IMG/VR virus record: IMGVR_UViG_2671180456_000007
Span: 1 to 33,775 of that record
Strand: one strand, 5' to 3'
DNA from: a virus
Taxonomy: Duplodnaviria; Heunggongvirae; Uroviricota; Caudoviricetes
DNA length: 33,775 nt
The notes under the pieces: generated by a model
What the model saw: only the letters and a program-made list of their open reading frames with translations
Database searches by the model: none
Told to the model about the DNA's origin: nothing
Shown here: positions 1 through 33,775 of the stretch, one piece after another
Position numbering within the stretch: the first letter of the stretch is position 1
Layout: each line of letters opens with the position of its first letter
Translations under genes and position numbers: made by a program

Positions 1-122
1 GGACAATCCAAATGGCGAATTACCGTCTTATATCACTGGCGCTGACATCTCCGGATGACGGGGGCAGCTGTTATCTCTGGCTCAACCGTGGGCAACCACC
101 CGCAGTTAACCGGCGACGATAA
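1..122 (+). CDS. Head-tail joining protein FII-like, C-terminal fragment (5' end lies outside the window)
   Basis: Open frame from position 3 to TAA at 120-122; translation ends ...SPDDGGSCYLWLNRGQPPAVNRRR, which resembles the C-terminus of lambda gpFII as I recall it; sits immediately upstream of Z. Confidence 0.55.
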   Translation, partial: TIQMANYRLISLALTSPDDGGSCYLWLNRGQPPAVNRRR

Positions 123-136
123 ACGCAGGGTGAATT

Positions 137-712
137 ATGGCGATAAAAGGGCTTGATCAGGCGATTGACAATCTGAGCCGGGTTCGTAAAAACGCCATTC
201 CGGCTGCTTCTGCAATGACCATTAACCGCGTGGCCACAACGGCGATTAATCAGTCTTCGTCACAGGTTGCCCGGGAAACCAGGGTGAGACGGAAACTGGT
301 AAAGGAACGGTCCAGACTGAAACGGGCGACGGTCAGAAATCCGAATGCCAGAATTATCGTTAACCGCGGTGATCTCCCTGTGATTAAGCTGGGGATCAGA
401 ATGCTGGGGCGTCGTCCGAACAGCATACTCAAAGCCGGTCAGCATCGTTATCAGCGGGCATTTATCCAGCGATTAAATAATGGGCGCTGGCATGTTATGC
501 AACGTCTTCCCCAGGCCAGATATGAGGAGGGCAATGACGACAAGGGAAGGAAAAAGCGTAATCGCCTTCCCATTCAGGTGGTGAAAATCCCGATGGCGGC
601 CCCACTGAAACAGGCATTTGATGAGAATGTTGACCGTATCCGGCGTGAACGCCTGCCTAAAGAACTGGCATACGCGCTGAAACAACAACTGAGGATTGCG
701 ATAAAACGATGA
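137..712 (+). CDS. Z: Minor tail protein Z (tail completion)
   Basis: 191-aa ORF, N-terminus MAIKGLDQAIDNLSR... and C-terminus ...[23 protein letters not shown] resemble lambda gpZ; stop overlaps the next start (ATGA). Confidence 0.85.
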   Translation: MAIKGLDQAIDNLSRVRKNAIPAASAMTINRVATTAINQSSSQVARETRVRRKLVKERSRLKRATVRNPNARIIVNRGDLPVIKLGIRMLGRRPNSILKAGQHRYQRAFIQRLNNGRWHVMQRLPQARYEEGNDDKGRKKRNRLPIQVVKIPMAAPLKQAFDENVDRIRRERLPKELAYALKQQLRIAIKR

Positions 713-1104
713 AACACACTGACATTCGTGCCGCAGTGCTGGATGCACTCGAGCAGCATGAACACGGGGCGACGCTGTTTGATGGTCGCCCCGTTGTTTT
801 TGACGAAGAGGATTTTCCTGCGATCGCGGTTTATCTGACGGATGCAGAGTATACCGGTGAAGAGCTGGATGCAGATACCTGGCGGGCCACACTGCATATT
901 GAGGTGTTTTTACCGGCACAGGTACCTGATTCGGAGCTCGATCAGTGGATGGAAAGCCGGATTTATCCGGCGATGACTGCGATCCCTGCACTGGCAGGAC
1001 TGATTACCACGATGGTTACGCAGGGCTATGAGTATCGTCGTGATGACGATATGGCGTTATGGAGCTCTGCGGATCTGACTTATTCCATTACATACGAGAT
1101 GTGA
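709..1104 (+). CDS. U: Tail terminator protein U
   Basis: 131-aa ORF (lambda gpU is 131 aa); [17 protein letters not shown]...[11 protein letters not shown] is lambda gpU-like; translationally coupled to Z. Confidence 0.85.
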
Positions 1105-1111
1105 GGACGAT

Positions 1112-1864
1112 ATGGCAACACCAAATCCCCTGGAGCCGGTAAAAGGTGCCGGTACCACTCTGTGGGTTTACAACGGCAAGGCTGATGCTTATGCAAACCC
1201 GTTGTCAGACGATGACTGGCAGCGACTGGCTAAGGTGAAGGATCTGACGCCGGGCGAGATGACGGCTGAATCCTATGATGATAACTACCTGGATGATGAA
1301 GACGCGGACTGGAGCGCGACCGGGCAGGGGCAGAAATCTGCAGGTGATACCAGTTTTACGCTGGCCTGGAAACCGGGAGAGGAAGGCCAGAAAGGGCTTA
1401 TAGGCTGGTTTGAAAGCGGCGATGTCCGGGCCTATAAAATCCGTTTTCCGAATGGCACGGTGGATGTGTTTCGTGGCTGGGTCAGCAGTATCGGTAAGGC
1501 CGTGACGGCGAAAGAAGTGATCACCCGCACGGTGAAAGTCACTAACGTGGGTAAACCTTCTGTAGCGGAAGAACGCAGCAAAATTACGCCGGTCAGTGCG
1601 ATTAAGGTGACGCCGACATCCGGTACGGTGGCAAAAGGGAAAACAACCACCCTGACGGTTTCTTTTGAGCCGGAAAGTGCAACCGACAAGACGTTCAGAG
1701 CGGTTTCCGCCGATCCGTCGAAAGCCACCATTAGTGTGAAAGATATGACAATTACGGTAAACGGCGTGGCGACAGGTAAGGTGCAGATCCCTGTGGTGAG
1801 CGGAAATGGTCAGTTCGCCGCAGTGGCTGAAGTCACCGTTACTGAAGCGGGCGCTGCAGGGTAA
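1112..1864 (+). CDS. V: Major tail tube protein V with C-terminal Ig-like domain
   Basis: 250-aa ORF; [15 protein letters not shown]...[41 protein letters not shown] is lambda gpV-like; RBS GAGGA upstream. Confidence 0.9.
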
Positions 1865-1877
1865 ACGGAGGTAATAC

Positions 1878-2309
1878 ATGTTTCTGAAAACAGAACAATT
1901 TGAATATAACGGTGTGTCTGTCACGCTTTCCGAATTGTCTGCGCTGCAGCGTATCGAGCATCTTGCCCTCCTGAAACGGCGTGCAGAACAGGCAGAATCC
2001 AGCGGCAACCTGCAGGTAAGCGTGGAAGATCTCGTCAGAACCGGCGCGTTTCTGGTGGCGATGTCCCTGTGGCATAACCATCCACAGAAAACGCAGTCAC
2101 CGTCAATGAATGAGGCCGTGATGAAGATAGAGCAGGAAGTGCTCACCACCTGGCCTGCCGATGCCATTGCCCGGGCGGAAGACGTGGTGTTGTGCCTGTC
2201 CGGGATGATCGAAGCTGTTCGTCCGGATACTGATATTACTGAAGTGGCGAAAAATAACACGCTGACTGATGATGATTTTTCTGCGGGAAAGTCTTCGACG
2301 GCGAGCTGA
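1878..2309 (+). CDS. G: Tail assembly chaperone G
   Basis: 143-aa ORF directly after V; ends ...DDDFSAGKSSTAS and contains the GGGAAAG slip site near its 3' end, as in lambda G. Confidence 0.85.
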   Translation: MFLKTEQFEYNGVSVTLSELSALQRIEHLALLKRRAEQAESSGNLQVSVEDLVRTGAFLVAMSLWHNHPQKTQSPSMNEAVMKIEQEVLTTWPADAIARAEDVVLCLSGMIEAVRPDTDITEVAKNNTLTDDDFSAGKSSTAS

Positions 2310-2749
2310 ACTTTGCCCTCAGACTGGCGCGTGAGATGGGGAGACCCGACTGGCGCGCCATGCTTGCCGGGATGACATCCACCGAATATGCCGACTGGCG
2401 CCGTTTTTACCGCACGCATTATTTTCAGGATACCCAGCTGGATATGCATTTTTCCGGGCTGACGTACGCTGTACTCAGCCTGTTTTTTTGCGATCCGGAT
2501 ATGCATCCCTCTGATTTCAGCCTGCTTGTCCCCCGGCATGAGGAAGAGCAGGTGGAGAGGCCGGATGAGGACAAAATGCTGATGCAGAAAGCGGCAGGAC
2601 TTGCCGGAGGCGTCCGGTTCGGTGGGGACGGAGGGCGCGATATTTTATCGTCTGCGGATGTGGCGGATGTCATGGTGGATGATGCCGCATTAATGATGGC
2701 TTCAGCGGGGATTCCGGGAGGTGTGAGATATGTCCCAGCCGGTTGGTGA
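1878..2749 (+). CDS. T: Tail assembly chaperone G-T fusion made by programmed -1 frameshift at 2285-2291
   Basis: The -1 frame is open from the slip site (GGG AAA GTC TTC GAC ...) through the ORF ending at 2749; lambda-like gene T sequence (RPDWRAMLAGMTSTEYADWRRFY...). Confidence 0.75.
2285..2291 (+). other. Programmed -1 ribosomal frameshift slippery heptamer G GGA AAG
   Basis: Heptamer GGGAAAG in the X XXY YYZ register of gene G (codons GCG GGA AAG), identical to the lambda G/GT slip site. Confidence 0.8.
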
Positions 2750-5303
2750 TCTTGTTATTGACCTGAGTCTGGATGCTGTCCGTTTCGATGAGCAGATGAG
2801 CCGGGTAAGGCGTCATTTTTCAGGTCTGGATACCGACGCCAGAAAAACCGCCAGTGCTGTTGAACAGGGCCTGAGCCGCCAGGCGCTGGCTGCACAAAAA
2901 GCCGGGATTTCCGTCGGGCAGTATAAAGCGGCCATGCGAACCCTGCCCGCACAGTTTACGGATATCGCCACGCAGCTTGCCGGTGGTCAGAATCCCTGGC
3001 TGATCCTGCTGCAACAGGGCGGTCAGGTGAAGGACTCCTTCGGCGGGATGATCCCCATGTTCAGGGGGCTTGCCGATGCGATCACCCTGCCGATGGTCGG
3101 GGTCACCTCGCTGGCGGTGGCGACAGGTGCACTGGTGTACGCCTGGTACCAGGGAGATTCCACGCTTTCAGCGTTTAATAAAACCCTGGTTCTTTCCGGT
3201 AATCAGTCCGGACTGACTGCCGATCGTATGCTGACTCTCTCAAGAGCCGGGCAGGCAGCAGGGCTGACGTTTAACCAGGCGAGAGAGTCACTGGCAGCCC
3301 TGGTGAATGCCGGTGTGCGTGGTGGTGAACAGTTTGATGCCATCAACCAGAGTGTCGCGCGTTTTGCGTCTGCATCCGGTGTGGAGGTGGATAAAGTCGC
3401 TGAAGCCTTCGGGAAGCTGACCACTGACCCGACGTCGGGACTGATGGCGATGGCGCGCCAGTTCCGTAACGTGACGGCAGAGCAGATTGCGTATGTTGCA
3501 CAGCTGCAGCGTTCCGGAGACGAGGCCGGGGCATTGCAGGCGGCGAACGATATCGCCACGAAAGGCTTTGATGAGCAGACCCGTCGCCTGAAAGAAAACA
3601 TGGGAACACTGGAGACCTGGGCGGATAAAACAGGGAAGGCATTCAAATCGATGTGGGATGCCATTCTGGATATCGGTCGTCCGGAATCCTCAGCGGATAT
3701 GCTCGCCAGTGCGCAGAAGGCATTTGATGAGGCGGATAAAAAATGGCAGTGGTACCAGAGTCGGAGCCAGCGCCGCGGTAAAACCTCCTCTTTCCGGGCC
3801 AACCTTCAGGGCGCATGGGATGACCGGGAAAATGCCCGTCTGGGTCTGGCAGCGGCAACGCTGCAGTCGGATATGGAAAAAGCCGGTGAACTGGCGGCAA
3901 GGGACAGGGCTGAGCGTGAGTCGTCACAGCTGAAGTATACCGGAGAGGCGCAGAAGGCGTATGAGCGCCTGCTGACGCCACTGGAGAAATATACCGCCCG
4001 GCAGGAAGAGCTGAATAAGGCCCTGAAAGACGGGAAAATCCTGCAGGCGGATTACAACACGCTGATGGCGTCGGCAAAAAAGGATTATGAGTCGACGCAG
4101 AAAAAGCCGTCCGGTGTGAAGGTGTCTGCCGGTGAGCGCCAGGAAGACCAGGCGCATGCAGCCCTGCTGGCGCTTGAAACTGAGCTCAGGACGCTGGAGA
4201 AGCACAGCGGTGCGAATGAAAAAATCAGCCAGCAGCGCCGTGATTTATGGAAAGCGGAAAATCAGTATGTGGTCCTGAAAGAGGCCGCCACGAAACGGCA
4301 GTTATCTGAGCAGGAAAAATCCCTGCTGGCCCATGAGAAAGAAACGCTGGAGTACAAACGCCAGCTGGCTGAGCTGGGCGACAAGATTGAACACCAGAAA
4401 CGGCTGAATGAGCTGGCACAGCAGGCGGCGCGGTTTGAACAGCAGCAGAGCGCGAAGCAGGCGGCAATCAGCGCAAAAGCCCGCGGACTCACCGACCGTC
4501 AGGCGCAGCGGGAGTCGGAAGAGCAGCGCCTTCGTGAGGTGTACGGTGATAATCCGGCTGCGCTGGCGAAGGCCACATCTGCACTGAAGAACACCTGGTC
4601 TGCGGAGGAGCAGCTTCGTGGAAGCTGGATGGCCGGGATGAAGTCCGGCTGGGGCGAGTGGGCGGAAAGTGCGACGGACAGTTTTTCGCAGGTTAAAAAC
4701 GCGGCCACGCAGACCTTTGACGGTATTGCACAGAATATGGCAGCGATGCTGATCGGCAGCGAACAGAACTGGCGTGGTTTCACCCGTTCTGTGCTGTCCA
4801 TGCTGACAGAGATTTTTCTGAAGCAGGCGATGGTGGGGATAGTCGGGAGTATCGGCAGCGCCATTGGCGGTGCTTTCGGTGGTGGTGCGTCTGCCTCCAC
4901 GGGGACGGCCATTCAGGCTGCGGCGGCGAACTTCCATTTCGCGACCGGGGGATTTACGGGGACGGGGGGTAAATATGAACCTGCGGGGATTGTTCATCGC
5001 GGGGAGTTTGTCTTCACGAAGGAGGCGACCAGCCGGATTGGTGTCGGCAATCTGTACCGCCTGATGCGGGGCTATGCGGAAGGTGGTTATGTCGGCGGTG
5101 CCGGAAGTCCGGCGCAGATGCGGCGGGCGGAAGGCATTAATTTTAATCAGAACAATCACGTGGTGATTCAGAACGACGGCCCCAACGGGCGGGCAGGGCC
5201 GCAGCTGATGAAAGCGGTGTATGAGATGGCCCGCAAGGGGGCACAGGATGAACTCCGGCTGCAGTTGCGTGATGGCGGTATGTTATCAGGGAGCGGTGGA
5301 TGA
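2730..5303 (+). CDS. H: Tail tape measure protein H
   Basis: 857-aa ORF (lambda gpH is about 853 aa); lambda-like N-terminus MSQPVGDLVIDLSLDAVRFDEQMSRVRRHF and C-terminus; coiled-coil-rich middle. Confidence 0.9.
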   Translation: MSQPVGDLVIDLSLDAVRFDEQMSRVRRHFSGLDTDARKTASAVEQGLSRQALAAQKAGISVGQYKAAMRTLPAQFTDIATQLAGGQNPWLILLQQGGQVKDSFGGMIPMFRGLADAITLPMVGVTSLAVATGALVYAWYQGDSTLSAFNKTLVLSGNQSGLTADRMLTLSRAGQAAGLTFNQARESLAALVNAGVRGGEQFDAINQSVARFASASGVEVDKVAEAFGKLTTDPTSGLMAMARQFRNVTAEQIAYVAQLQRSGDEAGALQAANDIATKGFDEQTRRLKENMGTLETWADKTGKAFKSMWDAILDIGRPESSADMLASAQKAFDEADKKWQWYQSRSQRRGKTSSFRANLQGAWDDRENARLGLAAATLQSDMEKAGELAARDRAERESSQLKYTGEAQKAYERLLTPLEKYTARQEELNKALKDGKILQADYNTLMASAKKDYESTQKKPSGVKVSAGERQEDQAHAALLALETELRTLEKHSGANEKISQQRRDLWKAENQYVVLKEAATKRQLSEQEKSLLAHEKETLEYKRQLAELGDKIEHQKRLNELAQQAARFEQQQSAKQAAISAKARGLTDRQAQRESEEQRLREVYGDNPAALAKATSALKNTWSAEEQLRGSWMAGMKSGWGEWAESATDSFSQVKNAATQTFDGIAQNMAAMLIGSEQNWRGFTRSVLSMLTEIFLKQAMVGIVGSIGSAIGGAFGGGASASTGTAIQAAAANFHFATGGFTGTGGKYEPAGIVHRGEFVFTKEATSRIGVGNLYRLMRGYAEGGYVGGAGSPAQMRRAEGINFNQNNHVVIQNDGPNGRAGPQLMKAVYEMARKGAQDELRLQLRDGGMLSGSGG

Positions 5304-5629
5304 AAACCTTTCGCTGGAAAGTGAAGCCGGATATGGAGGTGAACTCGCAGCCATCGGTGCGTGAAGTGCGTTTTGGTGACGGGTACTCACAGCGTATGGC
5401 GGCAGGGCTGAATGCTGACCTGAAAACATACAGGGTGACGCTTTCCGTGACCCGGGAGGAGGCCCAGCATCTGGAAGCGTTCCTGGCAGAGCACGGTGGC
5501 TGGAAGGCATTTTTGTGGAAGCCACCCTATGCATACCGGCAGATAAAGGTGACCTGTGCCGGGTGGTCTGCGCGGGTCGGGATGTTGCGCGTTGAGTTCA
5601 GCGCGGAGTTTAAGCAGGTGGTGAACTGA
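5300..5629 (+). CDS. M: Minor tail protein M
   Basis: 109-aa ORF (lambda gpM is 109 aa), ATGA overlap with H; lambda-like sequence. Confidence 0.85.
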   Translation: MKTFRWKVKPDMEVNSQPSVREVRFGDGYSQRMAAGLNADLKTYRVTLSVTREEAQHLEAFLAEHGGWKAFLWKPPYAYRQIKVTCAGWSARVGMLRVEFSAEFKQVVN

Positions 5630-6327
5630 TGCAGGATATTCGCGAAGAAAGTCTGAACGAGTCGGTTAAGTCAGAGCAGTCACCGCGGGTGGTACTCTGG
5701 GAAATCGACCTGACGGTACAGGGTGGTGAGCGGTATTTTTTCTGTAATGAGCTGAATGAAAAAGGGGAGCCGGTCACCTGGCAGGGGCGTAAGTATGAGG
5801 CATACCCGATTGACGGCAGCGGCTTTGAGATGAACGGCCGGGGCAGCAGTGCCAGACCGTCGCTGACGGTGTCCAATCTGTTCGGTCTGGTCACCGGGAT
5901 GGCGGAAGACCTGCAGAGTCTGGTGGGGGCCACGGTGGTCCGCCGCCGGGTGTATGCCCGTTTTCTGGATGCGGTGAATTTCGTTGCGGGCAATCCGGAG
6001 GCGGACCCGGAGCAGGAGCTGAGTGACCGCTGGGTGGTGGAGCAGATGTCGCAGCTGACAGCCATGACGGCCTCGTTTGTGCTGGCTACACCGACCGAGA
6101 CGGACGGGGCGCTGTTTCCCGGTCGCATCATGCTGGCGAACACCTGTATGTGGGATTACCGGGGAGATGAATGCGGGTATAACGGTCCTGCGGTGGCGGA
6201 TGAGTTCGACAACCCCACCACGGATATCCGTAAGGACAGATGCAGCAAGTGCATGCGCGGGTGTGAACTGCGCAGGAATGTCGGCAATTTTGGCGGTTTC
6301 CTTTCCATTAATAAACTTTCGCAGTAA
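5629..6327 (+). CDS. L: Minor tail protein L (C-terminal cysteine cluster)
   Basis: 232-aa ORF (lambda gpL is 232 aa); C-terminal motif CMWDYRGDECGY...CSKCMRGC consistent with the Fe-S-binding cysteines of gpL. Confidence 0.85.
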   Translation: MQDIREESLNESVKSEQSPRVVLWEIDLTVQGGERYFFCNELNEKGEPVTWQGRKYEAYPIDGSGFEMNGRGSSARPSLTVSNLFGLVTGMAEDLQSLVGATVVRRRVYARFLDAVNFVAGNPEADPEQELSDRWVVEQMSQLTAMTASFVLATPTETDGALFPGRIMLANTCMWDYRGDECGYNGPAVADEFDNPTTDIRKDRCSKCMRGCELRRNVGNFGGFLSINKLSQ

Positions 6328-6337
6328 ATCCCGGTTT

Positions 6338-7081
6338 ATGACACAGACTGAATCAGCGATTCTGGCACATGCCCGGCGGTGTGCGCCTGCGGAGTCGTGC
6401 GGCTTCGTGATAAGCACGCCGGAGGGGGAGCGGTATATCCCTTGTGTGAATATTTCCGCAGAGCCGGAGGCGTATTTTCGTATCGCACCGGAAGACTGGC
6501 TGCGGGCAGAGATGCAGGGGGAGATTGTGGCACTGGTCCACAGTCATCCCGGTGGGCTGCCCTGGCTGAGCGAGGCTGACCGGCGGTTGCAGATAAAAAG
6601 CGCACTGCCCTGGTGGTTGGTCTGCCGGGGTGACATTCACAAATTCCGCTGTGTGCCACATCTGACAGGACGGCGCTTTGAGCACGGGGTGACGGACTGT
6701 TACACGCTGTTCCGGGATGCTTATCATCTGGCGGGGACTGAAATGCCGGATTTTCATCGCGAGGATGACTGGTGGCGCAACGGTCAGAACCTTTACCTGG
6801 ACAATATGGCGGTCACCGGCTTTTACCGGGTGCCCCTGTCCTCTGCACAGGCGGGCGATATTCTGCTGTGCTGCTTTGGTGCTTCGGTACCGAACCATGC
6901 CGCCATTTACTGCGGCAACGGTGAGCTGCTTCACCATCTGCCTGAACAACTGAGTAAACGGGAGAGGTATTCCGAAAAATGGCAACGACGAACGCATTCA
7001 GTCTGGCGTCACCGCCACTGGCACGCATCTGCCTTCACGGGGATTTACAACGATTTGGCCGCCGCCTCAGCCTGTATGTGA
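6338..7081 (+). CDS. K: Tail tip assembly protein K (JAB/MPN plus NlpC/P60-like domains)
   Basis: ATG at 6338 follows the L stop; protein MTQTESAILAHARRCAPAESCGFV... has a JAMM-like motif HSHPGG...SEAD and an NlpC/P60-like Cys/His region (DCYTLFRDAYH). The ORF-finder start at 6077 is an upstream extension overlapping L; the 3' end overlaps gene I by about 100 nt. Confidence 0.75.
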   Translation: MTQTESAILAHARRCAPAESCGFVISTPEGERYIPCVNISAEPEAYFRIAPEDWLRAEMQGEIVALVHSHPGGLPWLSEADRRLQIKSALPWWLVCRGDIHKFRCVPHLTGRRFEHGVTDCYTLFRDAYHLAGTEMPDFHREDDWWRNGQNLYLDNMAVTGFYRVPLSSAQAGDILLCCFGASVPNHAAIYCGNGELLHHLPEQLSKRERYSEKWQRRTHSVWRHRHWHASAFTGIYNDLAAASACM

Positions 7082-7659
7082 ACACGGCAGCGGAAGCCAT
7101 TCGCGCCCTGTCGATGCAGATGCCGGGCTTTCGCCGTCAGATGAACGAAGGCTGGTACCAGATACGTATTGCCGGTTATGACACGGCACCGGAGGCGGTG
7201 TACGCCCGTCTTCACGAACAGCTGGGTGAGGGAACGGTCATCCACATTGTGCCGCGACTGGCCGGGGCCGGAAAGGGTGGACTGCAGATTGTGCTGGGGG
7301 CGGCAGCCATCGTGGGCTCTTTCTTCACTGCCGGGGCATCAATGGCGTTATGGGGTTCAGCCCTGGCAGCCGGTGGTTTTTCTGCCACCACGATGCTGTT
7401 TTCACTTGGAGCCAGCATGATTCTGGGCGGTGTGGCCCAGATGCTGGCCCCGAAGGCAAAAACACCGGATTACCGCGCAACGGATAACGGCAGACAGAAC
7501 ACGTACTTTTCCTCACTGGATAACATGATTGCCCAGGGGAACCCGATGCCGGTGCCTTACGGGGAAATGCTGGTTGGCTCCCGCCGTATATCCCAGGACA
7601 TCAGCACCCGTGATGAAGGCGGGGGCGGAAAGGTCGTGGTTATCGGGCGGCAGGGGTAA
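6979..7659 (+). CDS. I: Tail tip assembly protein I
   Basis: 226-aa ORF; ...ARICLHGDLQRFGRR...YQIRIAGYDT...GNPMPVPYGEMLVGSRRISQDISTRDEGGGGKVVVIGRQG is lambda gpI-like. Confidence 0.8.
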   Translation: MATTNAFSLASPPLARICLHGDLQRFGRRLSLYVNTAAEAIRALSMQMPGFRRQMNEGWYQIRIAGYDTAPEAVYARLHEQLGEGTVIHIVPRLAGAGKGGLQIVLGAAAIVGSFFTAGASMALWGSALAAGGFSATTMLFSLGASMILGGVAQMLAPKAKTPDYRATDNGRQNTYFSSLDNMIAQGNPMPVPYGEMLVGSRRISQDISTRDEGGGGKVVVIGRQG

Positions 7660-7666
7660 AAAGAAT

Positions 7667-7705
7667 AAAAAAATCCCGCAGTGATCGCGGACAGGAACTG
7701 CGGGA
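7667..7705 (-). terminator. Intrinsic terminator on the minus strand (8-bp stem TCCCGCAG/CTGCGGGA followed by a U7 tract on the minus-strand RNA)
   Basis: Plus-strand sequence AAAAAAA TCCCGCAG ...16 nt... CTGCGGGA; read on the minus strand this is a stem-loop followed by TTTTTTTATTCTTTTT. The 16-nt loop is large for a terminator. Confidence 0.5.
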
Positions 7706-7763
7706 GAGTTACGAAGATTAAGTGTAAGGAATTATTCTTATATCACGACAAAAAAATTAACGC
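7667..7763 (-). ncRNA. Candidate ~95-nt noncoding RNA from a moron in the I-J spacer
   Basis: Predicted transcript between the minus-strand sigma70-like promoter (7770-7798) and the minus-strand terminator (7667-7705); no ATG-initiated ORF inside. Confidence 0.35.
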
Positions 7764-7769
7764 AGAGAA

Positions 7770-7798
7770 ATTATACGCGCCACAGTCAGTTTGTGAAA
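7770..7798 (-). promoter_or_regulatory. Sigma70-like promoter on the minus strand: TTCACA, 17-nt spacer, TATAAT
   Basis: Minus-strand -35 TTCACA (plus 7793-7798) and -10 TATAAT (plus 7770-7775) with a 17-nt spacer; A/T-rich UP-like sequence upstream on the minus strand. Confidence 0.5.
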
Positions 7799-7872
7799 AT
7801 GTGAAGATATTCAGAATTTTTATGCCATTACCGGTTTTAACCAACAGGATTATCGGTGGGCATGAAAGAAAA

Positions 7873-7905
7873 CCCCGGTATCTGCTGATACCGGGGTTTC
7901 TCTTT
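7873..7905. terminator. Bidirectional intrinsic terminator hairpin (10-bp stem CCCCGGTATC/GATACCGGGG, loop TGCT) flanked by T-rich tracts on both strands
   Basis: Perfect 10-bp inverted repeat with a 4-nt loop; TTTCTCTTT follows on the plus strand and TTTTCTTTC on the minus strand. Confidence 0.55.
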
Positions 7906-8275
7906 AGCATGGCAGAAATGTGTTTCATGCTTTTCGGGCGAAGGATATCCGACTTCTGTACGGAATGGCAAGTGGCGGTTAATTTATTCAGGGGAAGGCT
8001 GTATGGGAAAAGGTGGCGGTAAGGCACACACGCCTCGTGAGGCGAAGGATAATCTCAAATCCACGCAGATGATGAGCGTGATTGATGCGATTGGTGAGGG
8101 ACTGATAGAAGGTCCGGTGAAGGGACTGCAGAGTATCCTGGTGAACAAAACCCCGCTGACGGACACGGACGGTAATCCCGTGATACACGGTGTGACGGCG
8201 GTCTGACGCGCCGGGGAGCAGGAGCAGACACCACCGGAAGGCTTTGAGTCCTCCGGTGCTGAAACCGGACTGGGC

Positions 8276-9919
8276 GTGGAAGTGACGAAGGCAAAACCGG
8301 TGACGCGCACCATTACGTCCGCGAACATTGACCGCCTGCGGGTTACCTTCGGGGTGCAGTCACTGGTGCAGACCACGTCAAAGGGTGACCGAAACCCGAC
8401 ATCCGTCCGCCTGCTGATTCAGTTACAGCGTAACGGTAACTGGGTGACAGAAAAGGATGTCACCATTAACGGCAAGACCACCTCGCAGTTTCTGGCGTCG
8501 GTGATTCTGGATAATCTGCCTCCCCGTCCTTTTAACATCCGGATGGTCCGGGAGACAGCGGACAGCACCACGGACCAGCTGCAGAATAAGACGCTGTGGT
8601 CGTCATACACCGAAATCATCGATGTGAAACAGTGCTACCCGAACACGGCCATTGTGGGGCTGCAGGTGGATGCGGAGCAGTTCGGCGGCCAGCAGATGAC
8701 GGTGAACTACCATATCCGCGGTCGCATCATCCAGGTGCCGTCAAACTATGACCCGGAAAAACGCACGTACAGTGGTATCTGGGACGGCAGCCTGAAACCG
8801 GCATACAGCAACAATCCGGCCTGGTGTCTGTGGGACATGCTGACTCACCCGCGCTACGGCATGGGAAAACGTCTGGGGGCGGCGGATGTGGACAAGTGGG
8901 CGCTGTATGCCATCGGGCAGTACTGCGACCAGACGGTCCCGGATAGTTTCGGGGAGACCGAGCCGCGGATGACCTTCAATGCGTACCTGGCACAACAGCG
9001 TAAGGCATGGGACGTGCTCAGTGATTTCTGCTCGGCGATGCGCTGTATGCCGGTATGGAACGGCCAGACGCTGACGTTTGTTCAGGACCGCCCGTCGGAT
9101 GTGGTGTGGCCGTACACCAACAGCGATGTGGTGGTGGATGATAACGGCGTGGGTTTCCGCTACAGCTTCAGTGCCCTGAAGGACCGGCACACGGCGGTGG
9201 AGGTGAATTATACCGACCCGCAGAACGGCTGGCAGACCTCCACGGAACTGGTGGAAGACCCGGAAGCCATACTGCGCTACGGACGCAACCTGCTGAAGAT
9301 GGACGCGTTCGGCTGTACCAGCCGCGGTCAGGCCCACCGTGCCGGACTGTGGGTGATAAAGACCGAACTGCTGGAAACGCAGACGGTGGATTTCACGCTC
9401 GGGTCTCAGGGGCTGCGGCACACACCCGGTGACATCATTGAAATCTGTGATAACGACTATGCCGGGACCCTGACCGGCGGACGTGTCCTGTCCATTGATG
9501 CTGCCACCCGCACTCTGACGCTGGACCGTGAAGTGACACTTCCGGAGACCGGTGCCGCCACGGTGAACCTGATTAACGGCAGCGGTAAGCCGGTGAGTGT
9601 GGACATCACCGAACACCCCGCGCCGGACCGGATACAGGTCAGTACCCTGCCTGATGGTGTGGAGACATACGGGGTGTGGGGACTCTCCCTGCCGTCACTG
9701 CGCCGTCGCCTGTTCCGCTGTGTCTCCGTCCGGGAAAACACGGACGGCACCTTTGCCATCACGGCGGTGCAGCACGTACTGGAAAAAGAAGCCATCGTGG
9801 ATAACGGTGCCCGCTTTGAGCCGCAGTCAGGTTCCCTGAACAGCGTCATCCCACCGGCAGTGCAGCACCTGACGGCCAGTATCTGGCGCAGGCGAAATGG
9901 GACACGCCGCGGGTGGTGA
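8276..9919 (+). CDS. J: J protein central fragment (the frame is open from 8207; GTG at 8276 is the first possible start)
   Basis: 547-aa ORF with lambda J-like sequence ([29 protein letters not shown]... [29 protein letters not shown]...). Confidence 0.6.
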
Positions 9920-11454
9920 AGGGTGTGCGCTTCAGTCTGCGCCTGACCAGTGGTAAGGGAACGGATGCCAGACTGGTGACCACCGCCATCACCGCAGACA
10001 CGGAGCACCGTTTCAGCGGCCTGCCGCTCGGGGAATACACCCTGACGGTGCGGGCGATAAACAGCTATGGCCAGCAGGGTGAACCTGCCACCACCACCTT
10101 CCGGATTGCCGCACCGGCAGCACCGTCGCGGATTGAGCTGACGCCGGGCTATTTTCAGATAACCGCAACGCCGCATCTTGCCGTTTATGACCCGACGGTA
10201 CAGTTTGAGTTCTGGTTCTCGGAAAAGCGGATTGCGGATATCAGGCAGGTTGAAACCACAGCACGCTATCTTGGCACGGCGCTGTACTGGATAGCCGCCA
10301 GTATCAATATCAAACCGGGCCATGATTATTATTTTTACGTTCGCAGTGTGAACACCGTTGGCAAATCGGCATTCGTGGAGGCTGTCGGTCGGGCGAGCGA
10401 TGATGCGGAAGGTTACCTGGATTTTTTCAAAGGAGAGATAGGGAAAACACATCTGGCTCAGGAGCTGTGGACGCAGATTGATAACGGTCAGCTTGCGCCT
10501 GACCTGGCTGAAATCAGGACGTCCATTACGGATGTCAGCAATGAAATCACGCAGACTGTCAATAAGAAACTGAAAGACCAGAGTGCGGCAATCCAGCAGA
10601 TACAGAAGGTTCAGGTTGATACAAATAATAATCTGAACAGCATGTGGGCTGTGAAGCTGCAACAGATGAAGGACGGACGCCTTTATATTGCGGGTATCGG
10701 TGCCGGTATTGAGAATACGCCAGCAGGAATGCAGAGTCAGGTGCTGCTGGCGGCAGACAGGATTGCGATGATTAATCCTGCGAATGGCAACACAAAGCCG
10801 ATGTTTGTTGGTCAGGGCGATCAGATATTCATGAACGACGTGTTCCTGAAACGCCTGACGGCTCCCACCATTACCAGCGGCGGTAATCCTCCGGCATTTT
10901 CCCTGACACCGGACGGAAAACTGACCGCTAAAAATGCAGATATCAGTGGCAGTGTGAATGCGAACGCCGGGACGCTCAACAATGTCACAATTAATGAGAA
11001 CTGTCAGATTAAGGGGAAACTGTCAGCCAACCAGATTGAAGGCGATATAGTCAAAACAGTGGGTAAGGCTTTTCCGCGGGACTCCCGGGCACCGGAGCGG
11101 TGGCCATCAGGGACCATTACCGTCAGGATTTATGACGATCAGCCTTTTGACAGGCAAATTGTTATTCCGGCGGTGGCATTCAGCGGCGCTAAACATGAGC
11201 GGGAGAATAACGATATTTATTCGTCATGCCGCCTGATAGTACGGAAAAACGGTGCTGAAATTTATAACCGTACCGCGCTGGATAATACGCTGATTTACAG
11301 TGGTGTTATTGATATGCCAGCTGGTCGCGGCCACATGACGCTGGAGTTTTCGGTGTCAGCATGGCTGGTGAATAACTGGTATCCCACAGCAAGTATCAGC
11401 GATTTGCTGGTTGTGGTGATGAAGAAAGCCACCGCAGGCATCAGTATCAGCTGA
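9913..11454 (+). CDS. J: J protein C-terminal fragment (fibronectin-like repeats and receptor-binding end)
   Basis: 513-aa ORF; ...[54 protein letters not shown]... is lambda J-like. Confidence 0.6.
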
Positions 11455-11473
11455 ATTTTATAACCCATATACG

Positions 11474-11500
11474 GGCGCCAGAAATGGCGCCTTTTTTATT
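11474..11500 (+). terminator. Rho-independent terminator after J (stem GGCGCCA/TGGCGCC, loop GAAA, T6 tract)
   Basis: GGCGCCAGAAATGGCGCCTTTTTTATT immediately downstream of the J stop codon. Confidence 0.65.
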
Positions 11501-11521
11501 GCAGAAAAGCGAGAGGTAATT

Positions 11522-12121
11522 ATGCGTAAAGTTTGTGCAGCCATTTTGTCCGCAGCCATCTGTCTGTCCGTATCCGGTGCGCCTGCATGGGCGTCTGAAC
11601 ATCAGTCCACACTGAGCGCGGGGTATCTTCATGCCCGTACGAACGCTCCCGGCAGCGATAATCTGAACGGGATTAACGTGAAATACCGTTATGAGTTTAC
11701 GGACGCGCTGGGGCTGATTACGTCCTTCAGTTATGCCAATGCTGAGGATGAGCAAAAAACGCACTACAGCGATACCCGCTGGCATGAAGATTCCGTGCGT
11801 AACCGCTGGTTCAGCGTGATGGCGGGGCCGTCTGTACGCGTGAATGAATGGTTCAGCGCGTATGCGATGGTGGGTGTGGCTTACAGCCGTGTGTCGACTT
11901 TCTCCGGGGATTATCTCCGCGTAACTGACAACAAGGGGAAAACGCACGATGTGCTGACCGGAAGTGATGACGGTCGCCACAGCAACACGTCTCTGGCGTG
12001 GGGGGCTGGCGTGCAGTTTAACCCGACCGAATCCGTGACCATTGACCTTGCTTATGAAGGTTCCGGTAGTGGTGACTGGCGAACGGATGCATTTATTGTT
12101 GGTATCGGATACCGTATCTGA
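11522..12121 (+). CDS. lom: Lom outer membrane protein (Ail/Lom family beta-barrel)
   Basis: 199-aa ORF with a signal peptide (MRKVCAAILSAAICLSVSGAPAWA) and a C-terminus ...AFIVGIGYRI typical of lambda Lom; lambda-like position downstream of J; RBS GAGAGG. Confidence 0.9.
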   Translation: MRKVCAAILSAAICLSVSGAPAWASEHQSTLSAGYLHARTNAPGSDNLNGINVKYRYEFTDALGLITSFSYANAEDEQKTHYSDTRWHEDSVRNRWFSVMAGPSVRVNEWFSAYAMVGVAYSRVSTFSGDYLRVTDNKGKTHDVLTGSDDGRHSNTSLAWGAGVQFNPTESVTIDLAYEGSGSGDWRTDAFIVGIGYRI

Positions 12122-12224
12122 CAACAGACGCCGATTTATCTTCTGTAAATATTGTTATGATACGCAGGTTCATCCACCTTATGGGGTGAACTGCGTTTGA
12201 GGAAACGTAAAGTTACACTGTCCT

Positions 12225-12258
12225 GAAGCCCGTGGCGTCACTGCTGCGGGCTTTTTTT
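12225..12258 (+). terminator. Possible rho-independent terminator between lom and the tail fiber gene (stem AGCCCG/CGGGCT, T7 tract)
   Basis: GAAGCCCG ...14 nt... CGGGCTTTTTTTAT; the loop is large, so confidence is moderate. Confidence 0.4.
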
Positions 12259-12272
12259 ATTGGTGGAAAAGT

Positions 12273-15200
12273 ATGACAGTAAAAATTTCTGGCGTGCTTA
12301 AAGATGGCACAGGAAAACCAGTACAGAACTGCACCATTGTGCTGAAGGCCAGACGAACCAGCAGCACGATGGTGGTGAACACGGTGGCCTCTGAAAATCC
12401 GGATGAAGCCGGACGTTACAGCATGGATGTTGAGCATGGTCAGTACAGCGTCACCCTGCTGGTTGAAGGTTTTCCGCCTTCACATGCCGGGACCATTACC
12501 GTCTATGAAGGTTCCAGACCAGGTACGCTGAATGATTTTCTCGGTGCCATGACGGAGGATGATGTCCGACCGGAGGCACTGCGCCGCTTTGAGCAGATGG
12601 TGGAAGAGGTGTCACGTAACGCCTCCGCGGTTGCACAGAATACGGCAGCCGCGAAAAAATCAGCCAGCGAGGCGGCAACTCATGCAACCGATGCTGCAGC
12701 CTCAGCACGTGCCGCCAGCACGTCAGCCGGACAGGCCGCGTCGTCGGCTCAGTCAGCGTCTTCCAGCGCAGGAACGGCATCGACAAAGGCCCGTGAAGCA
12801 GCAAAAAGTGCTGCTGCAGAGTCATCAAAAAGCGCGGCAGCTACCAGCGCCAGTGCCGCGAAAACGTCAGAAACGAATGCCGCAGCATCACAAAAATCGG
12901 CAGCCACTTCTGCATCCACAGCGACCACGAAGGCGTCAGAAGCTGCCACCTCGGCACGGGGTGCGGCGGCCTCAAAAGAGGCAGCGAAATCTTCAGAAAC
13001 GAATGCATCATCAAGTGCCAGTAGTGCAGCTTCCTCGGCAACGGCGGCAGGAAATTCCGCGAAGGCGGCAAAAACGTCCGAGACGAACGCTAAGTCTTCT
13101 GAAACAGCAGCGGGACAGAGCGCCTCAGCTGCGGCAGGTTCAAAAACAGCGGCTGCATTATCTGCCAGTGCCGCGTCAACAAGTGCCGGGCAGGCCTCAG
13201 CCAGTGCCACCGCCGCCGGAAAATCGGCAGAAAGCGCCGCATCATCCGCTTCAACAGCCACAACGAAGGCTGGCAAAGCCACTGAGCAAGCCACTGCAGC
13301 AGCGAGGTCTGCTTCTGCAGCAAAAACCTCTGAAACAAATGCAAAGACTTCAGCAGACAATGCTGCTTCCTCTAAGGCAGCAGCCGCATCGTCAGCCAGT
13401 TCAGCGGCGTCATCGGCATCATCTGCGTCTGCTTCAAAAGATGAGGCGACCAGACAAGCGTCAGCAGCGAAAGGTAGTGCCACGACAGCAACAACGAAAG
13501 CATCAGAGGCGGCAGGCAGTGCGACGGCTGCATCTCAGAGCAAAGTTGCTGCTGAATCCGCGGCAACGCGCGCCGAGACAGCAGCAAAACGGGCAGAGGA
13601 TATTGCATCCGCCGTGGCGCTGGAGGATGCGAGCACGACGAAAAAGGGGATAGTACAGCTCAGCAGTGCGACCAACAGCACATCTGAAACGCTGGCCGCA
13701 ACGCCAAAAGCAGTTAAAGCAGCCAATGACAATGCGAATAGCCGATTGGCGAAGAATCAGAATGGCGCTGATATCCCCGACAAGGCCCGCTTCCTGAGTA
13801 ACATTAATGCTGCCAGCAAGACTGATATGGCCTCTAAACGAGGAATGAAGTATTCGACAGTGAATGCGCCCGCAGGAGTTGAAGCAGGTAAGTTTTATCC
13901 TGTGGTCATTCGTCGTTCTGCTGGATTCGTCGATGAATTAGCATCTAGGGTAACGATAAGCACAAGTTCAAGAACAGGAAACCACAGACTGAACAACTGC
14001 GAGTTCAACGGATTTGTCATGCCCGGTGGTTGGACTGACAGAGGAAAATATGCTTATGGGATGTTTCACGCATATACTGCAAGTGAACGTGCTATTCATT
14101 CTATCATGATGGGTAACAAAGCGGATGATCTTTGTTCTGTGTTCTATGTTGAAGGTGAAGCGTTTCCTATTGCTGTATATGTAGAAGAAGGCTTATCTGT
14201 TGTTGTACCATCTGCCGATTATGTCGTCGGACAAACAACTTACAAATGGGGCGCCACTAACCCTAAAACAGAATGCGTTGCCGCTGATACTATACTTGAT
14301 TTCTCAAATGGTAGAGGGTTTTATAGTTCGCACTCATTCCTCACAAATGCAGACATTAGCGGTAATAAGGTTTACGCTAATGATGAAGTTATTGTCCGTA
14401 GTCAGAATGCGTTAAGGATGATTGCTGGCGATTACGGTGTCATATGGCGAAATGATGGAGCAAATACTTACTTGCTCATGACTGATAAAGGCGACCAGTA
14501 CGGTGGCTGGAACGGTCTTCGACCATTTGCAGTAAATAACGCAACAGGTGAAGTGACGATCAATACACCACTTAATTCTCCAAAAGGGGTTAAGGGGAAC
14601 TCTGATACAGCTACGAAACTTCAGACTGCAAGAAAAATATCCGGTGTTCCATTTGATGGCTCTACTGATATCACTTTAACCGCCGCGCATGTTGCCGCTT
14701 TCGCAAGAAGAGCAACAGGGTCATATGCTGATGCTGATGGCGGCGTGCCGTGGAATGCTGAATCTGGTGCTTATAATGTAAATAGAACGGGCGACAGTTA
14801 TATTCTTGCCAACTTTTATACTGGTGTAGGTGGTTGCCGTACGCTTCAAATTAAGGCTCACTATAAAAATGGTGGGTTGTTTTATCGTTCATCTCGCGAT
14901 GGCTATGGTTTTGAAAGTGGTTGGGAGCAGGTTTACACGACTGGATTTAGACCTCAGCCGGCTGATATAAACGCACCAACCGCTGCCGACGGATGGTTAA
15001 ATAGTGGTAACGGAACAGCATTTACGACTGCTCAGTTTATAACGTGGCTAAATAATCAGGGTGCATTTTCAAACAAATATTGGATTGCACGGTGCTCATG
15101 GTATTACGCCAACAATAATTATATAGACGACACTGGTTGCGGTAGGATCGATCTATCTGGTTCCGTGATTGAGGTGTTTAGTAATAAGACAACAAGCAAT

Positions 15201-17315
15201 TACACTATTCGTGTTACAACGACAACAACATCGGGTCATGGTGGCGTTAATAATGCGGAATTTATTTATGTGTACAATGGCAGTGATTACTCGCCAGGCT
15301 GGCGTCGTTCTTATAATACTAGAAACAAACCAACAGCTTCTGATGTAGGAGCATTATCGCTTTCTGGAGGAGCGTTAACTGGCGGATTAACTGCTGCTGG
15401 CGAGATTATTTCAAAATCGGCGAATGGTCTGCGCATTGCCTACGGAAACTACGGATTCTTTATCCGAAACGATGGTTCAAGCACATACTTCATGTTGACC
15501 GATTCGGGTAACAGCCTGGGAACCTATAATAGTTTAAGGCCGCTTATCATTAACAATGCCAATGGTGCTGTTACGATCGGTAATGGACTCAATGTTACTG
15601 GCGGCATCAATGGTAGTTTGAACGGTAATGCTTCAACAGCTACGAAGTTGCAAACAGCGAGAAACATCAATGGTGTTAAGTTTGATGGTTCAGGCGATAT
15701 CAATATTAATACATTGGTATCTCGTGGCCGAGTTACGGCGTTAAGCGGCTCTACTCAAGGCACTGCTGGCATTCAAATGTATGAGGCGTACAACAATAGC
15801 TACCCGACCACGTATGGCAACGTATTGCACATGAAAGGTGCGAGTGCTGCTGGTGAGGGCGAGTTGCTTATTGGCTGGAGCGGAACGGATGGTGCTCATG
15901 CACCGGTTTATGTTCGTTCACGCCGTGATACTTCGACAGCGAACTGGTCTGGCTGGGCGCAGATCTACACAACTGCTCATAAACCCACTGCGGCTGATGT
16001 CGGTGCGTTGCCGAGCGGTGGCGGCACACTTTCCGGCGCACTCACATTATCTATGGCTGCGCCAAGTGTCCAGTTACGAGGGCAAGGTACGGACACCAGA
16101 CAGTACATCATGGCTTACAGAACCGATGGCGCTACATCATGGTATGTGGGCAAGGCTAACAACGGCTCCGATAATGCGATGTTCTGGAACTATACCGGCT
16201 CCAACGGAATTGAATTGGCTGCCGATGGCAATGTGCGTATTAATGCGAAGGGTAAACAGTTTACGTTCGCAAACAATGGGAACTTAGGTCTTGTTGCTTC
16301 GTTGGATCAGAGTTCAGTTCCACAGGGTACTTACCATCAAGTAGCTCTTAACACTGGCACTGTTGGTGGTAAATCGTACCTTCGAAAATTCCGCGGCGGC
16401 AACACAGACACCATTTGGCATGAGACGGTTCAGGGCGGCTTACTTCGTTGGGCAACCGGCAATGCTGATGAGCAAGAAGAACTGTCTATCAGTACTGGCT
16501 ATGGTGTTCGAGCAAGAGGTGAAATCACTTCCCTTAGCGCCAATGGTCTAAGAGTGGCTTACGGGAATTACGGCTTCTTTATTCGCAATGATGGCGGAAC
16601 AACTTACTTCATGCTGACTGCTTCTGGCGACAAGTTCGGAAGCTGGAATGCTTTGCGTCCAATGTACATTAACAACGCTTCAGGCGCGGTTACGATGGGG
16701 AACGGGTTGTCGCTTGCCGGTGGCTTAAATGTCACGAGCGGAAATATCCGAATCCCGACGTCGAGTACATCTTGGATCGACATGAGAAACAATGCCGCTC
16801 TGTCTAACAGTTCTGCGGTTGCCACTTCCTCTGCATCGGCCATTATTCGTCAGGAGCACGCCGATCGTCATTATTTTGTTGGTGGTTTAGGCAACTCTCA
16901 GTTCGGGTTCTACATGATTAACAAGTCACGAACCGCGAACGGCACGGATGCGAACGCATACCTCCAGAATGACGGTACTTGGGTTTGCGGCGGTAATGGC
17001 AGCTTTAATGACGTTTATATCCGTTCTGACCGCCGTAGTAAGCGCAATATTCGCAAGATTGACCGGGCGCTCGACAAGCTGGAGCAGATCGAAGGTGTTC
17101 TCTACGAGATTCAGGTCTGTGGCCGTTATGAGCAGTCTGGTGGCCTCATCGCTCAGGATGTCCAGAATGTTCAACCTGAACTGGTAACGGTCGACCATAA
17201 CGATCAGTCAGGAGAGCCTCGTCTGCGTCTTAACTACAACGGCGTTATCGGCATGTTGGTTGAGGCTGTCAAAGAGCTGCGCGAGGAAGTGCGCGAACTG
17301 AAGGCAAAAATGTAA
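12273..17315 (+). CDS. stf: Side tail fiber protein, chimeric: lambda Stf-like N-terminus, Ala/Ser-rich repeat segment, three ~100-aa T-even-like distal fiber repeats, C-terminal intramolecular chaperone (peptidase S74-like) domain
   Basis: 1680-aa ORF; N-terminus MTVKISGVLKDGTGKPVQNCTIVLKAR... is lambda Stf-like; repeated AKTSETNA motifs; three repeats of the form (A)NGLR(I/V)AYGNYGFFIRNDG..TYFMLT..G...NSLRP..INNA.GAVT; C-terminal ...DVYIRSDRRSKRNIRKIDRALDKLEQIEGVLYE matches the SDxxxKxNI autoproteolytic chaperone motif. Confidence 0.85.
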   Translation: MTVKISGVLKDGTGKPVQNCTIVLKARRTSSTMVVNTVASENPDEAGRYSMDVEHGQYSVTLLVEGFPPSHAGTITVYEGSRPGTLNDFLGAMTEDDVRPEALRRFEQMVEEVSRNASAVAQNTAAAKKSASEAATHATDAAASARAASTSAGQAASSAQSASSSAGTASTKAREAAKSAAAESSKSAAATSASAAKTSETNAAASQKSAATSASTATTKASEAATSARGAAASKEAAKSSETNASSSASSAASSATAAGNSAKAAKTSETNAKSSETAAGQSASAAAGSKTAAALSASAASTSAGQASASATAAGKSAESAASSASTATTKAGKATEQATAAARSASAAKTSETNAKTSADNAASSKAAAASSASSAASSASSASASKDEATRQASAAKGSATTATTKASEAAGSATAASQSKVAAESAATRAETAAKRAEDIASAVALEDASTTKKGIVQLSSATNSTSETLAATPKAVKAANDNANSRLAKNQNGADIPDKARFLSNINAASKTDMASKRGMKYSTVNAPAGVEAGKFYPVVIRRSAGFVDELASRVTISTSSRTGNHRLNNCEFNGFVMPGGWTDRGKYAYGMFHAYTASERAIHSIMMGNKADDLCSVFYVEGEAFPIAVYVEEGLSVVVPSADYVVGQTTYKWGATNPKTECVAADTILDFSNGRGFYSSHSFLTNADISGNKVYANDEVIVRSQNALRMIAGDYGVIWRNDGANTYLLMTDKGDQYGGWNGLRPFAVNNATGEVTINTPLNSPKGVKGNSDTATKLQTARKISGVPFDGSTDITLTAAHVAAFARRATGSYADADGGVPWNAESGAYNVNRTGDSYILANFYTGVGGCRTLQIKAHYKNGGLFYRSSRDGYGFESGWEQVYTTGFRPQPADINAPTAADGWLNSGNGTAFTTAQFITWLNNQGAFSNKYWIARCSWYYANNNYIDDTGCGRIDLSGSVIEVFSNKTTSNYTIRVTTTTTSGHGGVNNAEFIYVYNGSDYSPGWRRSYNTRNKPTASDVGALSLSGGALTGGLTAAGEIISKSANGLRIAYGNYGFFIRNDGSSTYFMLTDSGNSLGTYNSLRPLIINNANGAVTIGNGLNVTGGINGSLNGNASTATKLQTARNINGVKFDGSGDININTLVSRGRVTALSGSTQGTAGIQMYEAYNNSYPTTYGNVLHMKGASAAGEGELLIGWSGTDGAHAPVYVRSRRDTSTANWSGWAQIYTTAHKPTAADVGALPSGGGTLSGALTLSMAAPSVQLRGQGTDTRQYIMAYRTDGATSWYVGKANNGSDNAMFWNYTGSNGIELAADGNVRINAKGKQFTFANNGNLGLVASLDQSSVPQGTYHQVALNTGTVGGKSYLRKFRGGNTDTIWHETVQGGLLRWATGNADEQEELSISTGYGVRARGEITSLSANGLRVAYGNYGFFIRNDGGTTYFMLTASGDKFGSWNALRPMYINNASGAVTMGNGLSLAGGLNVTSGNIRIPTSSTSWIDMRNNAALSNSSAVATSSASAIIRQEHADRHYFVGGLGNSQFGFYMINKSRTANGTDANAYLQNDGTWVCGGNGSFNDVYIRSDRRSKRNIRKIDRALDKLEQIEGVLYEIQVCGRYEQSGGLIAQDVQNVQPELVTVDHNDQSGEPRLRLNYNGVIGMLVEAVKELREEVRELKAKM

Positions 17316-17381
17316 TCAAGGTGAATGGTGAGGGGCCACCCTCACCAATTCAGGATATTCACATCAAAAAGGAGATTAGAT

Positions 17382-18164
17382 GTGCCAATTGTCGGTGTTC
17401 CCGGTTGGATTGGGTCTTCGGCTGTCAGTGTGACAGGCCAGAGATGGATGAGTGCGGCTCGAACGGCGGTGCAACTGCCAGCGGCTGGTTCAATGTCTCA
17501 AATGGCCGGGCGATCTAAAGAAGTTCAGTACAGCATCGGTGCGAATCATAACTACAACAAAGACACACTGATCAACTATTTAAAATCCCAGGGGGCGACG
17601 CCAGTCGTTGTTACCATTACAGGGGATCTGGTGTCGTACAGTAGCGGCGTGCCATGTTTAGATTTCCCGAGTTCACTTACCAACTCTTATATCAGCCTTG
17701 TAATCAACGCAGGTGTGACTGTCTATGGACGCGGTGGCAATGGTGGTAGTAACGCTGCCGGTGCTGCTGGTGGTAACGCAATTAATAATGGCATCGGTAC
17801 ACGCTTGCGTATTACGAATAATGGTGCAATCGCTGGAGGTGGTGGCGGCGGTGGCGGCGGTAACAGGGGTCGACTAGTATTTGGTGGTGGCGGTGGGTGC
17901 CCATTCGGTGCTGGTGGGTCTTCCTCTCATATGAGTTCCGGTGCAACTGCTGGTACTATTTCCGCTCCTGGTAAGGGATCTGTTGGTGAGGGGTCTCTTA
18001 GTGCATATACAGGCGGTTCGGGTGGTAATGTCGGTGCTGCTGGAGGAAGATGTAATACTCAAGGTAACGGTACAGAATATAACGGCGGGGCAGCTGGTAA
18101 AGCCGTAACTGGCAACGCGCCTACATGGACTAAAGCTGGGGCAATTTACGGCGCTCATGTGTAA
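17382..18164 (+). CDS. Glycine-rich tail fiber adhesin, gp38-like (T2/T6-type receptor-recognising protein)
   Basis: GTG start 7 nt after the RBS AAGGAG; N-terminus (M)PIVGVPGWIGSSAVSVTGQRWM resembles the T2-type gp38 N-terminus as I recall it; the C-terminal half has poly-Gly motifs (GGGGGGGGGNRG, GGGGG) alternating with variable segments; located directly downstream of the fiber gene. The start codon is uncertain. Confidence 0.5.
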   Translation: MPIVGVPGWIGSSAVSVTGQRWMSAARTAVQLPAAGSMSQMAGRSKEVQYSIGANHNYNKDTLINYLKSQGATPVVVTITGDLVSYSSGVPCLDFPSSLTNSYISLVINAGVTVYGRGGNGGSNAAGAAGGNAINNGIGTRLRITNNGAIAGGGGGGGGGNRGRLVFGGGGGCPFGAGGSSSHMSSGATAGTISAPGKGSVGEGSLSAYTGGSGGNVGAAGGRCNTQGNGTEYNGGAAGKAVTGNAPTWTKAGAIYGAHV

Positions 18165-18238
18165 GTACTTACCTACCAAGTGTGGGCGTTTTATGATATA
18201 AAACCGCCATCCCGATTTGACTTTTCATGGAGGAAAAC

Positions 18239-18562
18239 ATGTCGAACGAGATGGCGGGCGTTACAACAGAGCAAGTTGAGCGTATTGCCGCGATCGTTGC
18301 TCGGGAGGTTGTTGGCAAATTAGGTAAAGAGCTACGTGAAGAAATTGGCCAGGAGGTCAATGATCAGCTGAAAACCTACTTTGGTGATATGACCCCGGCG
18401 CAACATAGTATTCAACACTCCAATCTGGACAAACTCCTTAACCGGTTAGATTCCATCTCAAGTGGGTTCTTTGGCGGCATTGTTTCTAAAATAACGTCGT
18501 TCATTATTACCGCACTGCTTTTGGGGTTAGCCGCGTATGGCGTAAAAAGTGGACTGCAATAA
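18239..18562 (+). CDS. Small tail-anchored membrane protein (acidic N-terminal domain, single C-terminal TM helix); function unknown, possibly holin-like or antiholin-like
   Basis: ATG at 18239 has RBS GGAGG 5 nt upstream; C-terminal hydrophobic helix ITSFIITALLLGLAAYGV. Confidence 0.5.
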   Translation: MSNEMAGVTTEQVERIAAIVAREVVGKLGKELREEIGQEVNDQLKTYFGDMTPAQHSIQHSNLDKLLNRLDSISSGFFGGIVSKITSFIITALLLGLAAYGVKSGLQ

Positions 18563-18575
18563 CAGGAGATCAAGG

Positions 18576-19268
18576 ATGAAAACTCCGAGAGGCATTCGTA
18601 ATAACAACCCTGGCAACCTCGACAAAGGTTCGCCGTGGCAGGGGCTAATCGACAACCCTGCCGAACCGCGCTTTTGCACGTTTAAAGACCCTGTTTGGGG
18701 GATTCGTGCGCTGGCGGTGACTCTAATTACCTACCACGACAAACGTCGCGCAAAAGACGGCTCAAGTATCGATACCATTCGTGAAGTTATTGAACGTTGG
18801 GCACCGCCGAATGAAAACAATACTGACGCCTACATTAATGAGGTGTCTAAAGCCGTTGGTGTAACCGCAGACATGATTATCGATCTGCATGATTACGACA
18901 TTCTTCGACCTTTGGTTGAGGCAATCATTCGCCATGAGAATGGGCGAGGTCCGCTAAAAACGCTGAACACCTGGTATGCGGCAGAAGTTATTGAGGAAGG
19001 TCTGCGTCGAGCTGGCGTTGTTAAGCCGGCGAAAACCGTGAAGGCTGTTCCTGTAACTAAAGAAACCGCAGGCGCAACTGTTACAGCAGGTATTGGTCTG
19101 GCGCAGCTGGCCGATGTTATGCCGCAGGTTTCCGCTGCTATGGATAAAGCACAAGGTCATATCTCTAGCGGGGATACAGTACGCATCATCTTCGGTATTG
19201 CCACTATTGTTGTGGCAGGATTCATTGCCTGGTCGCAGGTAAGAAAACACCAGAAAGGGATGGTCTAA
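18576..19268 (+). CDS. Conserved phage protein with N-terminal GIRNNNPGNL motif and C-terminal TM anchor; candidate cell-wall-acting or lysis-associated protein
   Basis: ATG at 18576 has RBS AGGAG 7 nt upstream; motif RGIRNNNPGNL near the N-terminus; C-terminal TM helix IIFGIATIVVAGFIAW. Function inferred only from context. Confidence 0.5.
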   Translation: MKTPRGIRNNNPGNLDKGSPWQGLIDNPAEPRFCTFKDPVWGIRALAVTLITYHDKRRAKDGSSIDTIREVIERWAPPNENNTDAYINEVSKAVGVTADMIIDLHDYDILRPLVEAIIRHENGRGPLKTLNTWYAAEVIEEGLRRAGVVKPAKTVKAVPVTKETAGATVTAGIGLAQLADVMPQVSAAMDKAQGHISSGDTVRIIFGIATIVVAGFIAWSQVRKHQKGMV

Positions 19269-19269
19269 T

Positions 19270-19521
19270 ATGCTAGGCAGCCTGATGACAAAGCTAAAAG
19301 TTGCTTTGATTACGCTGGCTGCCGTTCTTTTCGTTCTTGTCGGCGCTTACACGATGGGCGGGAATGCGGCGCGACGAGCAATGGAAGAGAAGGCAAAACA
19401 GGAAGACAGAAAACGACTTCAAAACACAGTGAAAGTGGTGAATGAGACGAGCAGTAAAATACGTCAGAAAGATGCTTCTGCCGTTCATCGTGAGTTGTAT
19501 GATAAGTGGGTGCGTCATTAA
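19270..19521 (+). CDS. i-spanin-like (Rz-like) small inner-membrane protein
   Basis: 83 aa; N-terminal TM helix (LKVALITLAAVLFVLVGAY) followed by a charged, probably helical domain; another gene overlaps its 3' end in a different frame. Confidence 0.45.
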   Translation: MLGSLMTKLKVALITLAAVLFVLVGAYTMGGNAARRAMEEKAKQEDRKRLQNTVKVVNETSSKIRQKDASAVHRELYDKWVRH

Positions 19522-19657
19522 GCCACAAACCACTAGCGTGTTGTTCTGCGATGGCGCTGAACCTATTTATATCAGCAATGACGATGTAATGACCGAAGAA
19601 ACCGAACGCCAAATCCTTTTTCACAATACGATGGGAGAGAGAGTTTGCGGTTGGTGA
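19442..19657 (+). CDS. Outer-membrane lipoprotein overlapping the previous gene out of frame (o-spanin Rz1-like; alternatively a Cor/Llp-like superinfection-exclusion lipoprotein)
   Basis: Lipobox-like MISGC after a hydrophobic signal segment (MLLPFIVSCMISGC); starts inside the Rz-like gene in another frame and extends beyond its stop (overlapped spanin architecture). Confidence 0.45.
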   Translation: MRRAVKYVRKMLLPFIVSCMISGCVIKPQTTSVLFCDGAEPIYISNDDVMTEETERQILFHNTMGERVCGW

Positions 19658-19666
19658 TGTCGAAGT

Positions 19667-19684
19667 TCCCCTCAAATGAGGGGG
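19667..19684. terminator. Hairpin between convergent genes (stem TCCCCTC/GAGGGGA, loop AAAT); probable bidirectional terminator
   Basis: 7-bp GC-rich inverted repeat between the lipoprotein gene (+) and the GNAT toxin gene (-). Confidence 0.4.
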
Positions 19685-19689
19685 ACACA

Positions 19690-20211
19690 TTATTCTTCGA
19701 ACAATTTTTCGATAGATTTTGTAGAATAGAACAAAGAACGCTCGTTGTTACCAACCAGCTGGATAAAGCCCAAACTTTTATAAAACGCCCTGGCTTTATC
19801 GTTCAACGCCTCAACGAAAAGCCCATGAATGCCTACCGCAAGAGATGCATTGTACACAACACGCATTGCGTGAGTTACAAGCATTGAGCCAAGCCCCTGA
19901 CCTTGAAGAGATTTGTCCAAAGCCAGTCTGCCTAAAGTGATACTTGGGACATTCCGATAAGGCACTTTCTTTTGCTGACTCTTTGAAGGTAAGGTTTCTT
20001 TCTCAAAGCAGCTGCCTGACAAAGTGTAATAACCTAATACCTTTGGTATTTCTTCTTTAGTGCAAAGCACATAAGCGCGAAGAATTTTTCCTTCATGCTG
20101 TCTTTTTAAGTGGTTGGTCAAAAATGCGTTTAGTGACTCTTCGCCGCAATCAAAACCGTTTAGATCATAATCGTTCTCTCCAGAGAAAATCTCGATCGTC
20201 GTATTGCTCAC
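19690..20211 (-). CDS. GNAT-family acetyltransferase toxin (TacT/AtaT/KacT-like, tRNA-acetylating type)
   Basis: 173-aa ORF; acetyl-CoA-binding motif region GRLALDKSLQGQGLG; immediately downstream of, and co-directional with, a DUF1778-like antitoxin gene. Confidence 0.8.
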   Translation of the reverse strand: MSNTTIEIFSGENDYDLNGFDCGEESLNAFLTNHLKRQHEGKILRAYVLCTKEEIPKVLGYYTLSGSCFEKETLPSKSQQKKVPYRNVPSITLGRLALDKSLQGQGLGSMLVTHAMRVVYNASLAVGIHGLFVEALNDKARAFYKSLGFIQLVGNNERSLFYSTKSIEKLFEE

Positions 20212-20218
20212 GAGTAAA

Positions 20219-20488
20219 TTACTCCATGCTTTTCAGACGATTGGCAGCTCGTTTCAGCTTGTCGTTCGGTGCTGGAGGATTGCTTATAGCATCCATAACC
20301 AGATTCCAGGACTCTTCACTTAGAACCAGTCTACGGTGTTGCTCTATCACCTTCACGGCACGTTCGGATGCACTGCTAACCATGAACTGGGTAATGCTCT
20401 GGTTAGACATTGCGGCAGCTTCCTCGATGATGCTTTTATCGTCATCGGTTAATCTCAAATCGATGCGCTGCTTTTTCAGTGCGGACAT
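20219..20488 (-). CDS. DUF1778-family antitoxin (TacA/AtaR/KacA-like, ribbon-helix-helix)
   Basis: 89-aa ORF MSALKKQRIDLRLTDDDKSIIEEAAAMSNQSITQFMVSSASERA...; RHH-like N-terminus; 7-nt gap to the toxin gene. Confidence 0.8.
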   Translation of the reverse strand: MSALKKQRIDLRLTDDDKSIIEEAAAMSNQSITQFMVSSASERAVKVIEQHRRLVLSEESWNLVMDAISNPPAPNDKLKRAANRLKSME

Positions 20489-20543
20489 GTGTACCCCCTG
20501 ATGGCCGGTGATGTAGGAAGGCCATCATTGCTCTCTATTTAAA

Positions 20544-20637
20544 CTGAGTTTTCGACTCAAAGGTTATTTAACTGGGCTATAGCCCATTGCGTATGTGTCA
20601 TCAAATTGTGTACGGCAATTTACCGTACTCGTAATAT
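20544..20637. promoter_or_regulatory. Cluster of short palindromes in the parA/toxin-antitoxin divergent region (GGGCTATAGCCC at 20573-20584; GTACGG-N7-CCGTAC at 20619-20637; TGAGT-N5-ACTCA at 20544-20558): candidate operators or centromere-like sites
   Basis: Perfect inverted repeats read directly in the 320-bp AT-rich spacer between the divergent antitoxin and parA genes. Confidence 0.35.
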
Positions 20638-20807
20638 AGAGATGATTGTCACTTTTTTCAACAGACAAATGAAAACAGTTACTAGCAATAGGCAATAACA
20701 ACCTACTAAATAACCTTTACACCGCAGCCGTAGGCATTTAGGCTATATCACATATAAGAAAACAAGTTGTTTCAGACGATAATTATATACGCAAAGGGAA
20801 CTCTCCA

Positions 20808-21476
20808 ATGACCAAGATCTTTGTGGTTGGCGGCACAAAGGGCGGGCCTGGCAAATCCACTGTTGCCCAGCAAATTGCCGTTTGCCTGAAAGTCAAAAAG
20901 AAGAAGAAGGTTTATATCACTGATATAGATATTCAGCGCACGACAACAAGCTGGTGTGAAGACCGTAGACAGAACGAAGACCTTGAGCTGATTCCTTTTG
21001 CATACGTTCAGGATGACATCATTAAGCACCTAAAATCGCTTCAGGGTAGAGCTGAGTTTGTAGTGGTAGATGCTGGTGGCTTTGACTCCGAAATTCAGCG
21101 ACAAGCGATGCTGATGGCCGACGTTATCATTATCCCGCTTCGTCCTAAGCGTCGTGATTTGAAATCTCTGCGTGACATCGATCCTATTATCGACAATGTT
21201 CGTAATGTAAACGATAAAGTGAAGGTCCGCGCGGTCATGAACCAGTGCCCGGCTTTGCCATCACAAGTGTCTCGCATTCTGGCGGCTAAAGAGATTGTTG
21301 AGACGTTTGGCATCGAGTCTGCGCCAGTCAATCTATATAACCGCAACGTCTACGATGATGCGGAAGAGTCTGGTCGTTCTATCTTTGAAATGACCGGTAG
21401 CGAGCGCGACAAAAAGGCGGAAGCCGAGTTTGAAGAATTTGTAGATTATCTGTTGAGTCTGGAGGAAGAAGAATAA
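20808..21476 (+). CDS. parA: ParA/Soj-family partition ATPase (small, type Ib-like)
   Basis: 222 aa; deviant Walker A motif GGTKGGPGKST near the N-terminus; followed by a small RHH-like protein gene overlapping by 1 nt. Confidence 0.85.
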   Translation: MTKIFVVGGTKGGPGKSTVAQQIAVCLKVKKKKKVYITDIDIQRTTTSWCEDRRQNEDLELIPFAYVQDDIIKHLKSLQGRAEFVVVDAGGFDSEIQRQAMLMADVIIIPLRPKRRDLKSLRDIDPIIDNVRNVNDKVKVRAVMNQCPALPSQVSRILAAKEIVETFGIESAPVNLYNRNVYDDAEESGRSIFEMTGSERDKKAEAEFEEFVDYLLSLEEEE

Positions 21477-21835
21477 TGTCCATGAAAATGGGTGACCTAG
21501 CAAAGCGCAAAGAGCCTGATGCACCGGCCAAGAACACAACTCCTTTGCGCCAACCAGTCAGACCACAGGGACGCCCGACTCGTGGCAAAGAGAAAATTAA
21601 AAGCCGCACAATGTCACTGGAGGACGAATACTTCGAACTGCTGGAGATGATGAAGTTCATCCCTCGCTTCGAGAAGTTCACTCGTTCTGACGTGATTCGT
21701 GCTGCTATTTTCCATCTGGCAGAGAAGTCACCGCAGGAAATCGAGGACATCGTGAAATTGAATGAGGCGATCACCGCTGCCGATGTCACGATGCGTACCG
21801 ATGAAATCAAACGAGAGTTGATGAAGAAAGGTTAA
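21476..21835 (+). CDS. Small ParG-like centromere-binding protein (basic disordered N-terminal tail plus ribbon-helix-helix-like C-terminus)
   Basis: 119 aa; Lys/Arg/Pro-rich N-terminal 45 aa then ...KSRTMSLEDEYFELLEMM...RSDVIRAAIFHLA; TAATG coupling to parA. Confidence 0.55.
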   Translation: MSMKMGDLAKRKEPDAPAKNTTPLRQPVRPQGRPTRGKEKIKSRTMSLEDEYFELLEMMKFIPRFEKFTRSDVIRAAIFHLAEKSPQEIEDIVKLNEAITAADVTMRTDEIKRELMKKG

Positions 21836-21838
21836 AAA

Positions 21839-21873
21839 TTATGCATTGGCGCAATGTACGCGCCAATGCATAA
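21839..21873. terminator. Bidirectional terminator hairpin between convergent genes (14-bp stem TTATGCATTGGCGC/GCGCCAATGCATAA, loop AATGTAC)
   Basis: Perfect 14-bp inverted repeat located between the parG-like stop (21835) and the GIY-YIG gene stop (21888). Confidence 0.6.
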
Positions 21874-21887
21874 CTACAGTGTCAGCT

Positions 21888-22655
21888 TTATGCCGCGCTA
21901 ACACTATGTTCAGTCCTAACCACCCCAACCTTCACAAAAGGGCTACCGTAGCTTGGTGGCTTCTTGATTAATTTGCCTACATACAGTTTTCTAATATGCT
22001 CATCGGCTATTCTGCCAACAAATTCATAACGTTTTGTGTCGGGGCCAAGAGCTATATCCCTTGTAAAGTACTGCTGAGAACCGGCTTTGACCCAGCATTC
22101 AATCTGATAAACTTCCATTATTAGCCCACCATATGTAGAGTAGGCATATTTGAGATTCTCGTCTCTTGGAACCTTTGCCCATACGCCACGCGTAGCTTCA
22201 TATAATGCCAGAGCGGACATTCCTGACTTGTAGGTGCTGTTTAGCAGGAAGGCAAGACCGGCGTGCTCAGGAGCAATTTCAGTTTCCTCTTGCAGCACTA
22301 AGTGATGGTAGGCGTCCAGTGATATTCTGCCCATCATGGAACCACTTCCTCGTACCTTATTCGTAAGCTCTCCGACCCCCATAAGGTCGATGCATGTCGC
22401 CTCAACAAGTTTGGCTGTGGTTTCATCCATACCATGACGAAGTATATCTATGCCTAATTTTTTATTAGCCAAAAGTTCTTTGATCCGCATGGATTTGGGA
22501 GAGTCATCGGGATACTTGATGTGATCGAGACAACGAGTCGATTTGCCTTTTCCTATGTAAAACGGTCTTTTCATCTTGTCTTCTGTATCATAGAGACAGT
22601 AAACATAGTATTTAGCCTTATCCAATGATCTCGCGTATACCGATAAATCGTCCAT
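21888..22655 (-). CDS. GIY-YIG-family nuclease with a ~150-aa C-terminal domain of unknown function (stand-alone, opposite strand)
   Basis: 255 aa; N-terminal motifs KYYVYCLYD ... PFYIGKGKSTRCLDH match the GIY ... YIG ... R ... H pattern of GIY-YIG nucleases; the C-terminal domain (…WAKVPRDENLKYAYSTYGGLIMEVYQIECWVKAG…) was not recognised. Confidence 0.7.
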   Translation of the reverse strand: MDDLSVYARSLDKAKYYVYCLYDTEDKMKRPFYIGKGKSTRCLDHIKYPDDSPKSMRIKELLANKKLGIDILRHGMDETTAKLVEATCIDLMGVGELTNKVRGSGSMMGRISLDAYHHLVLQEETEIAPEHAGLAFLLNSTYKSGMSALALYEATRGVWAKVPRDENLKYAYSTYGGLIMEVYQIECWVKAGSQQYFTRDIALGPDTKRYEFVGRIADEHIRKLYVGKLIKKPPSYGSPFVKVGVVRTEHSVSAA

Positions 22656-22766
22656 TATTGCATCTCTTTGCTACTGACTAATGCGTTCTATTTTACACAT
22701 AAGTTTTTAATCAATTTAACAGGCTCAAAGTGTAGAGCTTCTGGGCGTCTAAGACGACAAGTTATG

Positions 22767-22821
22767 CCTGCTTCTGTATATATAAATAATAAGTAACTTA
22801 TTAAATATATACGGAAGCAGG
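22767..22821. repeat. Nested near-perfect palindrome (17-bp arms CCTGCTTCTGTATATAT / ATATATACGGAAGCAGG around a palindromic 21-nt AT-rich core); candidate operator, origin or cruciform
   Basis: Arms at 22767-22783 and 22805-22821 with one mismatch; the core AATAAGTAACTTATT is itself palindromic; lies in a divergent intergenic region. Confidence 0.5.
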
Positions 22822-22937
22822 TCTTTTAAAAGACACCACCAGAACAACTCCCTTCCGTTTCCACTTCCAAAAACTGCCACCAGTCGCTATCATCCGCTCA
22901 TCGTGATAAGTAAGTAACTACCTACCAGGTGAGCCAC

Positions 22938-23678
22938 ATGAGCCAGATCTTTTTCGATACCATCGACAACGACCAGTACGACTTCATGACAGAGTGGAAT
23001 ACCGCTGTTATGGACAAGTGGGTCGCTGAAAACATTGGTTTGTCGCGCTGTAAAGACGAGGCTGAACTCTTCGAGACGAAGTGGTTTGATTACCGCGACA
23101 TGCATCCTCTCATGGCCACCTGTCTTTTTACGGAGGCATACAAACGTCAGTACTCAAATATCATGCTGACGCACGGTCGCGAACACTTTGAAACAGCTCC
23201 GTTCACCACCGGGTTAAAACGTCTGCCTTATCAGGAGTTGTCGACTGCCAACAAAACGTCGCTATGGAAAGCACGCCAGTTTGCGGATCGCTATTGCTGC
23301 TCATACGACTACTTTATCTCCACCGTTCTTTCCGCAGCTGCACGACGACTGTGGGACAAGCTGCCGCGTCCGCAGCATTTGTGGCAGCCAGAACTGATTG
23401 AGATATTCGAAGAGAAATTAGCCAGACGCGCAACAACCCGTCTGGATGACTCTCTGGTTAGCTTTAAGCATATGGGAGACATGCAGTTCAACCCGATTCA
23501 GGAAAGCTATTTTGAGTGGATTCTGGAGCGTTTGCGCACCATCCCCCGCAGCAAGCGCATACGCGCAATTTTCTCCGCTATCTGGCTAATGGAAATCGTT
23601 CCAGAGCGCCTTATTTCCGCCCACTTTCCAGAAGAACTGGAAGAAGCACGGCGGTTTATTGATCCCCTATCTAATTAA
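22938..23678 (+). CDS. Hypothetical protein, first gene of the replication module (possible helicase loader or accessory factor)
   Basis: ATG at 22938 with RBS AGGTGA upstream (the ORF-finder start at 22929 is a GTG); 247 aa, no recognisable motif; immediately upstream of the helicase gene. Confidence 0.6.
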   Translation: MSQIFFDTIDNDQYDFMTEWNTAVMDKWVAENIGLSRCKDEAELFETKWFDYRDMHPLMATCLFTEAYKRQYSNIMLTHGREHFETAPFTTGLKRLPYQELSTANKTSLWKARQFADRYCCSYDYFISTVLSAAARRLWDKLPRPQHLWQPELIEIFEEKLARRATTRLDDSLVSFKHMGDMQFNPIQESYFEWILERLRTIPRSKRIRAIFSAIWLMEIVPERLISAHFPEELEEARRFIDPLSN

Positions 23679-23721
23679 CTAATACTAGAAAACAATTTGT
23701 TTAAAAAACAAAGGAAAGCAC

Positions 23722-25062
23722 ATGACCGAACTTTGCCATACAGGACGCGGGCTGTCCGAAGAGTTTGATGAAGATTTTCAGAACAGATTGACGGCCTATT
23801 TTTGTCGTGATCACGAGTTTCTTACTCGTGCGGGAGATCTGGTTGTACCTAGCCAATTTGCCAATGCGGCCAATGCCATATTGGTTAATATGGTTTCGGG
23901 CTATTACCGTATGTACAAGAGCGCGCCCTCTTCATCTGCGATTCTGGATATGCTTAAGCGTGCGAAACGCGATAAGACTATCCGTGAGGAACTATTCGCC
24001 GATGTTGTTGCTGCGTTTAAGCGCATCCTTGCAGAAAAATTGTCTGATACCTCGTACATGGTTGACCAGGTATCAACCTTCGCAAAAAGCGTAGCGTTTG
24101 ATGATGCTCTGATTAAGGCTGCTGAACTGAAAGAGAAGGGCGACTTTCAGGGGGCGATGGCAATCATGGCCAAGGTTCAGCAGATTGGATCGAACGAAGC
24201 GACCGGAATCTATGACTACTACACCTCCGCAAGTGAGCGATTGAAAGCGCGTGAATATGAGGCTTCAGAGGAGTATGTGCCAAACAGCATTACAACTGGA
24301 CTCCCTCTGCTCGATAGGTTGCTGTACCAAAAAGGCTGGGCGAAGCGTGAAATGGTGCTCTTCATGGGGTTCGCTAAATCCGGTAAATCGACCGCAATGG
24401 GTGAGTTTTCCATAAACGCAACGCTTGCTGGCTACAATGTTCTGTATCTCTCGCTGGAGGTTCACACCACCATTTTATCCGACCGTTTTGATGCAAGATT
24501 GTCGGAGACAGAAATGTCCAAGCTGGTGGAACGGCGCGATGAGGTTCATCGTAAGTTGGCAGAGTTGGGAGCCACGAAGGGGATTGGTAGTTTGTGGGTT
24601 GTTGAGCGTCCGTCAGGAAGTATGTCACCGGCAGATCTGGATCGTATGCTTAACAGCATGAAAGCCAATGGCATGGTGCCTGACATGGTTGTTGTCGACT
24701 ATGCAGATTTGATGCGTGCCAGTTATGACCTTCGTGATGATCGCGCCAACATACGTAGTATCTATACCGACTTACGTGCTCTTTATGACAAACACAACGT
24801 TGCTGGTATCACGGCATCGCAGACAAACCGTGAAGGTGGCGCGTCAGAAGTTGCCACAATGATGCACGCTGCCGACAACATCGAAAAAGTACGTATTGCT
24901 GACCTGGTAATAACGATCAACAAAACAGAAGAAGAAGAAGCGAAAGGAGAGGCTCGTCTCTACTTTGCTGGTTCACGTAACCAGCAGGGAGGGATCAGCA
25001 TTCGCGTTAAACAAAACCTCGAACAAATGCGCTTCATTGAGCGAATCTTAGACGTTACCTAA
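23722..25062 (+). CDS. DnaB-like replicative DNA helicase
   Basis: 446 aa; Walker A GFAKSGKST, Walker B-like VVVDYADLM, and a RecA-fold C-terminal domain with ...GITASQTNREG...; RBS AAGGAAAG. Confidence 0.85.
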   Translation: MTELCHTGRGLSEEFDEDFQNRLTAYFCRDHEFLTRAGDLVVPSQFANAANAILVNMVSGYYRMYKSAPSSSAILDMLKRAKRDKTIREELFADVVAAFKRILAEKLSDTSYMVDQVSTFAKSVAFDDALIKAAELKEKGDFQGAMAIMAKVQQIGSNEATGIYDYYTSASERLKAREYEASEEYVPNSITTGLPLLDRLLYQKGWAKREMVLFMGFAKSGKSTAMGEFSINATLAGYNVLYLSLEVHTTILSDRFDARLSETEMSKLVERRDEVHRKLAELGATKGIGSLWVVERPSGSMSPADLDRMLNSMKANGMVPDMVVVDYADLMRASYDLRDDRANIRSIYTDLRALYDKHNVAGITASQTNREGGASEVATMMHAADNIEKVRIADLVITINKTEEEEAKGEARLYFAGSRNQQGGISIRVKQNLEQMRFIERILDVT

Positions 25063-25068
25063 AAAATA

Positions 25069-25091
25069 AGCGTGGAGAACACCTCCACGCT
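25069..25091 (+). other. Hairpin (9-bp stem AGCGTGGAG/CTCCACGCT, loop AACAC) between helicase and primase genes; possible attenuator or RNA processing/stability element
   Basis: Perfect inverted repeat 7 nt after the helicase stop; no clear T tract follows. Confidence 0.35.
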
Positions 25092-25143
25092 TGATTCATT
25101 GGTGAAACAACTTTTCTTTTGCCAAACCACAAAAGAAAAACAC

Positions 25144-26325
25144 ATGAGCCTTTATGTTATATCAACATTTAGGTTGGTCACAATATTGCCTGTTAAAAGT
25201 GGAATTATCGTGAGCGAGCTGAAAGAGCTAATTACCGAATTAGATTTTGAACAATGGTTGGATACTGAAGGTATCGTTTATCGACGTGGAGGCGTGAGTA
25301 CTCGCGGTCGTGAAGTGAATATCAAGGAGTGTCCGGTATGTGGCAGCTCCAACTGGAAGGTATATTTCAATCTGACCAGTGGCGTCGGTAAATGCTTCGC
25401 TGGTGATCATCCCGAAGAGATTCAGTTCAATAAGCTGGTCTTCCTCAAGCACTACAGCGGCAAATCACGACGACAGTTCGAGGAATATGTGCAGAACGCC
25501 CTTCTTTCCCAGGGGTGGGCACCAAAGAAAGAAGAGATAGTGCTTGCAAGCACAGTCGAGTTAGAGGGACCACTTGCACTCCCTCGTCATTACGAACTTC
25601 CTATAGATGGCCGTCTTCCAGACTATCTGGTTGAACGAAACATATCGCCTGAAATGGCAAAGTATTTTGACCTACGATACTGCGTCGAAGGCAAGCACGC
25701 TTATGTAGATCCGTATACAGATCAGGTTAAAGGACAGATATTCGATATGCGAATACTGATACCGGTTTACGATCTGGATGGGGTAATGAAGACATTTCAG
25801 GGGCGAGACATTACCGGTACAGCAGAACGCCGCTACCTCTTTCCTATGCAGCTTCCAGCTTCAGGTAAGTTTCTCTACAACGGCCATAATGCGGTCGGCA
25901 AACAGACTGTAGTTGTCTGTGAGGGGGCGTTCGATGTTATGGGAGTTAAACGAGCTATTTTTGATGAAGAAACATTACGTGATTACGTGGAACCGATAGG
26001 AACGTTCGGGATGCATCTATCTGGTAACACCACTCAGGATGCAGAAGATCAGTTGGGCGCGTTCCTGACGCTCAAGGCGCGTGGATTACGTAATGTGATC
26101 ATGATGTGGGATAGTGAAAAGCAAGCTATACGCAACACTATGGCCGCAGCCAGGCGACTGACCAGTATTGGTCTTAATGTCAAAGTAGCATGTTTGGGCG
26201 AGGAAGGACTCGACCCAGGCGATGCAACGCCAGAACAAATTATCAAAGCCTATTATCGGGCAAAACCGTATACCAAACAGTTGGAGTTGCAAAGCAAGGT
26301 TTTGGGCATTAAGGCGCTATCGTAA
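25144..26325 (+). CDS. DNA primase (T7 gp4-like zinc ribbon plus TOPRIM domain), encoded separately from the helicase
   Basis: Zinc-ribbon motif ECPVCGSSNWKVYFNLTSGVGKCFAGDH; TOPRIM-like acidic motifs (VVVCEGAFDVMGV, MMWDSEKQ). The start is uncertain: the ORF-finder start at 25072 lies inside the upstream hairpin; candidate starts are ATG 25144 or GTG 25210. Confidence 0.7.
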   Translation: MSLYVISTFRLVTILPVKSGIIVSELKELITELDFEQWLDTEGIVYRRGGVSTRGREVNIKECPVCGSSNWKVYFNLTSGVGKCFAGDHPEEIQFNKLVFLKHYSGKSRRQFEEYVQNALLSQGWAPKKEEIVLASTVELEGPLALPRHYELPIDGRLPDYLVERNISPEMAKYFDLRYCVEGKHAYVDPYTDQVKGQIFDMRILIPVYDLDGVMKTFQGRDITGTAERRYLFPMQLPASGKFLYNGHNAVGKQTVVVCEGAFDVMGVKRAIFDEETLRDYVEPIGTFGMHLSGNTTQDAEDQLGAFLTLKARGLRNVIMMWDSEKQAIRNTMAAARRLTSIGLNVKVACLGEEGLDPGDATPEQIIKAYYRAKPYTKQLELQSKVLGIKALS

Positions 26326-26400
26326 CAAGTGCCGCTAAAATAAGTAGATGATTACTTATCTTTCTGTAAGAATACTTTCATCTGTTAGCTAGGAGTTGGT

Positions 26401-27177
26401 ATGAAAGACGAAATTCAGAAATTAGCCTGCGACATCATTGATAAAACTGGTTTAGAAATCAGCGAGAGCAATCGACTAGACATCATTGAAAAAGCGGTAA
26501 AAACAGCAATGGATCATATCGCCACTCGTTTGGTTGAGATCCCGCTACCAGGGCTACCTTATCTGAAAGTTGAGTTACACGTATGGGGTGAACCTTCTTG
26601 TGCACGGCGTTCTGCATTAGTTGTTTTTATTAGCAAAGAAAACCCGCTCAGTCTTAAAGTGCAGGTTGGTGCATGGATGGATGGCAAAGTGATCTACACA
26701 AATACCGTTTTTTGTCTTTCAAACGACGAAACTATTGAAGCGGCCATTCAAGAAGCAGTTCTAGCAATGCGCAGCAGCGGTTTGATGAAGAATAACTACG
26801 AAGAGTACTTGCGTTCGATAAGTGGTGAAAAGACATTATCTCTGAAAGCAGATTTCGTTACCCCGAAAAACCTGTTGGAAGTCTTGCTTAATAAAGGGGC
26901 TAATGATGCCGTAAATGTAATCAGAGAGAGTGAGTATGCGTCTCTTTGCGACATGTGCAAAAGCCAGTTGGATCTGGTGCATATCGTTATTGATGCTGGG
27001 AAGGCATGTGATGGCGTAATGGCGGAATTTGCTTGGAAGGTGGTCAGGATTGCTAACGAATTACCGATGATAGAGCAAGAGGCCAAATCATACGCCACCA
27101 ATCATGTCACAGAGCTTCTTGTCCCCTATCGCTTAGAAAGCAATCAGCGCAAGATGGTTAGCTGGGGAAGTTGGTAA
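26401..27177 (+). CDS. Hypothetical protein (replication module, unknown function)
   Basis: 258-aa ORF with RBS GGAG upstream; no recognised motif. Confidence 0.6.
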   Translation: MKDEIQKLACDIIDKTGLEISESNRLDIIEKAVKTAMDHIATRLVEIPLPGLPYLKVELHVWGEPSCARRSALVVFISKENPLSLKVQVGAWMDGKVIYTNTVFCLSNDETIEAAIQEAVLAMRSSGLMKNNYEEYLRSISGEKTLSLKADFVTPKNLLEVLLNKGANDAVNVIRESEYASLCDMCKSQLDLVHIVIDAGKACDGVMAEFAWKVVRIANELPMIEQEAKSYATNHVTELLVPYRLESNQRKMVSWGSW

Positions 27178-27232
27178 TCTCTCCGCGCGTCGTTTTTTAC
27201 GCAAATAACGATAGGTAAGTACAAGATTATTT

Positions 27233-27715
27233 ATGGCGGTAGTTGTGAAAGCTGATTTGTCAAAAATCCCTTCTATTTCAGGAAATAACGGTTATTCACT
27301 TCGTTGTGAGGAAGTAAAGATAAACGGTGAGTCGGCATATTGCAGCTATTCCGTTTGCCAGCACACCATTCTTGCCTTCAAAGAAAACCGTCTTCCTCGA
27401 ACTTCTTTCCAGTCGTGCGCAACCGCTATTAAAGCAGGCAAATGCAAGGCGTTAAAAATGATGGTTGAAGAGATTCGTAAAGGAGAATCTCTGTATTTCG
27501 AAGATATGACCGCGCTCATTAAGGAGGTTGAAGAACGGAATAAACAAGCCAGAACTATAAAACGAAAACGTGACAGTGTAACGATTAATAGCATGGTTAA
27601 GAAGAGCACCACATCACAAACAGCGATCACTGACGTGTATGCGGCGTTGCTTGAAGAAACAACAAAAGAAACACATGAGCAAATCGATCAACATATGGAG
27701 GCAAAACAACAATGA
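27233..27715 (+). CDS. Hypothetical protein with N-terminal cysteine cluster (possible zinc-binding) and charged C-terminus
   Basis: 160 aa; cysteines in ...LRCEEVKINGESAYCSYSVCQH...QSCATAIKAGKCK...; ATGA-coupled to the ligase gene. Confidence 0.5.
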   Translation: MAVVVKADLSKIPSISGNNGYSLRCEEVKINGESAYCSYSVCQHTILAFKENRLPRTSFQSCATAIKAGKCKALKMMVEEIRKGESLYFEDMTALIKEVEERNKQARTIKRKRDSVTINSMVKKSTTSQTAITDVYAALLEETTKETHEQIDQHMEAKQQ

Positions 27716-29034
27716 AAAAGTTGATCGCACTTAAGCATAAGCTGGACGAAATGAAAGCTATGGGAACCAATGCAAAAAAAGAGGCATTGGCCAACATGGA
27801 TGACTTCGAGCAAAGCATGGTTTCATTGATGCTCAACCCTTTCATCCGTTTTGGGGTAAAGAAATACAAAGTGGCAGAGCCGCTTAGTGAGTCCGTCCCA
27901 AGTGACGAAAAAGCCATTGATATACTGAATAAGCTGGCCTCTCGCGAGCTGACGGGGAACGCAGCAATAGCAGCTGTTGAGTCTATCGTGGCGTCAATGT
28001 GCGCCGATGGGCAGGACGTGTTCCGTCGTTTCCTCTTAAAAGACCCGAAAGCAGGTGTTGGGATTAGCCTATGCAACAAGGTTTTTGAAAATCCCATTCC
28101 GAAATTCGAGGTGCAGCTGGCGTCACCGTATAAAGAAAAAGGCGACAAATACCCCTTCAAGCCAAATCCTAAAGCCAAATGGCCGATGATTGGCAGCCTT
28201 AAGCTCGATGGTTTGCGAGTAATTTGTGAGGTTATTGTTGACGAGGAAGAGGTTAACTTCCTTTCTCGTACTGGTAATCCAATCACGTCTCTCGATCACC
28301 TAAAGCCAGCAATGCTCGAATTAGGCAAACTTTCAGGCCACAAACACATCTTCTTCGATGGTGAAGGAACAGCCGGTTCATTTAACCAGTCCGTATCTGC
28401 ATTGCGCAAAAAGAACGTGCAGGCAATTGGCGCTATTTATCATGTTTTCGACTTCTTCCTACCGGAATGGCGGGCACAGGCTAAATCCAAAGAGTATGCA
28501 AAGACAGGTATGAAGCTGAAAGAGCGCCTGGCTATGCTGGTGGCGTTGTTTAAAAACGATCGCAGTGAAGGCTACGCACAAGACATTCACCTGCATCCGT
28601 TCTATATCATCCATAGCCACGAAGACTTCATCGAACGCTTCATGAAACGCCTGGACGATAACGAAGAAGGGGAGATGGGCAAAGATCCGAACTCTGTTTA
28701 CGAGTTTAAACGTACCCGCAGCTGGTGGAAGTTAAAAGACGAAGATTCAGAAGATGGTGAAATTATCGACTTTGAGCCTGGCGACCCGGACTCTGGTTTT
28801 GCCAACACGCTTGGAAAAATTGTTATTCGCCTTGAAAACGGTGTGATTGTTCGTGCGAGCGGCATTAAGCATAAATATCTGGACGAGATCTGGAACAACA
28901 AAGAGAAGTACCGTGGTCGTATTGTCGAGGTTCATTGTCACGAGAAAACGCCGGATGGCAGCTTACGCCACCCACGACTGAAATGGCCGCGTTGCTTACG
29001 CGATACCGAAGATCGAATCGGAGATAAAGAATGA
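27712..29034 (+). CDS. ATP-dependent DNA ligase with N-terminal extension
   Basis: 440 aa; adenylation motif I KLDGLR (SLKLDGLRVICEV); OB-fold-like C-terminal region ending ...RHPRLKWPRCLRDTED; RBS GGAGG. Confidence 0.85.
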   Translation: MKKLIALKHKLDEMKAMGTNAKKEALANMDDFEQSMVSLMLNPFIRFGVKKYKVAEPLSESVPSDEKAIDILNKLASRELTGNAAIAAVESIVASMCADGQDVFRRFLLKDPKAGVGISLCNKVFENPIPKFEVQLASPYKEKGDKYPFKPNPKAKWPMIGSLKLDGLRVICEVIVDEEEVNFLSRTGNPITSLDHLKPAMLELGKLSGHKHIFFDGEGTAGSFNQSVSALRKKNVQAIGAIYHVFDFFLPEWRAQAKSKEYAKTGMKLKERLAMLVALFKNDRSEGYAQDIHLHPFYIIHSHEDFIERFMKRLDDNEEGEMGKDPNSVYEFKRTRSWWKLKDEDSEDGEIIDFEPGDPDSGFANTLGKIVIRLENGVIVRASGIKHKYLDEIWNNKEKYRGRIVEVHCHEKTPDGSLRHPRLKWPRCLRDTEDRIGDKE

Positions 29035-29210
29035 TGATCGGCTGGATGATTGCATTTTTAGCAGTTGGTTTTTTCATCGGTATTGTGGTGATGTCCAGTT
29101 GCATTAATGACTACATTAAAAACGGTGTTATAGAAAGACGAGGTCGCATTTATCGCATTGTAGAAATAACCAACACCGTGAAGGAGATTAAGGATGATCG
29201 TATTAAGTAA
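29031..29210 (+). CDS. Small single-pass membrane protein (59 aa; below the ORF-track size cutoff), paralogue 1
   Basis: ATG overlaps the ligase stop (ATGA); MMIGWMIAFLAVGFFIGIVVMSS... has a TM helix then the basic tail RRGRIYRIVEITNTVKE. Confidence 0.4.
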   Translation: MMIGWMIAFLAVGFFIGIVVMSSCINDYIKNGVIERRGRIYRIVEITNTVKEIKDDRIK

Positions 29211-29409
29211 AAGGGAGAAAGAAACGCTTCATGAAATCAGTAAGTGGCCGGAGTTCCCTGAGTACTGGAAGCCTAAAACGCGAGCTAAGTTAGAGCGTTT
29301 AGGGTTGGTTGCAAACGTTTCTGAAACGTGGTGCTCGGCCAACTACCAGTTAACTGATAAAGGGAAAGTATTGCTACAGCAATTAGTAGAATCAGGAGTG
29401 TTAAAATGA
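29194..29409 (+). CDS. Hypothetical small protein (71 aa)
   Basis: RBS AAGGAG 9 nt upstream; overlaps both neighbouring small genes. Confidence 0.5.
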   Translation: MIVLSKREKETLHEISKWPEFPEYWKPKTRAKLERLGLVANVSETWCSANYQLTDKGKVLLQQLVESGVLK

Positions 29410-29558
29410 TTCCATACATCTCGTTAGCTTTTATGGGTGGCTTCCTTATCGGCTTCGGCATCTGTCGTGATTTAATTAAGCAGGAACTTAAAACCAAAAC
29501 ACTGTGCATCGGAAAGCGTGTGTATCGGGTAGTTCATGAAACAAAGGTGAAAAAATGA
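29406..29558 (+). CDS. Small single-pass membrane protein (50 aa), paralogue 2
   Basis: MIPYISLAFMGGFLIGFGICRD... TM helix then GKRVYRVVHETKVKK, similar in layout and C-terminal motif to the 29031 gene; ATGA-coupled to the next gene. Confidence 0.4.
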   Translation: MIPYISLAFMGGFLIGFGICRDLIKQELKTKTLCIGKRVYRVVHETKVKK

Positions 29559-29845
29559 GCAATTTAACTTCTTGGGAATGGTGGTTGGCCACCTATTTCT
29601 TAGCGGCCGGAGTAGCATTCGCCTTTTACGTAGGTCAGTTAGTCGTAAAACTGTTGCTGATTAAATTTGCTAGTCATAAACGTATCGATGATGGTCTGTG
29701 GCGTCTTGGCACCCTGGTGGAAACTCGCTACGGGCAACTTAAGGAGAACGAAACCATTACTATCCAAGCGAAACGATTCACTGCCACCATTACAAGAACA
29801 CCTAGTCGTAGAGTGGCCTTGATCAAAAAAGTCACAACCGAATAA
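29555..29845 (+). CDS. Small membrane protein (96 aa) with N-terminal TM helix
   Basis: MSNLTSWEWWLATYFLAAGVAFAFYVGQLVV... hydrophobic helix; last gene of the translationally coupled run. Confidence 0.55.
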   Translation: MSNLTSWEWWLATYFLAAGVAFAFYVGQLVVKLLLIKFASHKRIDDGLWRLGTLVETRYGQLKENETITIQAKRFTATITRTPSRRVALIKKVTTE

Positions 29846-29862
29846 AAACATATCGATAAGTA

Positions 29863-29884
29863 TTTACTTACTTATCTTTTGTGT
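29863..29884 (+). other. AT-rich hairpin GATAAGTA-N6-TACTTATC followed by TTTTG; possible terminator or regulatory palindrome of the TAAGTA family
   Basis: 8-bp inverted repeat 18 nt after the stop of the 29555 gene. Confidence 0.35.
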
Positions 29885-30236
29885 ATAAGATGACTTTGTT
29901 TTCGTTGAGACGCGACTGTTTGAACTTAAATACAAGTGCAAACGAAGAAGTCTATCTGGCAGTAGCCTAATAAGCCAAACACCAGCGAGGTCAGTTTCCA
30001 GCCTCGTTACCGAAATGGGACACACTGAGCGAGTGTGATTGCAGAACGCAGGAGGGAACATGAATGTTCCCTCCGATGAAGTAACAGAATGGGCCGGTTG
30101 GTATATTTTCAACTCCATATGACTCCCGGATTCTTAGCCACTGACCGCCCATCCTGTTACGTCATTTTGTTCAATTATGTCGTTTATACTGGGTTAAAAA
30201 GCGGCGACGTAGCCCGGCTGGTATGGTTAGCCAGTA

Positions 30237-30358
30237 CACAACGTTGAGGCCATTACATTTTTATCAATTCTAAGGTTCTATTCACAGAGATACCGGCGAG
30301 CGTTGATATGTAACATGTTGGGCAAACATTCAATCGGAGTAGTGGCCTCAACGTTGTG
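30237..30358 (+). repeat. Long hairpin element A (about 20-bp terminal stem CACAACGTTGAGGCCATTAC / GTAGTGGCCTCAACGTTGTG, about 80-nt interior)
   Basis: The two arms are exact reverse complements apart from one position; termini match those of elements B, C and D. Confidence 0.5.
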
Positions 30359-30624
30359 AAGACAGGATTGTTGTGTAGGTTTAACCACTGTTGCCATTGG
30401 TGCCTGTTTTCACAACAAATGATTCCATACATCACATTGTATAAATTACAAAGTAGGTGCTGTCCTCAGAAACATCATCTACTTAAAGATTTTGCCTTCT
30501 ACTATTGAGCGAAGTCGAAAGCGTCTGGCACTAACGAAAAGTGCAAGTAGCGGTGCGTTTCCTGGCAGAAACTAAACCGTCGCGATTGGCACTGTTGAGT
30601 AATAAATACTGGCAGTGCTGAATT

Positions 30625-30699
30625 GATGGTGTAGCTCAGCGGTAGAGCAGTTGGCTGTTAACCAACTGGTCGGTGGTTCGAATCCACCCACCATCGCCA
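30625..30699 (+). tRNA. tRNA-Asn (anticodon GTT)
   Basis: Manual fold: acceptor GATGGTG/CACCATC, D-stem GCTC/GAGC, anticodon stem GTTGG/CCAAC with loop CTGTTAA, T-arm GGTGG-TTCGAAT-CCACC, discriminator G plus encoded CCA. Confidence 0.8.
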
Positions 30700-30704
30700 A
30701 TTTA

Positions 30705-30791
30705 GGGGAGTTAGTCCGTAGGGGCAGCGGGGTAGACTGTAAATCTACTGTCATTGCGACTCGGGTGGTTCGACTCCATCACTCCCCACCA
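30705..30791 (+). tRNA. tRNA-Tyr (anticodon GTA), class II with long variable arm
   Basis: Acceptor GGGGAGT/ACTCCCC, anticodon stem GTAGA/TCTAC with loop CTGTAAA, variable stem-loop, T-arm GGTGG-TTCGACT-CCATC, encoded CCA; the D-arm region is non-canonical (4-nt linker). Confidence 0.7.
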
Positions 30792-30795
30792 AATT

Positions 30796-30871
30796 GCCGG
30801 TTTAGCTCAGTTGGTAGAGCGTCTGCCTTGTAAGCAGGATGTCAGCGGTTCGATCCCGTTAACCGGCACCA
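30796..30871 (+). tRNA. tRNA-Thr (anticodon TGT)
   Basis: Acceptor GCCGGTT/AACCGGC, D-arm GCTC-AGTTGGTA-GAGC, anticodon stem TCTGC/GCAGG with loop CTTGTAA, T-arm AGCGG-TTCGATC-CCGTT, encoded CCA. Confidence 0.8.
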
Positions 30872-30872
30872 A

Positions 30873-30962
30873 CACAACAGGTAAGAGCATTGGGCGAATC
30901 GGCGATACTGACCCACAAGCCCGTAAATCGATAGAGTCAGACCAGTGCTCTTACCGTTGTGA
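30873..30962 (+). repeat. Long hairpin element B (terminal stem CACAACAGGTAAGAGCATTGG / CCAGTGCTCTTACCGTTGTG), directly abutting the tRNA-Thr 3' end
   Basis: About 20-bp inverted repeat with compensatory changes relative to elements A, C and D; begins 2 nt after the tRNA-Thr CCA. Confidence 0.5.
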
Positions 30963-31013
30963 GGAAGTGCAGCTCTTTGAAGCAACCAGAAGATAAGCAT
31001 CTGGCTTCACAAC

Positions 31014-31092
31014 ACAACGATAAGATCATTACGGTTAATCGTCGTTCATGTGCACAATGACTGGTCGAAAGGTAGTGATCTTACCGTTGTGA
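31014..31092 (+). repeat. Long hairpin element C (terminal stem CACAACGATAAGATCATTAC / GTAGTGATCTTACCGTTGTG)
   Basis: Inverted repeat with the same CACAACG ... CGTTGTG termini as elements A and B. Confidence 0.5.
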
Positions 31093-31191
31093 TGAATGCA
31101 CAGGCTGATGTGCCGCAACTACAGTAGTGCGCGCTTTGCGGGGGTTGCTACAACCCTGTGTCGGAGTTCAGCACCGACCATCACAATAGCT

Positions 31192-31278
31192 GGAGAGTAG
31201 GGAGCATGGTGCTCAAGCGGTCTTGAAAACCGTCCCATTGCGCAAGCGATGATGGTTCGATTCCATTACTCTCCGCCA
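31192..31278 (+). tRNA. tRNA-Ser (anticodon TGA), class II with long variable arm
   Basis: Acceptor GGAGAGT/ACTCTCC, D-stem GAGC/GCTC, anticodon stem GCGGT/ACCGT with loop CTTGAAA, variable arm ATTGC-GCAA-GCGAT, T-arm GATGG-TTCGATT-CCATT, discriminator G plus CCA. Confidence 0.8.
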
Positions 31279-31280
31279 GA

Positions 31281-31358
31281 CACAGCGTTGAGCGGTTTGG
31301 CCTTTTAATCACCCAGATTAAGACTCCGCTAACATAAACCAGACCGCTCAACGCTGTG
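31281..31358 (+). repeat. Long hairpin element D (terminal stem CACAGCGTTGAGCGGTTTGG / CCAGACCGCTCAACGCTGTG), directly abutting the tRNA-Ser 3' end
   Basis: 20-bp inverted repeat with one mismatch; termini CACAGCG ... CGCTGTG are a covarying variant of the A-C termini. Confidence 0.5.
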
Positions 31359-31432
31359 ATAGACAATTACGGCAGACGTTCTTAACCATAGCTTGCTAAC
31401 ATCCTAGCAACACTTTTTTCAGCGCAAAATTC

Positions 31433-31456
31433 AAAGGGGCTTCGGCCCCTTTTTTG
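31433..31456 (+). terminator. Rho-independent terminator closing the tRNA cluster (stem AAAGGGGC/GCCCCTTT, loop TTCG, T6 tract)
   Basis: AAAGGGGCTTCGGCCCCTTTTTTG; a second weaker hairpin with a T tract lies at 31393-31419 (TTGCTA-ACATCC-TAGCAA-CAC-TTTTTT). Confidence 0.75.
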
Positions 31457-31498
31457 CAACTGAAAGAGTCAAGTCTACGAACTTTGTAGGAAGAAATA

Positions 31499-31849
31499 AT
31501 GACCAGCAAAGATAACACACCACTAAAAGTCACCCCTGAACACATTGAACAACTCATTCAAAGTGAACATTATTTCACTGCATATGATGCCAGCCACGGG
31601 GATAACTTCATCTCTGTTTACAATTCAAAAACAGATATCGACAAAGGTCATGAGTCGTTAAAACTCTTAACGTTCTGCGTTATGGTTCTCAAAAATGGAT
31701 ATACCGTAACGGGAAAATCTGCGTGCGTAAGACCAGAAATCTTCAACTTTGATGTTGGTCGCGAGTACGCTCGAAAAGATGCTATCGATCAAATCTGGCC
31801 CCTGGAAGGCTATCTCCTGAAGCAAAAGTGGCATGAGGCAAAGCAATGA
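31499..31849 (+). CDS. Gp49-like conserved phage protein (function unknown)
   Basis: 116 aa; the motif ...GYTVTGKSACVRPEIFNFDVGREYARKDAIDQIWPLEGYLLKQK matches, from memory, a widespread family of small phage proteins (GxSACVxPxNFDxxxGRxxA...LEGYLL); RBS AGGAAG. Confidence 0.6.
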   Translation: MTSKDNTPLKVTPEHIEQLIQSEHYFTAYDASHGDNFISVYNSKTDIDKGHESLKLLTFCVMVLKNGYTVTGKSACVRPEIFNFDVGREYARKDAIDQIWPLEGYLLKQKWHEAKQ

Positions 31850-32091
31850 CGATCACTATCTACGGACGAGATAACTGCTCATACTGCAAACGTGCAGTCG
31901 AGCTGGCGAAGCAACTAAAGGGACATGGCTACGGTGATTATGAGTACATCGACATCACCACTGCCGGTATCGACAAGGAAAAACTAAGTGAAATTGTTGG
32001 TAAACCGGTAGAGACTATCCCCCAGGTGCTGATCGATGGCCAGCCGATTGGCGGATACACAGAACTGGCTGCATACGTCAGCACCCTCTGA
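31846..32091 (+). CDS. Glutaredoxin (NrdC/NrdH-like thiol-disulfide oxidoreductase)
   Basis: 81 aa; CxxC active site CSYC near the N-terminus and a glutaredoxin-like C-terminus ...IPQVLIDGQPIGGYTEL; ATGA-coupled to the upstream gene. Confidence 0.75.
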   Translation: MTITIYGRDNCSYCKRAVELAKQLKGHGYGDYEYIDITTAGIDKEKLSEIVGKPVETIPQVLIDGQPIGGYTELAAYVSTL

Positions 32092-32096
32092 TTTTA

Positions 32097-32121
32097 ACGG
32101 CTCACAGGAGCCGTTTTTATT
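32097..32121 (+). terminator. Rho-independent terminator after the glutaredoxin gene (stem ACGGCTC/GAGCCGT, loop ACAG, T tract)
   Basis: ACGGCTCACAGGAGCCGTTTTTATT, 6 nt after the stop codon. Confidence 0.75.
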
Positions 32122-32170
32122 CCCACCAAACTCACTCCCATTTCCCTTAAAATTCAAAAAACAACGTCAA

Positions 32171-32203
32171 AATGATTCCATACCTACTATGTATGGAATC
32201 ATT
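32171..32203. promoter_or_regulatory. Inverted repeat AATGATTCCATAC-N7-GTATGGAATCATT about 100 bp upstream of the integrase gene; candidate operator or recombination site
   Basis: 13-bp arms are exact reverse complements; the same sequence occurs as single copies at 29404-29420 and 30418-30434. Confidence 0.45.
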
Positions 32204-32301
32204 AGTAAAAATGAGTTACTTTTACTCTTGATCCTATAAGAATCTATGCCTAATATACTGTTTACTTATACAGTACATCGGCGTAACTCGGTGATTGTCA
32301 T

Positions 32302-33405
32302 ATGAAAAATAGCTTTGACAGAGCACGCGCTGCGGAGAACACCTCAAAAGAGGCGATAGAGTATCTCGAAAGAGCATCTCAAATGCAGGCCGTTATGATC
32401 TCCCAGGTCAGCAATGACATGAGATTCTCGGACGCATTCATGTTATTCACTCGCTTATCTCTGCTCATAACCAGACGTCGGCCAGAGATCGCTGTTCATT
32501 GTATTTTGATACATGTTTTTCCGCACATTGCCGATGTAAAAGTAAGTGATATTAATAGGTTCATGGTGAACCAACTGGTCAACCCACTAATACTGGATGG
32601 CAAAATTGTTATGGGCCGCCGCGTTTTCTCTCTGATGAAGCAGTTCCTTAGCTGGTGCGCCTTCCAGGGGATGATAGACGTGTCACCGTTAAACGATATG
32701 TCACTTAACAAAGTTGCCGGTGGCGCAAAGCCCACGCCCCGCGAGCGGAAGCTGACTGACGCAGAGGTATGGGTGTTCTGGAATATATGGGACTACTTCA
32801 ATGTGTGTGCTGGTACAAAATGGGCGGCCAGGCTATGTCTTGTATCCGCAAGACGACCTGACGAAGTACTGCGGGCTAAAAAAAGTGAGTTCAATCTTAA
32901 GCGTGGGGTTTGGAATCAAGGCAAGAGGAACAAATCTGCCCGTGAGCATTCTCTGCCTTTAAGCTCATTAATGCGCACTTGTATTGAAGAGTTGTTCGAA
33001 TATGGTAAAGACAGCCAGTGGCTCGTGCCTTCGAATAAAAAAATCGGGAAAGACCTTCCTATGTCTAAAGTGGCAATAGCCCAGGCATTACGTCGTATTC
33101 TGGAACGACCAGAACTGATGGAGCTTGAGCCATTTACACCCCGAGATTTGCGCCGTACTGCGCGTAGTTACTTCCCAGCATTAGGCATAAGCCAGGAGGT
33201 ATCACGTAAAATCATGAACCACAGTCTTGAGGGGATAGATCGGGTCTACGACCGGCACGATTATATGGACGAGATGCGAGACGCCTTAGAAAGTTTCTCG
33301 ACGTACATCGCATCAATCGTAGAGCAACCGGATTTAGACGAAATTGACCACAAATTTAAGGGAGATCGTCTATCAACAGAGCTTATTCGTGTAAATTTTT
33401 CATAG
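32302..33405 (+). CDS. int: Tyrosine recombinase / phage integrase (P4-like family)
   Basis: 367 aa; conserved catalytic regions ...LVSARRPDEVL... (box I Arg), ...FTPRDLRRTARSYF... (box II) and ...MNHSLEGIDRVYDRHDY (His ... Tyr nucleophile region). Arg replaces the usual box II His; the N-terminal arm-binding domain is atypical. Confidence 0.75.
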   Translation: MKNSFDRARAAENTSKEAIEYLERASQMQAVMISQVSNDMRFSDAFMLFTRLSLLITRRRPEIAVHCILIHVFPHIADVKVSDINRFMVNQLVNPLILDGKIVMGRRVFSLMKQFLSWCAFQGMIDVSPLNDMSLNKVAGGAKPTPRERKLTDAEVWVFWNIWDYFNVCAGTKWAARLCLVSARRPDEVLRAKKSEFNLKRGVWNQGKRNKSAREHSLPLSSLMRTCIEELFEYGKDSQWLVPSNKKIGKDLPMSKVAIAQALRRILERPELMELEPFTPRDLRRTARSYFPALGISQEVSRKIMNHSLEGIDRVYDRHDYMDEMRDALESFSTYIASIVEQPDLDEIDHKFKGDRLSTELIRVNFS

Positions 33406-33729
33406 AGACTTTATGGCCTCAACAACCTTTTGTGATGCGCCTTTCTCTTTACCGAATCGCTCGTTATATGCAGCAAGAACCTGTTTTTCGTCCTCGTTAA
33501 GAGGAGCAGTGCCTTCTTTGTATAAAAATGCTGCGAGTTCGGGTTGGCGTTCTTCCAGCACCATCATCATAAGACGACTTGGCTCAATACCCAGTGCCAG
33601 CGCCAGCGGACGAACCTTATCGATAGGCAAAGGAATTTTGCCGCTTTTAATTAAAGAAAGGTTGTTGGCGTTTTTATACCCAATTGTTTTGGCTATCTGG
33701 GCCTGGCTCATAGGTGAGGATTCAATCAA
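33400..33729 (-). CDS. XRE-family helix-turn-helix transcriptional regulator (Cro/CI-like DNA-binding domain only)
   Basis: 109 aa; HTH segment SQAQIAKTIGYKNANNLSLIKSGK; convergent with the integrase gene and overlapping it by 6 nt. Confidence 0.7.
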   Translation of the reverse strand: MIESSPMSQAQIAKTIGYKNANNLSLIKSGKIPLPIDKVRPLALALGIEPSRLMMMVLEERQPELAAFLYKEGTAPLNEDEKQVLAAYNERFGKEKGASQKVVEAIKSL

Positions 33730-33775
33730 CCCTGCGATAAAAGCAGCGTAGCGACTTTCTATAAATTCAATCTTG

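What the first reader, a model, noticed from the sequence alone, without database searches (positions are those of the whole stretch)
22938..29034. Replication module with separately encoded DnaB-like helicase and zinc-ribbon/TOPRIM primase, a T4-style ligase, and three unknown proteins
The helicase (Walker A GFAKSGKST) precedes a primase whose zinc ribbon (CPVCGSS...C) is T7 gp4-like; a 9-bp hairpin lies between them. The ligase carries motif I KLDGLR after a ~160-aa N-terminal extension, similar to the T4 ligase layout. Unknown proteins of 247, 258 and 160 aa, the last one cysteine-rich, are embedded in the operon and may be novel replisome or anti-host factors. This module is mosaic relative to the lambda-like tail genes.
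Basis: partly seen in the sequence, partly recalled or inferred. Interest (0 to 1): 0.45.

Follow-up and report, generated by a model that had tools for sequence, protein, structure and literature searches.

The report
Phage-plasmid helicase-primase-ligase replication operon
This stretch is the already-annotated helicase, primase and DNA-ligase operon of a common SSU5-type phage-plasmid of E. coli; it is ordinary, except that two of its three unnamed proteins prove to be conserved partners of the helicase and the ligase in distantly related phages.

Summary
Six same-strand genes lie at 22938-29034: a 246-aa unknown, a DnaB/T4-gp41-like helicase, a zinc-ribbon/TOPRIM primase, a 258-aa unknown, a 160-aa unknown and a T4-type ATP-dependent ligase.

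The DNA is 99.7% identical to E. coli plasmids, 97% to phage Cyrano and 81% to Salmonella phage SSU5. 454 plasmid records carry the module, so as a module it is already known.

- The primase does not start at 25072, which lies inside the hairpin. It starts at GTG 25210 or ATG 25144.
- Its zinc motif is CX2C-X17-C-X4-H, not the T7 gp4 spacing.
- Its solved-structure matches are DnaG and T4 gp61.
- The hairpin is real, 10-11 bp, and kept in nine lineages.

New here:
- p246-helicase-primase-p160-ligase keeps its order in Pseudomonas and Stenotrophomonas phages and in 25 distant viral contigs. p246 is therefore a candidate helicase loader. It is not homologous to T4 gp59.
- p160 has four invariant cysteines and is a candidate ligase partner.
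- p258 is confined to the SSU5 group and evolves 10-30 times faster than its neighbours, so it is probably an accessory gene.

No function could be assigned to any of the three by sequence or fold.

The parts
22767..22821 (+). 55-nt near-perfect palindrome with an AT-rich centre, followed by TCTTTT. It is terminator-like and marks the left boundary of the operon.
   Evidence: Inverted repeats I1/I3. Folds at -30.2 kcal/mol, z = -7.7. Conserved in Cyrano and SSU5 although the upstream gene differs. Its role as terminator or insulator is inferred.
22822..22937 (+). Conserved upstream region of the operon: TCCCTTCCGTTTCCACTTCCAAAAA, CCAGTCGCTAT, GATAAGTAAGTAACTACC, and the Shine-Dalgarno sequence AGGTGA.
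   Evidence: Conserved blocks in the three-way alignment. No sigma-70 consensus match. A second, inverted copy of the motif lies at 29859-29875.
22938..23678 (+). p246: 246-aa all-alpha protein (PHROG 2500), a conserved upstream partner of the helicase and a candidate helicase loader or primosome assembly factor.
   Evidence: PHROG 2500 at 3.7e-113, function unknown. AlphaFold model pLDDT 75.6, 13 helices. No significant fold match. Homologous to hairong_041 (probability 99.2%) and to a BUCTxx99 225-aa protein (97.3%). Found upstream of the helicase in 17 of 17 distant contigs with enough upstream DNA. dN/dS 0.01-0.06.
23722..25062 (+). DnaB-family replicative helicase, closest to T4 gp41; 446 aa. 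Walker A GFAKSGKST at 216-224, Walker B VVVDYADL at 323-330.
   Evidence: Pfam DnaB_C at 3.6e-13, 49.9 bits against a cutoff of 27. PHROG 19 at 5.5e-88. T4 gp41 structures 8due/8dtp at 5.5e-12, against E. coli DnaB at 2.4e-3. Motifs located.
25068..25092 (+). Hairpin 1, immediately after the helicase stop codon and preceded by an A-run.
   Evidence: -17.5 kcal/mol, z = -8.0. Retained in nine lineages with different stem tops and loops. Scores as a terminator only when read on the minus strand.
25112..25139 (+). Hairpin 2 (TTTTCTTTTG / CAAAAGAAAA). Its 3' arm lies within a stretch that is invariant across lineages and continues into the leader ORF.
   Evidence: Inverted repeat I9. z = -9.5. The core CTTTTG...CAAAAG and the following AAAAACACATGAGCCTYTATGGTA are invariant in nine lineages.
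25144..25209 (+). 22-codon leader ORF (MSLYVISTFRLVTILPVKSGII), in frame with the primase in this window.
   Evidence: A peptide of the form MSLYGIQ..RLIKILP.K is conserved. It is in frame with the primase in the window, pTB212, Enterobacter and Typhi plasmids. In SSU5 and Klebsiella it is a separate ORF whose stop overlaps or abuts the primase ATG.
25210..26325 (+). DnaG/T4-gp61-type primase, 371 aa from GTG 25210. Zinc motif C41-X2-C44-X17-C62-X4-H67; TOPRIM motifs EGAFD (238), DSE (301), DPGD (335).
   Evidence: PHROG 47 at 2e-65. Pfam DNAG_N 25.4 bits and Toprim_2 21.9 bits, both just under their cutoffs. TIGR01391 dnaG at 1.8e-9. PDB 5guj at 6.8e-6 and T4 gp61 at 1.7e-3. Zinc ligands conserved.
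26401..27177 (+). p258: 258-aa protein (PHROG 4248) confined to the SSU5 group and fast-evolving; probably an accessory gene.
27233..27715 (+). p160: 160-aa protein (PHROG 5055, related to PHROG 4558). It has an N-terminal domain of about 95 aa with four invariant Cys, a basic linker and an acidic conserved C-terminal motif. Its stop codon overlaps the ligase start (ATGA).
   Evidence: 209 representative homologues. Invariant N19, C25, Y39, C42, C62, C71, E80. Lies directly upstream of the ligase in hairong, in BUCTxx99 and in 24 of 24 distant contigs with room. Charge layout. No Pfam, PDB or PADLOC match.
27712..29034 (+). ATP-dependent DNA ligase with the T4 gp30 layout: an N-terminal DNA-binding domain, a nucleotidyltransferase domain (motif I K164) and an OB domain.
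   Evidence: Pfam DNA_ligase_A_M at 8.8e-13. PHROG 114 at 5.6e-126. PDB 6rau at 2e-26, T4 ligase 6dt1 at 7e-25, T4 ligase N-terminal domain 5wfy at 2.6e-6. Motifs KLDGLR 164, FDGE 214-217 (located DGE at 216), EGEMGK 319, WWKLK 338, LRHPR 418.

Best explanation
The region is the primosome-plus-ligase operon of an SSU5-type phage-plasmid.

Shown:
- It encodes a gp41-like DnaB-family hexameric helicase, a DnaG/gp61-type primase with a zinc ribbon and TOPRIM domain, and a T4-type ATP-dependent ligase with all the nucleotidyltransferase motifs.
- Relatives carry the rest of a T4-like replication and recombination set elsewhere: gp32-like SSB, UvsY, a UvsX/RecA-like recombinase, SbcCD, RNase H, and Pol III alpha and epsilon. 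They also carry a separate RepA plasmid replicon.

Inferred:
- The operon serves phage (lytic, probably recombination-primed) DNA replication rather than plasmid maintenance. The helicase unwinds the fork, the primase makes lagging-strand primers, and the ligase seals Okazaki fragments.
- p246 always sits just upstream of the helicase gene and is under strong purifying selection. It is most likely the factor that loads or assembles the helicase. It would be a functional analogue of T4 gp59, not a homologue.
- p160 is a four-cysteine, presumably zinc-binding, protein with a basic linker and an acidic tail. It is translationally coupled to the ligase and most likely acts with the ligase or in lagging-strand maturation.
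- p258 occupies a variable slot and is probably an accessory or host-interaction gene, not a core replisome part.
- Expression appears insulated on the left by a strong palindromic terminator.
- Primase output appears to be set separately by a conserved hairpin after the helicase gene and by a conserved short leader ORF coupled or fused to the primase start.
For: - Identity of the element.
- Enzyme assignments.
- T4-like companion genes and RepA elsewhere in Cyrano. IncFIB or rep_cluster_488 typing of relatives.
- Expression: in the Cyrano lysogen the genes reported as expressed include CYRAN_29, 30, 40 and 43, which flank the module. CYRAN_31-36, the module itself, are not listed (PMC9928086).
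- Deep synteny p246-helicase-primase-p160-ligase: Pseudomonas phage hairong and Stenotrophomonas phage BUCTxx99 and 25 IMG/VR contigs.
- Purifying selection on p246 and p160, fast evolution of p258.
- Four invariant Cys in p160.
- Conserved hairpin and leader ORF.
Against: - No biochemical or genetic data exist for p246, p160 or p258.
- Gene adjacency shows linkage, not mechanism.
- Hairpin 1 lacks a U-tract on the + strand, so its role as an attenuator is uncertain.
- Silence of the module in lysogeny is read from a list of expressed genes, not from the raw data.
Confidence: 0.75

Rival explanations
1. The module works in the plasmid (lysogenic) state. RepA opens the plasmid origin and the element's own helicase, primase and ligase replace host DnaB, DnaG and LigA, giving autonomy across hosts.
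For: The element is kept as a plasmid at about 5.5 copies per cell (PMC9928086). The module lies next to the ParA partition genes. 454 plasmid records carry it.
Against: The same gene order occurs in Pseudomonas Nickievirus and Stenotrophomonas phages, whose regions show PhoH, CobT/CobS-like genes and Pol III alpha but no annotated partition or Rep genes nearby. The module genes are not among those reported as expressed in the Cyrano lysogen. The companion genes are T4-like recombination and replication genes.
Confidence: 0.12
2. p246 is an origin-binding replication initiator (like lambda O) rather than a helicase loader, and the conserved palindrome or upstream motifs are its origin.
For: The gene sits first in the operon, next to a conserved 55-nt AT-centred palindrome and conserved non-coding blocks. 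A second inverted copy of the upstream motif lies at the other end of the operon.
Against: There are no iterons or tandem repeats in or near the gene. No DNA-binding fold was recognised. The protein is acidic. The palindrome followed by TCTTTT looks like an ordinary terminator.
Confidence: 0.15
3. The unknown proteins are anti-host or anti-defence factors that merely ride in an early operon.
For: p258 evolves 10-30 times faster than its neighbours, has a hypervariable centre, and lies in a slot where SSU5 and pJN2-26 carry extra reverse-strand genes. This is a pattern common for host-interaction genes.
Against: p246 and p160 show the opposite pattern: very low dN/dS and fixed positions next to the helicase and the ligase across phages of unrelated hosts. 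None of the three matches PADLOC models. No anti-defence library was available to test.
Confidence: 0.25

Closest known systems
Replication region of Salmonella phage SSU5 (SSU5_038-044) and E. coli phage-plasmid Cyrano/pLF82 (CYRAN_31-36)
   Same: Same genes in the same order. 81% (SSU5) and 97% (Cyrano) nucleotide identity. The 147-nt helicase-primase spacer is the same length.
   Different: SSU5 has an extra reverse-strand gene (SSU5_041) between the primase and the p258 homologue. In SSU5 the leader ORF is separate from the primase. The gene upstream of the operon differs: a GIY-YIG gene here, CYRAN_30 in Cyrano, a DUF2971 gene in SSU5.
Phage T4 primosome and ligase (gp41 helicase, gp61 primase, gp59 loader, gp30 ligase)
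   Same: Helicase and primase are separate genes. T4 gp41 is the best solved-structure match of the helicase, and gp61 is among the matches of the primase. The ligase shares T4 ligase's three-domain layout, including the N-terminal DNA-binding domain. Relatives also carry gp32-, UvsY- and UvsX-like genes.
   Different: There is no gp59 homologue; p246 fails the test. The polymerase in relatives is Pol III alpha with epsilon, not a family-B gp43. Identities to the T4 proteins are low.
Phage T7 gp4 primase-helicase
   Same: An N-terminal zinc-binding element, a TOPRIM primase and a RecA-fold hexameric helicase of the same superfamily (weak PHROG 239 matches).
   Different: T7 fuses both activities in one protein and uses CX2C-X15-CX2C (from established knowledge of T7 gp4). 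Here there are two genes, and the motif is CX2C-X17-C-X4-H. No T7 gp4 structure was among the PDB matches.
Replication regions of Pseudomonas Nickievirus phages (hairong_041-052) and Stenotrophomonas phage BUCTxx99
   Same: The order p246-like, helicase, primase, p160-like, ligase, followed by CobT/CobS-like genes and Pol III alpha.
   Different: Only 19-35% protein identity for the unknowns. There are extra small ORFs, including an Hfq-like one in hairong. No p258 homologue.

Membership tests
SSU5-type phage-plasmid (SSU5 supergroup) | Nucleotide similarity and shared gene order with SSU5, Cyrano and pHCM2-like plasmids | tested here: met
   99.7% to NZ_CP062914.1, 97% to Cyrano and 81% to SSU5 over the 6.1 kb, with the same gene order.
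DnaB-family replicative helicase | RecA-fold C-terminal domain with Walker A and Walker B motifs; Pfam DnaB_C above its gathering score | tested here: met
   DnaB_C 49.9 bits against a cutoff of 27. GFAKSGKST at 216, VVVDYADL at 323. T4 gp41 at 5.5e-12 over residues 55-410.
DnaB-family replicative helicase | Hexameric ring with 5'-3' unwinding activity | not testable with these tools
   Needs biochemistry or a multimer model.
DnaG/TOPRIM primase | N-terminal zinc-binding motif with four ligands | tested here: met
   C41, C44 and C62 are invariant. The fourth ligand is H67 here and Cys in distant relatives.
DnaG/TOPRIM primase | Pfam catalytic core (DNAG_N) and Toprim domain at gathering score | tested here: inconclusive
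   DNAG_N 25.4 bits against 26, Toprim_2 21.9 against 22.1, both just below threshold. Supported by PHROG 47 at 2e-65, TIGR01391 at 1.8e-9 and 5guj at 6.8e-6. The acidic motifs EGAFD, DSE and DPGD are present.
T7 gp4-type zinc ribbon | CX2C-X15-CX2C spacing, fused to the helicase in one polypeptide | tested here: not met
   The spacing is CX2C-X17-C-X4-H and the helicase is a separate gene. The T7 spacing is taken from established knowledge.
ATP-dependent DNA ligase, T4 gp30 layout | Nucleotidyltransferase motifs I, III, IV and V and OB-domain motif VI | tested here: met
   KLDGLR 164, FDGE 214-217 (located DGE at 216), EGEMGK 319, WWKLK 338, LRHPR 418. DNA_ligase_A_M 48.8 bits against 26.2.
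ATP-dependent DNA ligase, T4 gp30 layout | N-terminal alpha-helical DNA-binding domain homologous to that of T4 ligase | tested here: met
   5wfy (a 136-residue DNA ligase chain whose alignment corresponds to the T4 ligase N-terminal region) aligns to residues 11-125 at 2.6e-6. 6dt1 matches at 7e-25.
T4 gp59 helicase loader (considered for p246) | Sequence membership in Pfam T4_Gp59_N and T4_Gp59_C | tested here: not met
   No Pfam hit for p246 or its homologues, whereas gp59 itself scores 1e-53. hhalign of the family against gp59 gives probability 0.17%.
T4 gp59 helicase loader (considered for p246) | Two-domain all-alpha gp59 fold | tested here: inconclusive
Zinc-binding protein (considered for p160) | Four conserved metal ligands | tested here: met
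   C25, C42, C62 and C71 are invariant in 23 sequences down to 22% identity. Metal binding itself is not testable here.

The most novel reading that the evidence does not exclude
p246 and p160 are two undescribed core replisome accessory families of a large group of roughly 100-118 kb tailed phages and phage-plasmids that combine a T4-like primosome with a Pol III alpha polymerase. p246 would be a helicase loader unrelated in sequence to gp59, DnaC or lambda P. p160 would be a four-cysteine zinc protein that tethers or stimulates the T4-type ligase at nicks. In addition, a conserved hairpin and leader ORF would set the helicase:primase ratio.
Probability: 0.3. Interest if true: 0.5.

Novelty: already known. 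Interest (0 to 1): 0.22.

Why it matters
SSU5-type phage-plasmids are widespread in clinical Enterobacteriaceae and can carry resistance genes, so knowing which genes drive their lytic replication and which drive plasmid maintenance has practical value. The module itself is routine and already annotated.

The useful addition is that two 'hypothetical proteins' are fixed partners of the helicase and the ligase across phages of unrelated hosts. That marks them as good targets for finding a new helicase-loading factor and a ligase cofactor. The third unknown looks like a fast-evolving accessory gene instead.

Tried and rejected
- Pfam, NCBIfam, PADLOC and PDB sequence searches gave nothing for the three unknowns.
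- PHROGs places them only in families of unknown function.
- The afdb50 library was unavailable.
- The gp59 hypothesis for p246 was tested by hhalign and rejected as homology.
- The idea that p160 is the phage SSB was dropped because relatives encode a gp32-like SSB elsewhere.
- Homology between p258 and its positional analogue hairong_050 was rejected.
- Distant p160 relatives show no fusions to known domains.
- There are no iterons or tandem repeats, no Rfam family in the leader and no sigma-70-type promoter upstream of the operon.
- Literature searches found no functional study of these genes.
- A broad alignment was too diverse for the search for related loci. The first scan returned only near-identical loci.

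Full report
**What is there.** Between 22938 and 29034 the + strand carries six closely spaced ORFs:
- p246, 22938-23678
- a helicase, 23722-25062
- a primase, in an ORF open from 25072
- p258, 26401-27177
- p160, 27233-27715
- a ligase, 27712-29034

- GFAKSGKST at helicase residues 216-224
- CPVCGSS...C in the primase
- KLDGLR at ligase residues 164-169

The hairpin after the helicase stop codon is real and stronger than described. It has 10 Watson-Crick pairs plus a G-U at 25068-25092, folds at -17.5 kcal/mol and has z = -8.0 against shuffles.

**Where it comes from.** The 6.1 kb is 99.7% identical to an E. coli plasmid, 97% identical to phage Cyrano (the pLF82 phage-plasmid) and 81% identical to Salmonella phage SSU5. 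It matches 454 plasmid records from Escherichia, Enterobacter, Salmonella, Yersinia, Citrobacter and Klebsiella. Public annotations list the same genes as DNA helicase, DNA primase, DNA ligase and hypothetical proteins. The SSU5 supergroup is the largest described set of phage-plasmids (PMC7969092). The module is therefore already known and routinely annotated.

**The three enzymes.**
- Helicase: it passes Pfam DnaB_C (49.9 bits against a cutoff of 27) and PHROG 19. Among solved structures it is closest to T4 gp41 (5.5e-12), well ahead of E. coli DnaB (2.4e-3).
- Primase: it matches PHROG 47 (2e-65), TIGR01391 dnaG (1.8e-9), B. subtilis DnaG (6.8e-6) and T4 gp61 (1.7e-3). Its Pfam DNAG_N and Toprim_2 scores fall a fraction of a bit below their cutoffs.
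- Primase zinc motif: it is C41-X2-C44-X17-C62-X4-H67. Distant relatives have Cys in the fourth place. This is a zinc ribbon, but not with the T7 gp4 spacing. Separate helicase and primase genes are the T4 arrangement.
- Ligase: it has motifs I, III, IV, V and VI. It matches T4 ligase 6dt1 at 7e-25, and the isolated T4 ligase N-terminal DNA-binding domain 5wfy matches residues 11-125. The 'T4-style layout' claim holds.

**Primase start and leader.** Annotators use GTG 25210. One relative is annotated from the upstream ATG that corresponds to 25144.

The helicase-primase spacer is 147 nt in the window, Cyrano, SSU5 and pJN2-26, and is strongly structured (z = -5.1). I compared it across nine lineages:
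- Hairpin 1 is always present and always preceded by an A-run, but its stem tops and loops differ (GGAG/CUCC, GGGGC/GCCCC, GGAGA/UCUCC). The structure, rather than the sequence, is what is kept.
- A block of about 32 nt, CACAAAAG(A)AAAAACACATGAGCCTYTATGGTA, is invariant.
- That block opens a short ORF encoding MSLYGIQ..RLIKILP.K. The ORF is in frame with the primase in the window, pTB212, Enterobacter and Typhi plasmids. In SSU5 and Klebsiella it ends at a stop codon that overlaps or abuts the primase ATG.

I infer that this leader sets primase output separately from helicase output. On the + strand the hairpin lacks a U-tract, so it may act as a weak attenuator or a stability element. No Rfam family matches.

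**p246.**
- Distribution: close homologues occur only in enterobacterial SSU5-like elements (33 clusters).
- gp59 test: hhalign of the family against gp59 gives probability 0.17%. p246 is not a gp59 homologue.
- Remote homologues: profile comparison shows clear homology to hairong_041 of a Pseudomonas Nickievirus phage (probability 99.2%) and to a 225-aa protein of Stenotrophomonas phage BUCTxx99 (97.3%). Both lie just upstream of the helicase.

**p160.**
- Family size: a profile search of 1.84 billion representatives finds 209 relatives. The remote ones fall in PHROG 4558, function unknown.
- Conserved residues: across 23 sequences down to 22% identity, N19, C25, Y39, C42, C62, C71 and E80 are invariant. 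The four cysteines suggest a zinc site.
- Layout: the domain is followed by a basic, variable linker (net +7) and a conserved acidic amphipathic motif (net -5).
- Link to the ligase: its stop codon overlaps the ligase ATG here. The homologue abuts or overlaps the ligase gene in hairong and BUCTxx99.

**Synteny test.** I used two sets of remote p160 relatives to fetch 25 distant IMG/VR contigs, then scored all their ORFs with profiles of the window's proteins.
- All 22 loci that reach upstream of the p160 homologue have a primase in the same order and on the same strand. Twenty-one of them also have the helicase; in the other (L095) the DNA starts within about 150 nt of the primase.
- A ligase follows the p160 homologue in 24 of 24 loci with room for it.
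- A p246 homologue precedes the helicase in 17 of 17 loci with at least about 840 nt upstream. One locus with 733 nt upstream is ambiguous.
- p258 has no counterpart in any of these loci.

**p258.**
- It has only nine clusters in 5.8 billion proteins and occurs in the SSU5 group only.
- It is 90/42/35% identical to Cyrano/SSU5/pJN2-26, where its neighbours are 99-100/74-94/68-93%.
- Its dN is 10-30 times that of its neighbours. Its centre (residues 95-150) also has raised dS, which points to recombination between alleles.
- In SSU5 and pJN2-26 the same slot holds an extra reverse-strand gene.
- This pattern fits an accessory or host-interaction gene better than a core replisome part.

**How the module probably works.** Cyrano's annotation shows that the element also encodes Pol III alpha and epsilon, a gp32-like SSB, UvsY, a RecA/UvsX-like recombinase, SbcCD, RuvC, RNase H and a polynucleotide kinase. 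It also has a separate RepA plasmid initiator, and relatives are typed IncFIB or rep_cluster_488. In the Cyrano lysogen, the genes reported as expressed include those flanking this module (CYRAN_29, 30, 40, 43) but not CYRAN_31-36 (PMC9928086).

From this I infer the following:
- The operon is silent in the plasmid state and serves lytic, probably recombination-primed, replication in the T4 manner.
- The conserved 55-nt palindrome at 22767-22821 (-30.2 kcal/mol, followed by TCTTTT) acts as a terminator insulating the operon from the expressed genes upstream.
- p246 is the best candidate for the missing helicase loader, and p160 for a ligase or lagging-strand accessory.

These last assignments rest on gene linkage and selection only.

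**Verdict.** The G+C shift is real, but the whole layout is the standard SSU5-type genome. The module is already known, so interest is low. The modest new point is the deep conservation of the p246-helicase and p160-ligase pairs.

Noticed in passing
window 21888-22655 (- strand): A 255-aa GIY-YIG protein (Pfam LEM-3_GIY-YIG 5.5e-7) matches the PADLOC anti-phage defence model PD-T4-3 at 6.5e-23. It lies between the partition genes and the replication operon. Cyrano (CYRAN_30) and SSU5 (a DUF2971 gene) carry different genes in that slot, so it looks like a variable defence or cargo hotspot.
   Followed up: partly
window 29859-29960 (- strand): A second, inverted copy of the conserved p246-upstream region lies just past the right end of the operon: TTCGTTTGCACTT...CAGTCGC...GATAAGTAAGTAAATAC. 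The motif matches at 15 of 17 positions, with 0.04 expected by chance. It could be a shared regulator site or a promoter pointing back into the operon.
   Followed up: partly
window 22767-22821: A 55-nt near-perfect palindrome with an AT-rich centre (-30.2 kcal/mol, z = -7.7). It is conserved in Cyrano and SSU5 even though the gene upstream differs in identity and orientation.
   Followed up: partly
window 25127-25160 and relatives L002, L113-L119: An invariant block of about 32 nt (CACAAAAGAAAAACACATGAGCCTTTATG...) sits in an otherwise 67-75% identical spacer across nine lineages. It is more conserved than the flanking coding DNA, which suggests an RNA- or protein-binding signal at the start of the leader ORF.
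   Followed up: partly
window 20808-21476 and 21476-21835 (+ strand): A ParA/MipZ-type partition ATPase (PHROG 164 at 4.2e-51) is followed by a 119-aa partner (PHROG 5111). Cyrano labels that partner a RelE/ParE toxin, but by position it is more likely the centromere-binding partner.
   Followed up: no
window 19690-20211 (- strand) and the adjacent ORF: A GNAT-family acetyltransferase toxin (KacT-like in Cyrano's annotation) with a DUF1778 antitoxin in the closest plasmid. It is a toxin-antitoxin pair beside the partition genes.
   Followed up: no
window 30625-31278: A cluster of four tRNA genes (Asn-GTT, Tyr-GTA, Thr-TGT, Ser-TGA) downstream of the operon. Cyrano has Asn, Thr and Ser, while the SSU5 and pJN2-26 regions retrieved here list only a tRNA-Asn, so the tRNA set varies.
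   Followed up: no
L005:2509-2775 (Pseudomonas phage hairong): The small ORF between the p246 homologue and the helicase in this distant phage matches Pfam Hfq (1.5e-7, above the gathering score). The window has no ORF at that place.
   Followed up: no
window 1-14000 versus 14000-33775: G+C falls from 0.53-0.62 in the tail-gene part to 0.41-0.52 in the rest of the window.
   Followed up: no

Follow-up and report, generated by a model that had tools for sequence, protein, structure and literature searches.

The small membrane proteins p16.7 and p1 of phage phi29 have been proposed to anchor phage DNA replication at the membrane, and the soluble part of these proteins interacts with DNA and/or the terminal protein (PMC4974454). 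The locus described here, which lies in a 33,775-nt stretch of viral DNA that was analysed as a whole (hereafter the window), contains four small genes that we call A to D. The products of A, C and D resemble p16.7 and p1 in that they are small and, according to predictions, membrane-anchored. Their layout, with an N-terminal transmembrane (TM) helix and a cytoplasmic C-terminal part, is p16.7-like, again by prediction. In the case of D, the N-terminal helix extends as a long helix before the basic C-terminal part, an arrangement comparable with that of the phi29 proteins. In contrast, phi29 has a Gram-positive host and replicates by protein priming, and a role of the A, C and D tails in DNA binding is a proposal only. 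Searches of Pfam, PHROGs, NCBIfam and solved structures revealed no similarity of the four products to p16.7 or to any characterised protein.

Two other groups of small membrane proteins are relevant to this locus. T4 Imm and Sp, HK97 gp15 and P22 SieA are small phage inner-membrane proteins that mediate exclusion and are accessory, and DicB, a small protein of cryptic-prophage origin, reportedly inhibits inner-membrane receptor proteins. Type I toxins such as Hok, TisB and Ldr are proteins of 30–60 residues made of a single hydrophobic helix with a short polar tail, and they are encoded by stand-alone loci under antisense RNA control.

The window corresponds to an SSU5-like phage-plasmid, with 97% identity to Escherichia phage Cyrano. 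SSU5-like phage-plasmids are widespread and carry resistance genes. They include pHCM2 of S. Typhi, part of pMT1 of Y. pestis and many plasmids of E. coli, Klebsiella and Enterobacter.

Organization of the gene run

The replication block of the window comprises genes for a helicase, a primase, two hypothetical proteins and a DNA ligase. The ligase gene is the last enzyme gene of this helicase-primase-ligase block, and genes A to D are found at its 3' end (Table 1). The neighbourhood of the run consists of the ligase gene, small genes, a structured RNA and tRNAs. The stop codon of the hypothetical gene that precedes the ligase gene overlaps the ligase start (ATGA), which makes this hypothetical gene the first link in a chain of coupled genes.

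Table 1. Features of the gene run that follows the ligase gene (positions in the window)
Feature	Position	Strand	Basis and characteristics
Hypothetical gene, 160 aa	27233..27715	+	ORF list; hypothetical protein in Cyrano, SSU5 and pJN2-26
ATP-dependent DNA ligase, 440 aa	27712..29034	+	Pfam DNA_ligase_A_M, E 8.8e-13; phrog_114, E 5.6e-126; annotated as DNA ligase in relatives
Gene A, 59 aa (58 aa from ATG at 29034)	29031..29210	+	Predicted N-terminal membrane helix, basic tail, RRGRIYRIV motif
Gene B, 71 aa, soluble	29194..29409	+	Predicted winged-helix (MarR-like) fold; 17-nt overlap with the end of A
Gene C, 50 aa	29406..29558	+	Predicted N-terminal membrane helix, basic tail, invariant GKRVYRVVHE motif
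Gene D, 96 aa	29555..29845	+	Predicted N-terminal membrane helix, basic C-terminal region of ~60 aa
Palindrome TAAGTA-N6-TACTTA	29857..29875	.	12 nt past the D stop codon and ahead of a T-run; delimits the end of the run

An initial annotation of this DNA had described four small ORFs behind the ligase gene, joined by ATGA-type overlaps and all coding for single-pass membrane proteins. The four ORFs were indeed found there. ATGA overlaps are present at three junctions, namely ligase/A, B/C and C/D, but not at the A/B junction, where the genes overlap by 17 nt. The same gene order with overlapping stops and starts is found in SSU5, pJN2-26, the Anatum plasmid and pHCM2.

We scanned the region for promoters with a consensus-based procedure that is crude and may miss weak promoters. 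It detected no promoter-like site on either strand within 29031-29845, and none of the sigma-70-like type on the + strand of the interval 26000-31500. The sole promoter-like site of the latter interval is on the - strand (27582-27554), upstream of the gene run. As the starts of A to D lie inside or against the preceding stops and no internal promoter was found, the four proteins are probably made together with the ligase. Similarly, the lack of a detected + strand promoter argues for probable co-expression with the replication genes rather than for a stand-alone toxin or lysogenic-conversion cassette.

Conservation of the four genes

All four frames are open in 11–13 relatives, at 58–79% amino-acid identity. 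The dN/dS ratios, calculated with relatives for which dS is unsaturated, are about 0.07–0.19 across A to D, with values of 0.12–0.19 for A, 0.14–0.20 for C (0.47 relative to the Anatum plasmid) and 0.07–0.10 for D. Intact frames in relatives and low dN/dS ratios thus identify A to D, at the sequence level, as real, conserved genes. In addition, a GGAG, AGGAG or AGGTG sequence is conserved 5–10 nt upstream of each start. The junction overlaps, these Shine-Dalgarno sequences and the dN/dS ratios together bear out the translational coupling of real genes that had been suggested initially. For gene A, the conserved start is probably the second ATG, at 29034, because the first position is CTG in SSU5, pHCM2 and pMT1.

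Each of the four products matches a PHROGs family over the whole protein and the whole profile, i.e. phrog_4381 for A (E 2.4e-38), phrog_4054 for B (E 1.7e-45), phrog_6302 for C (E 1.4e-36) and phrog_4507 for D (E 1.8e-58), all of them families of unknown function. A, C and D had no significant match in Pfam, NCBIfam or PADLOC, including its defence models; for B, the only matches were with winged-helix models, below threshold. A to D are not overlooked genes, as the annotations of SSU5, pHCM2 and pMT1 already list them as hypothetical proteins. SSU5_045-048, pJN226_0094-0097 and the hypothetical proteins of pMT1 and pHCM2 belong to the same families as A to D and are encoded in the same order behind the ligase gene. 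The Cyrano annotation does not include A. The outcome for the gene run itself is modest in this respect, since it concerns conserved hypothetical genes annotated elsewhere. A literature search with guessed pMT1 locus tags for this region returned nothing.

Predicted membrane topology and relationship of A and C

We used the maximum Kyte-Doolittle 19-residue mean (KD19) as a measure of hydrophobicity. KD19 amounts to 2.55 for A, 1.84 for C and 2.00 for D, and to 0.33 for B. The profiles of the 59-aa and 50-aa products, A and C, agree with the N-terminal TM helix that had been attributed to both. As B has no hydrophobic segment, the run codes for three membrane proteins and one soluble protein. 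The description of the run as a series of single-pass membrane proteins therefore holds for A, C and D but not for B, for which a winged-helix model was obtained.

A, C and D begin with 1–17 uncharged residues followed by a single helix and then by a lysine/arginine-rich tail. Their respective isoelectric points are 9.4, 9.9 and 10.2 for the whole proteins, and the net charges of their tails are +3, +7 and +7. A has no Lys or Arg residue ahead of its helix and nine behind it, and 13 such residues follow the helix of D. According to the positive-inside rule, the tails of the three proteins should thus be cytoplasmic (N-out/C-in), and we predict a bitopic inner-membrane arrangement for all three, with their basic tails inside.

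The two similar basic motifs that had initially been taken to suggest paralogy of the 59-aa and 50-aa products, RRGRIYRIVEITNTVKE and GKRVYRVVHETKVKK, are both present in these products. Profile-profile comparison and shuffled controls agree with such a relationship. Hhalign aligned A and C collinearly across 50 columns with a probability of 91% (P 1.1e-6), and the observed score, 32.5, exceeded those of all 200 block-shuffled controls (null mean 11.5, sd 2.8, maximum 23.5). PHROGs places A and C in separate families, whereas our profile comparison joins them. On the basis of these alignments, we consider A to be a diverged duplicate of C. C, whose orthologue directly follows the ligase gene in a distant clade, is the ancestral member of the pair. 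D was also evaluated as a third paralogue because of its DDGLWRLGSLLE segment and was rejected, the probabilities in profile comparisons being only 0.3% and 1.3%.

Genes B and D

Gene B is predicted to encode a winged-helix protein, its structure model displaying a winged helix-turn-helix fold. At curated cut-offs, the B sequence does not belong to any MarR or winged-helix model of Pfam or NCBIfam; its best family scores are 12.3 bits for HTH_45 (E 0.18; cut-off 25.5) and 15.2 bits for SSO5209_fam (cut-off 140). In PADLOC, Csa3 and CARF proteins matched B weakly through their winged-helix end (E 0.0015-0.027). B differs from MarR proteins in that it is about half as long as the matched MarR chains (~140 residues) and devoid of their N- and C-terminal dimerisation helices, with sequence identities of 13–24%. 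Profile searches against PDB sequences provided no usable relative for B or for D.

The AlphaFold2 model of D, with a mean pLDDT of 66, is confident for the N-terminal helix only (pLDDT 93), the C-terminal part having values below 50. D is called 'C-type natriuretic protein' in many records. C-type natriuretic peptide contains two cysteines that form a 17-residue disulphide ring. D has zero cysteines and no match to natriuretic-peptide models of Pfam (E up to 1), and the name is a database label only, which we regard as an annotation artefact.

Distribution and gene loss

A search of PLSDB identified the gene block in 757 plasmids, and no homologues of A, B or C were found outside SSU5-like elements. 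Full-length, stop-free matches to the C-terminus of the ligase and to A, B, C and D are present in 39 of 87 further IMG/VR loci, C and D being the most persistent pair in this set. An exhaustive search for D retrieved three additional representatives, 34–37% identical, that point to a distant clade; no related loci were found for P0094. In the distant clade (L015, L016), the ligase gene is directly followed by one C-like and one D-like gene, with neither A nor B. This indicates that C and D represent the core.

Each of the four genes is absent from some natural plasmids. A is dispensable in nature. Of the 187 close plasmids with gene B, 98 also have A; the deletion of A is precise in pEC16-2, and among the close E. 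coli relatives about half have a clean deletion of this gene. B is likewise missing from Klebsiella plasmids whose run is reduced to C and D. Altogether, gene content identifies the ligase, C and D as the conserved core of the run, and A and B as additions that natural lineages have lost. The ligase gene itself is deleted in pKP35_2 (L009), where its N-terminal part and the end of B form a fusion, and it is split by IS100 in pMT1. C and D are intact in both plasmids, and their role must therefore be independent of the ligase itself. The distinction between core (C and D) and optional genes (A and B), with three products predicted at the cytoplasmic face of the membrane, defines a target that is easy to delete, and with which to address how these elements organise their replication or compete with other phages.

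Possible functions of the gene run

With low confidence, we favour the possibility that the tails of C and D, and also that of A, hold replicating phage-plasmid DNA or its enzymes at the inner membrane. According to this proposal, A to D would probably be produced alongside the ligase upon expression of the replication genes, and the basic tails (of C and D, and also of A) would operate on the cytoplasmic side of the inner membrane. There, they would retain replicating DNA, or the enzymes that work on it, as proposed for p16.7 and p1 of phi29. B would be an optional DNA-binding partner, and the module would be helpful rather than essential. The linkage with the ligase and other replication genes, the basic tails, which are suited to nucleic acids, and the phi29 precedent are in favour of this proposal. 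In contrast, gene position is weak evidence, and the ends of phage operons gather unrelated small genes. Other points against it are that C and D are kept without the ligase, that each gene has been lost somewhere and that the C-terminal domain of D has no confident model. A more specific version, rather unlikely as it stands, is that C and D, with A and B, form a tether that localises SSU5-type replication or nick-sealing at the inner membrane, with the invariant G-[KR]-R-[IV]-Y-R-[IV]-V strand as its docking motif. If true, it would represent a Gram-negative counterpart of phi29 p16.7/p1 built from unrelated proteins.

Alternatively, the membrane proteins might be directed at the host, i.e. 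they might inhibit or modify a membrane protein of the host, acting inside the bilayer or from the cytoplasm, leading to superinfection exclusion or host takeover. Possible targets would include the transporter used for DNA entry by competing phages, a component of cell division or of the envelope-stress response, or a membrane protease. We find this explanation possible but doubtful. Such roles are the commonest known for small phage membrane proteins. Like the exclusion proteins, A to D are accessory, and their loss or replacement is frequent; their families are narrow, being confined to SSU5-like elements, and the duplication and divergence that gave rise to A from C are typical of arms-race genes. 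However, A, C and D have no homology with T4 Imm or Sp, HK97 gp15 or P22 SieA, nor with any known exclusion or defence family. Only 1–17 of their residues, i.e. nearly nothing, are predicted to be periplasmic, which makes mechanisms that operate from the periplasmic side, such as that of T4 Sp, unlikely. Unlike phage exclusion proteins, they are encoded in a replication block, and the crude scan detected no promoter of their own, so that expression from the resting plasmid, as needed for lysogen-type exclusion, is not indicated. Finally, the dN/dS ratios and the invariant tail motifs reflect purifying rather than diversifying selection.

It is improbable that the run codes for membrane-damaging peptides, whether toxin-like or involved in lysis timing like holins and antiholins, that, late in the infection, would depolarise the inner membrane or make it permeable. 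In size and architecture, a small helix-plus-tail build, the proteins do resemble type I toxins such as Hok and TisB and small holins, but they are coupled in a long operon and have strongly conserved tail motifs. The run does not appear to be a stand-alone locus; the lone promoter-like site detected in the region by the crude scan is on the opposite strand. The genes are stably carried on plasmids in hundreds of isolates. D has a weak match to holin family phrog_2359 (E 0.027), limited to residues 8–34, that is, to hydrophobic residues of the membrane helix, and far from significant. Moreover, the neighbours belong to the replication block, with the ligase and RNA genes nearby; no endolysin/spanin cassette is found alongside the run, and there is no other holin-family match.

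The MarR-like model of B raises the question of a regulatory unit, in which B would control, for instance, the TAAGTA-N6-TACTTA palindrome, while the membrane proteins would sequester or modulate B. This palindrome is found twice in the window against zero expected occurrences, the second copy (22906-22924, - strand) being located upstream of the replication block, in the intergenic region between divergent genes. However, the distant clade retains the palindrome and the C-like and D-like genes without B, and B is also absent from the Klebsiella plasmids reduced to C and D, which makes a regulatory unit of this kind quite unlikely.

That A and/or C are untranslated, their conservation reflecting a constraint on DNA or RNA, is highly improbable: A is missing from the Cyrano annotation and the accessible part of a Y. 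pestis small-protein proteomics supplement lists no peptides of the pMT1 copies of A to D, but synonymous changes per site far outnumber non-synonymous ones in the frames of both genes (dN/dS 0.12-0.20), their protein motifs are invariant with variation at third codon positions, a conserved Shine-Dalgarno sequence precedes each of the two, indels are in frame (one 3-residue repeat in P0016), and the C orthologue of the distant clade retains the protein architecture at 42–54% identity.

The palindrome and the adjacent RNA

The palindrome at the end of the run has a hairpin folding energy of -8.5 kcal/mol, and its arms show joint changes from AU to GC in the distant clade. It may act as a terminator-like hairpin or, more likely, as an operator or promoter element for the downstream RNA.

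A permuted tmRNA with its acceptor piece inside gene D, obtained with ARAGORN at lowered thresholds, was rejected because the RNA is not adjacent to D in the distant clade. The Y. pestis sRNAs sR082 and sR083 of pMT1 map elsewhere. The seemingly 'non-coding' DNA just downstream of the run harbours a covarying RNA of ~380 nt with a tmRNA-like tag, ANEEVYLAVA; the predicted transcript spans roughly 29897-30275 on the + strand. This tmRNA-like RNA next to the gene run is a more consequential outcome than the run itself.

Gene arrangement and coding capacity

The four small genes that follow the DNA ligase gene on the + strand of the window (here called A to D) lie in a region 97% identical to the records of Escherichia phage Cyrano and E. 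coli 'phage CMS-2020a', and 69–74% identical to Salmonella phage SSU5 and Klebsiella phage-plasmids. In PLSDB, 757 plasmids match this region, including those of Klebsiella, Escherichia, Enterobacter, Salmonella (pHCM2), Yersinia pestis (pMT1), Citrobacter and others. Because of these matches, the window is identified as part of an SSU5-type phage-plasmid. The gene order in Cyrano is helicase, primase, two hypothetical genes, DNA ligase, the small genes and tRNAs; the window has four tRNA genes at 30625–31278.

The four ORFs have the coordinates proposed in the initial annotation (see table). The ATGA-type overlaps that it described are present at the ligase/A, B/C and C/D junctions, but A and B overlap by 17 nt instead. 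A further ATGA joins a 160-aa gene upstream of the ligase gene to the latter, and the six genes thus form one chain. Conserved ribosome-binding sequences lie 5–10 nt ahead of each small-gene start (A, GGAG; B and C, AGGAG; D, AGGTG). In SSU5, pHCM2 and pMT1, A begins with CTG at the first codon; therefore, the conserved start of A is probably the second ATG in the window (29034), giving a 58-aa protein. On the + strand, a consensus scan of positions 26000 to 31500 yielded no sigma-70-like promoter. We infer that A–D are co-translated, at the time of replication-gene expression.

Features of the ligase-proximal region (window coordinates unless a locus is named)
Feature	Location	Strand	Description
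Ligase	27712-29034	+	From the ORF list
A	29031-29210	+	59 aa
B	29194-29409	+	71 aa
C	29406-29558	+	50 aa
D	29555-29845	+	96 aa
Putative tmRNA-like RNA	29897-30275	+	Structured, ~380 nt; directly after D, conserved, strongly covarying
Tag-like frame	29935-29970	+	Start-less, internal to the RNA; ANEEVYLAVA, then TAA TAA
Hairpin cassettes	30247-30266 with 30340-30360; 30357-30369 with 30407-30419		
Palindrome, copy 1	29857-29875	+	
Palindrome, copy 2	22906-22924	-	
In-frame fusion, Klebsiella pKP35_2	L009, 1603-1851		Ligase N-terminus (~70 aa) and last ~12 residues of B

In the A–D region of 13 relatives, all four frames are open wherever the DNA is present, with the exception of two obvious rearrangements: C of pKPN1409_2 contains an insertion, and in a Senftenberg plasmid C is interrupted after residue 41 by an insertion of transposon type. 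The proteins are 58–79% identical to the SSU5-, pHCM2-, pMT1-, Enterobacter-, Klebsiella- and Anatum-type copies. Nei-Gojobori dN/dS values are 0.12–0.19 for A, 0.14–0.20 for C, with one value of 0.47, and 0.07–0.10 for D; for B, dN is 0.23–0.39 and dS is saturated. Among 87 further distinct IMG/VR loci, 39 contain matches to A–D and the ligase C-terminus that are full-length and free of stops, and C plus D is the pair that is retained most often. The small ORFs are thus conserved in related genomes, and the open frames, the substitution ratios and the full-length matches together indicate protein-coding genes under purifying selection.

A–D are not new to databases. They are annotated as SSU5_045–048 in SSU5 and as pJN226_0094–0097 in pJN2-26, are listed as hypothetical proteins in pMT1 and pHCM2, and correspond each to one PHROGs family of unknown function (phrog_4381, phrog_4054, phrog_6302 and phrog_4507 for A to D, respectively). 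They are ordinary conserved hypothetical genes, already catalogued; what is refined here is the start codon of A, the topology of the proteins, the paralogy of A and C, the fold of B and the distinction between core and accessory genes.

Three small membrane proteins and a predicted winged-helix protein

A single, strongly hydrophobic stretch is present in the N-terminal part of each of A, C and D, with best Kyte-Doolittle 19-residue means of 2.55, 1.84 and 2.00, respectively, in agreement with the N-terminal transmembrane helix proposed for A and C in the initial annotation. No K or R precedes this stretch in any of the three, and 9 (A), 10 (C) and 13 (D) follow it. The basic side of a membrane protein faces the cytoplasm according to the positive-inside rule, and therefore the short N-termini would be periplasmic and the basic tails cytoplasmic. 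The three proteins are thus predicted to function on the cytoplasmic side of the inner membrane. The description of the whole run as single-pass membrane proteins does not extend to B, whose sequence-profile matches are all sub-threshold and all to winged-helix domains. The small-gene run after the ligase gene, in which the overlaps between starts and stops are conserved, codes for three small bitopic membrane proteins and one predicted winged-helix protein.

The suspected paralogy of A and C was borne out by a profile-profile comparison of 15 A and 16 C sequences (probability 91%, P 1.1e-6), in which residues 2–51 of A align without gaps with residues 1–50 of C. To control for membrane-helix composition, C columns were shuffled separately inside the helix block and the tail block (n=200). 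The observed score of 32.5 was reached by none of the 200 shuffles (mean 11.5, sd 2.8, maximum 23.5), and the tails alone scored 18.0 versus a null maximum of 17.1. Both families share the tail motif G-[KR]-R-[IV]-Y-R-[IV]-V, which has a constant spacing to the helix and is invariant within each family. A relationship of D with A or C was rejected by profile comparison.

The model of D is confident just for a long helix that begins with the membrane segment, and the last 35 residues have pLDDT values <50. In GenBank and RefSeq, D carries the name 'C-type natriuretic protein' in hundreds of records. It has no such Pfam match and no cysteine for the disulphide ring of the peptide, and the name looks like a propagated annotation error.

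Core and accessory genes

An exhaustive search with D yielded three representatives at 34–37% identity, two of which pointed to IMG/VR contigs of ~110 kb from a distant SSU5-like clade. In these, the ligase gene is followed by a single gene for a 56-aa protein, whose start overlaps the ligase stop, and then by the D-like gene; B is absent. In block shuffles, the 56-aa protein scores z = 16 against C and z = 6 against A, to which it is weakly similar. By sequence, it is clearly an orthologue of C. Because of this orthology and the weak likeness to A, the older gene order is ligase, C and D, and A is a copy of C that arose later and diverges faster.

The variants found in nature fit this history. 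Of the 187 close E. coli-type PLSDB plasmids with B, 98 also have A, about half lacking it. A natural, precise 163-bp loss of A in pEC16-2 (window 29031–29193; locus L005 1511–1561) lets the ATG of B replace that of A where the ligase stop forms the ATGA overlap; the start regions of A and B have short direct repeats in common (ATGAT; GATGATCG offset by 3 nt). In some Klebsiella plasmids the ligase N-terminus is fused in frame to the last residues of B, with C and D intact behind, and in another representative (P0092) it is joined to D's C-terminal half. Other Klebsiella plasmids have kept A and B, with C interrupted and D replaced. In the pMT1 copy (L004, Y. pestis pMT, NZ_CP006790.1, 74011–77910), no ligase is annotated, its gene being cut by an upstream IS100 (IstB), and the four small genes are intact between IS100 and caf1R of the F1 capsule operon. 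The gene block seems prone to deletions that leave downstream genes translationally coupled.

Possible functions

Possible functions of A–D can only be ranked. We tentatively place first a role in which they would tether replicating DNA or its enzymes to the membrane, because the linkage to the ligase gene persists across distant clades, the tails of A, C and D are strongly basic, B, a predicted DNA-binding-type protein, is inserted among the membrane proteins, and p16.7 and p1 of phi29, proposed membrane anchors of replication, provide a precedent (PMC4974454). However, C and D survive ligase loss, each of the four genes can be dispensed with in some element, and in phages the position of a gene is weak evidence. 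Nearly as likely, though doubtful too, is a host-directed action, i.e. exclusion or takeover via a host membrane protein, against which speak the near absence of periplasmic residues in A, C and D, the lack of a promoter of their own and the steady purifying selection. A role as toxins or in lysis timing is less likely than either, as is a purely regulatory unit centred on B, and that the small ORFs are not translated at all is very unlikely.

A putative tmRNA-like RNA downstream of D

More interesting than A–D themselves, in our view, is the RNA encoded after D. The ~400 bp that follow this gene (29856–30252) contain no conserved ORF, and the DNA is 78–81% conserved, more than the adjoining genes. 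In pMT1 the conserved region also reaches toward caf1R; in the distant clade it is 71–73% identical and located elsewhere. The RNAalifold structure of 21 distinct sequences has 104 pairs, with 95.3% of cells paired versus 36–45% when partners were moved by 1–3 columns, and compensatory double changes at 25 pairs versus 2–8 in these slid controls. None of 500 shuffles reached the observed values. Two features, conserved G-U pairs and a lower folding energy, point to the + strand.

The RNA contains an invariant GCA AAC GA...CTG GCA GTA GCC TAA TAA, which reads as the tag-like frame followed by two stops; the E. coli tmRNA tag is ANDENYALAA, followed by UAAUAA. Across 136 sequences the frame varies at residues 3–5 only (ANDNQYLAVA, ANEEMYLAVA, ANEDTYLAVA and others), with the single exception of ANENQYLAVAL. 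TAT/TAC and GCC/GCG changes are synonymous, and the frame upstream of the GCA is broken by 0-, 1- and 2-nt indels. At the sequence level, this variation has the pattern of a tmRNA tag. ARAGORN at default settings predicted no tmRNA in the window or in 135 loci, just two permuted-tmRNA models of Rfam matched the tag region, at 14–17 bits, and no tRNA-like domain was identified in the RNA. The phages in which published surveys report ssrA are mycobacteriophages, Bacillus phage G and DS6A only, and do not include SSU5-like elements (PMC4131195). The RNA may represent a new tmRNA-like class.

About 28 phage contigs of 46–49 kb in IMG/VR (loci L031, L034, L039, L041, L042, L047, L072, L077, L080, L089, L096, L099, L101, L102, L114, L124 and others) have only the tag, mostly ANEEMYLAVA, and the next hairpin in common with the window RNA. 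The tag is surrounded there by a different, more compact conserved scaffold, and tRNA genes then follow. The tag module is therefore common to at least two phage types.

Hairpin cassettes and a palindrome near the RNA

The segment from the RNA to the tRNA genes contains hairpin 'cassettes' whose arms (CACAACG...arm/arm...CGTTGTG) are conserved and whose interiors vary. The same kind of cassette (CACAACAGGTAAGAGCATT ... AGTGCTCTTTCCGTTGTG) is repeated ahead of the tRNA genes in the 46–49-kb phage group. These cassettes may be RNA-processing signals.

A palindrome, TAAGTATTTACTTACTTA(T), has two copies in the window versus 0 expected by chance. The + strand copy is located 12 nt past the D stop and about 10 nt before a -10-like box, TATAAGAT, just upstream of the structured RNA, and the - strand copy is in a divergent intergenic region upstream of replication genes. 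The palindrome is probably an operator or promoter element, and one guess at its binder is the predicted winged-helix protein B. In the distant clade, both arms change together (TAGGTA...TACCTA).

What the first reader, a model, noticed from the sequence alone, without database searches (positions are those of the whole stretch)
29404..32203. Dispersed 13-17-nt motif AAATGATTCCATACATC, including an inverted pair upstream of the integrase gene
The 17-mer AAATGATTCCATACATC occurs exactly at 29404-29420 (overlapping the start codon of a small membrane-protein gene) and at 30418-30434 (between hairpin element A and the tRNA cluster). Its first 13 nt occur as a perfect inverted repeat with a 7-nt spacer at 32171-32203, about 100 bp upstream of int. 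An exact 17-mer repeat is unlikely by chance in 34 kb. The inverted copy looks like a dimeric protein-binding site, possibly an operator for the HTH regulator or an integrase or excisionase site.
Basis: seen in the sequence. Interest (0 to 1): 0.48.

Follow-up and report, generated by a model that had tools for sequence, protein, structure and literature searches.

The report
Recombinase target site plus scattered half-sites
The inverted repeat upstream of the integrase gene of this SSU5/pHCM2/pMT1-type phage-plasmid is most likely that recombinase's own lox-like target site, and single copies of one arm are kept unchanged several kilobases away, some inside genes, for a purpose not yet known.

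Summary
The window is an SSU5-like phage-plasmid (closest: Cyrano/pLF82).

At 32171-32203, two perfect 13-nt arms (AATGATTCCATAC) flank a 7-nt spacer, 98 nt upstream of a tyrosine recombinase gene.
- About 85 relatives, including Y. pestis pMT1 and S. Typhi pHCM2, keep the core arm sequence TGATTCCATAC unchanged; a few lineages vary the one or two outermost bases.
- The spacer varies and is found in both orientations in three lineages.
- Int homologues of 43-50% identity carry the same 12/13-7-12/13 structure with arms (A/G)TGACTCCAGAC, imperfect in Photorhabdus. This includes Erwinia, Pantoea and Rahnella plasmids with no phage genes and no neighbouring HTH gene.

So the repeat belongs to the integrase, not to the HTH regulator. 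It is most likely a loxP-like crossover site for the plasmid state: all 255 E. coli copies are on plasmids. A conserved LexA box overlaps the int promoter.

The single copies (ATGATTCCATACATC) are not chance. They hold position and orientation across lineages and are 99-100% conserved against 67-79% flanks. A further copy outside the window dictates codons in a variable loop of DnaE. Their function is unresolved; extra integrase-binding half-sites is my best guess.

The parts
32171..32183 (+). Left arm of the inverted repeat, AATGATTCCATAC: proposed binding site for one integrase monomer.
   Evidence: Exact in the window. The 11-nt core TGATTCCATAC is present in every SSU5-like relative examined; the full 13-mer is identical in nearly all, with the outer one or two bases differing in a few lineages. 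It is replaced by (A/G)TGACTCCAGAC, symmetrically in both arms, in the clade whose Int is 43-50% identical.
32184..32190 (+). 7-nt asymmetric spacer CTACTAT: proposed strand-exchange (overlap) region.
   Evidence: Fifteen different spacers were seen among relatives while the core of the arms stays fixed. Exact reverse-complement pairs occur in three lineages: CTACTAT/ATAGTAG, CTATTAA/TTAATAG and TCTATAG/CTATAGA.
32191..32203 (-). Right arm of the inverted repeat, GTATGGAATCATT on the + strand.
   Evidence: Perfect complement of the left arm.
32147..32162 (+). A-rich block TTAAAATTCAAAAAAC, 8 nt left of the repeat. It is semi-conserved, (C)AGAATTYAAAAAA-like, even where all DNA further left differs. 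It could be an accessory or bending element.
   Evidence: Comparison of 41 distinct left flanks. No function was tested.
32302..33405 (+). int: a 367-aa tyrosine recombinase, the proposed partner of the repeat.
   Evidence: Pfam Phage_integrase E = 2.9e-10, 40.6 bits against a cut-off of 27.1. The AlphaFold2 model has pLDDT 85. Its best fold matches are lambda Int(75-356), Tn1549 Int and Xer recombinases. Candidate active-site residues R185, K211, R284/R285 and Y316/Y321 are invariant, and H307 nearly so, in 28 homologues.
32228..32275 (+). int promoter read by eye (TTGATC, 17 nt, TAATAT; 32228-32256), overlapped by a LexA box TACTGTTTACTTATACAGTA (32256-32275).
   Evidence: CTGT-N8-ACAG lies at 32258-32273. 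A CTG-N10-CAG box sits 52-55 nt (64 nt in one) after the repeat in 80 of 82 relatives. The promoter falls below the scan tool's threshold, so it is my own reading.
29404..29420 (+). Single copy 'class 1' (conserved core ATGATTCCATACATC, 29406-29420). It spans the stop codon of the 71-aa ORF (29194-29409) and the start codon plus codons 2-5 (MIPYI) of the 50-aa membrane ORF (29406-29558).
   Evidence: Exact. It sits at the same gene junction in E. coli, Salmonella, Klebsiella, Enterobacter, Kluyvera and Nissabacter relatives. Identity of the 15-mer is 1.00 in 27 distinct contexts, against 0.72 and 0.76 for the flanks.
30417..30433 (+). Single copy 'class 2' (core 30419-30433). It is intergenic, directly after a CACAAC stem and about 190 nt before tRNA-Asn.
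   Evidence: Exact. It forms the only run of 15 invariant columns in a 9-lineage alignment of this non-coding region. Identity is 0.99 against 0.67 and 0.74 for the flanks. The only core mutation seen (CCGTAC) is in phage SSU5, which has lost int and the repeat.
32908..32920 (-). Degenerate remnant of a fourth copy ('class 4') inside int: CTTGATTCCAAAC on the minus strand, which encodes VWNQ.
   Evidence: Three mismatches in the window. At the same int position in pHCM2, pMT1, Klebsiella and Enterobacter relatives the sequence is TTGATTCCATACATC. It varies and may be held mainly by the protein sequence.
33400..33775 (-). HTH gene convergent with int, cut by the window end ('putative repressor' CYRAN_45 in Cyrano). 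It was considered as the binding protein and is not supported.
   Evidence: Weak Pfam HTH_19 match. The gene is absent next to int plus repeat in Erwinia, Pantoea and Rahnella plasmids.

Best explanation
The 33-bp inverted repeat is the core recombination site of the adjacent tyrosine recombinase.

Proposed mechanism, inferred from how Cre/loxP, Flp/FRT and Xer/dif work:
- One Int monomer clamps each 13-bp arm.
- Two sites synapse as a tetramer.
- Strands are exchanged across the 7-bp asymmetric spacer.

The element lives only as a plasmid and carries a single site. The reaction is therefore most likely the resolution of plasmid multimers, and possibly the circularisation of terminally redundant phage DNA after infection. 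It is unlikely to be chromosomal integration. A LexA box over the int promoter places the recombinase under SOS control.

The single copies consist of the same arm extended to ATGATTCCATACATC. I read them as extra binding sites for Int monomers that selection maintains. There are two on the + strand to the left of the site. There are one or two on the - strand to the right: inside int in most lineages, and inside dnaE. Their effect is not established; a regulatory or architectural role is a guess.

My separate estimates:
- The repeat is the Int-binding site: about 0.85.
- It is a true crossover site used in the plasmid state: about 0.65.
- The single copies are bound by Int: about 0.5.
For: SHOWN

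Architecture: 13-7-13, so arm centres are 20 bp apart, as in loxP and FRT (21 bp).

Association with int:
- The repeat lies 50-138 nt upstream of int in every homologue context examined.
- The core TGATTCCATAC is unchanged although int DNA identity falls to 63-78%.
- Arms switch to (A/G)TGACTCCAGAC in Int homologues of 43-50% identity. They are perfect or nearly so in Xenorhabdus, Providencia, Erwinia, Pantoea and Rahnella. In Photorhabdus they are imperfect and intermediate between the two types.
- Erwinia, Pantoea and Rahnella plasmids of 106-723 kb have int plus the repeat with no phage genes and no HTH neighbour.

Replicon state:
- One site per replicon in two complete genomes.
- 255 of 255 places in 5,426 complete E. 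coli genomes are on plasmids and none on chromosomes.

The protein: Int is a two-domain tyrosine recombinase with a helical N-terminus and no lambda-type arm-binding domain.

The spacer is highly variable and is flipped in three lineages.

The single copies:
- They are conserved in position and orientation.
- The 15-mer is 0.99-1.00 identical against 0.67-0.79 for its flanks.
- In DnaE the motif sits in a loop that varies at the protein level. Codons xGA TGT ATG GAA TCA TTR show no synonymous change except in the last. The preceding residue alternates between G and R (GGA/AGA), which keeps the 'GA'.

INFERRED: the strand-exchange mechanism, the multimer-resolution role, and Int binding to the single copies.
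Against: - No recombination product was seen.
- Large co-integrate plasmids do not join at the repeat.
- One clear chimera crossed over in the grx region, not in the repeat.
- The repeat could be only an Int autoregulatory site close to its promoter.
- Spacer flips can arise at any hairpin-forming repeat without a recombinase.
- Single copies are absent from the Xenorhabdus, Providencia, Erwinia, Pantoea and Rahnella loci, so they are not needed for the Int/site pair.
- The single copies carry a conserved ATC that the arms of the repeat lack.
- An isolated half-site has no known role in simple tyrosine-recombinase systems.
Confidence: 0.6

Rival explanations
1. The repeat and the single copies act as RNA. 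Copies on the + strand (the start of the small-protein mRNA, and the leader before the tRNAs) are perfectly complementary over 15-16 nt to the copies read from int and dnaE mRNA. A leader or small RNA carrying AAUGAUUCCAUACAUC could then pair with dnaE or int mRNA and silence phage replication functions in the lysogen.
For: - The left copies are sense and the right copies antisense, so transcripts of the + strand carry complementary 15-16-mers.
- The intergenic copy lies between stem-forming segments in a conserved non-coding region next to tRNA genes.
- That tRNA region is expressed in Cyrano lysogens (PMC9928086).
- Every lineage with a + copy also keeps at least one - copy.
Against: - The motif equals the arm of a DNA site that travels and co-varies with the recombinase, which an RNA seed has no reason to do.
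- The repeat lies after the grx terminator and before the int promoter, so it is probably little transcribed.
- No G-U-type or compensatory variation was seen; the motif simply does not vary.
- RNAalifold gave a weak consensus with one covarying pair, and there is no Rfam match.
Confidence: 0.12
2. The repeat is the operator of the neighbouring HTH 'repressor', and the single copies are auxiliary operators, as with the dispersed asymmetric C1 operators of phage P1.
For: - The HTH gene lies next to int in all SSU5-like relatives.
- P1 C1 is a precedent for single and paired asymmetric operators (my own knowledge).
Against: - The repeat with int occurs without this gene in Erwinia, Pantoea and Rahnella plasmids.
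- Arm centres 20 bp apart and a 13-15-bp non-palindromic half-site are unusual for a small XRE-type dimer.
- None of the single copies overlaps a recognisable promoter, and two lie inside coding sequence.
- Copies occur only within about 7 kb of int, not across the genome.
Confidence: 0.07
3. The repeat binds Int only to autoregulate int transcription. No strand exchange happens there, and the true crossover site, if any, is elsewhere.
For: - The repeat ends 24 nt before the -35 element read by eye.
- In Pantoea it lies only 18-50 nt before the start codon.
- No recombination products were found.
Against: - The 13-7-13 geometry with an asymmetric, freely varying spacer is the hallmark of a crossover site.
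- The distance to int varies from 50 to 138 nt across clades, which fits a fixed promoter-operator relation poorly.
- No other repeat of this kind lies near int.
Confidence: 0.1
4. The single copies are functionless remnants of past recombination, or chance matches.
For: - They are absent from several clades.
- pMT1 lacks the two left copies.
Against: - The 15-mer is 0.99-1.00 conserved in 22-27 distinct contexts per class, against 0.67-0.79 for the flanks.
- It is maintained at synonymous sites in dnaE across genera.
- The expected number of chance 17-mer matches is 0.05.
- PhiR41_1 lost both left copies in a replacement, yet the replacing DNA carries a new + copy.
Confidence: 0.05

Closest known systems
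Cre/loxP of phage-plasmid P1, and the Cre-type pairs Dre/rox and Vika/vox
   Same: - A single tyrosine recombinase gene sits next to a single site made of two 13-bp inverted arms around a short asymmetric spacer.
- It is carried by a phage that lives as a plasmid.
- The presumed roles are multimer resolution and circularisation.
- No accessory arm-type sites lie at the core.
   Different: - There is no detectable sequence similarity to Cre: the best fold matches are lambda Int, Tn1549 Int and Xer, and Cre ranks lower.
- The spacer is 7 bp, not 8.
- The int promoter carries a LexA box.
- Conserved isolated half-sites lie kilobases away, which Cre/loxP does not have (my own knowledge).
ResD/rfsF of F, Rsd/crs of Salmonella virulence plasmids, and XerH/difH or XerS/difSL single-recombinase systems
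   Same: A tyrosine recombinase is encoded beside its own site on a low-copy replicon and keeps the replicon monomeric.
   Different: Activity was not tested here. The site sequence and the protein are unrelated at sequence level. FtsK or accessory-protein dependence is unknown.
TnpI/IRS of Tn4430 and Tn5401
   Same: One recombinase-binding motif is used both as an inverted pair at the crossover core and as additional single copies elsewhere. In Tn5401 these lie in the transposon ends, kilobases away and in mirror orientation.
   Different: This is my own recollection, not tested here. The extra TnpI motifs have defined roles (directionality, control of transposase binding), and there is no transposon here.
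Rci/sfx shufflon of IncI plasmids
   Same: These are sites in which only one arm is conserved, with a 7-bp spacer.
   Different: - sfx sites share the spacer and recombine with each other.
- Here the sequences after the single copies differ within each genome.
- No inversion was seen in about 80 relatives.
LexA-controlled integron integrases (IntI)
   Same: A tyrosine recombinase is under a LexA box, with its site just upstream and variable cargo genes directly beyond the site.
   Different: - There are no attC-like elements.
- Cargo boundaries carry no hybrid sites.
- The recombinase is not an IntI relative: IntI ranks only 25th and below among the fold matches.

Membership tests
Tyrosine recombinase (Phage_integrase, PF00589) - for the int product | Significant match to the catalytic-domain profile | tested here: met
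   PF00589 E = 2.9e-10, 40.6 bits against a cut-off of 27.1.
Tyrosine recombinase (Phage_integrase, PF00589) - for the int product | Two-domain C-clamp fold (core-binding plus catalytic domain) | tested here: met
   AlphaFold2 model with pLDDT 85.4. Foldseek best matches are lambda Int 1z1b, Tn1549 Int 6en0, XerA and XerH, with probability 1.00.
Tyrosine recombinase (Phage_integrase, PF00589) - for the int product | Catalytic residues R-K-H-R-H/W-Y | tested here: inconclusive
   R185, K211, R284/R285 and Y316/Y321 are invariant, and H307 nearly so, in 28 homologues. The first His of the usual HxxR box appears replaced (…PRDLRR…). Assignment of residues to roles is by eye.
Simple lox/FRT/dif-type core recombination site | Two inverted recombinase-binding arms of 11-14 bp around a 6-8-bp spacer | tested here: met
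   13-7-13 at 32171-32203. The same layout is found in all relatives.
Simple lox/FRT/dif-type core recombination site | Arm sequence specific to, and co-varying with, its recombinase | tested here: met
   ATGATTCCATAC goes with Int of at least 56% identity to the query. (A/G)TGACTCCAGAC goes with Int of 43-50% identity, changed symmetrically in both arms. There is an intermediate, imperfect form in Photorhabdus.
Simple lox/FRT/dif-type core recombination site | Spacer not constrained in sequence and asymmetric | tested here: met
   Fifteen spacer variants; one end is usually CTA; both orientations occur relative to int.
Simple lox/FRT/dif-type core recombination site | Int-dependent strand exchange within the spacer | not testable with these tools
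   Needs an in vivo or in vitro recombination assay. No natural product with a junction in the spacer was found.
Plasmid multimer-resolution system | One site per replicon, replicon maintained extrachromosomally | tested here: met
   One repeat in NZ_CP117972.1 and one in PhiR41_1. In E. coli, 255 of 255 places are on plasmids.
Plasmid multimer-resolution system | Loss of the system raises multimers and lowers stability | not testable with these tools
   Needs genetics.
Lambda-type complex att site with arm-type sites | N-terminal arm-binding domain in the integrase | tested here: not met
   No DUF4102/PF13356 hit, whereas homologues below 35% identity have it. The N-terminus of the model is helical.
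Lambda-type complex att site with arm-type sites | Arm-type repeats, different from the core, within about 150 bp of the core | tested here: not met
   The extra copies have the same sequence as the core arms and lie 0.6-6.9 kb away.
Operator of the adjacent HTH repressor | Site co-occurs with the repressor gene | tested here: not met
   The repeat with int is found without that gene in Erwinia, Pantoea and Rahnella.
Rci/sfx-type shufflon | Shared spacer among the one-armed sites, and inversions among natural variants | tested here: not met
   The sequences after the arm differ between copies of one genome, and no inverted arrangement was seen in about 80 loci.
Tus/Ter-like replication fork trap around a resolution site | Sites flank the replication terminus | tested here: not met
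   Cumulative GC skew of PhiR41_1 rises steadily to repA and does not switch at the repeat. This is a weak test, because gene orientation dominates skew.
LexA (SOS) box at the int promoter | CTGT-N8-ACAG overlapping the promoter, conserved in relatives | tested here: met
   32258-32273. Present at a nearly fixed distance in 80 of 82 relatives. LexA binding itself was not tested.

The most novel reading that the evidence does not exclude
In SSU5-like phage-plasmids the recombinase's half-site has been recruited as a dispersed cis-element. SOS-induced Int would then act both as a resolvase at its lox-like site and as a sequence-specific DNA-binding factor at isolated 15-bp sites. These sites flank the core site in mirror orientation and are written into coding sequence: the MIPYI start of a small membrane protein and the CMESL loop of the phage DnaE. 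This would couple the recombinase to control of phage replication or neighbouring genes. An RNA-pairing version of the same network is the alternative form of this reading.
Probability: 0.3. Interest if true: 0.72.

Novelty: new variant of a known kind. Interest (0 to 1): 0.55.

Why it matters
- The SSU5/pHCM2/pMT1 group is the largest phage-plasmid supergroup. It includes plasmids of the plague and typhoid bacilli, and carriers of resistance genes. I found no description of its persistent 'integrase' or of a target site in the searchable literature.
- Assigning a lox-like site to the integrase gives a testable function: plasmid maintenance, not integration.
- It offers two new, naturally orthogonal recombinase/target pairs (ATGATTCCATAC type and TGACTCCAGAC type) of possible use in genome engineering.
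- It shows an SOS-controlled recombinase outside integrons.
- The isolated half-sites are the unusual part. A 15-nt DNA word is held unchanged across genera, to the point of fixing five codons in a variable loop of a DNA polymerase. Explaining that could reveal a second job for a site-specific recombinase.

Tried and rejected
- Homology break at the repeat as a sign of crossover. BLAST alignments of many relatives start at 32170-32172. Closer reading shows a semi-conserved A-rich block about 8-25 nt further left, and a cargo hotspot between the grx terminator and that block. The break therefore does not prove crossover in the repeat.
- Recombinant junctions. Chimera L044 switches parent in the grx region, not in the repeat. 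The 231-kb and 240-kb co-integrate plasmids do not join at the repeat.
- Fork-trap idea, prompted by the mirror orientation of the copies. There is no skew switch at the site.
- Shufflon-like inversion or deletion between copies. No shared spacer and no rearranged relatives.
- Promoter at the single copies. Nothing in the consensus scan, and reading by eye was inconclusive.
- Known RNA family. Only tRNAs were found. RNAalifold around the intergenic copy gave a weak structure.
- Small ORFs starting at each ATGATTCC. Only the 29406 copy has a ribosome-binding site. The others end after 6-29 codons and are not conserved (sequence reading).
- Covariation of the base before TGATTCC between repeat and single copy. 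It holds in one Klebsiella lineage but not in L091, so I do not rely on it.
- Literature. No paper in the library contains either arm sequence in a relevant context.

Full report
1. THE OBSERVATION

The 17-mer AAATGATTCCATACATC is exact at 29404-29420 and at 30417-30433. With up to three mismatches the only other matches are the two arms at 32170-32204. That is four matches against 0.05 expected, and no shuffle out of 100 reaches four.

The inverted repeat is AATGATTCCATAC (32171-32183), CTACTAT (32184-32190), GTATGGAATCATT (32191-32203). The arms are perfect and the spacer is 7 nt. It ends 98 nt before the int start codon at 32302.

2. WHAT THE WINDOW IS

The region is 96-98% identical to Escherichia phage Cyrano (pLF82), phage CMS-2020a and PhiR41_1, and more distantly related to Salmonella phage SSU5. 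These are SSU5-like phage-plasmids.

The int region alone matches 840 plasmid records. They include S. Typhi pHCM2 and Y. pestis pMT1, at 73-78% DNA identity.

The local gene order is: ligase, a 71-aa ORF, a 50-aa membrane ORF, a 96-aa ORF, a non-coding stretch with hairpins, four tRNAs, gp49-like, glutaredoxin, the repeat, int, a convergent HTH gene, then cobT, cobS and dnaE.

3. THE REPEAT BELONGS TO THE INTEGRASE

In seven first comparisons the 12-nt arm core ATGATTCCATAC was identical. This held although int is only 73-78% identical at DNA level in the Salmonella, Yersinia, Enterobacter and Klebsiella plasmids. The spacer differed. Seventy-five further loci gave the same picture. The full 13-nt arms were unchanged except in L091, where only the 11-nt core TGATTCCATAC matches.

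Spacers in those loci were CTACTAT (36), CTATTAA (23), TTGTAAG (8), TTAATAG (2), TCCTTAG, TCTTTAG and TTATATA. A more distant Klebsiella lineage has TGTGATTCCATAC arms.

I then looked at Int homologues of 43-60% identity in their own contigs:
- Nissabacter and Serratia keep the TGATTCCATAC arm core.
- Xenorhabdus, Providencia, Erwinia, Pantoea and Rahnella have (A/G)TGACTCCAGAC-7-GTCTGGAGTCA(C/T). The same two positions are changed in both arms.
- Photorhabdus has an imperfect intermediate form.

The Erwinia (106 kb), Pantoea (508 kb) and Rahnella (723 kb) replicons have no phage genes and no HTH gene beside int. The repeat is still there, 50-136 nt upstream.

The site therefore travels with int and co-varies with it.

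4. WHAT KIND OF SITE

The protein:
- Int matches Pfam Phage_integrase and has no sequence relative in the PDB.
- It folds with pLDDT 85 as a two-domain tyrosine recombinase. The closest folds are lambda Int(75-356), Tn1549 Int and Xer proteins.
- Its N-terminus is helical, and there is no arm-binding domain hit. Homologues below 35% identity do carry PF13356.

The site:
- Thirteen-base arms around a 7-bp asymmetric spacer give arm centres 20 bp apart. By my own knowledge of Cre/loxP and Flp/FRT this is the geometry of a simple crossover site, not of a small HTH dimer operator.
- Complete genomes carry one site each.
- In 5,426 complete E. coli genomes the int region occurs in 252. All 255 places are on plasmids and none on a chromosome.
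- Cyrano is kept at about 5.5 copies per cell (PMC9928086).

The simplest function is therefore resolution of plasmid multimers, and perhaps circularisation after infection, as for Cre/loxP in P1. This function is inferred, not shown.

The spacer is found as exact reverse complements in three separate lineages:
- window against PhiR41_1, 34 of 34 bases;
- two Klebsiella plasmids;
- Buttiauxella and L084 against the pHCM2 type.

Read in one orientation most spacers begin with CTA, so the site is asymmetric, but its orientation relative to int is free. Free orientation is what a resolution site allows. However, small inversions can arise at any hairpin-forming repeat, so I do not count the flips as proof of recombinase activity.

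5. SOS CONTROL

By eye, a promoter TTGATC-17-TAATAT (32228-32256) is overlapped by TACTGTTTACTTATACAGTA. The CTGT-N8-ACAG core lies at 32258-32273. A CTG-N10-CAG box lies 52-55 nt after the repeat (64 nt in one relative) in 80 of 82 relatives. Cyrano is induced by ciprofloxacin. LexA binding was not tested.

6. THE SINGLE COPIES

In the closest complete plasmid the exact 13-mer occurs five times, all within 9 kb: two + copies, the repeat, and a - copy inside dnaE. There are no near-matches elsewhere in 121 kb. PhiR41_1 shows the same restriction.

Across roughly 80 loci the copies fall into classes with fixed position and orientation:
- Class 1 lies at the start codon of the small membrane ORF.
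- Class 2 lies after a CACAAC stem in the non-coding region before the tRNAs.
- Class 4 lies inside int at +606 on the minus strand. It varies and is degenerate in the E. coli lineage, including this window at 32908-32920.
- Class 5 lies on the minus strand about 250 nt into dnaE.

The conserved word is ATGATTCCATACATC. In 22-27 distinct sequence contexts per class its identity is 0.99-1.00, against 0.67-0.79 for 18-nt flanks. In a nine-lineage alignment of the non-coding region it forms the only run of 15 invariant columns.

The dnaE case is the clearest:
- The motif lies in a stretch of DnaE that differs completely in the Xenorhabdus, Providencia and distant Klebsiella proteins.
- Where the motif is present, the codons are always xGA TGT ATG GAA TCA TTR.
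- The preceding residue is either G or R (GGA or AGA), which keeps the two bases the motif needs.
- Neighbouring codons vary freely.

That is selection on the DNA or RNA word, not on the protein.

PhiR41_1 has lost classes 1 and 2 in a 6.4-kb replacement, but the replacing DNA brings its own + copy.

Phage SSU5 has lost int, the repeat and the HTH gene. It keeps classes 1 and 5 and carries the only core mutation seen in class 2. This is a single case and only suggestive.

7. WHAT THE SINGLE COPIES DO

They share 12-13 bases with the arms of a site that is specific to Int, and they cluster within 7 kb of it. The economical reading is that Int monomers bind them.

Against this:
- They carry a conserved ATC that the arms of the repeat lack.
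- They are missing from the TGACTCCAGAC clade.
- Simple recombinases have no known use for lone half-sites.

They are not recombination partners. The bases that follow the arm differ between copies of one genome, and no inversion or deletion between copies was seen.

The mirror arrangement (+ copies left, - copies right) suggested a fork trap, but GC skew does not change at the site.

The same arrangement means that + strand transcripts carry complementary 15-16-mers, so an RNA-pairing network remains possible. I rate it lower because an RNA seed has no reason to equal a recombinase arm, and because no wobble or compensatory change is seen.

I put Int binding at about 0.5, RNA pairing at about 0.12, and other readings below that.

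8. COMPARISON WITH KNOWN SYSTEMS AND NOVELTY

The Int/site pair works like Cre/loxP and other single-recombinase plasmid resolution systems. It is unrelated to Cre in sequence, has a 7-bp spacer, and is under a LexA box.

No paper in the searchable library contains either arm sequence in a relevant context. The phage-plasmid surveys only list a persistent tyrosine recombinase (PMC7969092).

The pair is a new member of a known kind. The conserved distant half-sites are a departure with only loose precedents: extra TnpI motifs in Tn4430 and Tn5401, and one-armed sfx sites. Both precedents are recalled from memory and were not tested here.

9. VERDICT

The finding is real and more interesting than a generic 'protein-binding repeat'. 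It points to a previously undescribed lox-like site for the conserved recombinase of a medically relevant plasmid group. It also shows a strictly conserved 15-nt word embedded in genes. The crossover activity and the role of the single copies need experiments.

Noticed in passing
window 32256-32275: A LexA-type box (TACTGTTTACTTATACAGTA) overlaps the -10 element of the int promoter. It is conserved in 80 of 82 relatives, so the 'integrase' of this plasmid prophage looks SOS-inducible.
   Followed up: partly
window 30241-30360, 30873-30962, 31000-31092, 31280-31360: Four long hairpin elements with CACAAC…GTTGTGA ends interleave with the tRNA genes. The stretch 30240-30625 is a conserved, apparently structured non-coding region. 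There is no Rfam match.
   Followed up: partly
window 32092-32170 and the equivalent in relatives (L001 6167-7045, L004, L005, L006, L102, L103): A cargo hotspot lies between the grx terminator and the A-rich block left of the repeat. It holds 0-3 unrelated genes, such as a YafO toxin pair and CYRAN_43. CYRAN_43 is reported as 723-fold above prophage background in lysogens (PMC9928086).
   Followed up: partly
L015 (Klebsiella plasmid NZ_CP056309.1), about 4065-5973: A group II intron (ltrA) is inserted directly after the LexA-box palindrome, between the int promoter and the int start codon.
   Followed up: partly
L104 (phage SSU5, NC_018843.1), 5597-5762: The type phage SSU5 lacks phoH-grx, the repeat, int, the HTH gene and the 70-aa gene; tRNA-Asn is joined almost directly to cobT. 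This may explain why SSU5 was isolated as a free phage.
   Followed up: partly
L052, dnaE copy (about +5929 from the int start): A 9-nt tandem duplication (ACATCTCAT twice, three extra in-frame codons) begins in the last five bases of the motif inside dnaE.
   Followed up: no
L017 30095-36508 (PhiR41_1 80095-86508): The ligase-to-grx segment is replaced by 6.4 kb of other genes (an AraC/GadW-like regulator and an 826-aa protein) with an IS remnant at the left end. The replacement ends at the repeat, whose spacer is inverted there.
   Followed up: partly
L007 1-10700 and L009 10000-20874 (NZ_CP117972.1): The same roughly 10.7 kb (helicase to portal genes, identical protein accessions) appears at both ends of this 'circular' record. 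This is probably an assembly overlap, so the true size is about 110 kb.
   Followed up: no
window 30766-31185: The tRNA-Thr/tRNA-Asn neighbourhood is 84-91% identical to the plp-tRNA-upl region of P1, P7 and D6 phage-plasmids. This suggests exchange of a tRNA module between unrelated phage-plasmid families.
   Followed up: no
L087 9600-10160: In one IMG/VR contig the repeat and the first 53 codons of int are replaced by an unrelated ORF, while the two left single copies remain.
   Followed up: no

What the first reader, a model, noticed from the sequence alone, without database searches (positions are those of the whole stretch)
30237..31358. Family of four long hairpin elements with covarying stems interleaved with the phage tRNA genes
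Four elements (A 30237-30358, B 30873-30962, C 31014-31092, D 31281-31358) each consist of a roughly 20-bp terminal stem enclosing a 40-80-nt interior. All four stems begin CACA(A/G)C and end with the complementary G(T/C)TGTG, but the interior stem positions differ between elements while staying complementary within each one (for example B GGTAAGAGCA pairs with TGCTCTTACC; D GTTGAGCGG pairs with CCGCTCAAC). Compensatory variation of this kind argues for selection on structure rather than sequence. B and D start 2 nt after the 3' CCA of tRNA-Thr and tRNA-Ser. Possible roles are RNase III-type processing sites for a polycistronic tRNA precursor, small stable RNAs like those in T-even tRNA clusters, or mobile/recombination elements that shuffle tRNA cassettes. 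I do not recognise them as a described element family.
Basis: seen in the sequence. Interest (0 to 1): 0.72.

Follow-up and report, generated by a model that had tools for sequence, protein, structure and literature searches.

The report
Stem-closed RNA modules among phage tRNAs
The four hairpins are real members of a large, unannotated family of folded RNA modules that sit next to tRNA genes and in other untranslated stretches of many enterobacterial phages (including phage P1): a roughly 20-base-pair stem kept paired by selection encloses interchangeable small RNA motifs whose function is still unknown.

Summary
A, B, C and D (30237-30358, 30873-30961, 31013-31091, 31281-31358) each have a 19-20-bp closing stem with CACA(A/G)C...G(U/C)UGUG ends. 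No other such hairpin occurs in the 33.7-kb window.

The window is an SSU5-like phage-plasmid. The hairpins lie in a 1.6-kb ORF-free tRNA/ncRNA stretch ending in terminator hairpins.

I collected 116 distinct relatives: SSU5-like plasmids, P1 (under the annotated plp/upl ORFs), 9NA-like, lambda-like and rV5-like phages, and prophages in 340 of 5426 E. coli genomes.

- **Stems:** they covary within orthologues. Length stays at 19-20 bp while interiors range from 28 to 79 nt.
- **Strand:** non-Watson-Crick positions are G.U on the tRNA-sense strand 192 times against 21 A.C, which points to RNA.
- **Cargo:** identical arms enclose at least 13 unrelated interiors. Interiors B and C recur elsewhere inside unrelated stems.
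- **Order:** module order is shuffled among close relatives, with junctions at CACAA repeats.

Rfam 15 and my literature searches name no such family.

Best reading: co-transcribed stem-closed small-RNA modules. The stems scaffold or insulate the cargo and probably serve as RNase III-type processing sites. The mechanism is inferred, not shown.

Separately, a tmRNA-like tag frame lies upstream.

The parts
30237..30358 (+). Element A, a type I stem (CACAACGUUGAGGCCAUUAC / GUAGUGGCCUCAACGUUGUG) around a 76-82-nt interior that holds two inner hairpins.
   Evidence: Fold z -6.7 and inverted repeat I2. Orthologues in SSU5, pJN2-26 and IMG/VR loci show 4 of 19 pairs with double-sided changes and 98.1% of cells paired.
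30873..30961 (+). Element B, a type II stem (CACAAC-A-GGUAAGAGCAUUGG / CCAGUGCUCUUACC-GUUGUG) with a bulged A at 30879. It starts one nucleotide after the CCA of tRNA-Thr.
   Evidence: The same arms occur with at least 13 unrelated interiors in IMG/VR. The B interior recurs in pJN2-26 (L004 2228-2277) and in Pectobacterium phage DU_PP_V (L215), each time inside an unrelated 7-bp stem and with a covarying inner helix.
31013..31091 (+). Element C, a type II-like stem (CACAACGAUAAGAUCAUUAC / GUAGUGAUCUUACCGUUGUG, one A.C mismatch) around a conserved 39-nt interior.
   Evidence: The interior is conserved in Phapecoctavirus phiWec188 and Nonanavirus PJ16 with different stems: 9 of 29 pairs carry double-sided changes, and 95.8% of cells are paired against 23-57% when partners are slid. 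Covariance model score 104.8 bits.
31281..31358 (+). Element D, a type I stem (CACAGCGUUGAGCGGUUUGG / CCAGACCGCUCAACGCUGUG), starting two nucleotides after tRNA-Ser. The interior holds a variable hairpin plus the invariant single-stranded motif GACUCCGC.
   Evidence: Fold z -9.7. Among orthologues the stem changes from GCGUUGAGCGG to GCGCUGAACGG with matching changes in the 3' arm.
30956..31013 (+). Module S0 between B and C. Its closing helix GUUGUGAGG/CUUCACAAC shares GUUGUG with B's 3' arm and CACAAC with C's 5' arm, and it contains two small hairpins.
   Evidence: (I13). It recurs in P1, PJ16, Sasha and the epsilon34 PL leader, with closing helices GUUGUGGUG/CACCACAAC or GAUGCGAUG/CAUCGCAUC.
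31086..31186 (+). Module S1 between C and tRNA-Ser. Its closing helix is GUUGUGAUG/CAUCACAA, around 4-5 small hairpins.
   Evidence: It is 95% identical in P1 and present in HK629. Relatives carry GUUGUGGUU/AACCACAAC or GUUGUGGUGG/CCACCACAAC instead. A sister module type in relatives scores 43.8 bits against Rfam STnc100, just under the cut-off of 47.
30353..30416 (+). S-like hairpin after A (GUUGUGAAGACAGG / CCUGUUUUCACAAC), which shares GUUGUG with A's 3' arm.
   Evidence: I11. It is conserved in SSU5 and CMS-2020a.
30625..30871 (+). tRNA-Asn(GUU) 30625-30699, tRNA-Tyr(GUA) 30705-30791 and tRNA-Thr(UGU) 30796-30871.
   Evidence: ARAGORN and Rfam.
31192..31278 (+). tRNA-Ser(UGA).
   Evidence: ARAGORN.
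30076..30165 (+). Further long hairpin H0 with different termini (AUGAAGUAACAG... / ...CUGUUACGUCAU), 19-28-bp arms in relatives.
   Evidence: (I6).
29938..29973 (+). tmRNA-like tag reading frame GCA AAC GAA GAA GUC UAU CUG GCA GUA GCC UAA UAA (ANEEVYLAVA**), at the start of the same untranslated stretch.
   Evidence: Read from the sequence. ARAGORN calls it only at a lowered threshold, and the tag varies synonymously across loci.
31391..31455 (+). Two terminator-like hairpins with U runs that close the untranslated stretch: GCUUGCUA..UAGCAA plus U6 at 31414-31419, and GGGGCUUCGGCCCC 31436-31449 plus U6 at 31450-31455.
   Evidence: Read directly from the sequence. The consensus scanner did not list them.

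Best explanation
A, B, C and D are RNA-level modules of a long untranslated tRNA/small-RNA transcription unit of the phage-plasmid. This unit runs from about 29.87 kb to 31.46 kb, is on the same strand as the tRNAs, and ends at terminator hairpins.

Each module is a small folded RNA (the 'cargo') whose 5' and 3' ends are brought together by a closing helix of about 20 bp, with the conserved joint CACA(A/G)C...G(U/C)UGUG. Selection keeps the helix paired and keeps its length, while the cargo can be any of many separately conserved motifs.

I infer three roles for the helix:
(i) It makes each cargo an autonomous folding domain that does not interfere with the neighbouring tRNAs.
(ii) It is the site where a double-strand-specific endonuclease, most likely host RNase III, cuts the precursor. 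That would release the cargo as a stable small RNA and leave a short, trimmable 3' trailer on the upstream tRNA. There is no single-stranded room for RNase E between the CCA and the stem.
(iii) It shields the cargo from exonucleases.

The same short joints, repeated in direct and inverted order every 60-120 bp, also make the DNA prone to deletion, insertion, exchange and occasional inversion of modules. This would explain the very fast reshuffling among close relatives.

Shown: existence, family, covariation, strand bias, modularity and distribution.
Inferred: co-transcription, RNase III cleavage, release of stable RNAs, and any trans function of the cargos.
For: Structure under selection:
- Within-element pairing is 98.8%, against 77.1% for swapped arms, over 116 distinct elements with 30 arm variants.
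- Orthologues show double-sided changes.
- For the C-type, the interior is conserved while 8 of the 19 stem pairs carry double-sided changes across three phage lineages.

RNA on the tRNA-sense strand:
- Non-Watson-Crick stem positions are G.U on the sense strand 192 times, A.C 21 times and other 8 times.
- The bulged A is in the 5' arm 55 times and in the 3' arm twice.
- In every context where direction can be read, the elements point with transcription. This holds for the tRNA clusters, the lambda-like late region, the PL leader and the capsid operon.

Measured helix. The stem is 19-20 bp in 80 of 116 elements, while interiors range from 28 to 79 nt. About two helical turns is the size of classical RNase III substrates, which is established knowledge (see also PMC6212723).

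Carrier and cargo:
- Identical type II arms enclose at least 13 unrelated interiors.
- The B and C interiors occur elsewhere in unrelated stems.

Position. The stem starts 1-2 nt after a tRNA CCA, in 34 IMG/VR copies too. In pJN2-26 it even overlaps the CA of the CCA.

Non-coding, highly structured surroundings. Fold z is -7.1 for 29890-30624 and -4.7 for 30872-31191. No conserved ORF is present.

Precedent nearby. [quoted passage not shown] A sister module type lies close to the prophage sRNA STnc100.
Against: - No transcript, end-mapping or nuclease data were available, so cleavage and stable products are unproven.
- The promoter and terminator scanner found nothing in the region. Co-transcription rests on the P1 Pban annotation and on reading the sequence.
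- The G.U count is inflated by shared ancestry, because positions 8 and 17 account for most of it. My stem walker also tolerates G.U more readily than A.C. An earlier unbiased but smaller count gave only 46 against 22.
- Bulges and wobbles in type II stems are the kind of feature known to protect antisense RNAs from RNase III, so type II may be built to resist the enzyme rather than to be cut by it.
- About half of the type II copies I collected follow a terminator, not a tRNA, so tRNA 3' maturation cannot be the general role.
- High sequence conservation of the type II arms across unrelated phages is not needed for a purely structural helix.
Confidence: 0.5

Rival explanations
1. DNA-level recombination joints. 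The CACAAC/GTTGTG repeats and the long inverted arms exist because they let phages exchange, delete, duplicate or flip tRNA and ncRNA cassettes, either by homologous or microhomology recombination or by a dedicated recombinase. On this view the RNA hairpins are incidental.
For: - More than 40 different module orders occur among about 70 SSU5-like loci whose neighbouring ligase is 84-100% identical.
- Cyrano has Thr-ACACAATT-Ser, which is exactly a deletion between two direct CACAA repeats. CMS-2020a lacks B and S0, with the junction again in the repeat.
- In L055 the interior of element A is precisely inverted between unchanged arms (111 of 112 identity to the reverse complement).
- Identical arms enclose unrelated cargos.
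Against: - The strand-specific G.U bias and the one-sided bulge are not expected for double-stranded DNA sites.
- The elements are always oriented with transcription and always lie in untranslated transcribed regions.
- Cargo interiors are themselves conserved, with covarying inner helices.
- No recombinase co-occurs. The nearby integrase is a generic Phage_integrase hit, and nothing comparable flanks the elements in P1, PJ16, HK629 or phiWec188.
- No target-site duplications are visible.
- This rival is compatible with the best explanation as a secondary property of the repeats.
Confidence: 0.2
2. Generic structural filler. Any untranslated spacer in a long ncRNA operon must be tightly folded to avoid Rho loading and nuclease entry. 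On this view the hairpins are selected only for being folded and have no processing or trans-acting role.
For: - The whole 1.6-kb stretch is far more structured than shuffles (z -7.1 and -4.7).
- Cargo is interchangeable.
- Modules are gained and lost freely among close relatives.
Against: - Specific cargos are conserved across distant phage families in different stems (B in a T5-like Pectobacterium phage, C in rV5-like and 9NA-like phages).
- Stem length is held at 19-20 bp.
- The termini and the type II arm sequence are conserved well beyond what mere folding needs.
Confidence: 0.15
3. Single-stranded-DNA hairpins, either integron attC-like recombination sites or priming (ssi) signals, that fold in one DNA strand during replication or transfer.
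For: - The architecture resembles attC: imperfect inverted repeats of 60-120 nt with conserved ends ...AAC / GTT..., variable middles, strand-specific mismatches and one per cassette.
- G.T pairs are also tolerated in ssDNA.
Against: - The ends do not fit the attC cores. ACACAAC compared with RYYYAAC and GTTGTGA compared with GTTRRRY each carry 1-2 mismatches, and D has GCTGTG, which lacks the GTT cut site.
- There is no IntI-type integrase and no cassette ORFs.
- The elements occur in phages of five unrelated types that share no recombinase or primosome factor.
- The interiors carry conserved RNA-like motifs.
Confidence: 0.04
4. They are parts of protein-coding genes on the opposite strand, as annotated in P1 (plp 'putative lipoprotein' and upl).
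For: The P1 RefSeq record annotates plp and upl across the homologous hairpins. Several other records call 'hypothetical proteins' there.
Against: - The window has no minus-strand ORF longer than 52-61 aa in this region.
- Window and P1 alignments differ by indels that are not multiples of three, and by whole-module replacement.
- The pattern of change is paired-arm covariation, not codon-like.
Confidence: 0.02

Closest known systems
RNase III processing helices that bracket RNAs in polycistronic precursors (16S/23S stems in rrn operons; phage T7 early and late mRNA R sites; DicF maturation in the Qin dicB operon)
   Same: A long helix of about two turns is formed by the sequences that flank a functional RNA, inside a multi-gene transcript. 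P1's homologous operon even carries a dicF-like segment.
   Different: No cleavage has been shown here. The helices enclose only 28-79 nt. The type II stems carry a conserved bulge and wobbles. The termini are sequence-conserved (CACAAC/GUUGUG), which RNase III does not require.
Small stable RNAs embedded in phage tRNA clusters (T4 species 1 and 2 RNAs, rnaC/rnaD)
   Same: Non-tRNA structured RNAs of unknown function are interleaved with phage tRNA genes and presumably cut out of the same precursor.
   Different: This comparison rests on my own knowledge and I ran no sequence comparison against the T4 RNAs. No Rfam family, including the tRNA model, hits the window hairpins. The present family has a 20-bp closing stem, and the window copies have no tRNA-like fold. 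Only some relatives carry a T-arm mimic in the cargo.
Prophage-encoded sRNAs STnc100 (RF02076) and PasD of lambdoid and Stx phages
   Same: They occupy the same genomic niches: the late-region leader near holin/stx, and untranslated phage regions. One of the spacer module types found beside the hairpins in relatives aligns to the STnc100 model over its core (UGGUGAAU...CACCGGGAGGCACCCGGCACCA) (bioRxiv 10.64898/2026.05.13.724894; PMC12370729).
   Different: The score is 43.8 bits, below the Rfam cut-off of 47. The match concerns the S modules of relatives, not the four hairpins. The window itself has no STnc100 hit.
Integron attC sites
   Same: One imperfect inverted repeat per cassette, conserved AAC...GTT ends, a variable but self-complementary middle, a similar length range, and rapid cassette reshuffling.
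   Different: The core consensus is not met. There is no IntI and no ORF cassettes. The hairpins sit in a transcribed ncRNA unit and carry conserved RNA motifs.
tRNA-spacer-derived sRNAs (for example the 3'ETS of the E. coli glyW-cysT-leuZ operon)
   Same: Functional small RNAs are made from the transcribed spacers and trailers of tRNA operons by processing.
   Different: Those are short single-stranded or Hfq-binding fragments released by RNase E. They are not stem-closed modules, and they are not a repeated, shuffled family.

Membership tests
Any Rfam 15 family | Covariance-model score at or above the family's gathering threshold | tested here: not met
   Only tRNAs pass in the window. With permissive E-values, the hairpins attract only chance miRNA-type hits of 16-18 bits. 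The same holds in P1, PJ16, Sasha, phiWec188, HK629 and epsilon34.
E. coli RNase III substrate | Uninterrupted or nearly uninterrupted dsRNA of about two helical turns (about 20-22 bp) | tested here: met
   Stems are 19-23 bp in the window and 19-20 bp in 80 of 116 relatives.
E. coli RNase III substrate | Staggered double cleavage leaving 2-nt 3' overhangs, dependent on rnc; favourable proximal- and distal-box base pairs | not testable with these tools
   No transcript-end data are available. The positional score matrix of PMC6212723 is in a figure or supplement that I could not read.
Integron attC | R'' RYYYAAC and R' GTTRRRY core sites at the two ends | tested here: not met
   ACACAAC and GTTGTGA each miss the consensus by 1-2 positions. 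D has ACACAGC / GCTGTGA and so lacks the AAC/GTT.
Integron attC | Adjacent IntI integrase and promoterless ORF cassettes | tested here: not met
   The nearest recombinase (32302-33405) matches only the generic Phage_integrase family at 40.6 bits. Nothing comparable flanks the elements in the P1, PJ16, phiWec188 or HK629 regions fetched. The cassettes are tRNAs and ncRNAs.
MITE / insertion sequence | Terminal inverted repeats plus target-site duplication, with copies dispersed in the genome | tested here: not met
   No duplication flanks any of the four elements. All copies in the 33.7-kb window lie within 1.1 kb. The elements are always sense to transcription.
STnc100 (RF02076) | Score of at least 47 bits | tested here: not met
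   There is no hit in the window. Spacer modules of relatives L037 and L020 reach 43.8 and 43.4 bits.
Y RNA-like YrlA (RF02553) | Long closing stem plus a tRNA-like T-arm/D-arm domain; score of at least 69 bits | tested here: not met
   The only weak hits (15-26 bits) span adjacent genuine tRNAs, not the hairpins.
tRNA / tRNA-like | Cloverleaf detected by ARAGORN or the Rfam tRNA model | tested here: not met
   Only the four tRNAs are found. T-arm mimics (UAGAG-UUCGACU-CUCUA and AGGG-UUCGAAU-CCCU) occur in the cargo of some relatives but not in the window copies.

The most novel reading that the evidence does not exclude
The roughly 20-bp CACAAC...GUUGUG helix is a common 'cassette holder' used by many unrelated enterobacterial phages to express, protect and swap a library of small functional RNAs, such as decoys, aptamers or regulators aimed at host or rival-phage factors. 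The same joints would work as RNA helix ends and as DNA recombination points. In effect this would be an RNA-cargo analogue of integron cassettes, evolving under arms-race turnover.
Probability: 0.2. Interest if true: 0.85.

Novelty: new variant of a known kind. Interest (0 to 1): 0.66.

Why it matters
- **Annotation of a model phage.** P1 has been studied for seventy years, and its tRNA region is annotated with two ORFs (plp and upl). These now look like misread structured RNAs.
- **Scale.** The same unannotated modules are present in SSU5-type phage-plasmids of clinical Enterobacteriaceae, in lambda-like prophages of about 6% of complete E. coli genomes, and in virulent phages considered for therapy.
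- **Possible biology.** If the stems are processing scaffolds for interchangeable small RNAs, these phages carry a fast-evolving RNA arsenal that nobody has assayed.
- **Practical use.** A natural, portable helix of about 20 bp that stabilises arbitrary RNA inserts next to tRNAs would be useful for RNA expression.
- **Testability.** The question can be answered directly with P1 genetics and rnc/rne/rnpA host strains.

Tried and rejected
- **Rfam.** I ran gathering-threshold and permissive searches on the window, P1, four SSU5-like loci and five other phages. Nothing hits the hairpins. The YrlA and tRNA-Sec hits are genuine tRNAs.
- **Literature.** I searched by exact arm sequences and by topic and found no description. 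Anonymous catalogues of candidate viral structured RNAs (PMC10690425) could contain them, but I could not check.
- **attC/integron idea.** Rejected on the core sequence and the lack of IntI.
- **Coding on the minus strand (plp/upl).** Rejected.
- **boxA/nut reading of S0.** I considered this because S0 lies in the epsilon34 PL leader and contains GCUCUUU. I dropped it because that segment varies as a small covarying hairpin (GCU/AGC, GUU/AAC, GUC/GAC) rather than as a conserved boxA.
- **tRNA-Lys anticodon-loop mimic in D (CUUUUAAUCA).** Dropped, because that segment is paired in the predicted fold and is not conserved in orthologues.
- **G.U against A.C as a decisive strand test.** A first unbiased count was only 46 to 22. 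The oriented count is 192 to 21, but it is inflated by shared ancestry and by my stem walker.
- **Promoter and terminator scanner.** It returned nothing, even though two terminator hairpins are evident by eye.
- **Genome-contig scan.** It gave only three hits, because that collection holds one genome per species.
- **RNase III positional preferences.** I could not extract them from PMC6212723.
- **ARAGORN tmRNA calls.** They needed thresholds lowered to 70-80%, and the proposed tRNA-like domains are not credible.
Full report
**1. What is in the window**

Megablast places the window in the SSU5 group of phage-plasmids. The best matches are Escherichia phage CMS-2020a and Cyrano at 96-98% identity.

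The stretch from the end of a 96-aa ORF (29845) to the next ORF (31499) has no conserved ORF. It contains tRNA-Asn, tRNA-Tyr, tRNA-Thr and tRNA-Ser, all on the + strand. It ends with two hairpin-plus-U-run terminators that can be read directly in the sequence (31391-31419 and 31436-31455).

**2. The observation**

C is shifted by one base, to 31013-31091.

Each folds into a 19-23-bp closing helix. The energies lie 4 to 9.7 standard deviations below those of dinucleotide shuffles. The termini and quoted pairings are as described.

An ungapped scan for hairpins of at least 18 bp finds three in the 33.7-kb window, and B with its bulged A makes four. All four lie within 30235-31360. Shuffled windows give 0.49 on average. 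A covariance model built from C-type elements hits only C, A and B in the whole window.

**3. The family**

Homologous elements are present in the following:
- SSU5, pJN2-26, Cyrano and CMS-2020a.
- 80 IMG/VR SSU5-like loci fetched through the neighbouring DNA ligase.
- Phage P1, in the Pban tRNA operon. At least four copies lie under and beside the annotated minus-strand ORFs plp and upl.
- The 9NA-like phages PJ16 and Sasha, which have no tRNA nearby.
- The rV5-like Phapecoctavirus phiWec188, again directly after tRNA-Thr.
- Lambda-like HK629, between an HNH gene and the holin gene.
- Chromosomal prophages of 340 of 5426 complete E. coli genomes, with no annotation.

Two stem types recur. 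Type I is CACA(A/G)C-GUUGAG..., as in A and D. Type II is CACAAC-(A)-GGUAAG... with a bulged A, as in B and C.

**4. Selection on pairing**

I compared 116 distinct elements, which carry 30 different 5'-arm variants. Positions 7-18 pair in 98.8% of cases within an element, against 77.1% when arms are swapped between elements.

Orthologue alignments show independent double-sided changes:
- A: GGCC changes to GAUC, GACC/GGUC or AGCC/GGCU. Four of 19 pairs carry such changes, and 0 of 500 shuffles reach the observed pairing.
- D: U-A changes to C-G and G-C changes to A-U.
- C-type: five sequences from three phage lineages share the interior but differ at 9 of 29 pairs on both sides. Pairing is 95.8%, against 23-57% when partners are slid.

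**5. RNA or DNA**

Non-Watson-Crick stem positions are G.U on the tRNA-sense strand 192 times, A.C 21 times and other 8 times. The bulged A is in the 5' arm 55 times and in the 3' arm twice.

These counts are inflated by shared ancestry and by my stem walker. An earlier unbiased count gave 46 against 22.

The wobble at stem position 17 is nonetheless shared by A, B, C and D, and it alternates only with C-G or U-A. Wherever transcription direction is known, the elements point with it. This favours a sense-strand RNA helix. The surrounding RNA is also unusually structured (z -7.1 and -4.7).

**6. Carrier and cargo**

Stem length is 19-20 bp in 80 of 116 elements, whereas interiors span 28-79 nt.

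Identical type II arms enclose at least 13 unrelated interiors. Conversely, particular interiors are conserved in quite different stems:
- The B interior recurs upstream of tRNA-Asn in pJN2-26 and in the T5-like Pectobacterium phage DU_PP_V. In each case it sits inside an unrelated 7-bp stem, and its inner helix covaries (CUGAC/GUCAG, CAGCC/GGCUG, CUGUC/GACAG).
- The C interior recurs in phiWec188 and PJ16.

Some relatives carry a perfect T-arm mimic as cargo.

**7. The 'spacers' are modules too**

The sequence between B and C (S0, 30956-31013) is closed by a helix that starts with the GUUGUG of the preceding hairpin and ends with the CACAAC of the next one. So is the sequence between C and tRNA-Ser (S1, 31086-31186).

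These closing helices covary between relatives. Examples are GUGAUG/CAUCAC, GUGGUU/AACCAC, GUGGUGG/CCACCAC and GAUGCGAUG/CAUCGCAUC.

A sister S type in relatives scores 43.8 bits against Rfam STnc100, whose cut-off is 47. STnc100 is a prophage sRNA found downstream of stx2 and near holin (PMC12370729; bioRxiv 10.64898/2026.05.13.724894).

**8. Shuffling**

About 70 close relatives show more than 40 different orders of tRNAs, H modules and S modules.
- Cyrano's Thr-ACACAATT-Ser junction is a deletion between direct CACAA repeats.
- The CMS-2020a junctions also fall in the repeat.
- In L055 the interior of A is exactly inverted between intact arms.

No recombinase travels with the elements.

**9. 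Interpretation**

The best-supported reading is a set of co-transcribed, stem-closed small-RNA modules. The helix scaffolds and insulates the cargo. It probably also serves as an RNase III-type processing site that trims the upstream tRNA trailer, since the stem begins 1-2 nt after the CCA and in pJN2-26 overlaps it.

This mechanism is inferred. No transcript data were available, and the bulge and wobbles of type II stems could equally be protection against RNase III.

DNA-level cassette exchange at the joints is real, but it is best seen as a second property of the repeats. The attC, MITE, coding and known-Rfam-family readings fail their defining tests; see the membership table.

**10. Novelty**

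Nothing in Rfam 15 and nothing in the literature I could search names these elements. They resemble known kinds, namely RNase III-bracketed RNAs and stable RNAs in phage tRNA clusters. The conserved joint, the fixed helix length, the swappable cargo and the breadth across phage types make them a new variant rather than a member of a described family.

Noticed in passing
window 29938-29973 (context about 29890-30230); also P1 L006 about 1540-1572, SSU5 L005 and PJ16 L087 about 1222-1257: A tmRNA-like tag reading frame with no start codon: GCA AAC GAA GAA GUC UAU CUG GCA GUA GCC UAA UAA = ANEEVYLAVA** (the E. coli ssrA tag is ANDENYALAA). Across the loci the tag varies mostly synonymously; for example ANDNQYLAVA is encoded by six DNA versions. 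The variable residues are N-terminal and the YLAVA end is fixed, as expected for a translated degradation tag. ARAGORN calls a 'permuted tmRNA' only at 70-80% thresholds, and the tRNA-like domains it proposes are not credible. Rfam tmRNA models score below threshold (14-28 bits). No acceptor/T-arm partner was found.
   Followed up: partly
L055 6542-6653 (IMGVR_UViG_2823367306_000002) compared with L049 6542-6653: The 76-nt interior of the element A orthologue is exactly inverted (111 of 112 identity to the reverse complement), while both arms and both flanks are unchanged. This is a DNA inversion between the hairpin arms, or an assembly artefact.
   Followed up: partly
P1 RefSeq NC_005856 69472-70041 (L006 2075-2644): The annotated minus-strand genes plp ('putative lipoprotein') and upl overlie at least three of these covarying hairpins plus an S module. 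The ORFs are not conserved in the window or in other relatives, so they are probably not genes.
   Followed up: partly
window 30076-30165 and 30051-30074: Two further strong hairpins lie in the leader. One is a long hairpin (19-28-bp arms in relatives, 19 bp here) with termini AUGAAGUAACAG.../...CUGUUACGUCAU, conserved across SSU5-like loci. The other is a perfect 10-bp hairpin, GGAGGGAACA-UGAA-UGUUCCCUCC. Neither belongs to the CACAAC family.
   Followed up: partly
L037 7654-7826 and L020 6892-7060 (SSU5-like relatives); P1 L006 2683-2802: A spacer module between a type II hairpin and tRNA-Ser aligns to the core of Rfam STnc100 at 43-44 bits (cut-off 47) in the SSU5-like relatives and at 33.4 bits in P1. 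This suggests that STnc100/PasD-type prophage sRNAs and these spacer modules share ancestry.
   Followed up: partly
epsilon34 L091 1500-1558 (PL leader just upstream of the N-like gene): An S0-type module sits between PL and the antiterminator gene, where a nutL site would be expected. It has an unrelated 9-bp closing helix, GAUGCGAUG/CAUCGCAUC. I did not test whether its CCAGA-AGAUAAGCA-UCUGG hairpin is the boxB of this N type.
   Followed up: no
tRNA-Thr in the window (30796-30871) compared with L008, L013, L014 and others: Two alleles of the phage tRNA-Thr(UGU) circulate among near-identical phage-plasmids. Their anticodon stems differ (GUCUGCC/GGCAGGA against AGUCGCU/AGCGAAU) and so do their T arms, but both keep pairing. 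This may be relevant to tRNA-targeting defences.
   Followed up: no
window 31391-31455: The consensus terminator scanner reported no site, although GGGGCUUCGGCCCC followed by UUUUUU is an obvious intrinsic terminator. Negative results from that scan should not be relied on here.
   Followed up: yes
element D interior, window about 31326-31333, and all D orthologues: The single-stranded motif GACUCCGC is invariant in 14 of 14 distinct D orthologues, while the adjacent inner hairpin is replaced several times. The motif contains an anti-Shine-Dalgarno-like CUCC, so it could be a base-pairing seed.
   Followed up: no
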